The position numbers and the translations under genes were made by a program. The notes beneath the pieces are model-generated. The model ran no database searches. It worked only from the letters and a program-made list of their open reading frames with translations, and was not told the DNA's origin. 37,985 nt of DNA, taken from Candidatus Giovannonibacteria bacterium RIFCSPHIGHO2_02_FULL_45_13 (GTDB lineage Bacteria > Patescibacteriota > Minisyncoccia > UBA11713 > 2-01-FULL-45-33). Shown piece after piece: positions 1 through 37,985 of this stretch. How positions within the stretch are numbered: the stretch's first letter is position 1; each line of letters begins with the position of its first letter. The stretch is taken from NCBI GenBank assembly GCA_001778635.1, contig MFHO01000019.1:1-37985 (forward strand), given 5' to 3'.

Positions 1-1275
1 GGAGATTACACAATTGAAATTATGGACACCCAAAACGCGGGAGTCCGCGACGTAAGCGATAGCGCGTTCACTATTGCCCCGAAAGCTTCAATTACTGTAG
101 TTGCTCCAAACGGAGGCGAGCGGTGGTTTAAGGGTTTCCAAGCAACTGTCCGCTGGAGTTCAGGAAATATTCTAAGCAAATCCGTAAATATAAATCTGCT
201 AAAAGGCGGGGTTTTCGCGCGGCGCCTGGCTTCCGGCGTTCCTCAAAAGTTTTATTCTTGGGAAACGCAATCCTACGTTTCCGGATCCGGGTTTAACTAT
301 GCTCTTGCAATCCCGTCAGATCTCACAGATGGCTCTGATTACACGCTGGAAATTACCGATTCGGCCGATCTTTCAACCAGCGACGTAAGCAATTCTGCTT
401 TTAGCGTGCTCTCCGTGCCAAGCCCGGTAACTTTCAGCGGACGGATTGTCAATAAATTTACTTCAAGCCCGCTTGCAAATACCCAAATGGGCACTCTTGA
501 TTTTCCGGGCGGCGGATGGGTTTCATTCAAAAGCGGCCCCAACGGAGAATTTTCCATCTCCACCACAACTGCGGAGATGAGCTCAACTAGATTCTGGAAA
601 ATGCCAGTTGCGTCGTGGCCTACGTGCTACATGCTTTGGCAACAACTTCTTTACTGGAGAACAGACTCAATTTACCATCACGACCACCTTTTTGACTTGC
701 TTCGCGACACAATCGTTCCGCTTGTAAAATCTGATGTGAATTTCGGCGATGTTCCAATGTGGCCCGGAACCGGCCTTTATACTTACGCTGACAAACCGAA
801 CGTCTCCAGCGCTATGGTAAGCTATCCCGATTCCAGTTACGGCGGCTGGCAAATTCTCGCGTTAGAAGCGGATTTGCAAGTAAAACTTTATGATTTCACT
901 GCCGGTGTTTACTACACCGCGCCGTCCATAAAAATTCCTTTGGCAAACGGCTGCACGCCGAAAACACTTACGTATCTTAATGGGGCGTTTAAGTGGGAGC
1001 CGTACAATATACGATCTTCGTATGGGATTTCCGGCGCCACATTTGCAGTAGGAACACCGATTAATAAAGTTACATTCTCCGCCGCCGGAGGCGTGGCGCC
1101 ATACACATGGGGGCTTTACTACGGTCCATTGCCGCCCGGCCTTACGCTTGATCCTGCGACCGGCGTACTGTCCGGAACTCCAACAACTGCCGGAACATAC
1201 AAATTCCAGATAAAAATTACTGACGCCAATGGCATCAACGGCGGCAGCTGGCCAATAACGGTTACGGTTAAATAA
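1..1275 (+). CDS. Surface/secreted Ig-like repeat protein with C-terminal putative Ig (He_PIG-like) domain; 5'-truncated by window edge
   Basis: Frame is open from base 1 (GDYTIEIMDT...). Repeated beta-sandwich units: GDYTIEI..D..D.SDSAFTI / SDYTLEITDS...SDVSNSAFSV and SITVVAPNGGERW. C-terminal GGVAPYTW...LPPGLTLDPATGVLSGTPTTAGTYKFQIKITDANG is typical of He_PIG. Confidence 0.75.
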   Translation, partial: GDYTIEIMDTQNAGVRDVSDSAFTIAPKASITVVAPNGGERWFKGFQATVRWSSGNILSKSVNINLLKGGVFARRLASGVPQKFYSWETQSYVSGSGFNYALAIPSDLTDGSDYTLEITDSADLSTSDVSNSAFSVLSVPSPVTFSGRIVNKFTSSPLANTQMGTLDFPGGGWVSFKSGPNGEFSISTTTAEMSSTRFWKMPVASWPTCYMLWQQLLYWRTDSIYHHDHLFDLLRDTIVPLVKSDVNFGDVPMWPGTGLYTYADKPNVSSAMVSYPDSSYGGWQILALEADLQVKLYDFTAGVYYTAPSIKIPLANGCTPKTLTYLNGAFKWEPYNIRSSYGISGATFAVGTPINKVTFSAAGGVAPYTWGLYYGPLPPGLTLDPATGVLSGTPTTAGTYKFQIKITDANGINGGSWPITVTVK

Positions 1276-1798
1276 AGATTTGCCGTAAAACCAGGTACCA
1301 AAACGAGGTGGCTATGAGGAGGATTTGGGTAAGCATACCCAAAAGCCAATTTTTTGCGGGCACAGTCCAGTGAAAATAGCTGTGAAAACCGTGATATTTT
1401 TGCAAAGACGGATTTTCCAGCCGCAGTTTCGGCGACCAAAGCGGCGAGGTATCAACAATATCAGGGAATGCTCCTCCCAACGCGCCGATTAAAATTAAAC
1501 TTAATTGGTCCGGTGGTGATAAAGCAAAAATAATTGCAAATAATATTATAGATACAAGCCAATCAATAAAAAGCATCGCCCAACCGCGTGCGCCGAAAGC
1601 GCCAAGAGTGTTTTCTTCAAAATTGCTGTCTCCAAGATAAGGCGCGCGCCTTTCCTTAACGCGGAAAGATCCTTGATCAAAATGCGGCATGGCATCCATC
1701 AAATGGTGGCTCAAAAAACCCGCAAAAAATCCGGCGTAAGGATTGCCGGTTGCCACGCCGATTGCCGCTCCAGCCAGCGAATGTGTCGTAAAAAACAT
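1268..1798 (-). CDS. Membrane protein, putative metal-dependent hydrolase (YdjM-like)
   Basis: Hydrophobic helices with THSLAG, SHHLMDAMPHFD, PDIVD and HGFHSYFH His/Asp motifs. Confidence 0.6.
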   Translation of the reverse strand: MFFTTHSLAGAAIGVATGNPYAGFFAGFLSHHLMDAMPHFDQGSFRVKERRAPYLGDSNFEENTLGAFGARGWAMLFIDWLVSIILFAIIFALSPPDQLSLILIGALGGAFPDIVDTSPLWSPKLRLENPSLQKYHGFHSYFHWTVPAKNWLLGMLTQILLIATSFWYLVLRQIFI

Positions 1799-1822
1799 AT
1801 GCTGGATATATTAGCACAAATT

Positions 1823-2296
1823 TTACTGTATGCCTCCGGTTGAGAAAATTGTGATTGTGCGGGTTTTGGATTGGTCGCGTTGTGAGGAGATTGTGACAGT
1901 GCCGGAAGCGGTGGTTGTGCCGCCCAAAATAGAAAATACAGTATCCACCGCGCCTCCGGAGAGAGTAATTGAACTTATTTTAACAAGCGTCGGCAAAATG
2001 TAGGCTTCATTCGCCGAATCGGATGCGCTGTAAACCGATCCTTTGAACAAAACAGCTTTGGTTGCTTCAAAATGGACGCCGTAAGTCTTTTTATCTTGAG
2101 ATCCAACGGACCTCGACCGCGCGTCTCTTAAAATTCCTATGATTGTTTCTTGGGCTGATTGCAAATCGTTGGATTCCCGAAAAGCCCCGAAGGCGACGAA
2201 GAGAATCGTCGCAATGATCGCGACAATAAAAAAACTTATCAGCATTTCGAGCATTGTAAATCCCCCATTTTCCATTTTCCATTTTACATTTTTCAT
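1823..2296 (-). CDS. Type IV pilin/pseudopilin with prepilin N-terminal cleavage motif
   Basis: G|FTMLEMLISFFIVAII class III signal; lies directly downstream of pilC. Confidence 0.9.
   Translation of the reverse strand: MKNVKWKMENGGFTMLEMLISFFIVAIIATILFVAFGAFRESNDLQSAQETIIGILRDARSRSVGSQDKKTYGVHFEATKAVLFKGSVYSASDSANEAYILPTLVKISSITLSGGAVDTVFSILGGTTTASGTVTISSQRDQSKTRTITIFSTGGIQ
2265..2292 (-). repeat. Heptanucleotide tandem repeat (AAAATGT AAAATGG AAAATGG AAAATGG) in the prepilin leader
   Basis: Four 7-nt units read directly; they encode KNVKWKMENG. Confidence 0.85.
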
Positions 2297-2300
2297 TGCT

Positions 2301-3524
2301 TCAAAACGCCCCCACTAAATTATACATTGGAGAAATCATTGAGATCGCGAAAAATCCGACCACGACGCCGATAAGAATCATAAGCGCCGGTTCAATAACC
2401 GTTGAAAGATCTTTCGTGGCCTGCGCCGCTTCACCTTCATAAAAAGACGCAAGGCGCAAAAGCATGTGCGAAAGCTCTCCCGTCTCCTCCCCGATGGCCA
2501 TCATTTCGCCGACCAATGCCGGGTAAAGCTCTCCTGAAGAAAGGAATGCCTTAGAAATGGTCTCGCCGCGCTGGATTTTCGCCCGCGCGTCTTCCAGAAT
2601 ATTTTGATAAAGATGGTTTTGTAAAACTTCTTTTGTTATAGAAATGGCTTCCAATATATCCACGCCGGAAGAAACCAGGGAACTTAAAGTCCGGCAAGTT
2701 CGCGCGGAATTAAATTTTTGATTAATGCCTTTAATAATCGGCAGGTGTGTAAAAAGCCAGTCGACTTGCTTTTTGCCTCTCGGAGACCCAAACCAACGAT
2801 AGAGGGCGTAGCCGGCCGCGGCTGAACCCAAGAGAAAAAATAGGCCGCTTTGCAATAGTGACTTGCTGATTAAAATAATAAATTGAGTAGAAAGAGGCAA
2901 CTCGACTTTTAATTCTTCAAAGGTCGAAATCAAGGTCGGCACAACGTAAATCAGCATCAAAATTCCTATGCCAACCATTGCGATCATTACGATTATGGGA
3001 TAAACCATCGCTCCGCGCACTTTTTTTTTCAAAACATAATCTTTTTTTAATTGCAGGGCTATCAATTTCAGAGACTCTTCCAATTTGCCTGATTTTTCTC
3101 CGGCGCGTACCATCTCCTGGTAAAATTTCGGGAAAATGTCAGGCCGCTCGCCTATTGCTTCGGCAAAAGATTTTCCTTTTTTGATTGATTCGGCCACTTG
3201 CGAAATGGTTGCCTTGAATTTCTCGTTTTGCGTCTGCCTCGCCATCACCTCTAAAGCCTTAGAAAGACTGACACCGGCTCCTATCATAACTGCCGTGTTG
3301 CGCGAAAAATTCAATTTTTCCTCCAAAGAAACCCGCTGAAAAAATTGCGGGATGTAATCGTTCCAGTTTTTTCTCCGCCGGACAACACCGGTCTCCGCCA
3401 CAAAAAGCGGCGTGATTCCGTCCGCTCGCAACATGCGCGCCAAATCATACTGGTCTTTTGCTTCTCTGTTTCCCTCAATATCCGCCCCTCCCTTGTCTCT
3501 GCCCCTATAATGATAAAACGGCAT
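2301..3524 (-). CDS. pilC: Type II secretion system F family / type IV pilus platform protein PilC
   Basis: Two T2SSF domains (MVRAGEKSGKLEESL...KKKVRGAMVYP; MMAIGEETGELSHML...VIEPALM). Confidence 0.93.
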   Translation of the reverse strand: MPFYHYRGRDKGGADIEGNREAKDQYDLARMLRADGITPLFVAETGVVRRRKNWNDYIPQFFQRVSLEEKLNFSRNTAVMIGAGVSLSKALEVMARQTQNEKFKATISQVAESIKKGKSFAEAIGERPDIFPKFYQEMVRAGEKSGKLEESLKLIALQLKKDYVLKKKVRGAMVYPIIVMIAMVGIGILMLIYVVPTLISTFEELKVELPLSTQFIILISKSLLQSGLFFLLGSAAAGYALYRWFGSPRGKKQVDWLFTHLPIIKGINQKFNSARTCRTLSSLVSSGVDILEAISITKEVLQNHLYQNILEDARAKIQRGETISKAFLSSGELYPALVGEMMAIGEETGELSHMLLRLASFYEGEAAQATKDLSTVIEPALMILIGVVVGFFAISMISPMYNLVGAF

Positions 3525-3558
3525 ACATTTATTCTACCAATTTTTAGGATGTTATAAT

Positions 3559-5328
3559 ATGCTTAATACGCCGATGGTAAAGCTTAAAAAAGAAAATTTG
3601 ATAGAGGGATGGAAAATAATTTTGAAATATCTCCGTCCGCACCGCGAGGCGGTTTTTGCGCTGATCGGCTTAAGCGTCGTTTCGGCGGCGCTTAACGCCG
3701 GCGTTCCATACTTGGCTGGGCGCGTAATTGATAGCATTATCAGCCAAAATTCCGCGGTTTTTATTTTTGTCGCCATCTGGTTTTTTGTAAGGATTTCCGG
3801 CAATATCATTGATTGGCGAATTTCGATCCGCAACGACGCGCTTGCTTCCGACCTCGACGGAGAATATATTGCCGTTGGCTACGCAAAACTGCTTAGACTT
3901 CCTCTTTCCTTCCACAAAAATCACAAAATGGGAGATATCTTAAACAGAATTGCGAGGGCGGCCGACCAGCTTTATGATTTGGTGCACCAAATTGTTATCG
4001 GAATGGCTCCGCAGCTTTTAAGCATTGTGTTCGCGCTTTATTTTGTGTTCTCCGCAAACAGCCTGCTTGCGTTAGTTTTAATTTGCAGCGCCATTATCTA
4101 TATTTCAATTTTAATCAAAACCGCGCCGGCGCTGGCCGCAAAATCGAAAGTATCAAATCGGGCGTTTTATCGCGTTTATGGGGACGCGCATGACACGATC
4201 TTAAACGTTGCATCGGTGAAGCAAGCCACCGCGGAGAACGACGCTGCAAAAAAATTATTTCACGGATTCGTGCACAGAGCCTATGGGTTGTGGTTTGAGC
4301 TCACCAAGTTCTGGAGCGTTCTGAATTTTTGGCAAGCATTGCTTGTCGCGGCTGCGCAATTTTTAATTTATTTAATTGCGATTTTTCTAATAAGAGACGG
4401 GAAGCTAACCATTGGAGAACTCGTCATGTTCGGCGGCTACTCCGCGATGTTTTTGGGGCCGTTCGCGTTTATGGGCCGCAACTGGCAGACAATACAAAAC
4501 GGCATTACTGCAATCCAATACGCTGAAAAAATTCTCAACATTCCAGCTGAAGAATATTCGCCCAAGAACACTGTTATCTTAGAAAAGGTTATCGGTGAGG
4601 TGGAGTTTAACAATATCAGTTTTTGGTACAGCAAAAAACAGGGCGAGGTGTTAAAAAATATAAATCTGCGCGCGCTCCCCGGAGAAAAAGTCGCGCTGGT
4701 AGGAGAGTCGGGAGTCGGCAAGAGCACGCTGGTGGATTTGATTTCTCATTATTACAAACCGGCTGCGGGCAAAATTTTAATTGACGGACACAATGTAAAG
4801 AATCTGGATTTAAAATTTTTGCGCTCGCAAATCGCCGTTGTTCCGCAGGAAATCATGCTCTTTAACGATACTATTAAAAATAATATTAAATACGGAAGTT
4901 TCAGCGCGTCCAATGAAAAAATTGCCCACGCTACCGGCCTCGCCCACGCCGATGAATTTATAAATAATTTTCCCAGAAAATATGAGCAAATTGTCGGCGA
5001 GCGCGGGATCAAGCTTTCAATGGGCCAAAAACAGCGTGTAGCTCTGGCGCGCGCTTTCCTGCGCGATCCCAAAATTTTAATTCTGGATGAGCCAACTTCC
5101 GCTTTGGACGCAAAATCTGAAAAATTTATTCAAGAATCCTTGCGCGAGCTTATGCATGGCCGGACAACTTTTATAATCGCGCATCGCTTAAGCACGGTCC
5201 GCGATGTAGATAAAATCTTTGTGCTTCATAAAGGCACAATCGCAGAAGTAGGCACTCACGACGAACTGATTGCCAAAAAAGATGGCGTCTACCGCCGCCT
5301 CTATGAACTGCAGGTTGGATTTAACTGA
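3559..5328 (+). CDS. ABC transporter fused permease/ATP-binding protein (MsbA/MdlB-like exporter)
   Basis: TM domain plus Walker A GESGVGKST, signature LSMGQKQR, Walker B ILILDE and IAHRLST. True start may be ATG 3574. Confidence 0.92.
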   Translation: MLNTPMVKLKKENLIEGWKIILKYLRPHREAVFALIGLSVVSAALNAGVPYLAGRVIDSIISQNSAVFIFVAIWFFVRISGNIIDWRISIRNDALASDLDGEYIAVGYAKLLRLPLSFHKNHKMGDILNRIARAADQLYDLVHQIVIGMAPQLLSIVFALYFVFSANSLLALVLICSAIIYISILIKTAPALAAKSKVSNRAFYRVYGDAHDTILNVASVKQATAENDAAKKLFHGFVHRAYGLWFELTKFWSVLNFWQALLVAAAQFLIYLIAIFLIRDGKLTIGELVMFGGYSAMFLGPFAFMGRNWQTIQNGITAIQYAEKILNIPAEEYSPKNTVILEKVIGEVEFNNISFWYSKKQGEVLKNINLRALPGEKVALVGESGVGKSTLVDLISHYYKPAAGKILIDGHNVKNLDLKFLRSQIAVVPQEIMLFNDTIKNNIKYGSFSASNEKIAHATGLAHADEFINNFPRKYEQIVGERGIKLSMGQKQRVALARAFLRDPKILILDEPTSALDAKSEKFIQESLRELMHGRTTFIIAHRLSTVRDVDKIFVLHKGTIAEVGTHDELIAKKDGVYRRLYELQVGFN

Positions 5329-5348
5329 CCCAAACCAGGTTTGGGTCA
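5326..5348. terminator. Palindrome between convergent ABC and jag genes (terminator-like)
   Basis: TGACCCAAACC-A-GGTTTGGGTCA, with 11-bp arms. Confidence 0.45.
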
Positions 5349-5412
5349 TAAAGATCATAAGAAAAAACCCCGCTTACTTGCAGGTCTAAATTGCTAAAAG
5401 ACACTTGGCGTC

Positions 5413-5892
5413 CTAAACCAAATCTAGGGGCTTGACCACGACTCTGCGATCCGGGCCTTCGCCGGTGGACTGTGTGGAAATATCGGGATACTCCTGCAAA
5501 ACAGAGTGCACAATTCTGCGATCGTAAGCGTTCATAGGGCGCATCTCAACTTCTTTTTTAAAATATCGCACCCTCTGGGCATGCATTCGCGCCATGTCTT
5601 TTATCTCCTCTATCCTTTTTTTATTGTAATCATTGACGTCAATTAAAAATCGGAATTTGCTCCCGGGGAATTTTTGTTCGTATATGCGTTTGATTAAATA
5701 AGTAAACGAGAAAAGATGTTTGCCTCCATCCCCGATCAAAAGCGGCGCCTCTGTGCCGGGCGTTTTTATAATAAACCAATTATCTTCTCCGCCTTCTTGA
5801 AATTCTAACGAACACAAAAATCCCATTCGAGCCAAAAGGTCTTTTATGGTATTTTCGGCAAACTCAATTTGTTGCTTTGTTTCGCTATCCAT
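5413..5892 (-). CDS. jag: Jag/KhpB (EloR) family RNA-binding protein, KH + R3H
   Basis: LLIGDGGKHL KH motif; DVNDY; PMNAYDRRIVH R3H motif; STGEGPDRRVVV; conserved yidC-jag context. Confidence 0.88.
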   Translation of the reverse strand: MDSETKQQIEFAENTIKDLLARMGFLCSLEFQEGGEDNWFIIKTPGTEAPLLIGDGGKHLFSFTYLIKRIYEQKFPGSKFRFLIDVNDYNKKRIEEIKDMARMHAQRVRYFKKEVEMRPMNAYDRRIVHSVLQEYPDISTQSTGEGPDRRVVVKPLDLV

Positions 5893-6595
5893 TTTGAAGC
5901 GCTCGTCTGCGGACGACCGCTTCGTGCACTATAGCAAAAACATTCATTGCTGTCCAATACAAAGAAACCGCCGCCGGCAGTTTAAACGCTATAAAAAAAA
6001 CCAGAATTGGGAAAAAATAAACCATCTGAAACTGCATCGCCCGTTGCATATCTTTTTTCGCTTCGGCGCCGCCGCCGGAAACGACCGCTAGTTTCGCCTG
6101 CAAGAATTGGGAAGCGGCGGCCAAAACGGCCAGCAGTACGCTGGCCTCGGTTAAAGAAATAAATCCTAAAAACATTGTATTAACCGGCACGGAAATATCC
6201 AAAAACGCATAAACTTCGCCCGCCTTAAACGGAATGCCCTGCCAAAAAACCTGGTACAGCGCGATCAAGAGCGGCAACTGAACAATTAACATAACAAATC
6301 CAGCGAGCGGATTGATGCCGTGAACGCGATAAAGTTCCATGAGCGCTTTGGTTTGTTCTTCTTTGGTCTTTTTCTCCGCGTAGATTTTTTTTACGTCCGG
6401 TTCTATTCTTTTCATTGCGTTTTGAGTTTTTAGCATGTTGTGAGTCATAGGAAACGTCAGCACCCTTATAAACACGGTCAGTAAAATCACCGCCAAACCC
6501 AGATCGTGCCCCGGCAAAATCGAAGTCAAAAAAACCAAAGCCCCCAAAAGCGGGCGGTAAAATATTTCATTAAAAACTAATTTTAGATAGAACAT
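5885..6595 (-). CDS. yidC: YidC/Oxa1 membrane protein insertase
   Basis: GLAVILLTVFIRVLTFP, MELYRVHGINPLAG, IVQLPLLIALY, PAAVSLYW. Confidence 0.93.
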   Translation of the reverse strand: MFYLKLVFNEIFYRPLLGALVFLTSILPGHDLGLAVILLTVFIRVLTFPMTHNMLKTQNAMKRIEPDVKKIYAEKKTKEEQTKALMELYRVHGINPLAGFVMLIVQLPLLIALYQVFWQGIPFKAGEVYAFLDISVPVNTMFLGFISLTEASVLLAVLAAASQFLQAKLAVVSGGGAEAKKDMQRAMQFQMVYFFPILVFFIAFKLPAAVSLYWTAMNVFAIVHEAVVRRRALQNG

Positions 6596-6908
6596 TTTTT
6601 ATGTCTTCTTTGATTTCGGCGAATGGCGGGACCGCGCGGTCAGCCAATTTCATAAAAAAAACAACGTCCCGTCCCGGCTTGGCGGCGCCGAACACGCTTC
6701 GCGCCGCTTCCGCCATGCGCCTTTTTGCTAAATTCCGCAGATGCGCCGCCCTGGTTTTAGGCCCGGAAACAACAAAAGCAAACCTGTTAAATGCCAAATT
6801 ATTCCGCCTTGCGCGCGCAGTAAGCAGCGCACCTTTAAAATAACCGGATTTCAGCTTAAAAAACCGCTCAAGACCCTTGCGTCCGATTCTAAAAGATTTT
6901 TTAAGCAT
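6570..6908 (-). CDS. rnpA: Ribonuclease P protein component
   Basis: MLKKSFRI..., RFAFVVS...AAHLRNLAKRRMAE (RNR-like motif); lies between rpmH and yidC. Confidence 0.85.
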   Translation of the reverse strand: MLKKSFRIGRKGLERFFKLKSGYFKGALLTARARRNNLAFNRFAFVVSGPKTRAAHLRNLAKRRMAEAARSVFGAAKPGRDVVFFMKLADRAVPPFAEIKEDIKNVLSKISF

Positions 6909-6914
6909 ACCACA

Positions 6915-7049
6915 TCAAACAACCAGCCGCTCCCTCCCTTTCTGGCGCCTTCTGGAAAGCACATTGCGGCCCGTTTTGGAGCGCATTCTCTTTAAAAAGC
7001 CATGTGTGCGCGCCCGTTTTCTTTTTTTGGGTTGATAAGTTACAGACAT
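6915..7049 (-). CDS. rpmH: 50S ribosomal protein L34 (not in ORF track)
   Basis: Manual translation: [44 protein letters not shown]. Confidence 0.97.
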
Positions 7050-7159
7050 CGCCTTTTTATTTTACAACAATTTGGCTTTTAAGCAATATTCACAGGCACT
7101 CCACAATCTATTAACATTTTTTACAATGCAATGTTTATCATTAGGTTTATAGTAAAACT
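7050..7159. promoter_or_regulatory. rpmH/dnaA divergent promoter region with degenerate DnaA boxes
   Basis: ATATTCACA 7086-7094 and CACTCCACA 7097-7105; -10 TATAGT 7148-7153 lies 6 nt before the dnaA ATG. Confidence 0.6.
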
Positions 7160-8539
7160 ATGACAAATGAAGAATTGTGGAATGTGGCGCTTGGGGAAAT
7201 AGAGCTAGCCGTGTCGCGAGCAAATTTCGTCACATGGTTTAAGGATACAAAAATCATAGATCAATCCAACGGAATAATAACCGTAGGCGTGCCTAACGGA
7301 TTTTCGAAAGAATGGCTGGAGAACAAATTCCACAAATTTATTCTGAAATCTTTAAGATCAAACGCGCCGGAAATACGCGCCGCAAACTATTCAATCGTTG
7401 CCCCCTCTGCAAACAATGTTAAACCAACTAAGCCAAAATTCAAAAAAGAGCCCATTTTTAACGATGCGGAACAATTGGAATTCAGAGAATTCTACATTGA
7501 TCCCAAAACCAACCTTCATCCTAAATATACCTTAGATTCTTTCATAGTAGGGTCTTTCAACGAGCTTGCTCACGCGGCGGCCATAGCCGTTATTAAAAAT
7601 CCCGGGCGAGCTTACAATCCTTTATTTGTCTACGGAGGCGTCGGGCTTGGAAAAACACACCTTTTGCAGGCAATCGGCAACTCAATACTTAAAGAAGGCC
7701 CCAATAAAAAAGTTTATTACCTCACTTCCGAAAAATTTACGAACGAACTTTTGAATTCCCTGCAAAATCAAACTATTCAAAGTTTCAAAGAAAAATTTAG
7801 AGATTATGATTTGCTTATTGTTGATGATGTGCAATTTTTCGCCAATAAAACAAAAACGCAAGAGGAGTTTTTCCACACATTTAATACGCTTTTTGAATCG
7901 GGCAGGCAGCTTGTTTTTTCTTCCGATAGATCTCCCAAATCCATTCCAAGCATAGGCGAAATAAACGACCGCCTGATTTCCCGCATGGAAGCCGGAGTTC
8001 TTGTAGATATTTCGGAGCCTGAATACGAAGCCAGGCTTGCTATATTAAAAGCAAAATCGGCGGAAAAGAAAATAGATTTGCCAGAATCAACGTTAGAATT
8101 GATCGCTTTAATGGTCCAAAAAAGCATAAGGGAACTGGAAGGCGCACTCAATACGGTAAACATTCAATCAAAATATCAAAACGAGGTGCTTACTAAAGAA
8201 GAAGTTAGGGCGATATTAAGCAAAAATTTAAAACCCAGAAATACCATAACTCCAAGCCAAATCATAAAAACCGTGGCTGAATTTTATGATATACCAGAAA
8301 AATCTATTTACGAACACACAAGAAAAACGGAGGTTGTGCGCCCGCGCCAAATAGCAATGTTTCTGCTCAGAGAAGACCTAAAAGGATCATATCCTTATAT
8401 AGGACAAAAATTTGGCGGCATGGATCACACAACCGCGATTCATGCTTACGAAAAAATCCATGAAGAAACAAAAAAGAACACCAGATTAGAAGAAGAAATA
8501 AAGGGTATTAGAGGTAAATATCAAAACCAACAAAGATAA
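7160..8539 (+). CDS. dnaA: Chromosomal replication initiator DnaA
   Basis: YNPLFVYGGVGLGKTHLL, LLIVDDVQF, QEEFFHTFN, RELEGAL, RPRQIAMFL, FGGMDHTTAIHA. Confidence 0.98.
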   Translation: MTNEELWNVALGEIELAVSRANFVTWFKDTKIIDQSNGIITVGVPNGFSKEWLENKFHKFILKSLRSNAPEIRAANYSIVAPSANNVKPTKPKFKKEPIFNDAEQLEFREFYIDPKTNLHPKYTLDSFIVGSFNELAHAAAIAVIKNPGRAYNPLFVYGGVGLGKTHLLQAIGNSILKEGPNKKVYYLTSEKFTNELLNSLQNQTIQSFKEKFRDYDLLIVDDVQFFANKTKTQEEFFHTFNTLFESGRQLVFSSDRSPKSIPSIGEINDRLISRMEAGVLVDISEPEYEARLAILKAKSAEKKIDLPESTLELIALMVQKSIRELEGALNTVNIQSKYQNEVLTKEEVRAILSKNLKPRNTITPSQIIKTVAEFYDIPEKSIYEHTRKTEVVRPRQIAMFLLREDLKGSYPYIGQKFGGMDHTTAIHAYEKIHEETKKNTRLEEEIKGIRGKYQNQQR

Positions 8540-8641
8540 ATTGTTATTAAAAAAATACATTATTTGTATCAATAACATATCCACAGTTTAAATTATCAAA
8601 AATAAATCTAATCCACAAATTAACATAGCTAATAATAATAT
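8540..8641 (+). promoter_or_regulatory. oriC: Probable oriC unwinding region between dnaA and dnaN
   Basis: AT-rich spacer with near-consensus DnaA boxes ATATCCACA (8577-8585) and TAATCCACA (8609-8617), followed by TAG/TAA trinucleotide repeats (DnaA-trio-like). Confidence 0.75.
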
Positions 8642-9745
8642 ATGAAATTACAGTGTACAAATAATAATATTAAAGATGCGGTTGTGACAGCAGAAAGAAA
8701 CACATCAAAAAACCAAACATTACCTGTATTAAATTCTTTATTAATAGATGCAGAAAAAGATAAAATAAAAATCAGGGCAACAAATCTTGAAACAGCAATA
8801 GAAATAATTGTTCCTGGTAAAATTTTTGAGTCCGGAAGCATAGTTGTGCCTGCAAAAATTTTAAGCTCGTTTTTAGCAAACGCTGGCTTTGAACAAATTA
8901 CATTTCAAACCAATAAAAACAATCTTTTGATCAAAACAGATACTGTGGAAACCATAATTCGTGGTTATCCTTTGGAAGATTTTCCTATATTCCCGCATAT
9001 AAGCGCTCAGGAAAAATTTACCGTTCCGGCTCCTGAATTAAAATACGGAATATCTTCGGTTATTATAGCCGCGAGTCATTCGGATATAAAACCTGAACTA
9101 AGCAGTGTGTTTTTCAATGTTTTTAAAAACACAATTAAAATCGCCGCCACAGATTCATTTAGATTAGCAGAAAAAACCATTATTTCTAAAAATATACAAC
9201 AAGAACGATCTCTATCGTTCTTAATACCACAAAAAGGAGCGCAAGAAATTCTCAAACTGCTCGGTGAGGACGAGGATATAGAGCTCGGAATAAATAAAAA
9301 TCAGATAATTTTAAAACACAGAAACTTAATATTTATATCAAGGCTGACTGATGGTAAATTCCCAGATTATGAACAAATTTTACCGAAAAGTTTCAAAACA
9401 ACGGCAATAGTAAAAAAATCCGACATTTCTTCGCATATGAAATTAGCCGGAGTATTTGTTGGCAAGTTAAACGATATTGGTGTTAATTTCGATCCTGCCA
9501 AAAAATCAATTATTATAAACACTTCCAATTCAGACGTAGGAGAACACGTATCTCAAATAAGCTCTATGATTCAAGGCGATAAAATTTCTGCGAAATTCAA
9601 TGAAAGATATTTATCTGAAGGAATTGCGCAAATTAACAGCGAATATATCGAATTTAATTTAAATACTTCGGAGTCGCCTCTGCTCATCAAGGGCAAAGGA
9701 GATAATTCGTATTTGTATCTTTTAATGCCGATGCGGGGAGTTTAA
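8642..9745 (+). CDS. dnaN: DNA polymerase III beta clamp
   Basis: ATNLE, AATDSFRLAEK, SRLTDGKFPDYEQILP, YLLMPMR. Confidence 0.97.
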   Translation: MKLQCTNNNIKDAVVTAERNTSKNQTLPVLNSLLIDAEKDKIKIRATNLETAIEIIVPGKIFESGSIVVPAKILSSFLANAGFEQITFQTNKNNLLIKTDTVETIIRGYPLEDFPIFPHISAQEKFTVPAPELKYGISSVIIAASHSDIKPELSSVFFNVFKNTIKIAATDSFRLAEKTIISKNIQQERSLSFLIPQKGAQEILKLLGEDEDIELGINKNQIILKHRNLIFISRLTDGKFPDYEQILPKSFKTTAIVKKSDISSHMKLAGVFVGKLNDIGVNFDPAKKSIIINTSNSDVGEHVSQISSMIQGDKISAKFNERYLSEGIAQINSEYIEFNLNTSESPLLIKGKGDNSYLYLLMPMRGV

Positions 9746-12192
9746 TTTTCTTTTTTTAGATCAAGATATGCTTCTGCGATGTTCCCAACAGCATCGTAAG
9801 CCTTAAGTTTAATCTTTACATTGCTTTCTTGTAAATTGTTTAAAAGAAAAACTATTTCGAATGGATATTTTTTCGTCCCGCCGACATATTCTTCGTTTGC
9901 AAAGTAATCTATTTGTTGGACACCGAACTTGCTTTCAAAAACAGGCCGCAGCACTATTGTGTCGCCGTTTTGATATATATTTTTCTGCGGAATAAGCTGT
10001 ACTTTTAAAATTTTAGGAAAATTTTCCGGGATATGCACATCATCATAGTTTTTTGGAATCACGCTTTCGTCCTGATCAAAAAGCTTGTTGGCCGAGGCCC
10101 ATGATCTAATCGGATCCTCCCAGTTTTTTAGTTGCGGACTTGATTTGTCTACCCAATACAAAATGGAATGAATTTCGTAGACAACCCTTTTTTCTAACAT
10201 ATCCTGCGGTGTGTATTTGGTTGCCAATTTTCCTGAAATTTTATCTACGATAAACTCTTTGTTCCCTCTCCATTCTCCGCGCAAATACGGCTTGTCGCTA
10301 TTAACGGGCGCTAGCTGATCCGGCGCCGCGAAACCTTCGTTTGGAAAATTTATCAGGGCGTATTCCACAATCTCGTGCCACCAAGGCGCCACAATAAAAC
10401 CCGCCACCTTTTTTTCCATCGGAGCGTTATCGTTATTGCCAGCCCACGCGCCGATCGCTATGTCCGGCGTATATCCTACAACCCATGCGTCTTTGTAGTC
10501 GTTTGTCGTGCCGGTTTTCGCGGCCACTTTTTTGCCCGGGAAATAAAGCGCAGAAAATTCTCCGAACGATGGCGCGCGAGCTTTGTTGTCCGAGAGAATA
10601 TCATTTATTGCGCGCGCTATATTGTTATTTATAACTTCTTGCGGCGCGGTTTCCGGTGTGAAAATGGTTTCTCCGCCGGCGCCTTCGATTTTAAGAATAT
10701 ATCGATAAGGATTTCTCATTCCGTCATTCGCGAACACAGAATAAGCCGAGACAAGCTCTAATAGCGAAACCTCTCCTCCTCCGAGAACCAACGTAAGCCC
10801 GTATCTTTGCGGATCATTAAGCGATGTTATGCCAAAATCTCTGGCTGTTGCCAAAGAATCTTCCAGCCCGGCAAGATAGAGCGTTTTTACTGACGGGACG
10901 TTTAAGGATTGTGCCAACGACTCCCGTAAACTCACAGGTCCTCTAAACTTTTCGTCAAAATTTTGCGGGTGATAGCATTTGTCTTCTTCCAGATCTGGGA
11001 CGGCCGGTTTTCCGTCCATATTACATAATGGGTTGAATTCCGTTGGAAGATCAAAAACCATGGTTTCTGGTGTGTATCCTTTTTTGAAAGCAGTGGCGTA
11101 TACGAAAGGCTTAAACGCAGATCCTGGCTGGCGATGGGCTGTGACTACGTTGAAATTTCCTTCGCGCTCCATGTCAAAATAATCGCGCGAACCAACCATT
11201 GCTAAGATATCTCCGGTTTTTGGGGATATCGCTACTACGCTTTCATTTTTCGCGTTAAAATTTTTCTCGTTTGCCTCGGCGTATTTGTTTATTATTTCTT
11301 CCGCTTGGCGCTGGAGGCCGACATCCAGCGTCGTAATCACTCGAAAGCCGCCGCGCTCTACGACGTCTTCGCCGAATTTTTTATTTAGTTCGTCTTTTAC
11401 TTCAATTACAAAATGCGGAGCAATAATGCCTTGCGTGCGGTAAGGCACGAACTGAATTTTTTGGCCTTTTGCGCTTTCGTATTCTTTTTCTGACAGGAAG
11501 CCAAGCCGCCTCATTTTTTCTAATGTAAAATACGCGCGATCATCGAGCTCCTTTCTGTGTTTGCCGTAAGGAGAATAATAACTCGGCGCGTTAGGCAACG
11601 CTGACAGATAAGCGGCTTCTAAAATAGTTAAATCTTCGGCTTGTTTGCCCAAAAAAGTTTCTGCAGCCGCTTCTATGCCGTACGCCCCGCTGCCGTATGG
11701 TATTTGGTTTAGATAGGCGTTTAATATTTCATCTTTTGAATATGTGCGCTCAAGTTTTAGCGCGATGATAATTTCTTTTATTTTTCTAATGATGGTTTTT
11801 TCCGGAGTAAGCAATGTGTTTTTTACAACCTGCTGGGTTATCGTTGATCCGCCATGCTCGAAATTGCCTCTTAAGAGGTTTGTTATTACCGCTCTTAAAA
11901 AAGACAACGGGCGGAAGCCGTAGTGGCTGTAAAAATTATCGTCTTCAAGCGCAACTGCCGCGTTCTTTATATGCCTCGGTATTTTTTCAAAGGGAATAAG
12001 AGTGCGTTTTTCGTCTCCGTGCACGTCGTAAAGAAGAATTTGCCCCGTTCGGTCATAAATTTTTGTGGATTGCGCGATTTTCCGTTCCTCGAATTTATTT
12101 AAGTCCGGAACGTTGATCGAAACCGCAAAAAAAAGCGAAGCGGCGCCCAGAAGCGCGCCTGCCACCATAAGCTTGATAAAAAACTTTCGCAT
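9742..12192 (-). CDS. Class A penicillin-binding protein (PBP1A family) with C-terminal Ig-like domain
   Basis: Transglycosylase EDDNFYSHYG, GGSTITQQVVKN, RKIKE; transpeptidase SAFK, SLN, KTGT. Start placed at ATG 12192 because TATAAT (12200-12205) overlaps the upstream ATG at 12201. Confidence 0.93.
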   Translation of the reverse strand: MRKFFIKLMVAGALLGAASLFFAVSINVPDLNKFEERKIAQSTKIYDRTGQILLYDVHGDEKRTLIPFEKIPRHIKNAAVALEDDNFYSHYGFRPLSFLRAVITNLLRGNFEHGGSTITQQVVKNTLLTPEKTIIRKIKEIIIALKLERTYSKDEILNAYLNQIPYGSGAYGIEAAAETFLGKQAEDLTILEAAYLSALPNAPSYYSPYGKHRKELDDRAYFTLEKMRRLGFLSEKEYESAKGQKIQFVPYRTQGIIAPHFVIEVKDELNKKFGEDVVERGGFRVITTLDVGLQRQAEEIINKYAEANEKNFNAKNESVVAISPKTGDILAMVGSRDYFDMEREGNFNVVTAHRQPGSAFKPFVYATAFKKGYTPETMVFDLPTEFNPLCNMDGKPAVPDLEEDKCYHPQNFDEKFRGPVSLRESLAQSLNVPSVKTLYLAGLEDSLATARDFGITSLNDPQRYGLTLVLGGGEVSLLELVSAYSVFANDGMRNPYRYILKIEGAGGETIFTPETAPQEVINNNIARAINDILSDNKARAPSFGEFSALYFPGKKVAAKTGTTNDYKDAWVVGYTPDIAIGAWAGNNDNAPMEKKVAGFIVAPWWHEIVEYALINFPNEGFAAPDQLAPVNSDKPYLRGEWRGNKEFIVDKISGKLATKYTPQDMLEKRVVYEIHSILYWVDKSSPQLKNWEDPIRSWASANKLFDQDESVIPKNYDDVHIPENFPKILKVQLIPQKNIYQNGDTIVLRPVFESKFGVQQIDYFANEEYVGGTKKYPFEIVFLLNNLQESNVKIKLKAYDAVGNIAEAYLDLKKEN

Positions 12193-12245
12193 GCGGCTCA
12201 TTATAGTCGTTTTTTTAAATTTATGGTAGAGTAGAAATACTATAT

Positions 12246-13397
12246 ATGGAAATTTTGAAACGCAATGTCGAACAGATTATTACCGAAGAAGAATTTCAAA
12301 AAAAACTTCGCTCCGGAAACCAGTTGCGCATAAAACATGGCGTAGATGCCACCAGCACGCTTCTGCATATCGGCCACGCCGTAAACTACTGGAAAATGCG
12401 CGAGTTTCAGGAGCTTGGGCATAAAGTAGTGTTTCTGATCGGCGATTTCACGACCCAAATAGGCGATCCAACCGGAAGGTCTAAAACGAGGCCGGATATA
12501 CCAAGAAAAGTAATATCCGAAAATGCAAAGCGATTCTTGAATCAGGCGACAAAAATTCTGATAAACAAGCCGAACCTTTTGGAGGTGCGCAGAAATTCCG
12601 AGTGGTACGATAAAATGAGGTTGTCGGATTTCATCGCATTGCTTAGAAAAGTTACGCACGCGCGTCTTATAGAGCGCGACATGTTTCAGGCAAGAATTAA
12701 AAACAACGATGAAATTTACGAACATGAAATTGTTTACCCGGTTTTACAGGCCTACGATTCTGTGGCGATTAAATCGGATATGACAATCATAGGCACAGAT
12801 CAATTGTTTAATGAACTTTTGGGGAGGCGATATCAGGAAATTTTTGGGCAAAAACCGCAGACGATTATAACCACGTCAATCACGCCGGGTCTGGATGGCA
12901 AAGAAAAAATGTCCAAATCGTTGGGGAATTTCGTAGCAATATCGGACTTGCCGAAAGAGAAGTTCGGGAAAATTATGACCATCCCGGATAATTTAATAGA
13001 ATCGTATTTGAAAGTTTATACTCGTCTTTCTTTCCAGGAAATATCTGAAATAGTAAAACAAAAACCAAATGAGGCAAAAAAAAGACTTGCGTATGAAATT
13101 GTGAACATTTATCACAGAGAAAAAAAAGCTAAAAACGCCAAGGAATCCTTCGAAAAAATTTTTTCTAAAAGAGAAGCGCCCGAAGATTTAAAAATTTACC
13201 GCGCAAAATCCGGAGAAAAATGGATAGATTTTTTGGTGAGAGAAAGCCTAGCAAAATCAAAAACGGAAGCAAAAAGATTAATTGCCGGAGGCGGGGTGGA
13301 TTTTGGCGGCGAAAAAGTTGCCAATTCGGGTGAAAAAATTACCAAAAACGGCACGGCAAAAATCGGCAAGTACAAGTTTATCAGAATTGCGGTTTGA
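12246..13397 (+). CDS. tyrS: Tyrosine--tRNA ligase
   Basis: HIGH and KMSKS motifs, IGDPTGRSKTR, YPVLQAYD, C-terminal S4-like domain. Confidence 0.96.
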   Translation: MEILKRNVEQIITEEEFQKKLRSGNQLRIKHGVDATSTLLHIGHAVNYWKMREFQELGHKVVFLIGDFTTQIGDPTGRSKTRPDIPRKVISENAKRFLNQATKILINKPNLLEVRRNSEWYDKMRLSDFIALLRKVTHARLIERDMFQARIKNNDEIYEHEIVYPVLQAYDSVAIKSDMTIIGTDQLFNELLGRRYQEIFGQKPQTIITTSITPGLDGKEKMSKSLGNFVAISDLPKEKFGKIMTIPDNLIESYLKVYTRLSFQEISEIVKQKPNEAKKRLAYEIVNIYHREKKAKNAKESFEKIFSKREAPEDLKIYRAKSGEKWIDFLVRESLAKSKTEAKRLIAGGGVDFGGEKVANSGEKITKNGTAKIGKYKFIRIAV

Positions 13398-13402
13398 TTT
13401 TA

Positions 13403-13522
13403 TTATTCCAAATCCTCTTCCAGCTCCCAAGAGTCAATCTCTTCGGGGTCTTCTCCGCCCTCTTCGTTGGCACCCGGCTCGACGTCGCCATCGGGCTTTT
13501 TGTCGTCGTCTAAATTGACCAT
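13403..13522 (-). CDS. 39-aa highly acidic small protein (not in ORF track)
   Basis: MVNLDDDKKPDGDVEPGANEEGGEDPEEIDSWELEEDLE* followed by a second TAA; has its own -35/-10 promoter. Confidence 0.6.
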   Translation of the reverse strand: MVNLDDDKKPDGDVEPGANEEGGEDPEEIDSWELEEDLE

Positions 13523-13530
13523 GATTTCCA

Positions 13531-13576
13531 AGTCTAAAAGAGTTTATTTTTGGTTGCAAATGCGGGTTGTGGATAA
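13531..13576 (-). promoter_or_regulatory. Sigma70-type promoter with an upstream perfect DnaA box
   Basis: On the minus strand: TTATCCACA (13568-13576), 8 nt, TTGCAA (13554-13559), 17 nt, TAGACT (13531-13536), 8 nt, ATG. Confidence 0.65.
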
Positions 13577-13591
13577 GTTAGGGAAAAGCGG

Positions 13592-14053
13592 TCAAAAGAA
13601 GGCGGTTAATGCCAAGGCTAAGGCGTCTGTTTCGTCATCTAAAAGCTTGTTTTTAGGCAAATTAAGCTGAATTTTTATCATATTGGCAACGCTTTCTTTG
13701 CCTGCCCGCCCATATCCACAGACGGCCATTTTGACTGCCAGCGGCGTGAATTCTTTGATTGGGAGTTCGTGCTTTTCTGCGGCGGCCAAAATGATGCCGC
13801 GGACCTCTCCTATGATAAGGGCCGTTTTGACGTTCTTGGCGAAGAATAGTTTTTCTGTAGATAATATGTCCGGCTTTGTTTTTTTGATTAAATCATCTAA
13901 AAACTCAAAAATTTCCCAAAGTCTCTCGCTCTCTCTTTGATTTTTCGAGGTTTGTTTGACTCCGGAGACAATTCTGGCAAACTTGCTGCCGGATTTTTCC
14001 ACCAATCCCCATCCCAACCTCTCAATCCCCGGATCAATGCCTAGGATTTTCAT
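13592..14053 (-). CDS. ruvC: Crossover junction endodeoxyribonuclease RuvC
   Basis: ILGIDPG, EKLFFAKN, GEVRG, TPLAVKMAVCGYGRAGK, DDETDALA. Confidence 0.95.
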   Translation of the reverse strand: MKILGIDPGIERLGWGLVEKSGSKFARIVSGVKQTSKNQRESERLWEIFEFLDDLIKKTKPDILSTEKLFFAKNVKTALIIGEVRGIILAAAEKHELPIKEFTPLAVKMAVCGYGRAGKESVANMIKIQLNLPKNKLLDDETDALALALTAFF

Positions 14054-14068
14054 ATATATTAATTAATG

Positions 14069-15634
14069 CTAAATAATTTTTGGCAATAAATCTACGCCGG
14101 TCATGTCGGGCGATTTTTTTATTCCCATGAGAGCCAAAATAGTCGGCGCTATATCAGTCAGCACTCCTTTTGTTTCGGTATAGCGCAAAAAAATTTCTGA
14201 TTCGGAGCGCGGCGTTTCGTTTTTTAAATCTTGTGTAATTATAAAAAATGGCACGGGATTGGCTGTATGTTTTGTGCGCCGTTCGCCTGAAGCTGAATAG
14301 ATTTTTTCTTCCGCGTTGCCGTGATCGGCCGTCACGATTAACGCCCCGCCAGCCTCCAAGGTCTTATTTACCAGCTTCCCGATTGCCAAATCCAAAGCCT
14401 CTATTGCTTTTACTGTAGCGTCAAAATTTCCGGTATGCCCAACCATGTCGCCATTCGCGAAATTCACCAAAACGAAATCATATTTAAAAACATTTTCTAA
14501 AATCGTATCTGTAATTTTGGCGGCTGACATTTCCGGCGTTTCGTCAAAACGCGCCGATTTGGGAGAAGGGATTAAAATTCTTTCTTCCCCCTGATACGAC
14601 GCCTCGCGGCCGCCGTTAAAAAAATATGTCACGTGCGCGTATTTTTCGGTTTCGGCGACGTGAAGCTGTTTTAAGCCAGCGTCCGATATAAGTTTTGCTA
14701 AAGGCTGCGAAACATCAAGCGGAGAGAAAGCAACCGCTGCCGGAAATCTCTTGTCGTACTCCGTCATTGTTACAAAGAACAAGTCGCCGATTTTGTCGCG
14801 GGCAAATCCTGCAAAACTGTCGGATATAAACGCCGAAGTCAGCTCGCGCACAGAGTCTTCTCTGAAGTTATAGAAAACCACCGCATCTCCGGATTCGATT
14901 TTGCTTTCAGCGGAGCGCGCAGGCTCAACATATTCGTCGCTTACTCCTTTTGTGTAAGCAGACTCAACATAATCGGCCGCATTTTTAAAAATTGGACATG
15001 TGCCGGCGGTTAAACATCTATAAATTTTTTCAACACGATCCCAATTTTCATCTCTGTCCATTGCGAAATGTCTGCCGGACAAAGTAGCTATTTTCGCAAA
15101 TGGGTAGCGGATAGTTAGCCTTTCTTCAAGTTGGCGCAAAAACAGCGCAGCTTCTTTGGTCGGCGCGTCTTTGCCGTCTGTAAAAAGATGGAGATAGACG
15201 CGCTCCAGTTTTTGCTGATCGCAAAAATCAAGCAAGGCGTATAAATGATCAATATATGAGTGGACGGAGCCGGAAGAAAAAAGGCCCATAAGATGTATTT
15301 TCCCTTTACTGTTTTTTACAAAATTAGCTGCGTCTAAAAAAGCCTGGTTTCGAAAAAATGAACCGTTATGGATCGAAGTAATAATGCGCGGCAGATGATG
15401 ATAAAGAAGCTTCCCAGCGCCGATTGTCAGGTGCCCGACTTCCGAATTTCCTTCTTCTCCCCAGGGCAGTCCGACGGAAATTCCTGAAGCCTGCAGAGTC
15501 GTGAAAGGATAAAATTTTTCCAACTCCCGAAAAGTCGGCATCTGGGCGTGCTTCCATGTGGACTCCGGATTTGAAATATTCACCCCAAATCCGTCCAGCA
15601 CCGCCAAAATTACAGGTTTATATTTTTTGGCCAT
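14069..15634 (-). CDS. gpmI: 2,3-bisphosphoglycerate-independent phosphoglycerate mutase
   Basis: VLDGFG, GNSEVGH, AMDRD, AETEKYAHVTYFFNGG, NGDMVGHTG, TADHGNAE. Confidence 0.96.
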   Translation of the reverse strand: MAKKYKPVILAVLDGFGVNISNPESTWKHAQMPTFRELEKFYPFTTLQASGISVGLPWGEEGNSEVGHLTIGAGKLLYHHLPRIITSIHNGSFFRNQAFLDAANFVKNSKGKIHLMGLFSSGSVHSYIDHLYALLDFCDQQKLERVYLHLFTDGKDAPTKEAALFLRQLEERLTIRYPFAKIATLSGRHFAMDRDENWDRVEKIYRCLTAGTCPIFKNAADYVESAYTKGVSDEYVEPARSAESKIESGDAVVFYNFREDSVRELTSAFISDSFAGFARDKIGDLFFVTMTEYDKRFPAAVAFSPLDVSQPLAKLISDAGLKQLHVAETEKYAHVTYFFNGGREASYQGEERILIPSPKSARFDETPEMSAAKITDTILENVFKYDFVLVNFANGDMVGHTGNFDATVKAIEALDLAIGKLVNKTLEAGGALIVTADHGNAEEKIYSASGERRTKHTANPVPFFIITQDLKNETPRSESEIFLRYTETKGVLTDIAPTILALMGIKKSPDMTGVDLLPKII

Positions 15635-15670
15635 AGCTTAACTTAATTATAGCACACCCCGCCAGCATCA

Positions 15671-15710
15671 TTGACAAATCTGATAAACCATTTATAATAT
15701 GGCTAGGAGG
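15671..15710 (+). promoter_or_regulatory. Consensus promoter and RBS of orphan gene
   Basis: TTGACA (15671-15676), 16 nt, TATAAT (15693-15698); AGGAGG 15705-15710. Confidence 0.75.
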
Positions 15711-15715
15711 TGGAA

Positions 15716-16645
15716 ATGTTGGAAAATCTAGATGAAACGCACAGAGTCAAAGTAATTGAGTGCCTCGATAGTCTTGGCCAAAGAGTCAGAACAGCTTTCA
15801 TTAACGGCCACTCAAACAGCGAGCACGCTGCGAATCCTGTTCCTGGTCTCGCCGATCTGTTGAAAAAATGCGCCGGATTGTCGGCTTCTGTAGCCAAAAA
15901 ACGGGCCAAGGATTTGATCGTTGAGCTTGCAGAGCGTGGATGGATAGAGTGTAGAAGAGATGAAAAGGGGCGGATACAAAGTATCAAAATCGTCCGGCTG
16001 GCTGATCAACTCGCCTTCGCGGCTAAGATTATAAATCGAAGCAAGGAGCAAAGGTTTGAGCAAGAGAAAGCTTTACTTGCGGAGACAGAAGGGTGCGAGA
16101 AGGCGAAAGCGGTCGAGCTTTCAAGCGAATCGCCAAAAAGCCGTCCGCCGAAACGCTCTCATAAAATAAGAAAAAAGGGGGCGGCGAGGCGCCTAAGAGA
16201 AGCGTGGGACAGAGGCAACCGCAATCAAACACGATTTGGCGGCTTGCTAAACAGGTTCGTTGGGGCCTTGCGCTTATGCCCGGAAATCGTAGCGGAGGCA
16301 AGTTTGGAAAGTTCCGGGCGGCACAATCCTAAAAAGGGCAAGATAGATATGCGAGATCATCACGGCGAAGATTTCAGCTTGTTTATTCTGGCGAATCCGG
16401 AAGGAAGATATAGGTTAATATATGATGCCAAATCGGCTCTCAAAGACGTCCAAGCGTTCAATCGCAAAATTTATTTTACACGCGAGCAAAGAGATGCATG
16501 CAAGAAAAAGGCCATTCTGGTCAACGACCGCAGAAGTGACGCAGAAATCATAGAAGAGGTCTTACAAGATTTAATTGATTCTGGATTTTCCGAAGTTGCA
16601 CGTTACACGCAGCCAATTTTAGAGCGTTTCGTGTCCCCCGCTTAA
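15716..16645 (+). CDS. Hypothetical protein; possible N-terminal winged helix and C-terminal PD-(D/E)xK-like domain
   Basis: Long ORF with promoter, RBS and terminator-like hairpin (about 16633-16658); motif GEDFSLF...IYDAKS. Confidence 0.6.
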   Translation: MLENLDETHRVKVIECLDSLGQRVRTAFINGHSNSEHAANPVPGLADLLKKCAGLSASVAKKRAKDLIVELAERGWIECRRDEKGRIQSIKIVRLADQLAFAAKIINRSKEQRFEQEKALLAETEGCEKAKAVELSSESPKSRPPKRSHKIRKKGAARRLREAWDRGNRNQTRFGGLLNRFVGALRLCPEIVAEASLESSGRHNPKKGKIDMRDHHGEDFSLFILANPEGRYRLIYDAKSALKDVQAFNRKIYFTREQRDACKKKAILVNDRRSDAEIIEEVLQDLIDSGFSEVARYTQPILERFVSPA

Positions 16646-16774
16646 AGCCGGGGACTTTCTATTTATGTTGAGGCTCTTGCGTAATTGACTTTTGAAACAT
16701 GATTTGCTAGAATCTAGTTATAAAAATGTCAAACATGTTATCAATCTTAATAAAGATAGAAGTAAATCAAATTT

Positions 16775-18301
16775 ATGACTATACTTACGCTTGTCAAAGC
16801 GGCTATTGTGCTTGTGGCGGGCACGGCCGCCGGTTACTTTTTGCGTCAGTTAATCGCCCAACAGAGGAAAGACGCCTTAGAGCTTAAAGCCAAGCAAATA
16901 TTACTGGATGCGAAAGAAAACGCCCAAAAGACATTGGACGAGGCCAAGGCGCGCGCTGATAAAATTGTAGAAGCGGCCAAAGCGGAAGAAAAGAACCGCG
17001 AAAAAGAACTTCGGCGCACGGAAGAACGCCTTGCGCATAAAGATGAAATTTTGGAAAAAAAGTCCGCTGAACTGGACAAAGAAACCTCAAATCTTCAGGA
17101 AAAATTTGAGAAAGTGAAGGCAATAAAAGAGCAGTTGGAGAAAATTGAAATTGAAAAAAAAGAAGAGCTGGCTAGAGTAGCCAAGCTGACAGAAGAAGAA
17201 GCGAAAAATAAAATTGTAGAGGAAGTAGAAAAAAAATACGAAAAAGACATCTTGGCCCGAGTTCAAAAGATTGAGCAATTCGGCATAGAAACTTTAGAAA
17301 AAAAAGCGCGTGATATTTTAGCTTCCGTGATCCAGAGAGTCGCATCTTCCACGGCTTCGGAGGTTACAGTAACGTCCGTAGCAATCCCGTCCGACGATCT
17401 TAAGGGAAAAATTATAGGAAAAGAGGGACGGAATATCCGCGCCTTTGAACGCGTCGCCGGAGTGGAACTTATTGTGGATGATACTCCCGGGGTAATTTTA
17501 ATATCAAGTTTTGATCCGGTGAGGCGGCAAATCGCGCGCGTGGCTTTGGAAAATTTAATTTTGGATGGTCGTGTCCAGCCCGCGCGGATTGAAGAGATGG
17601 TTGAAAAGGCCAGAGCGGATGTTGAGAAAATAATCAAAGAAGCTGGAGAAAAATCAGCTTACGAAGCAGGAGTTTTGGATATTGACCCAAGGCTTTTAAT
17701 GCTTTTGGGAAGGCTTAAATTCAGAACCTCTTACGGACAAAATGTTCTCCAGCATTCGATTGAGATGGCGCATATTGCGGGGATGCTGGCCTCTGAACTT
17801 GCGGTGGATGTGGCGATTGCGAAAAAGGGCGCGCTTTTGCACGATATCGGAAAAGCTGTGGACCATGAAATTCAGGGAACGCACGTTGAGATCGGCCGGC
17901 GGATTTTGCAAAAATTCAATGTTGACCAGCGTATTATCCAGGCAATGCAATCGCACCACGAGGAATATCCTTACGAAACTTTAGAATCAATAATCGTACA
18001 AACCGCGGATGCTATCTCCGCGTCACGCCCCGGAGCAAGACGCGATTCTGTTGAGAATTATTTAAAAAGACTGGAAGATTTGGAGGGCATTGCGAATTCG
18101 TTTGCCGGCGTTGAAAAATCCTACGCGATTCAGGCCGGGCGCGAGATAAGAGTGTTTATAACGCCGGAGAAAATTACCGATCTTGAAGCGAAAAAACTTG
18201 CCCGCGATATCGCCGACCGCATAGAGAGCGATCTCAAATACCCCGGGGAGATTAAAGTGAATGTGATCCGGGAACTCCGCGCGATTGAGTATGCCAGGTA
18301 G
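16775..18301 (+). CDS. rny: Ribonuclease Y
   Basis: N-terminal TM and coiled coil, KH KGKIIGKEGRNIR, HD LLHDIGK, SRPGARR, YAIQAGREIRV, RAIEYAR. Promoter TTGACT-17-TAGAAT at about 16685-16713. Confidence 0.97.
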   Translation: MTILTLVKAAIVLVAGTAAGYFLRQLIAQQRKDALELKAKQILLDAKENAQKTLDEAKARADKIVEAAKAEEKNREKELRRTEERLAHKDEILEKKSAELDKETSNLQEKFEKVKAIKEQLEKIEIEKKEELARVAKLTEEEAKNKIVEEVEKKYEKDILARVQKIEQFGIETLEKKARDILASVIQRVASSTASEVTVTSVAIPSDDLKGKIIGKEGRNIRAFERVAGVELIVDDTPGVILISSFDPVRRQIARVALENLILDGRVQPARIEEMVEKARADVEKIIKEAGEKSAYEAGVLDIDPRLLMLLGRLKFRTSYGQNVLQHSIEMAHIAGMLASELAVDVAIAKKGALLHDIGKAVDHEIQGTHVEIGRRILQKFNVDQRIIQAMQSHHEEYPYETLESIIVQTADAISASRPGARRDSVENYLKRLEDLEGIANSFAGVEKSYAIQAGREIRVFITPEKITDLEAKKLARDIADRIESDLKYPGEIKVNVIRELRAIEYAR

Positions 18302-18357
18302 TGAAACTTTGCATTTTGGGTTTGCAGCATAGTAGCGATGCAAAATTCTACTACCTG
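18295..18357. mobile_element. 63-bp MITE-like insert at the rny stop codon
   Basis: Terminal inverted repeats CAGGTAGT...ACTACCTG (imperfect IR extends about 20 bp), flanked by the direct repeat GTATGC (18289-18294, 18358-18363). Confidence 0.65.
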
Positions 18358-18370
18358 GTATGCGAGATAA

Positions 18371-18406
18371 AAAAACCGCGTTCGCCAACTGGCGAAGCGG
18401 TCCTTT
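18371..18406. terminator. Hairpin terminator between rny and convergent orphan gene
   Basis: aaaaACCGCgTTCGCCA-ac-TGGCGAAGCGGTcctt. Confidence 0.6.
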
Positions 18407-18773
18407 AGGTTTTTGGTTGCACAAGAGCGGTATATTGGCCAGCTTTGATGTAAAAACATTTTTCGCCGATTTTTGCGGCAAGATCAGTTAGCATCTTTAA
18501 GAGCTTAGGAATTTTTTCTTTTCCGAGAAAAGATACTTCGTATTCCGCTAAATCATCTATCTGGCCTTTCCAATGGCCGCGGATTCCCGAATGCCTTGCG
18601 GTGAAAGCTTCGAAATTTTTTTTAAGAAACTTTTCGAGATATTGCTCAACGGTTGCCTTCCCGACTTTAACCTGTAGCTTGCCTATTGGCACAAGAAACA
18701 CCGCCGGCCTTCCTAAGTCTACAATCTCGTAATCATCTGATTTTTGAAAAACTCGCCATTTGCTTTGTTTCAT
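18405..18773 (-). CDS. Hypothetical protein
   Basis: AGGAGG upstream of GTG 18779 / ATG 18773; TTGACT-17-TAATTT promoter; globular-looking sequence. Confidence 0.65.
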   Translation of the reverse strand: MKQSKWRVFQKSDDYEIVDLGRPAVFLVPIGKLQVKVGKATVEQYLEKFLKKNFEAFTARHSGIRGHWKGQIDDLAEYEVSFLGKEKIPKLLKMLTDLAAKIGEKCFYIKAGQYTALVQPKT

Positions 18774-18862
18774 CTCCACGATCCTCCTATTACAAATTAA
18801 CATATATTTTATGAGTAGTCAATAGCGACAGGTTGGTGTAAGATTGGTATGATAAGTACATT

Positions 18863-19072
18863 ATGACCACAGCAACAATACAAAAAGAATTAGAGCGCGC
18901 CTCGAGATTAATGGGCGTGGGCAAAAAAAAACTCGTAGATCGAGCACTTTTGCTTTATCTAGATAGCATAAGGCAACAGTTGGGCTTGTTTAGAGAATTT
19001 GAGGCTTGGGACAGGCTTAGTGATGAAGCATTGCTGAAGTTCGAGAGCAATCTGCAACATGAAAAAAGGTGA
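18863..19072 (+). CDS. Putative antitoxin (RHH-like) of MazF/PemK pair
   Basis: 69 aa, overlaps the toxin start; acidic C-terminal EFEAWDRLSDEAL. Confidence 0.7.
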   Translation: MTTATIQKELERASRLMGVGKKKLVDRALLLYLDSIRQQLGLFREFEAWDRLSDEALLKFESNLQHEKR

Positions 19073-19385
19073 AATCTGGATTGCGCAACTGCCAACTCTA
19101 AGCGGACACGAACAAGAGGGTGTTCGTCCGGTGATAATACTTTCAGATGTAATCGCCTCGCTCACGCTAATCATTCCGTGCACTTCCAACATTCAAGCGC
19201 TGCGGTTTCCGCATACTTTAGAAATTGGTCCGTCTAAAAAGAACGGACTTAAGGCTTTTTCTGTTGCCATGATTTTTCAAATAAGAGCCGTGGACAAAAA
19301 CCGCCTAAAACATAAAGTGGGCGTATTAGAGTCAGCATTCATACGCGAAATCAATAAAATGCTAAAAGAAATGCTTTCGTTGTAA
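19059..19385 (+). CDS. mazF: Type II TA toxin, PemK/MazF family endoribonuclease
   Basis: KKGEIWIAQL...GHEQEGVRPVIILS...IIPCTS...NGL...S.AMIFQIRAVDKNRL. Confidence 0.9.
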   Translation: MKKGEIWIAQLPTLSGHEQEGVRPVIILSDVIASLTLIIPCTSNIQALRFPHTLEIGPSKKNGLKAFSVAMIFQIRAVDKNRLKHKVGVLESAFIREINKMLKEMLSL

Positions 19386-19402
19386 AATCGAACTTCGCCC
19401 GC

Positions 19403-19470
19403 GAACTCCCTGCCCGCGATGCTACGCATGGCGTTGCAGGCGGGCGCACGATTGAGTATGTGAGATAAAA
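19403..19470 (+). repeat. Second copy of rny 3' end interrupted by a 36-bp hairpin element (19409-19444)
   Basis: GAACTC[36 bp]CGCACGATTGAGTATGTGAGATAAAA versus the MITE-free rny end GAACTCCGCGCGATTGAGTATGCGAGATAAAA (30/32 identical). Confidence 0.75.
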
Positions 19471-19523
19471 TGTAAAAGACGCCTATCTAGACGCCTTTAA
19501 ATGTTGAGGGGTGCGAGAAAACA

Positions 19524-19769
19524 TCATTTTATCTTCGATTTGCGTGTGCGCACAAAAGCAGCGCTTTCCACCAAATCAAGTCCCCAAGCAAAGCCCAAAA
19601 GAAGTATGCCTAGGGGGCCCAAGAGCGCGTACACAATGCAAATAAATTCATTTTTTGGGCCATATCTACAATGCCGCGCCTTAACTTGTGGCACGCTTAA
19701 CCTTTTGGCAAACCCGTAAGCTATAATTGCACACAAACACCAAAGAACTATCCAAATAATTGAATGCAT
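19524..19769 (-). CDS. Small hypothetical membrane protein (2 TM)
   Basis: Two hydrophobic segments; AAGGAGG RBS; TTGACA-17-TAATCT promoter. Confidence 0.65.
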   Translation of the reverse strand: MHSIIWIVLWCLCAIIAYGFAKRLSVPQVKARHCRYGPKNEFICIVYALLGPLGILLLGFAWGLDLVESAAFVRTRKSKIK

Positions 19770-19853
19770 TTATCCTCCTTTTCTTAAGATTAGCCGATGC
19801 CGTTACTTTTGTCAATAGCGACAGGGTGAAACAAAAATGGCACAATAAAGCCC

Positions 19854-20654
19854 ATGAAACTGCTTATTTTTGGAGACGTCTTCGGGAAACTTGGAAGAGA
19901 GGGAGTGAAACGGATGTTGCCGGTCTGGCGGGAGAAATTTTCACCGGATGTTGTTATTGCAAATGTTGAAAATATTGCGCACGGGAAAGGAATTGGGATG
20001 AAACAGATTCAGGAGTTGCGCGATGCCGGCGTTGATGTTTTTACCGGAGGCAACCATTCGTTTGAAGGAAAAGACTTTGAAAAGGTTTTGAATGACGAAA
20101 CCTTGCCGATTTTACGGCCGGCGAATATGGGGGAGGGGACTGCGGGGCGCGGCACGCTGATCTATGAAACAAAAAGCGGAGAGAAGCCCCTTGTCATAAA
20201 TCTTATAGGACAAGTGTTTATGAAACAGCAGTACGATAATCCTTTTCGCGCAATTGATAAAATTTTAGAAGAATACGGCGATACAACTCCATATAAAATT
20301 CTTGATTGGCACGCGGAAGCAACTTCGGAAAAAACTGTGATGGGTTGGTATTTGGATGGCAAGGTTTCCGCGGTTTTCGGGACGCATTCGCATGCGCCTA
20401 CGGCCGACGCAAAAATTTTACCAAAAGGCACTGCTTATATTTCTGATGTCGGCATGACAGGCCCTTACAATTCAGTGATCGGGGCAGAAATCGAGCCGGC
20501 CATACAAAGATTCAAAACCGGCGTAAAAAGCCCCATCCAGCCAGCCGAGGCGGGACCAATTGAAGTCAACGCGGTTTTTGTAGAAATTGACCCGGACGGA
20601 CACGCTGTGGATATCCGTCATTTGCGTGAAATTTTGCCAGAAGATAATATATAA
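19854..20654 (+). CDS. ymdB: YmdB-like metallophosphoesterase (TIGR00282 family)
   Basis: GDVFGKLGR, ANVEN, TGGNH, DWHAEATSEK, GTHSH, SDVGMTGP; rny-linked. Confidence 0.92.
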   Translation: MKLLIFGDVFGKLGREGVKRMLPVWREKFSPDVVIANVENIAHGKGIGMKQIQELRDAGVDVFTGGNHSFEGKDFEKVLNDETLPILRPANMGEGTAGRGTLIYETKSGEKPLVINLIGQVFMKQQYDNPFRAIDKILEEYGDTTPYKILDWHAEATSEKTVMGWYLDGKVSAVFGTHSHAPTADAKILPKGTAYISDVGMTGPYNSVIGAEIEPAIQRFKTGVKSPIQPAEAGPIEVNAVFVEIDPDGHAVDIRHLREILPEDNI

Positions 20655-20657
20655 CAT

Positions 20658-20945
20658 ATGAATAAAGCACAATTAGCAGAGAAGGTGTATGAGATGCACA
20701 CCAAAAACGGCGTGGATGTTTCAAAAAAGCACGCCGATGAGGTCGTTGATTTTGTTTTTGACACTATCTCCGGCGCTCTTAAAAACGGAGAGGAGGTTTC
20801 CATCGCCGGTTTTGGAGCGTTTGTCGTAAAACAGCGAAAAGCCCGAACGGCTCGTAATCCTCGCACCGGAGAAGTTATCCAAGTGCCAGCGATGAATGTT
20901 CCTCGTTTCAAAGCCGGGAAGGCTCTGAAAGAGGCGGTAAGATAA
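20658..20945 (+). CDS. hup: HU family DNA-binding protein
   Basis: MNKAQL...GEEVSIAGFGAF...RTARNPRTGE...PRFKAGKALKEAV. Confidence 0.95.
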   Translation: MNKAQLAEKVYEMHTKNGVDVSKKHADEVVDFVFDTISGALKNGEEVSIAGFGAFVVKQRKARTARNPRTGEVIQVPAMNVPRFKAGKALKEAVR

Positions 20946-20959
20946 ATTCTGCGAAATCC

Positions 20960-20995
20960 AAATCAAAACTTCGGCTCTTGCCGAAGTTTTGATTT
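20960..20995 (+). terminator. Intrinsic terminator after HU
   Basis: AAATCAAAACTTCGGC-tctt-GCCGAAGTTTTGATTT. Confidence 0.75.
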
Positions 20996-21030
20996 CAGCT
21001 AGAATCTAAGAAGAAAGCCTTGGCTTTAAA

Positions 21031-21630
21031 GTGCGCCAAAAAATTTGGGCCGGGTGTAAATTTGTCGTGCCATTTACCATAATCCTTTATGCTTTTGGCA
21101 TGCTCTTGGATTTGATGGAAGAATTTTGGTCAAAACTGCTGTTCTCGCATATTAAAATTCTTGAAGCGAATGCGCCGTTGTGGATGATTTCTTTTCTCAG
21201 TATAATTTTAACTTTAGCTTTGCTACTTTTTGTCGGTTGTATTGTAGAAACCGACAAATTCAAACGGATATTCAAATACGTTGCCGGCAAAATACCAATT
21301 CTTAATTTAATTTGGAGCGCCAAAGAAGAAGAGGCTGTGACTCCGGTGCTTTTCCAACATCCGATAGAAGGAGAATGGAAAATCGGATACCTTTTAGGCA
21401 AACAGAAACTCAGCGATGGCCGGGTGTTTCATAGAGTTTATTTTTTTACCGGAATAGGCGATCACGAACTGATAGATGCAAACAGGCCAGATCTTCTTAT
21501 CAAGCTCGCTAATCCTCCGCAAGAAATTATAAAATTGATTGCTTCTCTTATGGTACACGGCCCCGAAGAACTGAAAATCTTAAAAGAAAATCGTCCGGAC
21601 AATCCCCAAAAACCCGCCACGAAACCTTAG
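21031..21630 (+). CDS. DUF502-like membrane protein
   Basis: Two TM segments, then IPILNLIW, PVLFQHP..G.WKIGY, VYFFT pattern; terminator-like hairpin at about 21610-21645. Confidence 0.6.
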   Translation: MRQKIWAGCKFVVPFTIILYAFGMLLDLMEEFWSKLLFSHIKILEANAPLWMISFLSIILTLALLLFVGCIVETDKFKRIFKYVAGKIPILNLIWSAKEEEAVTPVLFQHPIEGEWKIGYLLGKQKLSDGRVFHRVYFFTGIGDHELIDANRPDLLIKLANPPQEIIKLIASLMVHGPEELKILKENRPDNPQKPATKP

Positions 21631-21761
21631 CGGGTTTTTATTTTTTTAAAAAACTTCGCACTTTTATAGACGACGTTAGAACCTGCTTTGTGTTGCAAAA
21701 ACGGCCGATATTGTTAAAGTGAGAACAGATAAGTTTTTTAACAATATCAGAGGTTTACCGA

Positions 21762-22283
21762 ATGGAACAATATTGGATGCCCAAGAAATTGGATTTTAAA
21801 AATTTAAGATTGTGCCTAGATAACCATTCCGCCGATTTTCTGTATATTAGATTGGTTGGATCAGCGGGCGGTACGGTAAAAGTAAATGAAAAATTAGAAG
21901 GCCGAACGCTTGATTTTAGAAAAGACAAAGCGGGTTTGTGTCTACTTATCGATTCAAACGACGCGTTTCATTTCCCTCTAGATGATTACCAAAAGGGGTT
22001 TTCTCTGGCATATGAAAGAATATTGGATGACGGAAGGGTGCACATACCCGGCGGTATTTCAGATAATCCTTATGACCCGAATCTCCCAGAGCCAAAAAGA
22101 TCGTTTTTGAGACACGTGCTGGATAACCATCTGATGGAGATTTTCTTTAAGGGCAGAGTAAATATCAAATTCCATTCCTGGTGGATTAAACCACATTGGA
22201 AATACTGGACAATTGATAAACCTGGCAACATTCAAGAAATCATATCAAAACAACAAATTGAGTATGAAGAAGAAGATTCTTAA
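21762..22283 (+). CDS. Hypothetical protein in tRNA-Gly-adjacent island
   Basis: 173-aa ORF with AGAGGT RBS; no recognisable motif. Confidence 0.7.
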   Translation: MEQYWMPKKLDFKNLRLCLDNHSADFLYIRLVGSAGGTVKVNEKLEGRTLDFRKDKAGLCLLIDSNDAFHFPLDDYQKGFSLAYERILDDGRVHIPGGISDNPYDPNLPEPKRSFLRHVLDNHLMEIFFKGRVNIKFHSWWIKPHWKYWTIDKPGNIQEIISKQQIEYEEEDS

Positions 22284-22583
22284 AAATCAAAGCAACCATC
22301 TTTCGAGCTGCTCCTTTGGGAGCAGTTTTTTATCAGAGAGCATATTAGTTAGAACCTCAACCAAACCACCAAAAAACCGTTTCTTTTTCAGAAGATTTCA
22401 TTTTAGTGATCAAAAAGTTTCTCATTCCCTATACGGGGCAATGAGACGATGTTAGCCGCCCTCTGGGCGAGCCTCGCCCCCGCCTTGCCAGTCAAAGGCT
22501 GGCGGGCGAGGAGGCGGGAACCTCCGAGATTTCTGAAATCCAAATGGCGATTGATGTGCGAGAGCGTCAAAAGTCCACTATTG

Positions 22584-22654
22584 TGCGGGATGGGGGAATC
22601 GAACCCCCGTCCAGAGTTTGGAAAACTCTTATTCTGCCATTAAACTAATCCCGC
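22584..22654 (-). tRNA. tRNA-Gly (anticodon TCC)
   Basis: GCGGGAT acceptor stem, AGAGT-TTTCCAA-ACTCT anticodon arm, GGGGG-TTCGATT-CCCCC T arm; CCA not fully encoded. Confidence 0.95.
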
Positions 22655-22668
22655 GCGATTTAGAAATT

Positions 22669-23460
22669 CTAGAATTTTTCGCCGGAAATGTAAATGATAA
22701 TATCAAAAATAAAAAGAAGTATTATTATTACTTCCAGAAAATTTGAGCGGCTGCCCTGAAGAGCGGTAAGCGCGAATTCGGAATTGTCTCTCGCAAACCC
22801 GATTTTGTATTCTACGTTTCGGAATCTGGGACGCAGATCAAAAATATCAGCAAGCTGTGAAAACAAAGTCTCCAGTCGTTCATTTTCCCAAGTGATGTCG
22901 GGCTTGTCCAAAAGCGAAAGCTTGGAGATGACAAACTGGATAATGTTATTATTTTGTCCCACTAACCGCAGAACGCCTTTTGTGGTTTTTAGAAATCTCC
23001 CCCTTTTTTCCAGCCCGGCGTTCATTGCTTCCAAGTTAGACAGAATTTCATCTGTTAAATCTTCAATATATTCAAGCGCCACGGACTGCGCCAAAATTCT
23101 TGCCGCGATTTCCGTCTCCCCTATTCCGACGACCGGCAAGTCAGCCGCATCCTCGCCAACATTAAATTTTCTTTCCATTTCGCGCAAAGCATAAGACTCA
23201 TCGTAGGATTTTTTGACCGGGTTTATCAAAAATTTAGCCAGCGATCGTTTGGTCGCGGTCTGTGTATCTTTGGCGACATTTGCAAAAACAACCGCGCCGA
23301 AAGAAAAAATAAACAGGAACTCGTGCGGTCCGAGCATATATGTCAAAAATTCCCTCCTGCGGCCGATGAGGTTTTTATCCAGCTTATCCGCAGCCTTGGC
23401 TATATTTATCTCTTTAGCCAAATAATGCGCCTCTAAATTGTATTCTTTGTAGTCCTGCAC
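22669..23460 (-). CDS. RMD1/YagE (DUF155) family protein
   Basis: FIFSFGAVVFAN, LAQSVALEY.E, LLDKPDITWENE.LE.L, RF..VEYK, LEVIIILLF. Confidence 0.85.
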   Translation of the reverse strand: MQDYKEYNLEAHYLAKEINIAKAADKLDKNLIGRRREFLTYMLGPHEFLFIFSFGAVVFANVAKDTQTATKRSLAKFLINPVKKSYDESYALREMERKFNVGEDAADLPVVGIGETEIAARILAQSVALEYIEDLTDEILSNLEAMNAGLEKRGRFLKTTKGVLRLVGQNNNIIQFVISKLSLLDKPDITWENERLETLFSQLADIFDLRPRFRNVEYKIGFARDNSEFALTALQGSRSNFLEVIIILLFIFDIIIYISGEKF

Positions 23461-23489
23461 GCTATCATTTTACCACGGTTTTCATGTTT

Positions 23490-23560
23490 TCGGGCTGCTG
23501 GGAATCGAACCCAGTCTAACTGCTCCCAAAGCAGTCGTACCACCATCATACGCCAGCCCG
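23490..23560 (-). tRNA. tRNA-Pro (anticodon TGG), atypical D-arm
   Basis: CGGGCTG/CAGCCCG acceptor stem, ACTGC-TTTGGGA-GCAGT anticodon arm, CTGGG-TTCGATT-CCCAG T arm. Confidence 0.9.
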
Positions 23561-23570
23561 CCAATCTTAT

Positions 23571-24317
23571 TTATACTCCTTTAATCGCTCCGAGCCAAGC
23601 CAGTTCAAAAATAGAGCGCTGTGTTTCGGCGATTTTTTCGCTTTCAATAATCACGCCGATTTTTTCGGGAAATGAAAAAATGGCCACTTTATTATTATAA
23701 ATATTTATCTCATTGCTAAAAATAAACCGCTCTTTGGGAATCAAAATCATATGCCGCAGTTCTTCTTTGTCTCTTTTAACATACTCCTGCGCGTCATTCG
23801 TATTCGGTACCAATCCGCGGATATTTATTTTTCTTTTGGCCCTTTCCTTTACATAATCTTTTATAAAATCGCGCGGCATAGCATACCACATATCATCAAT
23901 AGACCCGTAAACCAAAATCGTTCCTTTGCTTTCCAAAGTATTCCAATACATAGCTTTTAACCCCTCCACTCCGTCATAAAATTTTACGCGCGGTTTTCTG
24001 CCGCCGGTTTGTAAAAGCAATTTAAGGTCAGGTAAGGCTCTGGTTAGAGCTTCTTCGCGGGTTTTCAGTAATCCCAAAACTACTTCCGGGTCTTCGGCTA
24101 CAAAATAGCGTTTTTTGTCGCGAATGCTTTGCAAAAAAAGCCCCTTTCTTTCAAGTTCCCGTATAACATCGTAAGCGGTAGGGCGTTTAATGCCGGCCTC
24201 CTTTGCCAATTGTTGCAAACTCGCCTCACCAAGCTCAAGGCCTGCCAAATACAAACCAGCCTCTTTTTCATTAAGGCCTGCCCCCGATAAAAGCGCTAAA
24301 AGCTGTGTGTTTTGCAT
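23571..24317 (-). CDS. TrmB family transcriptional regulator
   Basis: GLNEKEAGLYLAGLELG...IKRPTAYDVI..L..KGL HTH; KPRVKFYDGVEGLK; EINIYNNKV; IFELAW. Upstream palindrome TTGTCG-N7-CGACAA (24321-24339). Confidence 0.88.
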   Translation of the reverse strand: MQNTQLLALLSGAGLNEKEAGLYLAGLELGEASLQQLAKEAGIKRPTAYDVIRELERKGLFLQSIRDKKRYFVAEDPEVVLGLLKTREEALTRALPDLKLLLQTGGRKPRVKFYDGVEGLKAMYWNTLESKGTILVYGSIDDMWYAMPRDFIKDYVKERAKRKINIRGLVPNTNDAQEYVKRDKEELRHMILIPKERFIFSNEINIYNNKVAIFSFPEKIGVIIESEKIAETQRSIFELAWLGAIKGV

Positions 24318-24409
24318 ATTTTGTCGCTCTTTTCGACAACACTTTTAGTCTAATATGGCTTTAAAAATAAAGCAAATGGGCTAAAATCCTGCGAGCTAAG
24401 TCGCTAGTA

Positions 24410-24438
24410 TTGACATTATAAATGATTTACGCTAAAAT
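24410..24438 (+). promoter_or_regulatory. Sigma70 promoter for two-gene orphan operon
   Basis: TTGACA, 17 nt, TAAAAT. Confidence 0.7.
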
Positions 24439-24509
24439 CAATGTAGAAATGTAGAAAAGACAGATCTCTGAAAACCAACCACAAACCAACCAAAAAGGAG
24501 GGCAGGAAA

Positions 24510-25037
24510 ATGGCAAAAAGAATAGTTACGCGCATTGTGTGGCATTTCTGCGAAGGAATCCCGGTACCGGTGCTACCCGCAGAAAAGCGGTGGTTCGCGG
24601 CACGCCCATATCTGCTTCACGGAGTAATTGGAGAGCTCACAAACACAAAAGGGTCGTTTTGGTTCGATATCCGGCGGCGGGATTGGGAATACTTCCAAAA
24701 TAATAGTTTTTGGGTTGATTTCTTCAAAGAAGAGCTGGATAAGAAAATTTTTACCGCCGTATGGTTAGACAACGACAATAGTTTCCGCAACCATTTTTGC
24801 TCTGGCCACCTACGTTTTGATTTTGAGCCAACGAAAACCGGCAATTTCCCGGGCAAAGTTTTTGATGATAAGGATTTTCTCGATACGGCCCTGGATCACT
24901 GCGTGCTGATTTTTAAGCGGCTTGGGGTTGAAATAAAAAAGTTCCCACTCATAGGCAAAGTTATGCAGGAGCATGGCCACGATCAAGCGTTGAATAGATA
25001 CGGAAACGCCCTGAATCGAAACGGTTTGTCGTATTAA
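24510..25037 (+). CDS. Hypothetical protein
   Basis: AAGGAGG RBS and upstream promoter; 175 aa. Confidence 0.7.
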   Translation: MAKRIVTRIVWHFCEGIPVPVLPAEKRWFAARPYLLHGVIGELTNTKGSFWFDIRRRDWEYFQNNSFWVDFFKEELDKKIFTAVWLDNDNSFRNHFCSGHLRFDFEPTKTGNFPGKVFDDKDFLDTALDHCVLIFKRLGVEIKKFPLIGKVMQEHGHDQALNRYGNALNRNGLSY

Positions 25038-25063
25038 CCAATCAAAAAAAGGATGGCAAGAAA

Positions 25064-25351
25064 ATGAAAAAAACCAAGCAGGGTTTATTGAGGGCGCACA
25101 TCTACGAAGGCGCTTCTTACATAGTAACGATATGTGGGAAAGGTTTAGAAGCAGAGCGGCAACTGGGAAGGATTCATTTGGATTTTGAATTGGCTAAAGT
25201 TGAACACGAGTTCTACGTAAAACATGAAGAAGGCCGATCGGTTGATCAAGACGTTTCGGTCCTCACCATAGATTTCGAAAAAATCTGCAGCGCTTTAGAT
25301 CCACGCCATATCGCATTCAGAAAATCTGCAGAACGGTTCATGAAAAGCTGA
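25064..25351 (+). CDS. Hypothetical protein
   Basis: AAGGA RBS; followed by a terminator. Confidence 0.65.
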   Translation: MKKTKQGLLRAHIYEGASYIVTICGKGLEAERQLGRIHLDFELAKVEHEFYVKHEEGRSVDQDVSVLTIDFEKICSALDPRHIAFRKSAERFMKS

Positions 25352-25363
25352 ACCAAAAGGCCC

Positions 25364-25394
25364 AAAAGGCGCGGAATAATCCGCGCCTTTTTTC
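25364..25394. terminator. Bidirectional intrinsic terminator
   Basis: AAAAGGCGCGGA-ataa-TCCGCGCCTTTTTT. Confidence 0.8.
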
Positions 25395-25423
25395 TTTTTC
25401 ACAAATTCACATTCTCCAGTAGT

Positions 25424-26350
25424 CTAATTTTTACGCTCTAAGATCTTATAACCTTCCAAAATTGCGTCGCAGAGAAAATCTTCAAGCAAACTTGTGTCGT
25501 TCTGCGTTTGCGCTTTATGTAGGTAAGTAGTATACAATCGGCGTTTTTCCTGAAGTATTACAACAGGCGCAAGGTTCGCCCTGATTGCCATCGCGTGCAT
25601 CAAAAGCCTGCCGATACGGCCGTTTCCGTCGGCAAAAGGGTGAATTTTTTCAAACTCACCGTGCGTGGCAGCAATGCGCTTAATCTCATCCGGAATTTTT
25701 CTGCCTAATTTATCCGCAAAATTCTCCATCAAATTAGGAATTTTTAAATAATTTGCCGTCGGGACATTGGATCCCGTTATCCTTACTCCATGATTGCGGT
25801 AACTTCCTGCATCCGGACGAATCGCATTCATTAAAATTGCGTGCAACTTTAAAATAAGCGCTTCATTTAAAAACTTTTTTTCGGATAAATATTGGAATAA
25901 ATATTCCAGCGCCGCTTGATGGTTTTTGGCTTCCAATTGCTCAATCAAGCTCTTATTTGGCAAAGCCGCGTTTTCGAATAAAATTGCGGCAGTTTCGTTT
26001 TCAGAAAGAGTACTGCCCTCAATGCGGTTGGTATTGTACGTCAAAGACAGATAAAACCGATCGCGAATATCCGGATTGTCAAGGATTTCACTCAGAACAT
26101 TTTTATGGCCTTGGCGTTTTTGAAGCACCATGCCCTTTTTTGCGCCAAGAACCGACTCTGGCACGTGTTTCTCACCGGAATATTCTTTGTATAATTCATC
26201 AATTTTTTCTTGAGCTTTTTTTCTGGGTACCGCCTTGCCATTAATCCAGCGATTAAGAGCGGCGAAAGTAACGCCTAAACGACGGGCCAATTCTTCTTGA
26301 GTAAGCCCGGAAAGCTTTAGCAGTATTTGTAATTTCTCCTTTATGGTCAC
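25424..26350 (-). CDS. Fic family protein with N-terminal XRE-type HTH
   Basis: LTQEELARRLGVTFAALNRWING HTH; TYNTNRIEGSTL; Fic motif HPFADGNGRIGR. Confidence 0.93.
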   Translation of the reverse strand: MTIKEKLQILLKLSGLTQEELARRLGVTFAALNRWINGKAVPRKKAQEKIDELYKEYSGEKHVPESVLGAKKGMVLQKRQGHKNVLSEILDNPDIRDRFYLSLTYNTNRIEGSTLSENETAAILFENAALPNKSLIEQLEAKNHQAALEYLFQYLSEKKFLNEALILKLHAILMNAIRPDAGSYRNHGVRITGSNVPTANYLKIPNLMENFADKLGRKIPDEIKRIAATHGEFEKIHPFADGNGRIGRLLMHAMAIRANLAPVVILQEKRRLYTTYLHKAQTQNDTSLLEDFLCDAILEGYKILERKN

Positions 26351-26356
26351 AATGCT

Positions 26357-26385
26357 ATATTAGCAAACTATATATAGTTTGTCAA
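26357..26385 (-). promoter_or_regulatory. fic promoter with perfect 18-bp palindromic operator
   Basis: TTGACA, 17 nt, TAATAT, 6 nt, GTG. CAAACTATATATAGTTTG (26364-26381) fills the spacer; partial second copy at about 26394-26409. Confidence 0.7.
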
Positions 26386-26418
26386 AAATAAGGAAACATA
26401 TATAGTTTTTAGCAGAAA

Positions 26419-27030
26419 TCAAATGCGTTTTAGTATGCGTTTTTTGAAATCGGCGTATTGTTTTTTATTTAAACCGAGCTCTTCTGTTTCTGCCGCAGAG
26501 TTTAACAATTCTTTTAGCTCCAGCAATAAGTTCCCAAAACTAAATTTTTCTAAGATATCGCGCAAATTATTAAAATCCACGCCATCAAAATATAACAAGC
26601 TGATTATATCAATTTTGTCTTTTTGTCCTTTTAAATTGCTTTTTCTTTGGCTGTAAGTATATATTTTTAAACAAAGCAAAATTTCTTTGGTGGGCACCTT
26701 AAATCCTTCGATTGAGACCGAATTTTGTAAAATATAATCTAGCGACAATCCAAGTTGGGACCAAAAAGCAACATAAATATCAACGTCGAATCCCTCCATT
26801 TTAATTTCGTATTTTTGAAGCCGTTCGTTTTTTACCACGTCAAAATCTTTTTTTAGACGCCCCAAGGTTTCTGCGCCGACAACAATATCTATGTCTTTGG
26901 ATTTAAGCTGTTTTGTGTACAAAAAAACCGCCCATCCGCCAATCAGAACGAAATCGTATTTTTTTCTTAGTTCTTGCAAAACGCGGAAGCTCTTCTCCGT
27001 TATAAATTCGTGCCAAAATGCATCGGCCAT
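26419..27030 (-). CDS. Nucleotidyltransferase (DNA pol-beta superfamily; AbiEii/type IV TA toxin-like)
   Basis: FVLIGGWAVFLY...SKDIDIVV...DVDIY...K...R...KD.ID motifs. Confidence 0.75.
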   Translation of the reverse strand: MADAFWHEFITEKSFRVLQELRKKYDFVLIGGWAVFLYTKQLKSKDIDIVVGAETLGRLKKDFDVVKNERLQKYEIKMEGFDVDIYVAFWSQLGLSLDYILQNSVSIEGFKVPTKEILLCLKIYTYSQRKSNLKGQKDKIDIISLLYFDGVDFNNLRDILEKFSFGNLLLELKELLNSAAETEELGLNKKQYADFKKRILKRI

Positions 27031-27034
27031 ATAT

Positions 27035-27625
27035 TTATTTTATTTCTTCTTCCATAGCCTTTAAAAAATCTTTTGCGTACCATTCCGGCGCGTTCCAAAT
27101 ATCAACAAAAATTTGTTCGTATAGCGGTGCCGGATATTTTAATAGCCATGGATCCTGTTTTATCACAAAAAAATTGTGGCGTGGCAGATTATCTTTGTGT
27201 TCTGAAATTCTTTTAAGTAATTTTTCCAAATCTTTTTCATCGGCATAAACATATAAGTGGTCATATTCTGCCGGAGTACTGCCATAAAAAATTGAAAATC
27301 CACTAAAAGCGCCGAATATTGTTCCAGGAGGCATTATCCCTTCCAACGTTTTTATGTCGCTGTTAAAATGTGCGGAATAAATAATTTCTTTTTTAATATT
27401 GCGTTCTGATGCCCAGAGATAAAGCAGTTTGCGATAATTTTCCAAAGCAAAAAAACGCCCTCCCACTTTTATGATATTGGCGGATCTTAATGGTTTTAGC
27501 GCGTTAAAAATTGTGCTTAGCGAAAAACCGAACTTTAGAGCAAGCTCTTTTTGGGTAAATTTTATTTTTTTGTTTTGTCTGGCTTGGAATAGAATTTCCC
27601 GCCAGATCACCTCCTTTTTAAGCAT
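27035..27625 (-). CDS. Winged-helix DNA-binding protein (AbiEi/type IV antitoxin-like)
   Basis: FTQKELALKFGFSLSTIFNALKPL HTH; C-terminal QIFVDIWN; coupled upstream of the NTase. Confidence 0.7.
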   Translation of the reverse strand: MLKKEVIWREILFQARQNKKIKFTQKELALKFGFSLSTIFNALKPLRSANIIKVGGRFFALENYRKLLYLWASERNIKKEIIYSAHFNSDIKTLEGIMPPGTIFGAFSGFSIFYGSTPAEYDHLYVYADEKDLEKLLKRISEHKDNLPRHNFFVIKQDPWLLKYPAPLYEQIFVDIWNAPEWYAKDFLKAMEEEIK

Positions 27626-27688
27626 AGTTTCGATTTTATACCACTAAAAACCACCTCATTTCTATACTAATCGAAACGAGTATTTCGG

Positions 27689-28096
27689 TCAAGTATCTAG
27701 AATCACATTTTCCAGCATCCTAATCCTGGCCTTTTTGCGCCCAAAATCCAAGAAAACGGCAGCGATGTCTATTTGAAAATCTGTTTCGTCAGGCATTTTT
27801 CTGTCCAATAGATATGTGCGGATAGCGCGGCTCAGCCTTTGTTTTTTCCAAAGACGAATATTTGCTTCGGGCAAATATTCGTCTTTGCCCTCCGAAGCTT
27901 TAGCGTAGGAGGGTCTTACTGTTAGCGCCTTCACCTCCACAAAATGCAAAACGCCGTCCAGCTCCGCCACAATATCAATCTCCCCCCATTTTTTCCGATA
28001 ATTTCTCTCAATAATCTTATACCCCTTCCCTTCCAAAAAACTTGCCGTCAATTCTTCCCCAAGATTCCCCGTCTTTTGTTTTTCGGTTTGAGGCAT
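27689..28096 (-). CDS. yraN: YraN/UPF0102 family endonuclease-like protein
   Basis: GNLGEE...L..KGYKIIERNYRKKWGEIDIVA...FVEVK. Confidence 0.9.
   Translation of the reverse strand: MPQTEKQKTGNLGEELTASFLEGKGYKIIERNYRKKWGEIDIVAELDGVLHFVEVKALTVRPSYAKASEGKDEYLPEANIRLWKKQRLSRAIRTYLLDRKMPDETDFQIDIAAVFLDFGRKKARIRMLENVILDT
27884..27913. repeat. 30-bp hairpin element in frame inside yraN
   Basis: TTTG-CCCTCC-GAA-GCT-TT-AGC-GTA-GGAGGG; encodes PSYAKASEGK. Confidence 0.75.
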
Positions 28097-28287
28097 TGGC
28101 TAAAGCGTAACAAAATGCATAATTAAAACCAGATTAAGGAGGGCTTGTGGAATTGTTTTCGAAAGATCTTGAGACAGCGTAAGAAATTGTTGAGGAATTA
28201 AATGAAATTGTAGGAATTTACAAAGCCATTCTCGAAAGAGAAACGAGCGAGAAAATTGCCTATTTTGAGCTTCTTTTTGCGCATAAT

Positions 28288-28677
28288 ATGGCGCCTTTAA
28301 GCAAAATCGGGCTTTGGATGTCAGCCGAATTTTTCCAAGACACCTTTCTTGATTTTTGGAAAGATCGCGAAATACAGAGTTATGCGACATGGCGGCAAAT
28401 CGCAGCAATGGCCTCCCTGCTCTGGCTTTGGCTAATAGCAAATGAGCATAAGCTGAATTTAATAGAAACGACTTTCTTAAAAGACCAAAAAGCGCGCTTA
28501 TTTTTCCTGATTCCGGATTTGCTTGAGAAACAACAAATCTCTCCTTACGTAAAAAATCCCCATTTTGGCGCAGAAATCCAGTTTGACGAATTGAAATTTG
28601 CCTCAAGATGTTTATTTCAAGCTCTAACAGAAGACCAAGAAGACAAACAAGAAAATCAAAAGGCCCTGCTGCATTAA
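28288..28677 (+). CDS. Hypothetical protein
   Basis: 129-aa ORF convergent with the next gene at a shared hairpin (about 28659-28690); start uncertain. Confidence 0.5.
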   Translation: MAPLSKIGLWMSAEFFQDTFLDFWKDREIQSYATWRQIAAMASLLWLWLIANEHKLNLIETTFLKDQKARLFFLIPDLLEKQQISPYVKNPHFGAEIQFDELKFASRCLFQALTEDQEDKQENQKALLH

Positions 28678-28994
28678 GCCGGGCCTTTTTCATCATTCTG
28701 CCAGCAAATTTTGGCTGGCTTGGCGATAATTTGCCAACTTTTCCATTTCTCAAACTGTTCTTGCGTTGCGGTTTTGAGCGTTGGCCCCCCGAATGCAAAA
28801 GCAATGTACTTATATTGGATTTCCATCTCGCCACTATCCTTATTTTTCTTTTCAACGACCTGATAAAAAACATGCCCATTTTTAACCTCACCGCCGCTTC
28901 CTTGCGGCATGCTTGATCCGAATGCGTCTTCGTGAAGCTCAACGGCGGGGTTGATGATAACCTCATTGCCATTTTCCTGTTTCACATACCACAT
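28674..28994 (-). CDS. Hypothetical protein
   Basis: AAGGAGG RBS; TTGACT-17-TAATTT promoter. Confidence 0.65.
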   Translation of the reverse strand: MWYVKQENGNEVIINPAVELHEDAFGSSMPQGSGGEVKNGHVFYQVVEKKNKDSGEMEIQYKYIAFAFGGPTLKTATQEQFEKWKSWQIIAKPAKICWQNDEKGPA

Positions 28995-29114
28995 TTTCGT
29001 GCCTCCTTATTTTTTAGATTTTGAACTCTTCAACTCAAAATTATCACAACCACGCTCAAAAGTCAAATTTGAGAGCTAAATTTGAAAATTAATGACTTCG
29101 TAAGTCCTTAATTT

Positions 29115-30443
29115 CTATAATTCTTCCAAAATCCTCTCCCTTAATCCATCAAAACCCCTACAAGACATAATTATTATCACGTCATTAGGCTTAACGTCAT
29201 GTTTCACATGAAACAATAGCTTTTCCAAGTCATCAAACGATTTGGCTTGCGTACCGAGCCTATTAAGCTCTTTGGTTATATGTTTCACATGAAACACCTC
29301 ATCGGCTTTAAGGCTATCGGCTTTGTACGGCTTGTATAGATAAACAATATCAGCGCGCCGAAATGCCTCAACATATTGCTTCTCAAAGATTCGACGCTTG
29401 GACGAGGCCGATCCTGGTTCAAACATTAAGAATAGTCGTGAAGCATGAAACTTGGAGCGTAAGGCCATCAATGTTTCACGGACAGCTGTAGGATGATGAG
29501 CGTAATCATCAATCACGGTTATTCCATGTTTCACACCTATAATTTCTGATCGGCGTTGCACGCCTCTAAAGCTGGCAATGGCCTTTTTGATTGTTTCATG
29601 TGAAACACCAATGAATCTGGCCACAGCCGTAGCGGCTAGAATATTGTTGGTAATATAATCAGCACGTTTTGCTCCAAATAGTTTCACGCTTGTCCGCCGA
29701 AGCTTTAGCGAAGGCGGATGAAACTTGCTTACCAGCTCCATCACGTTTTTATCATGCTTATTAGCAACCAAAAGACCATTTTTGGGTATCAAATTTATGA
29801 AACGCGCAAAAGCGTATTTGTAAGCCTCAATATCTTTATAAATATCCACGTGGTCGAGCTCGATATTGTTGATTACTCCGATAAATGGTCGGTAATGCCA
29901 AAATTTAGGGCTTTTATCAAAAAACGCCGTGTCATATTCATCACCCTCTAAAATAATATATTTGCCTTTGCCAAGCTTAAAACTTGAATTGAAATTATTA
30001 GCCACACCACCAACGAAAACGGTCGGATCCAACTTCGCGCATTCTAATATCCAACTCACTAACGCTGTGATAGTTGTTTTACCGTGTGTACCAGTTATTA
30101 CAACAGGTTTTTTTCTGCCAGCTGGCAGATCTATAAATTCGTCCAATAGAATATCGGACATTGACCGATATAGATGTCCGATAGACATTATATATTCGAG
30201 TTCTGGATTGCCGCGGCCGATTGCATTGCCAACAACCACAACGTCTGACCGCCAATGTTTCATGTGAAACTTCGAATACGGCGTAAAAATCTTAATTTTT
30301 AGCCTCTCTAGCATGCTTTTCATCGGTTCATACATTTCTTGGTCAGATCCGGCCACTTCATAGCCTTTTGCTTTTAACAGCCCGGCCAAACTCGCCATCG
30401 CCACCCCGCCTATGCCAATTAGATAAAACCTCTTTTTTCTCAT
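29115..30443 (-). CDS. mpl: Murein peptide ligase Mpl (MurC-like Mur ligase)
   Basis: GIGGVAMASLA..L...G..V.GSD, GNAIGRGNPE, TGTHGKTT, EGDEYDTAFFDKSPKF, NNIELDHVDIY, GVQRR, DDYAHHPTAV. Start placed at ATG 30443, with TATTAT 6 nt upstream. Confidence 0.85.
   Translation of the reverse strand: MRKKRFYLIGIGGVAMASLAGLLKAKGYEVAGSDQEMYEPMKSMLERLKIKIFTPYSKFHMKHWRSDVVVVGNAIGRGNPELEYIMSIGHLYRSMSDILLDEFIDLPAGRKKPVVITGTHGKTTITALVSWILECAKLDPTVFVGGVANNFNSSFKLGKGKYIILEGDEYDTAFFDKSPKFWHYRPFIGVINNIELDHVDIYKDIEAYKYAFARFINLIPKNGLLVANKHDKNVMELVSKFHPPSLKLRRTSVKLFGAKRADYITNNILAATAVARFIGVSHETIKKAIASFRGVQRRSEIIGVKHGITVIDDYAHHPTAVRETLMALRSKFHASRLFLMFEPGSASSKRRIFEKQYVEAFRRADIVYLYKPYKADSLKADEVFHVKHITKELNRLGTQAKSFDDLEKLLFHVKHDVKPNDVIIIMSCRGFDGLRERILEEL
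29200..29215. promoter_or_regulatory. parS: parS-like site
   Basis: TGTTTCACATGAAACA versus the parS consensus TGTTTCACGTGAAACA. Confidence 0.8.
29281..29296. promoter_or_regulatory. parS: parS-like site
   Basis: TGTTTCACATGAAACA. Confidence 0.8.
29592..29607. promoter_or_regulatory. parS: parS-like site
   Basis: TGTTTCATGTGAAACA. Confidence 0.8.
29689..29718. repeat. 30-bp hairpin element in frame inside mpl, splitting a parS palindrome
   Basis: CTTG-TCCGCC-GAA-GCT-TT-AGC-GAA-GGCGGA; the flanks rejoin to AGTTTCACGTGAAACT. Confidence 0.8.
30256..30271. promoter_or_regulatory. parS: parS-like site
   Basis: TGTTTCATGTGAAACT. Confidence 0.75.
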
Positions 30444-30578
30444 GTATAAATAATAACAAAAAAGCGCTCCGACTACTGTCGAAACGCTTATTTTCTCTAA
30501 CACAATCAGATTTTGGCTTGCCCGCCATCTGATCTATGCTTTCCTTTGGCATCCACGACCTTGGTCGGGACCCTCCGG

Positions 30579-31604
30579 CTAAGCTGTTAGATTTTCATGT
30601 GGTTTGAAATAGTGCGAAGCGCAATTTGCGTTATTTGGTGAAACCTCTGCGAGGCATCTTGTACACTCTAAAAGATCAATCACTGGTTTGCGGTCTGGTC
30701 CGATATGGTTCCTTTTTACTTTGTAGGCTCCATGGATTGTGCCGTTGTCCCTAGACTCAAATGAATATAAAGCCCCCTCAGCACATTTTGCGTATCCTTC
30801 CAACACGGATTTTGTTTCAGCGACACTTTCTCGTAAAATGCTGTTTAGCGCCTGATGTACTGTTTTCAAACGGTCTTGTTCCGTTTTCAAACGATCTTGT
30901 TCCGTGTGGAGTTCGCTTATCGTTTCAACCAGTCTATCATTTTCTTGCTTTTGCTTTCTGATTTCTTCATCTGCGCCCTCTTTTAATCGCAGTTGTTCGT
31001 GGGCCAAGCTGAGCTTTGTATGGACATGCGCAAAGTCTTTTTCTAGGGCCTTCTGCTTGTCTTCGGTTTCCCAAAGTTTTTTGATTACATCGGCGTTTTT
31101 GGTTTCGGCTTCATTAATTCGCTGTTTTACATCCAGACCCCATAAAAACCACCAGCACCAAAGCAAAGCTAGCGCCACGCTGATAATGACTAGGCCACGA
31201 ATATCCGGCAATTTGCTGTCTTGCCCTTCTTGATAAGCTCTATTCGCCGCGATGCGCTCGTAAAACTTTATCGGTTTCACCACTGACTCCACTGAATACA
31301 AAGGAACGCGCAGTTTGCCGCCAGTTAAAATTAAATCTTTGCTTTTCACACTCGGATTCTCTTTGTTCATCGCCCGCAATTCATTCACGGTAGTACCGAA
31401 AATCTTTGCTAATTTCGTTAAATTGTCCCCGCGCCTAATTTTATATTCAAAAGGTCTGATTACCGGCAGTTCGGAAACCGGCTCAATATTCACGGTTTCA
31501 CTTAGTTTTGCGTTCGGGTCCGGTAAAATGACTTGAGCCGCTTTTGAATTCGCCACGAAAATAAGCGCACACGTAAGCATTGCCGCAAAAACCACCTTTT
31601 TCAT
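30579..31604 (-). CDS. LysM domain membrane protein with coiled coil and C-terminal Cys/His motif
   Basis: Signal peptide, LysM YKIRRGDNLTKLAKIFGTTVNELRAMN...LILTGGKLRVP, TM helix, coiled coil, CTRC...C..H; GGAGG RBS. Confidence 0.8.
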   Translation of the reverse strand: MKKVVFAAMLTCALIFVANSKAAQVILPDPNAKLSETVNIEPVSELPVIRPFEYKIRRGDNLTKLAKIFGTTVNELRAMNKENPSVKSKDLILTGGKLRVPLYSVESVVKPIKFYERIAANRAYQEGQDSKLPDIRGLVIISVALALLWCWWFLWGLDVKQRINEAETKNADVIKKLWETEDKQKALEKDFAHVHTKLSLAHEQLRLKEGADEEIRKQKQENDRLVETISELHTEQDRLKTEQDRLKTVHQALNSILRESVAETKSVLEGYAKCAEGALYSFESRDNGTIHGAYKVKRNHIGPDRKPVIDLLECTRCLAEVSPNNANCASHYFKPHENLTA

Positions 31605-31675
31605 AAAGCCTCCAACTTTTTCAATCTAAAAACAACCCTAGCAAAAGGGTTGTTTAAATGCAAGTCCACCGCCAA

Positions 31676-32740
31676 TTATTCGATTTTATAACCGACGCGT
31701 TTTAGAAGTTTTGCCAGATCCCCGGCTCCATTAATGGCGCCGTATTTTTTTTCCAGCTCTTCGGACTCCTTCTTTGCGGCAGATGCGTTGGCTTCAAAAT
31801 TTTCGTCTTTGATAAATTGCTTCAGCCGGCTTTTTATCTCTTCGGCTTTGGCGCTCCCATTAATAATCTTGTTGGTTGCCAGACTTTCATTCCAAAGAAT
31901 TTTTTGCCAGAGAGCAAAGCCTCGTTGCGCTTTTTTAAAATTAATAACGGTTTTGGCCATTTCCGACATTTCTTCCGAAGTTAGATTTTGTATTCCTTTG
32001 GTAAGCTTTTCTTTGATTTGATCCTGTGTTTCCCTTAATTCCGCATTCCCGCTGTTCCGGAATTTTCCGTAGTCGCTGCCGGTCCCCACATCTCCGCGCA
32101 GATCGGCGCTGGCAATCGCAAAAGCCCTCAACGAACTATCCGGAGTGAGATATCGTTGAGAGATTTTTAATCCTTTTGTGCCGTCTGGCAGATCAGCCAT
32201 CATAAAATCAGGATAGGTTGCGGCGATATCCATTAAAATTTCCTGCCGGAAACCGCCTGATTCGGTTTGAAAAACCCCAGCTCCGTTATTATGATAAACA
32301 TATTTCTCAAGTTCTTTGAGCAATTCTTCCGCGCTATTTCTTTCGTTGCCGATGGTGTGTCCGCTTTCTCTCGCCGCTTTTCCTAAGTTTTCATCTTCAA
32401 ATCCTTCAAAACCGCGCAGTCTTTTTCTCGGCTGGCCTTTCGGCCTCAAGCTTGCCTGAACAATATCGTGATACAAACTCTCGCTTGCTACAAAATCCAA
32501 ATCGAAATCGCTGACTAAACCTGGGTCAATTTCTTTAACAATTTCTAAAACGCGCCTCGCATTCTTGGCCACGTTCTCCGAATGTTCCCGAACATGATAC
32601 TCCATCGGGTCTTGGCCTTCCGACCCGAAACGCTCGTTGAGAATCTTGCGCGCGCCTTCATTAATTTTTAAATACGCTTCGTTGATGCTCTCAACAACAA
32701 TTTTATTGCCTTCCGACTCTCTGGCTTCAAACTGTTCCAT
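31676..32740 (-). CDS. HD-superfamily hypothetical protein
   Basis: YHVREHS...SLYHDIVQ...NERNSAE...I.AT...ASADL pattern. Confidence 0.6.
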   Translation of the reverse strand: MEQFEARESEGNKIVVESINEAYLKINEGARKILNERFGSEGQDPMEYHVREHSENVAKNARRVLEIVKEIDPGLVSDFDLDFVASESLYHDIVQASLRPKGQPRKRLRGFEGFEDENLGKAARESGHTIGNERNSAEELLKELEKYVYHNNGAGVFQTESGGFRQEILMDIAATYPDFMMADLPDGTKGLKISQRYLTPDSSLRAFAIASADLRGDVGTGSDYGKFRNSGNAELRETQDQIKEKLTKGIQNLTSEEMSEMAKTVINFKKAQRGFALWQKILWNESLATNKIINGSAKAEEIKSRLKQFIKDENFEANASAAKKESEELEKKYGAINGAGDLAKLLKRVGYKIE

Positions 32741-32785
32741 AATAGTTTTCTATCATAAAATTAAGCGTTCTGCAAGACAAAAAAT

Positions 32786-32819
32786 TCCTCTCTTAAATTT
32801 AAGAGGGGTTAGGGGAGTT
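32786..32819 (+). repeat. Intergenic palindromic element
   Basis: TCCTCTCTTAA-AT-TTAAGAGGGG followed by TTAGGGGAGTT. Confidence 0.5.
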
Positions 32820-32912
32820 ATTAAAGTAAGCCGCCGTGAAAGTGCTCGCGGGCCGCTTCACTAGAATTTTTTTTTAAAAACCACCGAAAATCTGGATTTT
32901 GTTGGCTTTGGC

Positions 32913-33491
32913 CTACGCCGCCTTTTTACCAATGCTTTTCAAGCACAATTTCATGTATTCATCTTTGATAAACTCAATTTTTCCTTTTTGCGGAAAAGGT
33001 TTCAGCGTCCCTATCGATTTAAGAACGACTTCTTGCCCGCCGCAAAGCGCATCGTGCACAACGCGCACCCAGATGTCCAGCATCAATCCGACAAATCCGT
33101 GAAAATTAGCTTTATCGCAAAATTTTTTTCTGAATTTTTTTAACAGTCTATCCTCTTTCATTTGCGTCGCGAAAAAACCAGCAACGTAACTTTCCAACGG
33201 CTTAATCGTACTCTCGTTCCCAAAAAGATGCTTCATTTTCAGCTCTTTTTTCATTTCTTTCTCGGTAACAAAGTCAACATCTTTCTTTCTCGGGCGCAGC
33301 CGAAATTCTCCCACCCATGCTATTTGCAATTTTTGCCCTTCCAGAATGGAATTTCTGCAATTGATTATCAGGGAGTTGCAGAAATCTTTACCCAATTCTT
33401 CCGCCGATGGCTCAGCAAATCCTTCATCCCAGAGAACGCCTTCCGCCTCCAAATTACGCCTAAAGTCTTCAAGATCGTACATATTTCTCAT
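32913..33491 (-). CDS. Hypothetical protein with two HU/IHF-like core repeats
   Basis: SILEGQKLQIAWVGEF...VDF and DALCGGQEVVLKSIGTL...IEF align by eye to HU GALKNGEEVSIAGFGAF...PRF. Confidence 0.6.
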   Translation of the reverse strand: MRNMYDLEDFRRNLEAEGVLWDEGFAEPSAEELGKDFCNSLIINCRNSILEGQKLQIAWVGEFRLRPRKKDVDFVTEKEMKKELKMKHLFGNESTIKPLESYVAGFFATQMKEDRLLKKFRKKFCDKANFHGFVGLMLDIWVRVVHDALCGGQEVVLKSIGTLKPFPQKGKIEFIKDEYMKLCLKSIGKKAA

Positions 33492-33664
33492 TTTTTAACC
33501 AATCTTCTGACTATAAGCTAACAAAAAGCCGCCCTCTAAGTCAAGGCGCGTAATGCTATGGGGCAGGGATTGCTAGCGCTATCCATTACACAAAGCCGAT
33601 GTGCGCAAACGTTGATTAAAATTGCATTTTTAAAAACAAATTATCTAAAAACAAAAAGGGCTGC

Positions 33665-34099
33665 TTATGCAGCCGCTTTAACAAACTGGTGTTCAATGTT
33701 CCACTTGAAATGTGTTTCTGTAGTCGTAATCCTTTCAGTGTTTTCTGGCACCTTGCCTGTGTTTAACCATTCAAAAAAGTTTCCTTTTGCGTCTCTCTCC
33801 ATCTCAACAATGTAATATTCTCTACTATCCACATCCCGCTTAAAGCTCAAGATTTTGCCTTTGGGTCTTACGCCGTAACCAACAATATTTCTATTTTTCA
33901 GCTCAATGACATCGCCTGCTTTAAACTTAAAGTAGCCATTGGTATTATACCAGACAGCCAGTTTCCCAGAACTCAAAGTAAGATTACTGGGTATAAGGTA
34001 AAGAGCGAACCAACCGGCGATTTTCTTCGGTATTTTATTCATATATAATGGCGCGCTTAAAAAAAGCAGCACTGTCAGTACAAAAATCGTCTTTTTCAT
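33665..34099 (-). CDS. Hypothetical exported/membrane-anchored protein
   Basis: AGGAGG before ATG 34099 (MKKTIFVLTVLLFLSA signal-like). Confidence 0.65.
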   Translation of the reverse strand: MKKTIFVLTVLLFLSAPLYMNKIPKKIAGWFALYLIPSNLTLSSGKLAVWYNTNGYFKFKAGDVIELKNRNIVGYGVRPKGKILSFKRDVDSREYYIVEMERDAKGNFFEWLNTGKVPENTERITTTETHFKWNIEHQFVKAAA

Positions 34100-34151
34100 C
34101 GTCAAACCTCCTAAAAATTTATCTTCCACCATCCTAGCAAAAAACCGCCTT

Positions 34152-35723
34152 TTAAGTCAAGGCGGTATGTTTGATGATGCGCTTTTTAGCTTCGTCCCAA
34201 AGATTGCCGTTTCGTACAATGGTGCTATCCAAATCTTTTTTGATTTGCTCGTGAATCAGCGCAGTAAGCAAGGACGGCTCTTTAAACCACATAAATTCTT
34301 TCGGCCAGCTCTCATTAAATTCTCTTAAAATCAATTCTTTCGTGGCCCACAACGGCAAGATGTCTGCGACGCGGAACGGTTCGCGCTGATCTTCCAAGGC
34401 CAGCGCGCTTTTTTCTCCGAGTTCTCGCGCGACTTTTTCTTTTAGATCAGACATTTGTCTTTCGTAAAGCGGTGGGACATAAAAAGAAATTTTTCCGTCC
34501 ACCCAAGCGCGCGCGATGTTGCTTCTCTGAACATTGGACGCACCTTCGTAAATATCTAACGGCAAAGAGTCAAGAACAAAGCGCGCGATTTCCATATCAG
34601 CAAGATAGCCAGAGCCGCCGTAAATTCTTTGCGCTTCCTGCGTCAGCCATCTCGCGTTTTCAGATGAAAACAGCTTTGCAAGTGAAGCGTAATGAGCAAA
34701 TTCCGCGCCTTGGTCTTCCAGCCAAGCGGAATAAAAAAGTAAAATTCTGGAAATGTCGGCAGCAAGGACCATTTTCACGATTGGGTCGCCAATTCCCGAA
34801 TGAACAATGGTTGGCACGCCGAAAGCGATGCGATTTTGCGCGTGCTTTAAAGAAAGTAAGGTGACTGCATCCAAGATTCCAATTCCCTGCGCCGCGATCC
34901 AATTGCGTCCGTGGTTTAGTGTTGCCATAGCGCCCTTGCCAAAACCATTACCAAGTTCGCCCAAAAGGCAGCTTTCCGGCACAAAAAGATTGTTGAACAC
35001 GATTGAACCCATGTGAGCGGCATGAAGCCCTAATTTCTGTTCAGGTTTTCCGATTTTAAGCGCCCCGCTTTTTTTATCTTCACGCCTCACAGGAATCAAA
35101 AAAGCTGAAACGCCGCGATGGTCTTTAATTGTGCGATCGGTTCTTGCAAAAACAATTAAAAATTTCGCGACAGGAGCGTTCGTGATAAAACACTTTTCGC
35201 CGGAGATTGAAAAACCTCCGCTAACCGGCTCGGCATAAGTTTCTATGCGCGCAGCGTCTGACCCGTGATTCGGCTCTGTAAGGCAGAACGATCCCAAAAT
35301 TTTTCCGGCGACAAGTTCTGGCAGCCATTTTCTTTTTTGCTCTTCGCTCCCAAGCCTGAACAGGGGATCGCTAACCAATGAATTGCCGACTCCCAGAATC
35401 AATGCTCCTCCCGACCAGACTTTGCACATTTCTATCATGGCAATAACGCCCGAGAGATTGTCCATTCCTGCGCCGCCGTATTCTTCCGGAATATTTATGC
35501 CGCAAAGCCCCAGCTCTGCCATTTCTCTCACAAGCGGCCACGCGAAAGGCGCGTTGTGCCGCTCGTACTTTTGGATCATTCCCGGCTTATCTTGTTTATC
35601 TTTCGGATCTGCTTTATGCGTGATGTCCGCCGCATTCATTCTCTCGCGCACCATATTCCTTACCATCAAATGCTCTTCGGCTAATTTCATTGTCGATGTC
35701 ATTTCTGGTGAAATACGTAGCAC
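34152..35723 (-). CDS. Acyl-CoA dehydrogenase with C-terminal extension
   Basis: GLCGINIPEEYGGAG, FCLTEPNHGSDA, GEKCFITN, KLGL, LNHGR, R.AFG, QRIYGGSGY, IYEGASNVQR. Confidence 0.92.
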   Translation of the reverse strand: MLRISPEMTSTMKLAEEHLMVRNMVRERMNAADITHKADPKDKQDKPGMIQKYERHNAPFAWPLVREMAELGLCGINIPEEYGGAGMDNLSGVIAMIEMCKVWSGGALILGVGNSLVSDPLFRLGSEEQKRKWLPELVAGKILGSFCLTEPNHGSDAARIETYAEPVSGGFSISGEKCFITNAPVAKFLIVFARTDRTIKDHRGVSAFLIPVRREDKKSGALKIGKPEQKLGLHAAHMGSIVFNNLFVPESCLLGELGNGFGKGAMATLNHGRNWIAAQGIGILDAVTLLSLKHAQNRIAFGVPTIVHSGIGDPIVKMVLAADISRILLFYSAWLEDQGAEFAHYASLAKLFSSENARWLTQEAQRIYGGSGYLADMEIARFVLDSLPLDIYEGASNVQRSNIARAWVDGKISFYVPPLYERQMSDLKEKVARELGEKSALALEDQREPFRVADILPLWATKELILREFNESWPKEFMWFKEPSLLTALIHEQIKKDLDSTIVRNGNLWDEAKKRIIKHTALT

Positions 35724-35752
35724 AAATTAAAAATCGCCGCAAGGGCGACTTT

Positions 35753-36865
35753 TTATTTAATTTTACTTAATTTTTCATCCAAAAATTCGCAAAGAGCATC
35801 TATGCCTTCTCCGGTTATTGCCGATACTGGGAAATACGGTTTTTGAAAACGCTCTTTAAGCGCGAGTTCGGCGCGGAAAGCTGGCTCTTTATCAATTTTG
35901 TTGAGCAAAATTGCGTCTGCGAGTTCGTGCGCCCCGCCTTTCATAAGCCGTAAGTCATCGGTTTCATTCGGCAGCGCGACCCACAAGAAAAGATCCGCCA
36001 GATTTTTTATTGCCGAAGACGTTTCTTGCCCAAGCCCGATTGTTTCAAAAAATATCAGTTTTGCTCCCCACAATTTCGCCAAACCAGCCAAATTTTTAAG
36101 AAATGTCACGCGCTTTTTGCTGTAGTTTCCGAACTGCGAAACACTGCGGATAAAAATATTTTCGTTTGAAGTATGATCCTGCACGACGAGCCTATCACCC
36201 AAAAATGCACCCTTCAGTTTCGGCCCGCGCGGATCGCACAAAAAAACAGCGATTTTTATCCCGCGTTTCCCAACGCGTTCCAAAACGGCGTTTAGCAAAC
36301 TGCTTTTGCCGGCGCCAGTTGGGCCGCCGAGTACCACCGTTATCGCGTTGCTTTCCACGGGAGTGCTTAAAATCAGAGAGCCGCGTTCTTGGCTGGTGAT
36401 TGCCGCGGCCAAAATCTCGCGCGGTATGCCATGCCCCACAGCAAACTCATTTTGCTGATTCTTTTCTTTTTCCCGGCATTCTCGCAAAATGTACTTCGCG
36501 ATTTCGTCATGGGTGGTTGCGGAAAGAAACACTTTAAATCCCATAGCGCTTAATTTTTCTCTCACGTCGGGAAATGTTATTTCTCCGCTGCCTCCAGCAA
36601 TAAGAATTTTATTTTCCAATCCGGAAGATTCAAGCAGTTTTTTCAAATGTCCCAAAAGCACAACCGGATCGCCAGTGTGCACGGAAACCCCTATCGCGTC
36701 AGGATCTTCCTCAATGGCGGTTTTTATGATCTGTGTCCACGATTGTTGCAGCCCAGGCCAGATAGAGTCAATATTGCGCTTTCTCAAAAACACTATCAGG
36801 TCGTGAATTGGCCTGTCGTGGCCGTCCAATGGGGGTTTTATCAAAAGTATCTTCGGCGATTTCAT
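35753..36865 (-). CDS. Cobalamin-binding domain fused to MeaB/ArgK-type GTPase (IcmF N-half-like)
   Basis: N-terminal LDGHDRP...EEDPDAIGVSVHTG...IAGG; C-terminal GGPTGAGKSS, DP...GAFLGDR, IFIRS, ETIGLGQ, MKGG..E.AD...NKID, VSAITGEG. AGGAGG before ATG 36865. Confidence 0.85.
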   Translation of the reverse strand: MKSPKILLIKPPLDGHDRPIHDLIVFLRKRNIDSIWPGLQQSWTQIIKTAIEEDPDAIGVSVHTGDPVVLLGHLKKLLESSGLENKILIAGGSGEITFPDVREKLSAMGFKVFLSATTHDEIAKYILRECREKEKNQQNEFAVGHGIPREILAAAITSQERGSLILSTPVESNAITVVLGGPTGAGKSSLLNAVLERVGKRGIKIAVFLCDPRGPKLKGAFLGDRLVVQDHTSNENIFIRSVSQFGNYSKKRVTFLKNLAGLAKLWGAKLIFFETIGLGQETSSAIKNLADLFLWVALPNETDDLRLMKGGAHELADAILLNKIDKEPAFRAELALKERFQKPYFPVSAITGEGIDALCEFLDEKLSKIK

Positions 36866-36875
36866 CTCAACCTCC

Positions 36876-37985
36876 TTAATCCCCATGACCGCGCCAGCGG
36901 CCGAAAACCGGCTCCAGAGTTTTTATCATGCTTTCCTCCACCGTAGCGTAAGATTCCACCGCTTCCATAACCGGCTCCACCAAATTACCGCCTCCGCGCG
37001 CTTCGCCAGCAAGCCGCTTAAGGCATTTTTCAACCCGCGCCTCGTCGCGCTCTTTTTGTACTTTAGCCAAGCGCTCTTTTTGTTTTTGGTGCGTTTCTAA
37101 TGTAGGAACGCGGATCATTTTGCTAAAAATCTCCTTTTCTTCGCGTTCAGCCGACGCTTGATCAAAATATTTATTGACGCCGACGATAACGATTTCCGGA
37201 GGGCTTTTGTTCGTCCGCTCAGCTTCCGCCAAAGAAGTTTTTTTGATTTCAAGTTGCGGATAACCAAGCTCTATTGCGCGCAACATTCCGCCAAGCGCTT
37301 CTATTTTTTTGAAATATTCGCGCACCCCGCGCTCCATTTCGCTTGTATGCCATTCCAAATAATAACTTCCGCCAACCGCGTCCACAACGTCGGCGATGTT
37401 CATTTCTTCTCCGACAATCTGCTGTGTTCTGATGGCCTCTTTGACGGCTTCCGTGCTCGGCAACGCCATTTCCTCATCCCACGAATTCAGATGAATTGAC
37501 TGCGCTCCTCCCAAGAAAGCCGCCAGATAGTGCAACGCGCCGCGTACGACGTTATTGCGCGGCTCTTGCCGCTTGAAGCTCACGCCGGAGTTTTGGACAT
37601 GAAATTTAAGGGCAAGCGATCTTGGACTTTTAGCGCCGTATTTGTTTTTTAGAGTTTCGTACCAAATCTTCCGCGCCACGCGGAATTTGGCAATTTCTTC
37701 CCAAAATCCTTTGCAGTTGAAAAAGCAGGACATGCGCCCGGCAACGTCATCAATATTCATGCCGCGACTCAAGCAATATTCCAACAAAACGAAAGCGTTT
37801 TTAAAAGTGAAAGCAAGTTCCTGCACAGGAGACGCGCCTTGCTCCGCCATGTGGTAACCGGAAGAATTGACGGGGTAGAATCCGAAATCCATGTTTCGTA
37901 TGGCGAATTCCATCATATCTCCTTCAAGCCGCATGCCGTGCTCAAGAGGAAATCTGTATTCTTTCTGACTTATGATTTCCTTGCG
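36876..37985 (-). CDS. B12-dependent acyl-CoA mutase large (substrate-binding) subunit, ICM/HCM-like; 5'-truncated by window edge
   Basis: Frame is open to the edge (RKEIISQKEYRFPLEHGMRL...); SGYHMAEQGASPVQELAFT, EEIAKFRVARKIW, FHVQNSG, NNVVR, GGAQSIH.NS.DE, D.VGGSYYLE, VGVNKY. Confidence 0.92.
   Translation of the reverse strand, partial: RKEIISQKEYRFPLEHGMRLEGDMMEFAIRNMDFGFYPVNSSGYHMAEQGASPVQELAFTFKNAFVLLEYCLSRGMNIDDVAGRMSCFFNCKGFWEEIAKFRVARKIWYETLKNKYGAKSPRSLALKFHVQNSGVSFKRQEPRNNVVRGALHYLAAFLGGAQSIHLNSWDEEMALPSTEAVKEAIRTQQIVGEEMNIADVVDAVGGSYYLEWHTSEMERGVREYFKKIEALGGMLRAIELGYPQLEIKKTSLAEAERTNKSPPEIVIVGVNKYFDQASAEREEKEIFSKMIRVPTLETHQKQKERLAKVQKERDEARVEKCLKRLAGEARGGGNLVEPVMEAVESYATVEESMIKTLEPVFGRWRGHGD

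Follow-up and report, generated by a model that had tools for sequence, protein, structure and literature searches.

A 30-nucleotide tagged hairpin in two Patescibacteria genes as a probable minimal mobile element

The locus analysed here, a window of 37,985 nucleotides from the 0.83-Mb (833,541-bp) genome of an ultra-small groundwater bacterium (labelled G000 in our genome sets), raises the question of how two unrelated genes each came to carry, in frame, a version of the same short hairpin. Copy 1 occupies positions 27884–27913 of the + strand, where a TTTG foot (27884–27887) precedes the hairpin CCCTCC-GAA-GCT-TT-AGC-GTA-GGAGGG (27888–27913), and copy 2 occupies positions 29688–29718 of the same strand, where a GCTTG foot (29688–29692) precedes the hairpin TCCGCC-GAA-GCT-TT-AGC-GAA-GGCGGA (29693–29718). 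The sequences and coordinates of the original prediction, which had described two 30-nt units with outer stems that differ yet still pair, were verified, and in both units a (G)CTTG foot leads into a 6-bp stem, followed inwards by GWA/GWA internal loops and closed by a GCTTTAGC cap. In general terms, the (G)CTTG tag stands before an imperfect hairpin of 26 nt, in which the 6-bp stem is GC-rich, the internal loop is a 3×3 purine loop, the inner stem is 2–3 bp long and the tip is TTTA or CTTG. Among 34 copies from the same family a GCTTG consensus foot stands 5′ of the hairpin, a tag that is neither GTAG nor CGTC, and the + strand of the element folds more stably than the − strand (−6.7 versus −4.6 and −5.6 kcal/mol). 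Contigs from four metagenomes part from the window precisely at 29687–29689 and 29718–29720, which places the limits of the repeated unit where they had originally been drawn; the 30 nt inserted at copy 2 correspond to either 29688–29717 or 29689–29718, a one-base boundary ambiguity.

Both copies lie antisense within genes of the − strand, the names of which come from an earlier reading of the sequence alone. Copy 1 falls within a yraN-like gene (UPF0102 nuclease-like, 135 aa; 27689–28096) and is translated as PSYAKASEGK, in the context RPSYAKASEGK, while copy 2 falls within an mpl/murC-like ligase gene (29115–30503; a 462-aa ORF with a GTG start, whose real start the orthologues suggest to be near MRKKRFYLIG) and is translated as PPSLKLRRTS, in the context HPPSLKLRRTS. 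The two products correspond to different reading frames of the element. Orthologues of the yraN-like gene occur in 17 of the 20 genomes of the family set, with G000 counted; the element is absent in 13 of 15 orthologues and present at the same protein loop in G000 and G017, and the G000 product is exactly 10 aa longer than those of G009 and G006. In the predicted YraN structure the only segment with pLDDT below 50, residues 62–72, coincides with the copy 1 insert, in agreement with the proposal that the element adds a peptide to a protein loop, here a low-confidence surface loop.

The mpl site offers a closer view of the insertion. The element is present in the mpl genes of G000 and G015 and absent from 12 other orthologues, and at the point where copy 2 sits the genes of G012 and G013 carry a different hairpin of 39 nt. 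Copy 2 lies at the dyad centre of a split 14-bp palindrome (29681–29724) with half-sites GTTTCAC (29681–29687) and ATGAAAC (29718–29724), and together with these flanks it folds as DNA into one longer hairpin (−10.7 kcal/mol, z = −2.96). Intact GTTTCAYRTGAAAC palindromes, which serve as a model for the uninterrupted copy 2 target, occur at 29201–29214, 29282–29295, 29593–29606 and 30257–30270; these four are the only ones in the genome, all within mpl, and the palindromes encode FHVKH, FHMKH and VSHET motifs. The claim that the empty mpl site can be rebuilt exactly stands in part: deleting 30 nt restores the palindrome that is found intact four other times in the gene, but an exact empty allele occurs in none of 14 orthologues, and the rebuilt site is one that we infer. 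No target duplication was seen at this site, as had been stated. Contigs of the four metagenome runs, which end at the element, contained no empty allele, excision product or junction skipping either element, a negative that weighs little because contigs drop rare variants.

Dispersal of the hairpin became evident once its whole structure was searched for. The 14-nt core by itself gave two matches in the window, which 27 of 100 shuffles equalled (≤2 mismatches) and which is not significant. The full structural pattern, N6-GWA-N3-TT-N3′-GWA-N6′ with arms required to pair, gave seven matches in the 833,541-bp genome versus none in the reversed genome, and five alternative loop choices gave 0–2 matches each. 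The genome search that had been proposed for further copies yielded seven canonical copies and two variants in the source genome and more in relatives, with 44 copies in 14 of the 20 genomes of the family set (reversed-pattern control, 0) and approximately 509 copies in 173 of the 401 genomes of the class set (reversed-pattern control, 1). Copy number is low and dispersed, at 2–17 per genome. Across the 34 family copies, 97.4% of cells are paired compared with 84.2% in shuffles and double-change cells number 45 compared with 15.3, values reached by 0 of 500 shuffles; pairing was imposed by the retrieval pattern at two outer positions and in some of the inner stem, and the covariation is carried by the unforced columns 6–31, 9–28 and 10–27 and by the partly forced 17–20.

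Presence and absence at orthologous sites, which the alignment of orthologues was proposed to reveal, is seen not only at yraN and mpl but also in RNase P RNA and in a uracil-DNA glycosylase gene. The element lies antisense in the RNase P RNA, where a 29-nt block is missing from all four relatives compared, with no target duplication at this rnpB site, and in the glycosylase gene it is present in G000, G001 and G003 and absent from nine others, with a net gain of 5 aa rather than 10. Among the copies read, six lie on the same strand as the host gene and eight on the opposite strand, all four open frames are used, and other copies lie in leaders and intergenic DNA. Mixed orientation together with the use of all four open frames implies that neither a peptide nor a sense RNA is what is constrained, and the dispersed family, its covarying stems and its occurrence in several frames and on both strands bear out the view that the constraint acts on the nucleic acid. 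Many copies are within ORFs in the Patescibacteria family sampled. Stem variants common to several copies of one genome, such as CCGAC/GTCGG in 10 of 17 copies of G405, CCTGC/GTAGG in 5 of 15 of G304 and CCTTC/GAAGG in 5 of 6 of G028, show that lineage-specific stems multiply within genomes. Tandem arrays of 30–31-nt units occur.

The exact 26-mer of the mpl copy was found in at least 120 contigs from many phyla and the reversed 26-mer in none. Hosts among the matches listed include Alphaproteobacteria (Bradyrhizobium isolates included), Bacteroidota, Planctomycetota, Acidobacteriota, Verrucomicrobiota, Omnitrophota, Bdellovibrio, Gammaproteobacteria and Patescibacteria. In 15 cross-phylum copies the flanks are unrelated apart from the CTTG foot, and the copies inspected outside Patescibacteria are intergenic, directly after genes or next to tRNA genes. 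The element is peculiar neither to the source genome nor to coding DNA. An assembly or contamination artefact was considered for the cross-phylum copies, and the differing flanks and the cultured isolates argue against it. The collections searched gave no evidence of a phage or plasmid vector, with no match among phages and, among plasmids, only six partial Thermus megaplasmid matches (23 nt, E = 0.1). A literature search found no paper that describes the element or contains any of four core strings, and none that links in-frame palindromic elements to Patescibacteria/CPR; it did not extend to the supplementary lists of intragenic REPs in PMC3733652 and of motifs and homologues in PMC11893778, in which the motif might occur.

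Taken together, we consider it probable that both sequences are copies of a non-autonomous mobile mini-element of approximately 30 nt, and a mini mobile element of the REP/SDR kind is the most likely identity. The proposal of a tiny non-autonomous mobile family holds with respect to dispersal and to gain and loss at orthologous sites but not with respect to a link to HUH enzymes. The element would move as, or into, single-stranded DNA by means of a hairpin-specific enzyme supplied in trans, in a manner that may be likened to REP/REPIN sequences, IS200/IS605 ends or Ssn-type motifs, and would leave no target duplication. In gene-dense Patescibacteria the surviving copies would be those that landed in permissive places, among them leaders, variable hairpins in structured RNAs (RNase P, for example) and reading frames, in which the element may be tolerated as an extra surface loop. 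Persistence in reading frames is possible because 30 nt equal 10 codons and four of the six frames are open.

Several known systems share parts of this behaviour. SDRs of Nostocaceae are reportedly 21–27-nt hairpin repeats that occur in genes and RNA genes, sometimes nested, with no known transposase. Compared by this description rather than by sequence, they resemble the element as hairpin repeats in genes and RNA genes with nested copies, but SDRs come from one cyanobacterial lineage whereas the element spans many phyla. RPE-1 elements are approximately 100–150 bp long and restricted to Rickettsia. Rickettsia palindromic elements are, like the present element, palindromic and in frame in conserved housekeeping genes with a predicted added surface segment, whereas the element, 30 nt long and pan-bacterial, matches them in neither size nor host range.

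Di Nocera et al. 2013 (PMC3733652) cover GTAG- and CGTC-tagged REPs and intragenic REPs, with in-frame intragenic copies known in Opitutus terrae and Rickettsia conorii, and also name the Rickettsia palindromic elements. The element resembles REPs and REPINs in being a short, imperfect palindrome that has G–T stem pairs and carries a conserved unpaired tag on one side, in its occurrence as singles, inverted pairs and clusters, and in its intragenic in-frame copies. It differs from them in its CTTG tag, in place of GTAG or CGTC, and in its 2–17 copies per genome, often in ORFs, whereas REPs number in the hundreds and are mostly extragenic; it is also letter-identical across many phyla, which is unusual for REPs, as these are lineage-specific. 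No RAYT gene of the source genome is bracketed by the element, and its RAYT-like genes resemble subclass 2.1, for which the published work on REPs and RAYTs (PMC3733652; Quentin et al. 2018, PMC6006769) found no REPs. The latter paper summarises IS200/IS605 subterminal hairpins and their PATE/MITE derivatives; the element shares with IS200/IS605 a hairpin adjoining a short conserved cleavage tag and insertion without target duplication, but has neither paired left and right ends nor strand bias, and it differs from MITE and IS derivatives in its lack of target-site duplication at the mpl and rnpB sites. NTS/dRS3 and Ssn-related motifs, as described by Chenal et al. 2025 (PMC11893778), are tagged hairpins of approximately 30 nt that occur in many phyla and are bound as single-stranded DNA by the Ssn GIY-YIG nuclease. 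The likeness here lies in the size and tagged hairpin, the GNA-type loops, the many phyla and, in the Ssn system, a small enzyme encoded elsewhere, but the published HGTCWY...RNCYNB motif is unmatched by eye, as the element has no GTC tag, and the loops differ. In B. betae a copy occupies the loop of a hairpin of the CGTC type, which indicates that the two hairpin kinds are distinct. We tentatively raise the possibility that the CTTG-tagged 30-nt hairpin forms a class of minimal mobile DNA of its own, with loops and cap, and often the stem, constant in at least nine phyla, inserting without target duplication and often in hairpin tips and reading frames, whose mover would be neither a bracketing RAYT nor Ssn but possibly a conserved host nuclease or an unrecognised single-stranded DNA transposase.

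The alternative that survives best, although we think it unlikely, is that host replication or repair duplicates the hairpin from copies already present, preferentially at palindromes and hairpin tips, through template switching or ectopic copying of short patches, with no dedicated transposase. Insertion at hairpin tips and palindrome centres fits such copying: copies are nested into other hairpins, both at the mpl dyad and in the B. betae loop, the element's own cap can receive other hairpins, and tandem arrays form. Along two single-contig genomes, G096 and G405, + and − copies interleave without strand bias, which is a poor fit to a strict lagging-strand mechanism of the IS608 type and, together with the low copy number, is compatible with host copying. 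No cognate enzyme gene was found at the Y1 or GIY-YIG loci examined. A co-occurring nuclease flanked by the hairpin had been envisaged, and none was found at the three small GIY-YIG genes inspected in G000, which are flanked by tRNA genes and other hairpins; the GIY-YIG hits of this genome also include a fourth (L326) and one of 446 aa (L327). Template switching, however, needs microhomology flanking the donor, whereas the copies have unrelated flanks; host copying also leaves unexplained the entry of an identical unit into so many phyla, and the conserved CTTG tag outside the hairpin resembles a recognition or cleavage tag.

It is rather improbable that the hairpin is a functional cis-element, that is, a site for a widely conserved DNA- or RNA-binding protein, with copies in genes retained by selection as functional rather than selfish sequences. 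Strong conservation of loops and cap across phyla while the stems co-vary would be expected of such a site, the same protein loops are hit in different lineages (yraN in G000 and G017, mpl and the glycosylase), and copies outside Patescibacteria stand directly after genes or by tRNA genes. Against this reading, copies point both ways with respect to their host genes and are read in four frames, the RNase P copy is antisense and missing from the RNase P of all four relatives, the closest relatives lack the element at the same sites, and its positions within genes and leaders are inconsistent. Nor does the hairpin match an Rfam family in the window, in Bradyrhizobium, in Mesorhizobium or at the other loci; the sole overlap, with BjrC68, scores 13 bits against a gathering score of 39.

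Mobilisation by HUH enzymes of the RAYT type, part of the original prediction, fared poorly, and a strict REP family moved by one of the RAYT-like (TnpA-Y1) enzymes of these genomes is a very unlikely explanation. The tag and imperfect palindrome have the architecture of a REP, and the 0.83-Mb source genome encodes eight Y1_Tnp (RAYT-like) genes, but the hairpin lies within 1.5 kb of none of them. Different palindromes of their own stand on both sides of at least six of the eight, and on one side of one more, and such private palindromes also spread as solo copies (one lies at 29093–29107 of the window). A hand tally of genomes G000–G100 counted 41 with both element and Y1 gene, 10 with the element only, 24 with Y1 only and 26 with neither; the association in this tally is positive (odds ratio of approximately 4), but across the class it is modest and confounded by phylogeny, and 10 of 51 element-bearing genomes have no Y1 hit. 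The near-complete genomes G029 and G041 carry three and eight copies, respectively, with no Y1 hit, whereas G025, G123, G180 and G253 have 8–9 Y1 genes each and no element. In five copy-rich genomes no Y1 gene is bracketed by the element, the nearest neighbours being approximately 1.6 kb (a copy on G304:C14), 3.6 kb and 6.8 kb away and the rest further. Other candidate partners were rejected. The G304:C14 copy, whose Y1 neighbour is a classical IS200-type tnpA unrelated to it, is in frame inside a NifS-like gene; two 23S-IVS-protein cassettes (PF05635) in the source genome have AT-rich palindromes in their flanks, where this hairpin is lacking; the span between two copies on G304:C17 contains no long ORF and no Rfam hit; and a 223-aa zinc-ribbon-like protein encoded between copies in G405 has one copy directly after its stop codon, which is not a transposase layout.

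Chance similarity or an ancestral conserved peptide, to which the insignificance of the 14-nt core within the window might have pointed, is refuted, with negligible probability left to it, by the empty controls (one match class-wide), the different frames and strands, and the orthologues without the inserted peptides.

The probable mobile mini-element is tiny, sharply defined and distributed very widely, and its insertion sites, in two proteins and one ribozyme RNA, are clean. With it the mobility of repeats below 50 nt can be tested directly, as a 30-mer oligonucleotide serves as substrate and there are only a few candidate enzymes, all of them small. The element accounts for many odd low-complexity peptides, such as EALAKE, SFSEGG, AKASEGK and SLKLRR, in predicted proteins of uncultured bacteria, and it disrupts metagenome assemblies. 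For Patescibacteria, small lineage-specific insertions in proteins and RNAs would stem at least partly from mobile hairpins.

Both 30-nt sequences of the original prediction lie in the window as it described them, at 27884-27913 and 29689-29718 on the + strand, and inspection of the window sequence confirmed their reading. Each is antisense to and inside a gene on the - strand, a yraN-like gene (27689-28096, 135 aa) and an mpl-like gene (29115-30503, 462 aa), where the translations RPSYAKASEGK and HPPSLKLRRTS place them in different frames, as claimed. The 14-nt core alone has no significance within the 38 kb of the window. For the structural pattern N6-GWA-N3-TT-N3'-GWA-N6' with paired arms, a scan of the source genome (833,541 bp, 36 contigs, 44% G+C; the window is its contig C19) returned seven copies versus none in the reversed genome and 0-2 for five other loop choices, a genome-wide result that bears out the proposal of a dispersed family. 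Two more variants are present in this genome, one in the RNase P RNA gene and one on contig C32 with a 3-nt tip.

Aligning 34 family copies (the family is here equal to the order) gave the consensus GCTTG-CCCNCC-GAA-GCT-TT-AGC-GAA-GGNGGG. The retrieval pattern for these copies fixed two outer pairs and, in part, the inner stem; paired cells reached 97.4% versus 84.2% in shuffles and double-sided change cells numbered 45 versus 15.3, values attained by none of 500 shuffles, and pairing fell to 27-58% when the partner column was slid by 1-3. The covariation lies in three free column pairs, 6-31 (CG 22, UA 8, GC 2), 9-28 (GC 14, UA 14) and 10-27 (CG 24, AU 2, UA 2, GC 1, unpaired 5), and in the partly forced pair 17-20 (UA 20, CG 12). 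DNA folding of both window copies gave -6.7 kcal/mol for the GWA-loop strand and -4.6 and -5.6 kcal/mol for the complementary strand. The cap is modular: a scan in which the two GWAG boxes could be 7-36 nt apart recovered 18 additional family copies (control matches, 0) with cap tips ranging from GCCTATGGC up to 20-nt hairpins, and two family copies have a second hairpin nested within a canonical cap.

Host-protein names were read from the sequences by inspection. In the source genome, the element is internal and on the opposite strand to the gene in yraN (PSYAKASEGK), mpl (PPSLKLRRTS) and a DprA-like gene (PSFTKATEGK), and internal on the same strand in a family-4 uracil-DNA glycosylase-like gene (PSEVLTKEGK). 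It also occupies the N-terminus of a ribonucleotide reductase-like ORF (SSSEALAKEDR, same strand), which may be a 5' leader, a prepilin-like leader (RPTSLKLRRP, opposite strand), a position outside the ORF 18 nt 5' of the ATG of an isochorismatase-like gene, and, antisense, a 106-nt expansion of a variable hairpin in RNase P RNA. Among eight other family loci it falls within conserved ORFs at four (PAP2-like, AEALAKAG; HolB-like, RSLGEGG; Pth, PAFAKASAGK; GrpE, RRSFSEGG), while two have no ORF of at least 90 aa and two are probably leaders or doubtful ORFs. Since all four stop-free frames and both orientations are used, the constraint is on the nucleic acid.

Comparison of orthologous sites upheld presence and absence of the element. 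A 29-nt block of the source genome's RNase P RNA is a clean gap in all four relatives compared (G012, G015, G008 and G001). In yraN, 13 of 15 orthologous sequences are without the element; the closest YraN (G012, 81% identity) is 11 aa shorter at the site, and the source protein is exactly 10 aa longer than those of G009 and G006. In a further comparison genome, G017, a copy of its own (PAFAKASSGK) occurs at almost the same codon, and G008 has an equal-length but unlike segment there. The insert, between a strand and a helix, forms the sole segment (residues 62-72) with pLDDT below 50 in the YraN AlphaFold model (mean 76.9). At the mpl site, the element recurs in G015 in the same position (PPTLKLRRAG), its 24-nt core differing by a single change; exactly that point is taken by a different 39-nt hairpin in G012 and G013 (identical locus), and the local FH..VK context is missing from the other 12 orthologues. 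In the glycosylase, PSEVLT(K/E)EG is common to the source genome, G001 and G003 and missing from nine others; the length differs by a net +5 aa, so this site is not a simple insertion.

Other oddities were seen at these loci. Mpl of the family is full of other small lineage-specific in-frame inserts (alignment of window 29115-30443 with loci L044-L057), including AWPSKPWRSRQQ and AYAKASADKHK in G001, PPKASAFRRASQTAKLLAG in G003 and F[SAKGGPASGR]HVKH in G016, and a ~55-aa segment present in others is missing from the source genome, G012 and G015. The mpl loci and neighbouring genes of G012 and G013 (L043, L044) are identical across different genus labels, which suggests a shared or mis-binned contig. 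Between mpl and yraN the window has ~1 kb (28100-29000) with two small ORFs (28288-28677, +; 28674-28994, -); this distance is <100 nt in G001, G002 and others. RNase P RNAs (L009 1755-2207, L328-L331) carry further hairpin inserts: a GCAGCAACCAGC-type insert lies at different places in the source genome and G012, and elsewhere in the RNA an insert of G015 combines the same outer module (CCCGCC-TTC...TTC-GGCGGG) with a different cap, the G008 insert at that position being a different hairpin.

The mpl copy is flanked by GTTTCAC and ATGAAAC, and removal of the 30 nt yields GTTTCACATGAAAC. This 14-bp palindrome (GTTTCACATGAAAC / GTTTCAYRTGAAAC) has four sites in the whole source genome, all within mpl (29201-29214, 29282-29295, 29593-29606 and 30257-30270), besides the split form at 29681-29724; copy and palindrome flanks together fold as one longer hairpin (-10.7 kcal/mol, DNA folding). 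The claim of an exactly rebuilt empty site thus stands in part: excision restores an intact palindrome and the window sequence has no target duplication, but an empty palindrome at this position was seen in no orthologue compared, so that we infer the allele only. Insertion into hairpin tips recurs: a CGTC-tagged hairpin of Bradyrhizobium betae carries the element in its loop, and other hairpins lie within the element's own cap. The GTTTCAYRTGAAAC palindrome itself encodes a recurrent FH(V/M)KH motif; every listed match in 15 of 20 family genomes is in or beside the mpl-yraN locus, and in G019 it lies directly 5' of yraN, where the mpl query found no mpl. It appears to be private to this locus and may be connected with the nuclease-like YraN protein.

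The element extends far beyond the family. We counted 44 matches in 14 of 20 family genomes (control, 0) and about 509 in 173 of 401 genomes of the class (control, 1). With one genome per species, an exact 18-mer matched at least 120 contigs, as did an exact 26-mer of the mpl copy (reversed 26-mer, 0). By record titles, the matches listed include Bradyrhizobium isolates (betae, sacchari, cosmicum, jicamae and others), Xanthobacteraceae, Sphingorhabdus, Bacteroidales, Rikenellaceae, Chitinophagaceae, Flavobacteriales, Planctomycetota, Acidobacteriota, Verrucomicrobiota, Omnitrophota, Bdellovibrio, Gammaproteobacteria, and Doudna- and Jorgensen-bacteria. Fifteen cross-phylum copies have nothing in common beyond the unit, save an exact CTTG foot in seven. 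Copies are intergenic at three non-Patescibacteria loci inspected, and two others adjoin tRNA genes. Genomes hold few copies: three Bradyrhizobium genomes of ~8.7 Mb each have 2-5, a Rikenellaceae genome of 4.1 Mb has 11 and a Planctomycetota genome of 4.2 Mb has 17. A single stem variant is often dominant within a genome, and there are tandem arrays of period 30 or 31 nt as well as larger composite repeats. Contigs from four metagenomes (soil or groundwater) cover the mpl copy at a summed depth ~15-110x that of adjoining bins, and many of them depart from the window sequence precisely at the edges of the copy. Among the composites, a ~100-nt unit of two different inverted variants occurs twice, in opposite orientations, in G096 (L071, L072; C1 about 430.6 kb and 617.6 kb), and a Planctomycetota genome (L302, G405) has a ~110-nt-period tandem array joining the element to a GTAG-tagged palindrome.

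These data support the mobile mini-element reading; the proposed link to HUH enzymes was not supported. Eight Y1_Tnp matches, seven of them above cut-off, occur in the source genome; their ORFs encode 210-244 aa, carry NH(Y/F)H and YIHxNP motifs and represent eight divergent RAYT-like genes (L062-L069; contigs C18, C35, C4, C15, C17, C10, C34 and C22) that by these features fit TnpA-Y1 subclass 2.1 in the retrieved text of Quentin et al. (PMC6006769). None of the eight has the element hairpin within 1.5 kb; instead, at least six have private palindromes of their own on both flanks and one more has one on a single flank. One such palindrome, KGACTT-NNN-AAGTCM, is found four times in the genome: three sites are on C18 (21920-22669), where one RAYT-like gene has the palindrome on either side and within it, and a solo site is in the window at 29093-29107, just 3' of the mpl stop codon. 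Y1 is present in 249 of 401 class genomes, and a hand tally of G000-G100 (both 41, element only 10, Y1 only 24, neither 26) shows an association that is modest, confounded and with clear exceptions. As for small GIY-YIG (Ssn-type) nucleases, no gene inspected in the source genome is flanked by the element hairpin, and the element is without the GTC tag of the Ssn motif in the retrieved text of Chenal et al. (PMC11893778). One such gene, on C23, adjoins a tRNA gene, with a partial tRNA duplicate 5' of it (L325 1340-1830), and is inserted beside the tRNA; on C10, too, a GIY-YIG gene lies directly next to a tRNA. A phage collection gave no match to the element and plasmids only weak Thermus megaplasmid matches, and + and - copies are interleaved along two single-contig genomes.

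RPEs are palindromic elements that also lie in frame inside genes, and SDRs are reportedly hairpin repeats also found inside genes. Intragenic in-frame tagged palindromes are known among REPs as well, according to the retrieved text of Di Nocera et al. (PMC3733652), and the kind of element is therefore not new. We found no paper with the core strings or with such elements in Patescibacteria, although supplements of two papers might contain them. What differs here is the CTTG-tagged unit with GWA/GWA loops as such; it is further set apart from known kinds by its nesting into hairpin tips, by having no bracketing enzyme gene, and by its presence, letter for letter and in few copies, across many phyla.

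Follow-up and report, generated by a model that had tools for sequence, protein, structure and literature searches.

Three genes close a Giovannonibacteria contig

The window, i.e., the whole stretch of DNA analyzed here (37,985 nucleotides), is one entire contig (C19) of the assembly G000 of Candidatus Giovannonibacteria. Three co-oriented genes on the minus strand lie at its end, encoding an acyl-CoA mutase large subunit, a fusion of a B12-binding domain with a MeaB-type G-protein chaperone, and an acyl-CoA dehydrogenase (ACAD). These are the frames and identities that a preliminary description had proposed; the ORF listing returns its coordinates exactly, and Pfam domain matches bear out all three assignments. 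The mutase and fusion frames overlap by 11 nt, and a 29-nt spacer separates the fusion from the ACAD. A terminator-like hairpin on the same strand (34144..34166; an 8-bp stem, 5 of its pairs G-C, and then a run of Ts), found in a consensus scan, overlaps the ACAD stop codon and likely marks the 3' end of the transcription unit, a call that is weak on its own (the scan found 14 terminator-like sites, with 8.5 ± 2.9 expected).

The large, substrate-binding subunit (36876..37985, minus strand) is open at the contig end, and the window holds its C-terminal 369 residues. This piece matches MM_CoA_mutase (PF01642, 2.3e-101, profile positions 165-512 of 512) and scores 329.5 bits against TIGR00641 (cut-off 303.8). 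The first 165 residues are found on a second contig of the assembly (C11:2-496, minus strand; PF01642 profile positions 1-139), and by the alignment the break between these contigs leaves about 22 codons unassembled. In the congener G001, the orthologue is one contiguous gene of 556 aa (88-91% identity).

The fusion (35753..36886, minus strand; 377 aa) carries two domains, PF02310 (residues 12-104; 35.3 bits, cut-off 32.1) and MeaB (PF03308; residues 179-370; 1.8e-28), and its P-loop, ETxGxGQ and NKxD motifs are intact. No other B12-binding domain in the whole genome scores over the PF02310 cut-off. Translation of the fusion may instead begin at a Met 7 codons further on, which is where it starts in G001. 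The ACAD (34152..35723, minus strand; 523 aa) has the three ACAD domains (PF02771, 2e-28; PF02770, 1.7e-20; PF00441, 1.5e-29), and although its frame is listed with a GTG start, translation probably begins at an ATG 7-19 codons further in.

Host and contig integrity

The host, a groundwater bacterium with a tiny genome, belongs to the Candidate Phyla Radiation (CPR), as the preliminary description had supposed: the assembly measures 834 kb at 96% completeness, the genomes listed in our phylum sample span 0.5-0.9 Mb at ~100% completeness, and orthologues from the same genus and family bear the NCBI name "Candidatus Giovannonibacteria bacterium". A binning or assembly artefact, in which a foreign operon had become attached to the housekeeping genes of a CPR bacterium near 33-34 kb, would fit a slight rise in G+C over the last 4 kb (0.465-0.477 vs 0.42-0.43 just before). 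However, every contig of the assembly lies within 0.42-0.48; the whole cluster sits on a single 88.7-kb contig in G001; and in another relative (G012) the mutase and fusion adjoin homologues of the window's LysM protein, its Mur ligase and its gene at 27689-28096. Contigs from other sequencing runs also bridge 32838-34734 without a single mismatch, at a depth that stays even (6.4-6.6) to either side. With this synteny in two relatives and the bridging contigs, the contig is continuous at the suspected junction, and an artefact is hardly credible.

The genes end a larger conserved cluster

The preliminary description had taken the genes for a horizontally acquired module. Rather than a stand-alone, recently acquired unit, the mutase, fusion and ACAD are the final three genes of a larger Giovannonibacteria cluster conserved across four genera. 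Its first genes encode a fused-E1 2-oxoacid dehydrogenase, a lipoyl protein that stands alone, the catalytic domain of an E2, and LplA; in the window's genus the cluster also includes methylcitrate-cycle genes. G001 has the order PrpD-PrpB-E1-lipoyl-E2-LplA-mutase-fusion-ACAD on one contig; in G000, the upstream part (methylcitrate genes, fused E1, E2 and LplA) falls on C11. The fused E1 is always near: in 7/7 other mutase-bearing genomes it shares a contig with the mutase, at a distance of 3-5 kb. Mutase and ACAD occur in an identical set of 8/20 family genomes, representing 4/12 genera (these genomes are not independent). One of the genera, g7, has the order mutase-MeaB-ACAD; its ACAD shares 54-59% identity with the one in the window, and its mutase differs in architecture.

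Recent acquisition also finds no support in the dN/dS values against G001 (0.10 for the mutase, 0.10 for the fusion and 0.13 for the ACAD), in the long stem of the mutase clade described below, or in the search for a donor: none was found among GTDB species genomes, the best identity for the fusion being 23-37%. Over six cluster genes dN/dS is 0.09-0.13, and the cluster genes are under purifying selection. The trait is rare in the phylum, as had been claimed for Patescibacteria: of 401 genomes sampled, 4 have the mutase and 7 the ACAD, counting G000.

The mutase has a Phe/Gln active site

At the positions of Tyr89 and Arg207 of methylmalonyl-CoA mutase (MCM), the enzyme has Phe (in the C11 piece) and Gln (in the window piece), a pair that the alignment also shows in G001 and G012. 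We take Phe/Gln to mark the isobutyryl-CoA mutase/IcmF active-site type and Tyr/Arg the MCM type. The controls behave in this manner: two IcmF proteins of named isolates, which score 1650 and 1674 bits on the IcmF equivalog (cut-off 1500), have Phe/Gln; human MCM has Tyr/Arg; and HcmA has Ile/Gln plus an Asp. Among 123 aligned large subunits, 104 have Phe/Gln and 18 Tyr/Arg, and in the tree the window's clade nests among the Phe/Gln sequences.

These residues bear directly on whether the enzyme could be an MCM serving propionate or succinate metabolism. Such a role would suit the methylcitrate (propionyl-CoA) genes in the same cluster, and the G012 orthologue is named "methylmalonyl-CoA mutase" at NCBI; another CPR family (G086) does have a Tyr/Arg-type mutase, with separate small subunit and separate MeaB. 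We nonetheless regard an MCM as very unlikely. Apart from the active site, the MCM equivalog model gives 282.6 bits where 876 are required. The carboxyltransferase of propionyl-CoA carboxylase (PF01039) is found in 0/20 family genomes, which leaves no route to methylmalonyl-CoA, and propionyl-CoA is already disposed of by the methylcitrate route. PrpD is present in only 4/8 mutase-bearing genomes, so the mutase is independent of the propionate genes.

The closest likeness in architecture is to IcmF (Cupriavidus metallidurans; PDB 4xc6), which has the same three modules (B12-binding domain, MeaB-type G-domain and substrate-binding barrel), the same B12-then-G-domain order on one polypeptide (the fusion aligns to positions 12-352 of the 1076 in model NF045497) and the same Phe/Gln pair. 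In IcmF, however, the substrate domain is fused C-terminally, whereas here it is a separate protein encoded upstream. The scores (91.7 bits for the fusion, and 228 bits) are far under the equivalog cut-off of 1500, and IcmF-type relatives in GTDB genomes share only the 23-37% identity noted above with the fusion. The His-on motif also differs, being DxHxxP in place of DxHxxG in the window's fusion and in all ten close homologues (P0002-P0011).

Taken by itself, the large subunit has its nearer relatives among split subunits (HcmA, 2.6e-105), the match with IcmF being weaker and partial (1.2e-61). HcmA/HcmB, the 2-hydroxyisobutyryl-CoA mutase of Aquincola (PDB 4r3u), is its best match among solved structures and likewise has Gln at the Arg207 position, but its two specificity positions hold Ile and Asp, against Phe and Ala in the CPR enzyme. 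Streptomyces IcmA/IcmB is the classical two-subunit isobutyryl-CoA mutase with a split large subunit of ~560 aa, a Phe/Gln pair and a separate MeaB-like chaperone; compared by description, its small subunit and chaperone are separate, whereas here they form one protein. IcmA/IcmB links valine-derived isobutyryl-CoA to butyryl-CoA. IcmF converts isobutyryl-CoA and n-butyryl-CoA into each other and accepts isovaleryl/pivalyl-CoA as well (PMC10481361). Whether an enzyme uses isobutyryl-CoA, isovaleryl/pivalyl-CoA or undescribed substrates does not follow from the Phe/Gln pair.

A divergent mutase clade and an extended ACAD

The window's mutase belongs to a monophyletic clade (SH-aLRT 100) whose stem measures 0.85 substitutions per site. 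In 5.8 billion clustered proteins the clade has no more than about 10 members, and the nearest mutases outside it are 43-46% identical. Beside the signature, the clade has its own substitutions ("RQFCGR" for "RQFAGF", "KE[AIV]..QKEY" for "KEY.AQKEW"). The long stem, these odd residues and DxHxxP count against a plain isobutyryl-CoA mutase reading.

By sequence and predicted fold, the ACAD core resembles short-chain (SCAD)/butyryl-CoA dehydrogenases (BCD). Its best PDB sequence matches are MmgC (5lnx, 4.5e-70) together with the SCAD/BCD group; the AlphaFold model (pLDDT 95) has rat SCAD (1jqi) as its best Foldseek match (TMt 0.95, across the entire SCAD chain). It is 34-37% identical to rat SCAD, Bacillus subtilis MmgC and Megasphaera BCD (1buc), with which it shares a C-terminal "YEG" motif containing the catalytic Glu. 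Unlike these enzymes, it is predicted to end in a four-helix extension of ~115 aa (residues ~408-523, pLDDT 95-98), and no partner electron-transfer flavoprotein (ETF) is encoded in the window's family (0/20 genomes). The extension is lineage-specific: it is present in 6 proteins; in a set of 1.84 billion proteins, those that align along its length are three full representatives plus a fragment; and VLCAD-type extensions (2z1q, 3b96) resemble it only loosely (TMq 0.72-0.74, rmsd 7-10 Å).

A new type of acyl-CoA mutase, with an undescribed substrate specificity and a long co-inherited ACAD tuned to its product, is possible, though on the unlikely side; its redox chemistry might be unconventional, e.g., an oxidase-like ACAD or re-oxidation of the lipoyl protein without E3. 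The isolated clade, its private residues, the conserved DxHxxP, the confined extension and the missing ETF all speak for it. CPR proteins generally evolve fast, however, and a long branch alone is no proof of new function; the ACAD core has a regular SCAD fold and keeps the expected catalytic Glu. Furthermore, the Q-type mutases that occupy this locus in G005 and genus g7 look ordinary and have the same neighbors, with an orthologous ACAD in g7, which argues that all three mutase types do one job.

A proposed route from 2-oxoisovalerate to crotonyl-CoA

We put at roughly 55% the probability that a split-IcmF mutase and a SCAD end a branched 2-oxoacid cluster leading from 2-oxoisovalerate through isobutyryl-CoA and butyryl-CoA to crotonyl-CoA; the actual substrate, the pathway order and the use of a scavenged cobamide are what we infer. 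The 2-oxoacid dehydrogenase would oxidatively decarboxylate 2-oxoisovalerate (from valine) to isobutyryl-CoA. A two-polypeptide, IcmF-like, adenosylcobalamin-dependent mutase would convert this to n-butyryl-CoA, the large subunit binding the substrate, and the fusion supplying the B12-binding domain and a MeaB-type GTPase that would load and repair the cofactor. The ACAD would then yield crotonyl-CoA, which might proceed to acetyl-CoA through enzymes encoded on contig C18 (a FadB-like enzyme and two thiolases; the contig also carries a second ACAD), while propionyl-CoA from other 2-oxoacids could pass to PrpC/D/B. The direction first suggested, isomerization followed by oxidation, is consistent with the cluster content; for host manipulation, also raised then, we found no support.

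Several expected partners are missing. ETF was searched beyond the window with the result above, and no convincing E3 was found: PF02852 occurs in 3/20 family genomes, and the G001 protein adjoins MerT/DsbD-like genes and resembles MerA. By the textbook, neither the 2-oxoacid dehydrogenase nor the ACAD could therefore turn over. Acetate kinase (0/5 genomes) and ADP-forming acyl-CoA synthetase (none in G000 or G001) were not found, which makes an energy yield from the proposed route uncertain, and cytochrome oxidase subunit I was found in none of 5 genomes examined. For B12, scavenging, in line with the host-derived B12 of the preliminary description, is plausible from PduO adenosyltransferase in 12/20 family genomes and AdoCbl-dependent NrdJ in 4/5 genomes tested. 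Neither was found in the G000 assembly, which also shows no clear BtuC-type importer; at the spot syntenic with the G001 adenosyltransferase, the gene is absent without an assembly gap.

These absences would suit a decaying or orphan remnant in G000 that has lost its flux, lacking ETF, E3, adenosyltransferase and an ATP-yielding step. We consider this unlikely: every frame is intact, the six cluster genes retain their low dN/dS, and linkage is kept in four genera. The assembly also lacks any ribonucleotide reductase, so the absences in G000 are partly assembly gaps.

Isobutyrate-degrading syntrophs have ETF-type electron carriers and energy-conservation systems. The logic of the proposed route is theirs: isobutyrate is degraded via isomerization to butyrate (PMC5017805), a B12 mutase turning the branched C4 acyl-CoA straight before ordinary beta-oxidation. 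They enter from the free acid, whereas here the apparent entry is the 2-oxoacid dehydrogenase.

The claim of an unrecognized capacity proved half true. In Castelle et al. 2017 (PMC5220378), a similar gene set is already published for another Parcubacterium, "Candidatus Parcunitrobacter nitroensis": prpC, prpD and prpB are co-located with a B12-dependent mutase nearby, read there as methylmalonyl-CoA mutase (a reading that favors the MCM alternative), along with two ACADs and beta-oxidation genes, and without propionyl-CoA carboxylase, epimerase or B12 synthesis. That paper calls such genes highly divergent and very rare in CPR. Compared with this description, the Giovannonibacteria genomes differ in having no ETF and in having the Phe/Gln, split-IcmF-like enzyme; G086, from another family, has some traits in common with Parcunitrobacter (Tyr/Arg mutase, ETF and ACD).

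Host genome and integrity of the contig

The host genome (G000) comprises 833,541 bp in 36 contigs, one of which (C19, 37,985 bp) makes up the whole window; its completeness is rated at 95.97% and its contamination at 0.5%. The 40 relatives sampled at genus, family and class level all fall between 0.5 and 1.2 Mb, and those listed from a phylum sample of 400 genomes span 0.5-0.9 Mb at ~100% completeness. In NCBI, the orthologues in a same-genus relative (G001) are named "hypothetical protein A3G55_04100/04095" and the orthologue in a same-family relative (G012) "methylmalonyl-CoA mutase," both under Candidatus Giovannonibacteria bacterium. A protein-atlas query with DnaA matched generic DnaA clusters only and pointed to no lineage. 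With its small genome and CPR-named relatives, the host is a Parcubacteria-group CPR bacterium, as the preliminary description had supposed.

That description also allowed for a chimeric join at about 33-34 kb. In G001, the complete cluster lies on a single 88.7-kb contig; in G012, the mutase and fusion genes adjoin homologues of the window's LysM protein (30579-31604), Mur ligase (29115-30503) and the gene at 27689-28096. Contigs assembled from other groundwater runs bridge 32838-34734 without a single differing letter, and their depth is even to the left and to the right. These observations show that the contig is no chimera. Besides the operon, it encodes dnaA, dnaN, a class A PBP, tyrS, iPGM, RNase Y and a type IV pilus platform protein along with the Mur ligase. 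The stretch is present in 17 runs of 14 studies, nine of these runs holding at least half of its sampled words; runs with < 0.2 of the sampled words were excluded from any use in describing habitat.

The mutase large subunit is probably of the isobutyryl-CoA type

Reading frames and Pfam domains agree with the earlier account of three co-oriented, tightly spaced genes for a mutase large subunit, a B12-binding/MeaB fusion and an acyl-CoA dehydrogenase (ACAD): the first two overlap by 11 nt and the second and third are 29 nt apart. The mutase gene (36876-37985, minus strand) is a C-terminal piece, its frame running off the end of the contig, and matches PF01642 over profile positions 165-512 (2.3e-101; 340.3 bits versus a cut-off of 22.1). 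The N-terminus absent from the window is the start of C11, another contig of the same genome, which covers profile positions 1-139, and alignment with the contiguous G001 orthologue indicates that ~22 codons are unassembled between the two pieces. The window piece also passes TIGR00641 (329.5 bits versus 303.8), and the G001 orthologue reaches 462.3 bits across positions 1-524. With both cut-offs passed, the protein is a substrate-binding subunit of the acyl-CoA mutase superfamily.

Residues in the active site differ between substrate classes of this superfamily. In methylmalonyl-CoA mutase (MCM), the equivalents of Tyr89 and Arg207 of the P. shermanii enzyme bind the substrate carboxylate; isobutyryl-CoA mutases have Phe and Gln in their place, and 2-hydroxyisobutyryl-CoA mutase (HCM) has Ile and Gln, plus Asp at the position of HcmA residue 117. 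In our alignment, the C11/window enzyme and its G001 and G012 orthologues have Phe at the Tyr89 position, Gln at the Arg207 position and Ala at the HCM Asp position. The controls behaved as expected from this scheme, with Tyr/Arg in human MCM and Ile/Gln plus Asp in HcmA (4r3u), both from PDB alignments, and Phe/Gln in the IcmF proteins of two named isolates, both above the NF045497 cut-off. The mutase of G005, a same-family relative, is also Phe/Gln, that of the same-family genus g7 has the Gln (its Phe position is cut off), and that of G086, a CPR genome of another family, is Tyr/Arg. The Phe/Gln pair thus places the window mutase, as far as residues can predict, in the isobutyryl-CoA mutase (ICM/IcmF/PCM) group.

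Three more specific assignments were rejected. An MCM would carry Tyr/Arg and not Phe/Gln; moreover, PRK09426 gives 282.6 bits where 876 are needed, and the carboxyltransferase that could make methylmalonyl-CoA (PF01039) was found in 0 of the 20 species genomes, from 12 genera, that make up our family set. An HCM would have Ile and Asp where this enzyme has Phe and Ala. The IcmF equivalog NF045497 describes a single chain scoring at least 1500 bits; here there are two separate genes, at 91.7 bits for the fusion and 228 bits for the large subunit.

A fused B12-binding and chaperone protein

A mutase large subunit and its B12 domain are a textbook pair. Here, the B12 domain (residues 12-104) is joined to a MeaB domain (residues 179-370) in a 377-aa protein (35753-36886, minus strand). 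The MeaB part scores 99.7 bits with PF03308 (cut-off 23.1) and misses the stricter equivalog TIGR00750 (106.7 versus 240.75), while the P-loop GxxGxGK[ST], ETxGxGQ and NKxD motifs are all invariant in the fusion alignment (A1). These matches predict a G-protein chaperone of the MeaB/MMAA type. The B12-binding part is narrowly over the PF02310 cut-off (35.3 bits versus 32.1). Base-off/His-on cobalamin binding is marked by the motif DxHxxG ... GG, of which the fusion keeps the Asp, the His and the GG; the Gly is replaced by Pro (DxHxxP) in 10/10 close homologues (P0002-P0011). Planctomycete-type fusions retain the Gly.

Because a search of the host genome found no other B12-binding domain above the cut-off, the fusion would have to serve as both small subunit and chaperone. 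The same three modules occur in IcmF, with the B12 domain likewise preceding the G domain, whereas here the barrel is a separate protein encoded upstream; the system is best described, on its domain order, as a putative "split IcmF" (background on IcmF follows PMC10481361). Two-domain fusions of 345-414 aa and ~30% identity occur in Planctomycetota, where they are named "Fused isobutyryl-CoA mutase" or "cobalamin-dependent protein." To our knowledge, no such two-domain fusion has been characterized.

A short-chain acyl-CoA dehydrogenase with a rare C-terminal extension

The third gene (34152-35723, minus strand) encodes a 523-aa protein with all three ACAD domains, and a terminator-like hairpin found by a consensus scan (34166-34144, minus strand) overlaps its stop codon. 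Among PDB sequences, the core (residues ~58-407) is nearest to MmgC, SCAD and butyryl-CoA dehydrogenase (4.5e-70 to 3e-59). It retains the catalytic Glu in a YEG motif on the C-terminal helix. An AlphaFold model built from a 60-row alignment (pLDDT 95, pTM 0.94) matches rat SCAD in Foldseek (TMt 0.95) and has four additional C-terminal helices (418-522) of high confidence, which VLCAD-type enzymes cover only loosely. This extension is found in 6 proteins of a 5.8-billion-protein collection; among 1.84 billion proteins, three full representatives and one fragment align through it. Fold and similarity argue for a member of the short-chain group, nearest to SCAD/BCD. As no NCBIfam equivalog cut-off was reached (the best, AcrC, gave 260.7 versus 640), the substrate is assigned by similarity only.

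A larger conserved cluster with the operon at its end

Upstream of the mutase, C11 carries a citrate/methylcitrate synthase, PrpD, PrpB and an RsmE-type methyltransferase, then a 2-oxoacid dehydrogenase set (a 685-aa fused alpha-beta E1, an 87-aa lipoyl protein and a 223-aa E2 catalytic domain), a divergent LplA and the mutase. Gene order is identical in G001, where it runs contiguously from PrpD through the ACAD; the operon is therefore the tail of a larger conserved cluster. The dehydrogenase (locus L005, 1531-4516 and 859-1521) is itself unusual in its fused E1 alpha/beta, stand-alone lipoyl protein and adjoining LplA, and the lipoyl-protein gene overlaps that of the E2 catalytic domain.

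A further contig, C18, encodes a FadB-like bifunctional enzyme, two thiolases, a second ACAD, an ACP and an AMP-forming ligase. On this contig, the AMP-dependent ligase, the ACP-like carrier protein and the 387-aa ACAD stand in series (locus L006, 9952-13477), parted by an IS200-type (Y1) transposase gene from the thiolase and FadB-like genes. The row resembles a cassette for carrier-protein-linked activation of acyl groups, next to beta-oxidation genes.

Across the family set, the mutase occurs in 8/20 genomes (genera g1, g5, g7 and g12) and ACADs in exactly the same eight; since these genomes are related to one another (they come from 4 of the 12 genera), their agreement does not amount to a statistical test. 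The eight and one further genome have the fused E1 (685-753 aa), and in each of the seven mutase-bearing genomes besides the host it shares a contig with the mutase, at a distance of 3-5 kb. Six of the eight have a strong FadB-like match, and PrpD is found in 4/20 family genomes. In the phylum sample (401 genomes with the host counted), the mutase is present in 4 and an ACAD in 7. Comparison with G001 gives dN/dS values of 0.10 for the mutase, 0.10 for the fusion, 0.13 for the ACAD, 0.09 for E1 and 0.13 for PrpB. A promoter scan of the window was at chance level (6 found versus 6.6 expected). We conclude that the operon is genuine, belongs to this genome and is under selection.

Three architectures and their phylogeny

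The mutases of G000, G001 and G012 (type A) consist of a large subunit and a B12-MeaB fusion. G005 has the same two-gene layout, but its proteins are only 38% and 30% identical. In genus g7, a single-chain mutase ends in a B12 domain (DGHTVG) and MeaB is short and stand-alone; the ACAD there is 54-59% identical to that of the window. A quick IQ-TREE phylogeny of 59 large subunits puts type A (10 rows) in one clade (SH-aLRT 100, stem 0.85) within the Phe/Gln sequences and G086 among the Tyr/Arg sequences, while G005 has a long branch (1.1) in another part of the tree, a placement that the program flagged as unsure.

Beyond the type A clade, the large subunit finds its best matches in Bathyarchaeota, WOR-3 and other lineages, at 43-46% identity. 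Fusion identity is 44-98% inside the clade and at most 32% outside; against GTDB species genomes, the best among the matches listed are IcmF-type proteins at 23-37%. Given these distances, no recent donor is seen. The preliminary description had proposed a horizontally acquired module: the genes do not stand alone, belonging as they do to a larger cluster, but an ancient transfer, or several, is plausible.

Redox partners and cofactor supply

We also considered an ETF-dependent beta-oxidation module, the ETF being one of several partners that had been envisaged beyond the window. ETF alpha/beta (PF01012) is encoded in 0/20 family genomes, and the same search was positive in 10 of 14 control genomes and in G086, so we rejected this module. 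Cytochrome oxidase subunit I and acetate kinase were each found in 0/5 genomes, and ADP-forming acyl-CoA synthetase is absent in G000 and G001. The E3-type domain PF02852 occurs in only 3/20 family genomes, the host not among them. We discounted the G001 match as an E3, since it is MerA-like with MerT/DsbD-like neighbors. It sits in a ~5.6-kb insertion without counterpart in the host (G001 contig C1, ~98400-102300; locus L110, 6477-10264). The insertion resembles a mercury-resistance-type island, here in a CPR genome: it encodes a MerT-like protein, a membrane protein similar to DsbD and a flavoprotein of 560 aa similar to MerA.

Of the other envisaged partners, a B12 adenosyltransferase of the PduO type (ATR) is encoded in 12/20 family genomes, seven of them without the mutase, but not in the host, where the ATR site syntenic with G001 is intact and empty. 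NrdJ, which is AdoCbl-dependent, is over the cut-off in four of five tested genomes (G001, G012, G005 and a further relative, G003). AdoCbl use appears, from gene content, to be the family baseline. The host genome gave no NrdJ candidate and no detectable ribonucleotide reductase at all; the "96% complete" assembly is hence incomplete, missing at least one essential gene, and absences in this genome alone weigh little. As for the B12 transporter, FecCD matches are weak, just over the cut-off in 2/5 genomes, and we did not count them as a B12 importer. A class IV aminotransferase is present in 5/5 genomes, and we set it aside as pathway evidence because it could be a D-amino-acid transaminase.

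In G012, the ATR lies close to a 399-aa flavoprotein of the Pyr_redox_2/Rubredoxin_C type (contig C17; locus L111, 6993-9616). This protein, which has no homologue in the host genome, is a possible alternative redox partner.

Relation to published work and a candidate route

CPR bacteria are usually described as sugar fermenters without fatty-acid or amino-acid catabolism. Castelle et al. 2017 (PMC5220378) describe "Ca. Parcunitrobacter nitroensis," which has co-located prpC/D/B and a nearby "methylmalonyl-CoA mutase," two ACADs, full beta-oxidation, ETF and an electron-transport chain, with no carboxylase/epimerase and no B12 synthesis; the authors stress the divergence and rarity of such genes in CPR. 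A CPR bacterium holding such genes has therefore been published, and the suggestion of an unrecognized capacity holds in a narrower form, for the Giovannonibacteria lineage, the Phe/Gln type and the split-IcmF arrangement, as far as our literature searches show. Our searches joining "Giovannonibacteria" with "mutase" or "acyl-CoA" returned no literature, and those on Patescibacteria with beta-oxidation or acyl-CoA dehydrogenase gave nothing evidently on this subject by title or abstract. New here are the lineage, the Phe/Gln reassignment, the DxHxxP motif within a predicted split-IcmF architecture, a linkage of E1, mutase and ACAD that persists through three architectures, and the ETF-less and E3-less context.

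This makes a second CPR lineage, beyond one published Parcubacterium, that keeps B12-dependent carbon-skeleton rearrangement under purifying selection. Our results suggest that "methylmalonyl-CoA mutase" annotations in the Giovannonibacteria lineage should be changed to an isobutyryl-CoA-type mutase, in which case the lack of a carboxylase and an epimerase, a puzzle in the published account, would no longer need explaining for this lineage. Three mutase architectures at one conserved locus in one family also offer a natural experiment in the fusion and fission of B12-enzyme and chaperone subunits.

A route from 2-oxoisovalerate is the economical reading, given that a mutase of the isobutyryl-CoA type and an ACAD of the butyryl-CoA type come next in line. 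E1/E2 would convert 2-oxoisovalerate to isobutyryl-CoA, and since they make acyl-CoA irreversibly, the direction of flow would be fixed. The mutase would then yield n-butyryl-CoA, the ACAD crotonyl-CoA, and the FadB-like enzyme and thiolase acetyl-CoA, a shortcut past the long canonical route for valine; propionyl-CoA from other 2-oxoacids would fall to the Prp genes. The absence of ETF and E3 raises the question of how flavin and lipoyl cofactors are re-oxidized in ultra-small cells. A bolder reading would combine a CPR-specific mutase clade (split-IcmF, DxHxxP, long stem) whose substrate or cobamide preference would be unlike that of known mutases with an ETF-independent ACAD that bears a new C-terminal domain and would act downstream of an E3-less 2-oxoacid dehydrogenase. 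We give this combination roughly a one-in-five chance; if true, it would be a minimal branched-chain catabolic route with undescribed electron disposal.

Other features of the window

Directly 3' of the ACAD terminator are three co-oriented ORFs on the minus strand (33665-34132, 32913-33491 and 31676-32740; 155, 192 and 354 aa), which gave no Pfam or NCBIfam match; G001 has no counterpart of the 155-aa ORF at the equivalent position. Within the Mur ligase gene, 29665-29997 has ~15-20x the depth of its neighbors in contigs of four metagenome runs, and many contigs carry unlike sequence on either side of ~29689-29719, so ~30 nt are common to many other organisms in those samples; this is probably a highly conserved Mur-ligase motif. 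At 7000-10000, G+C falls to 0.33-0.36 over dnaA (7160-8539) and dnaN (8642-9745), versus ~0.44 elsewhere, and this stretch is probably the replication-origin region.
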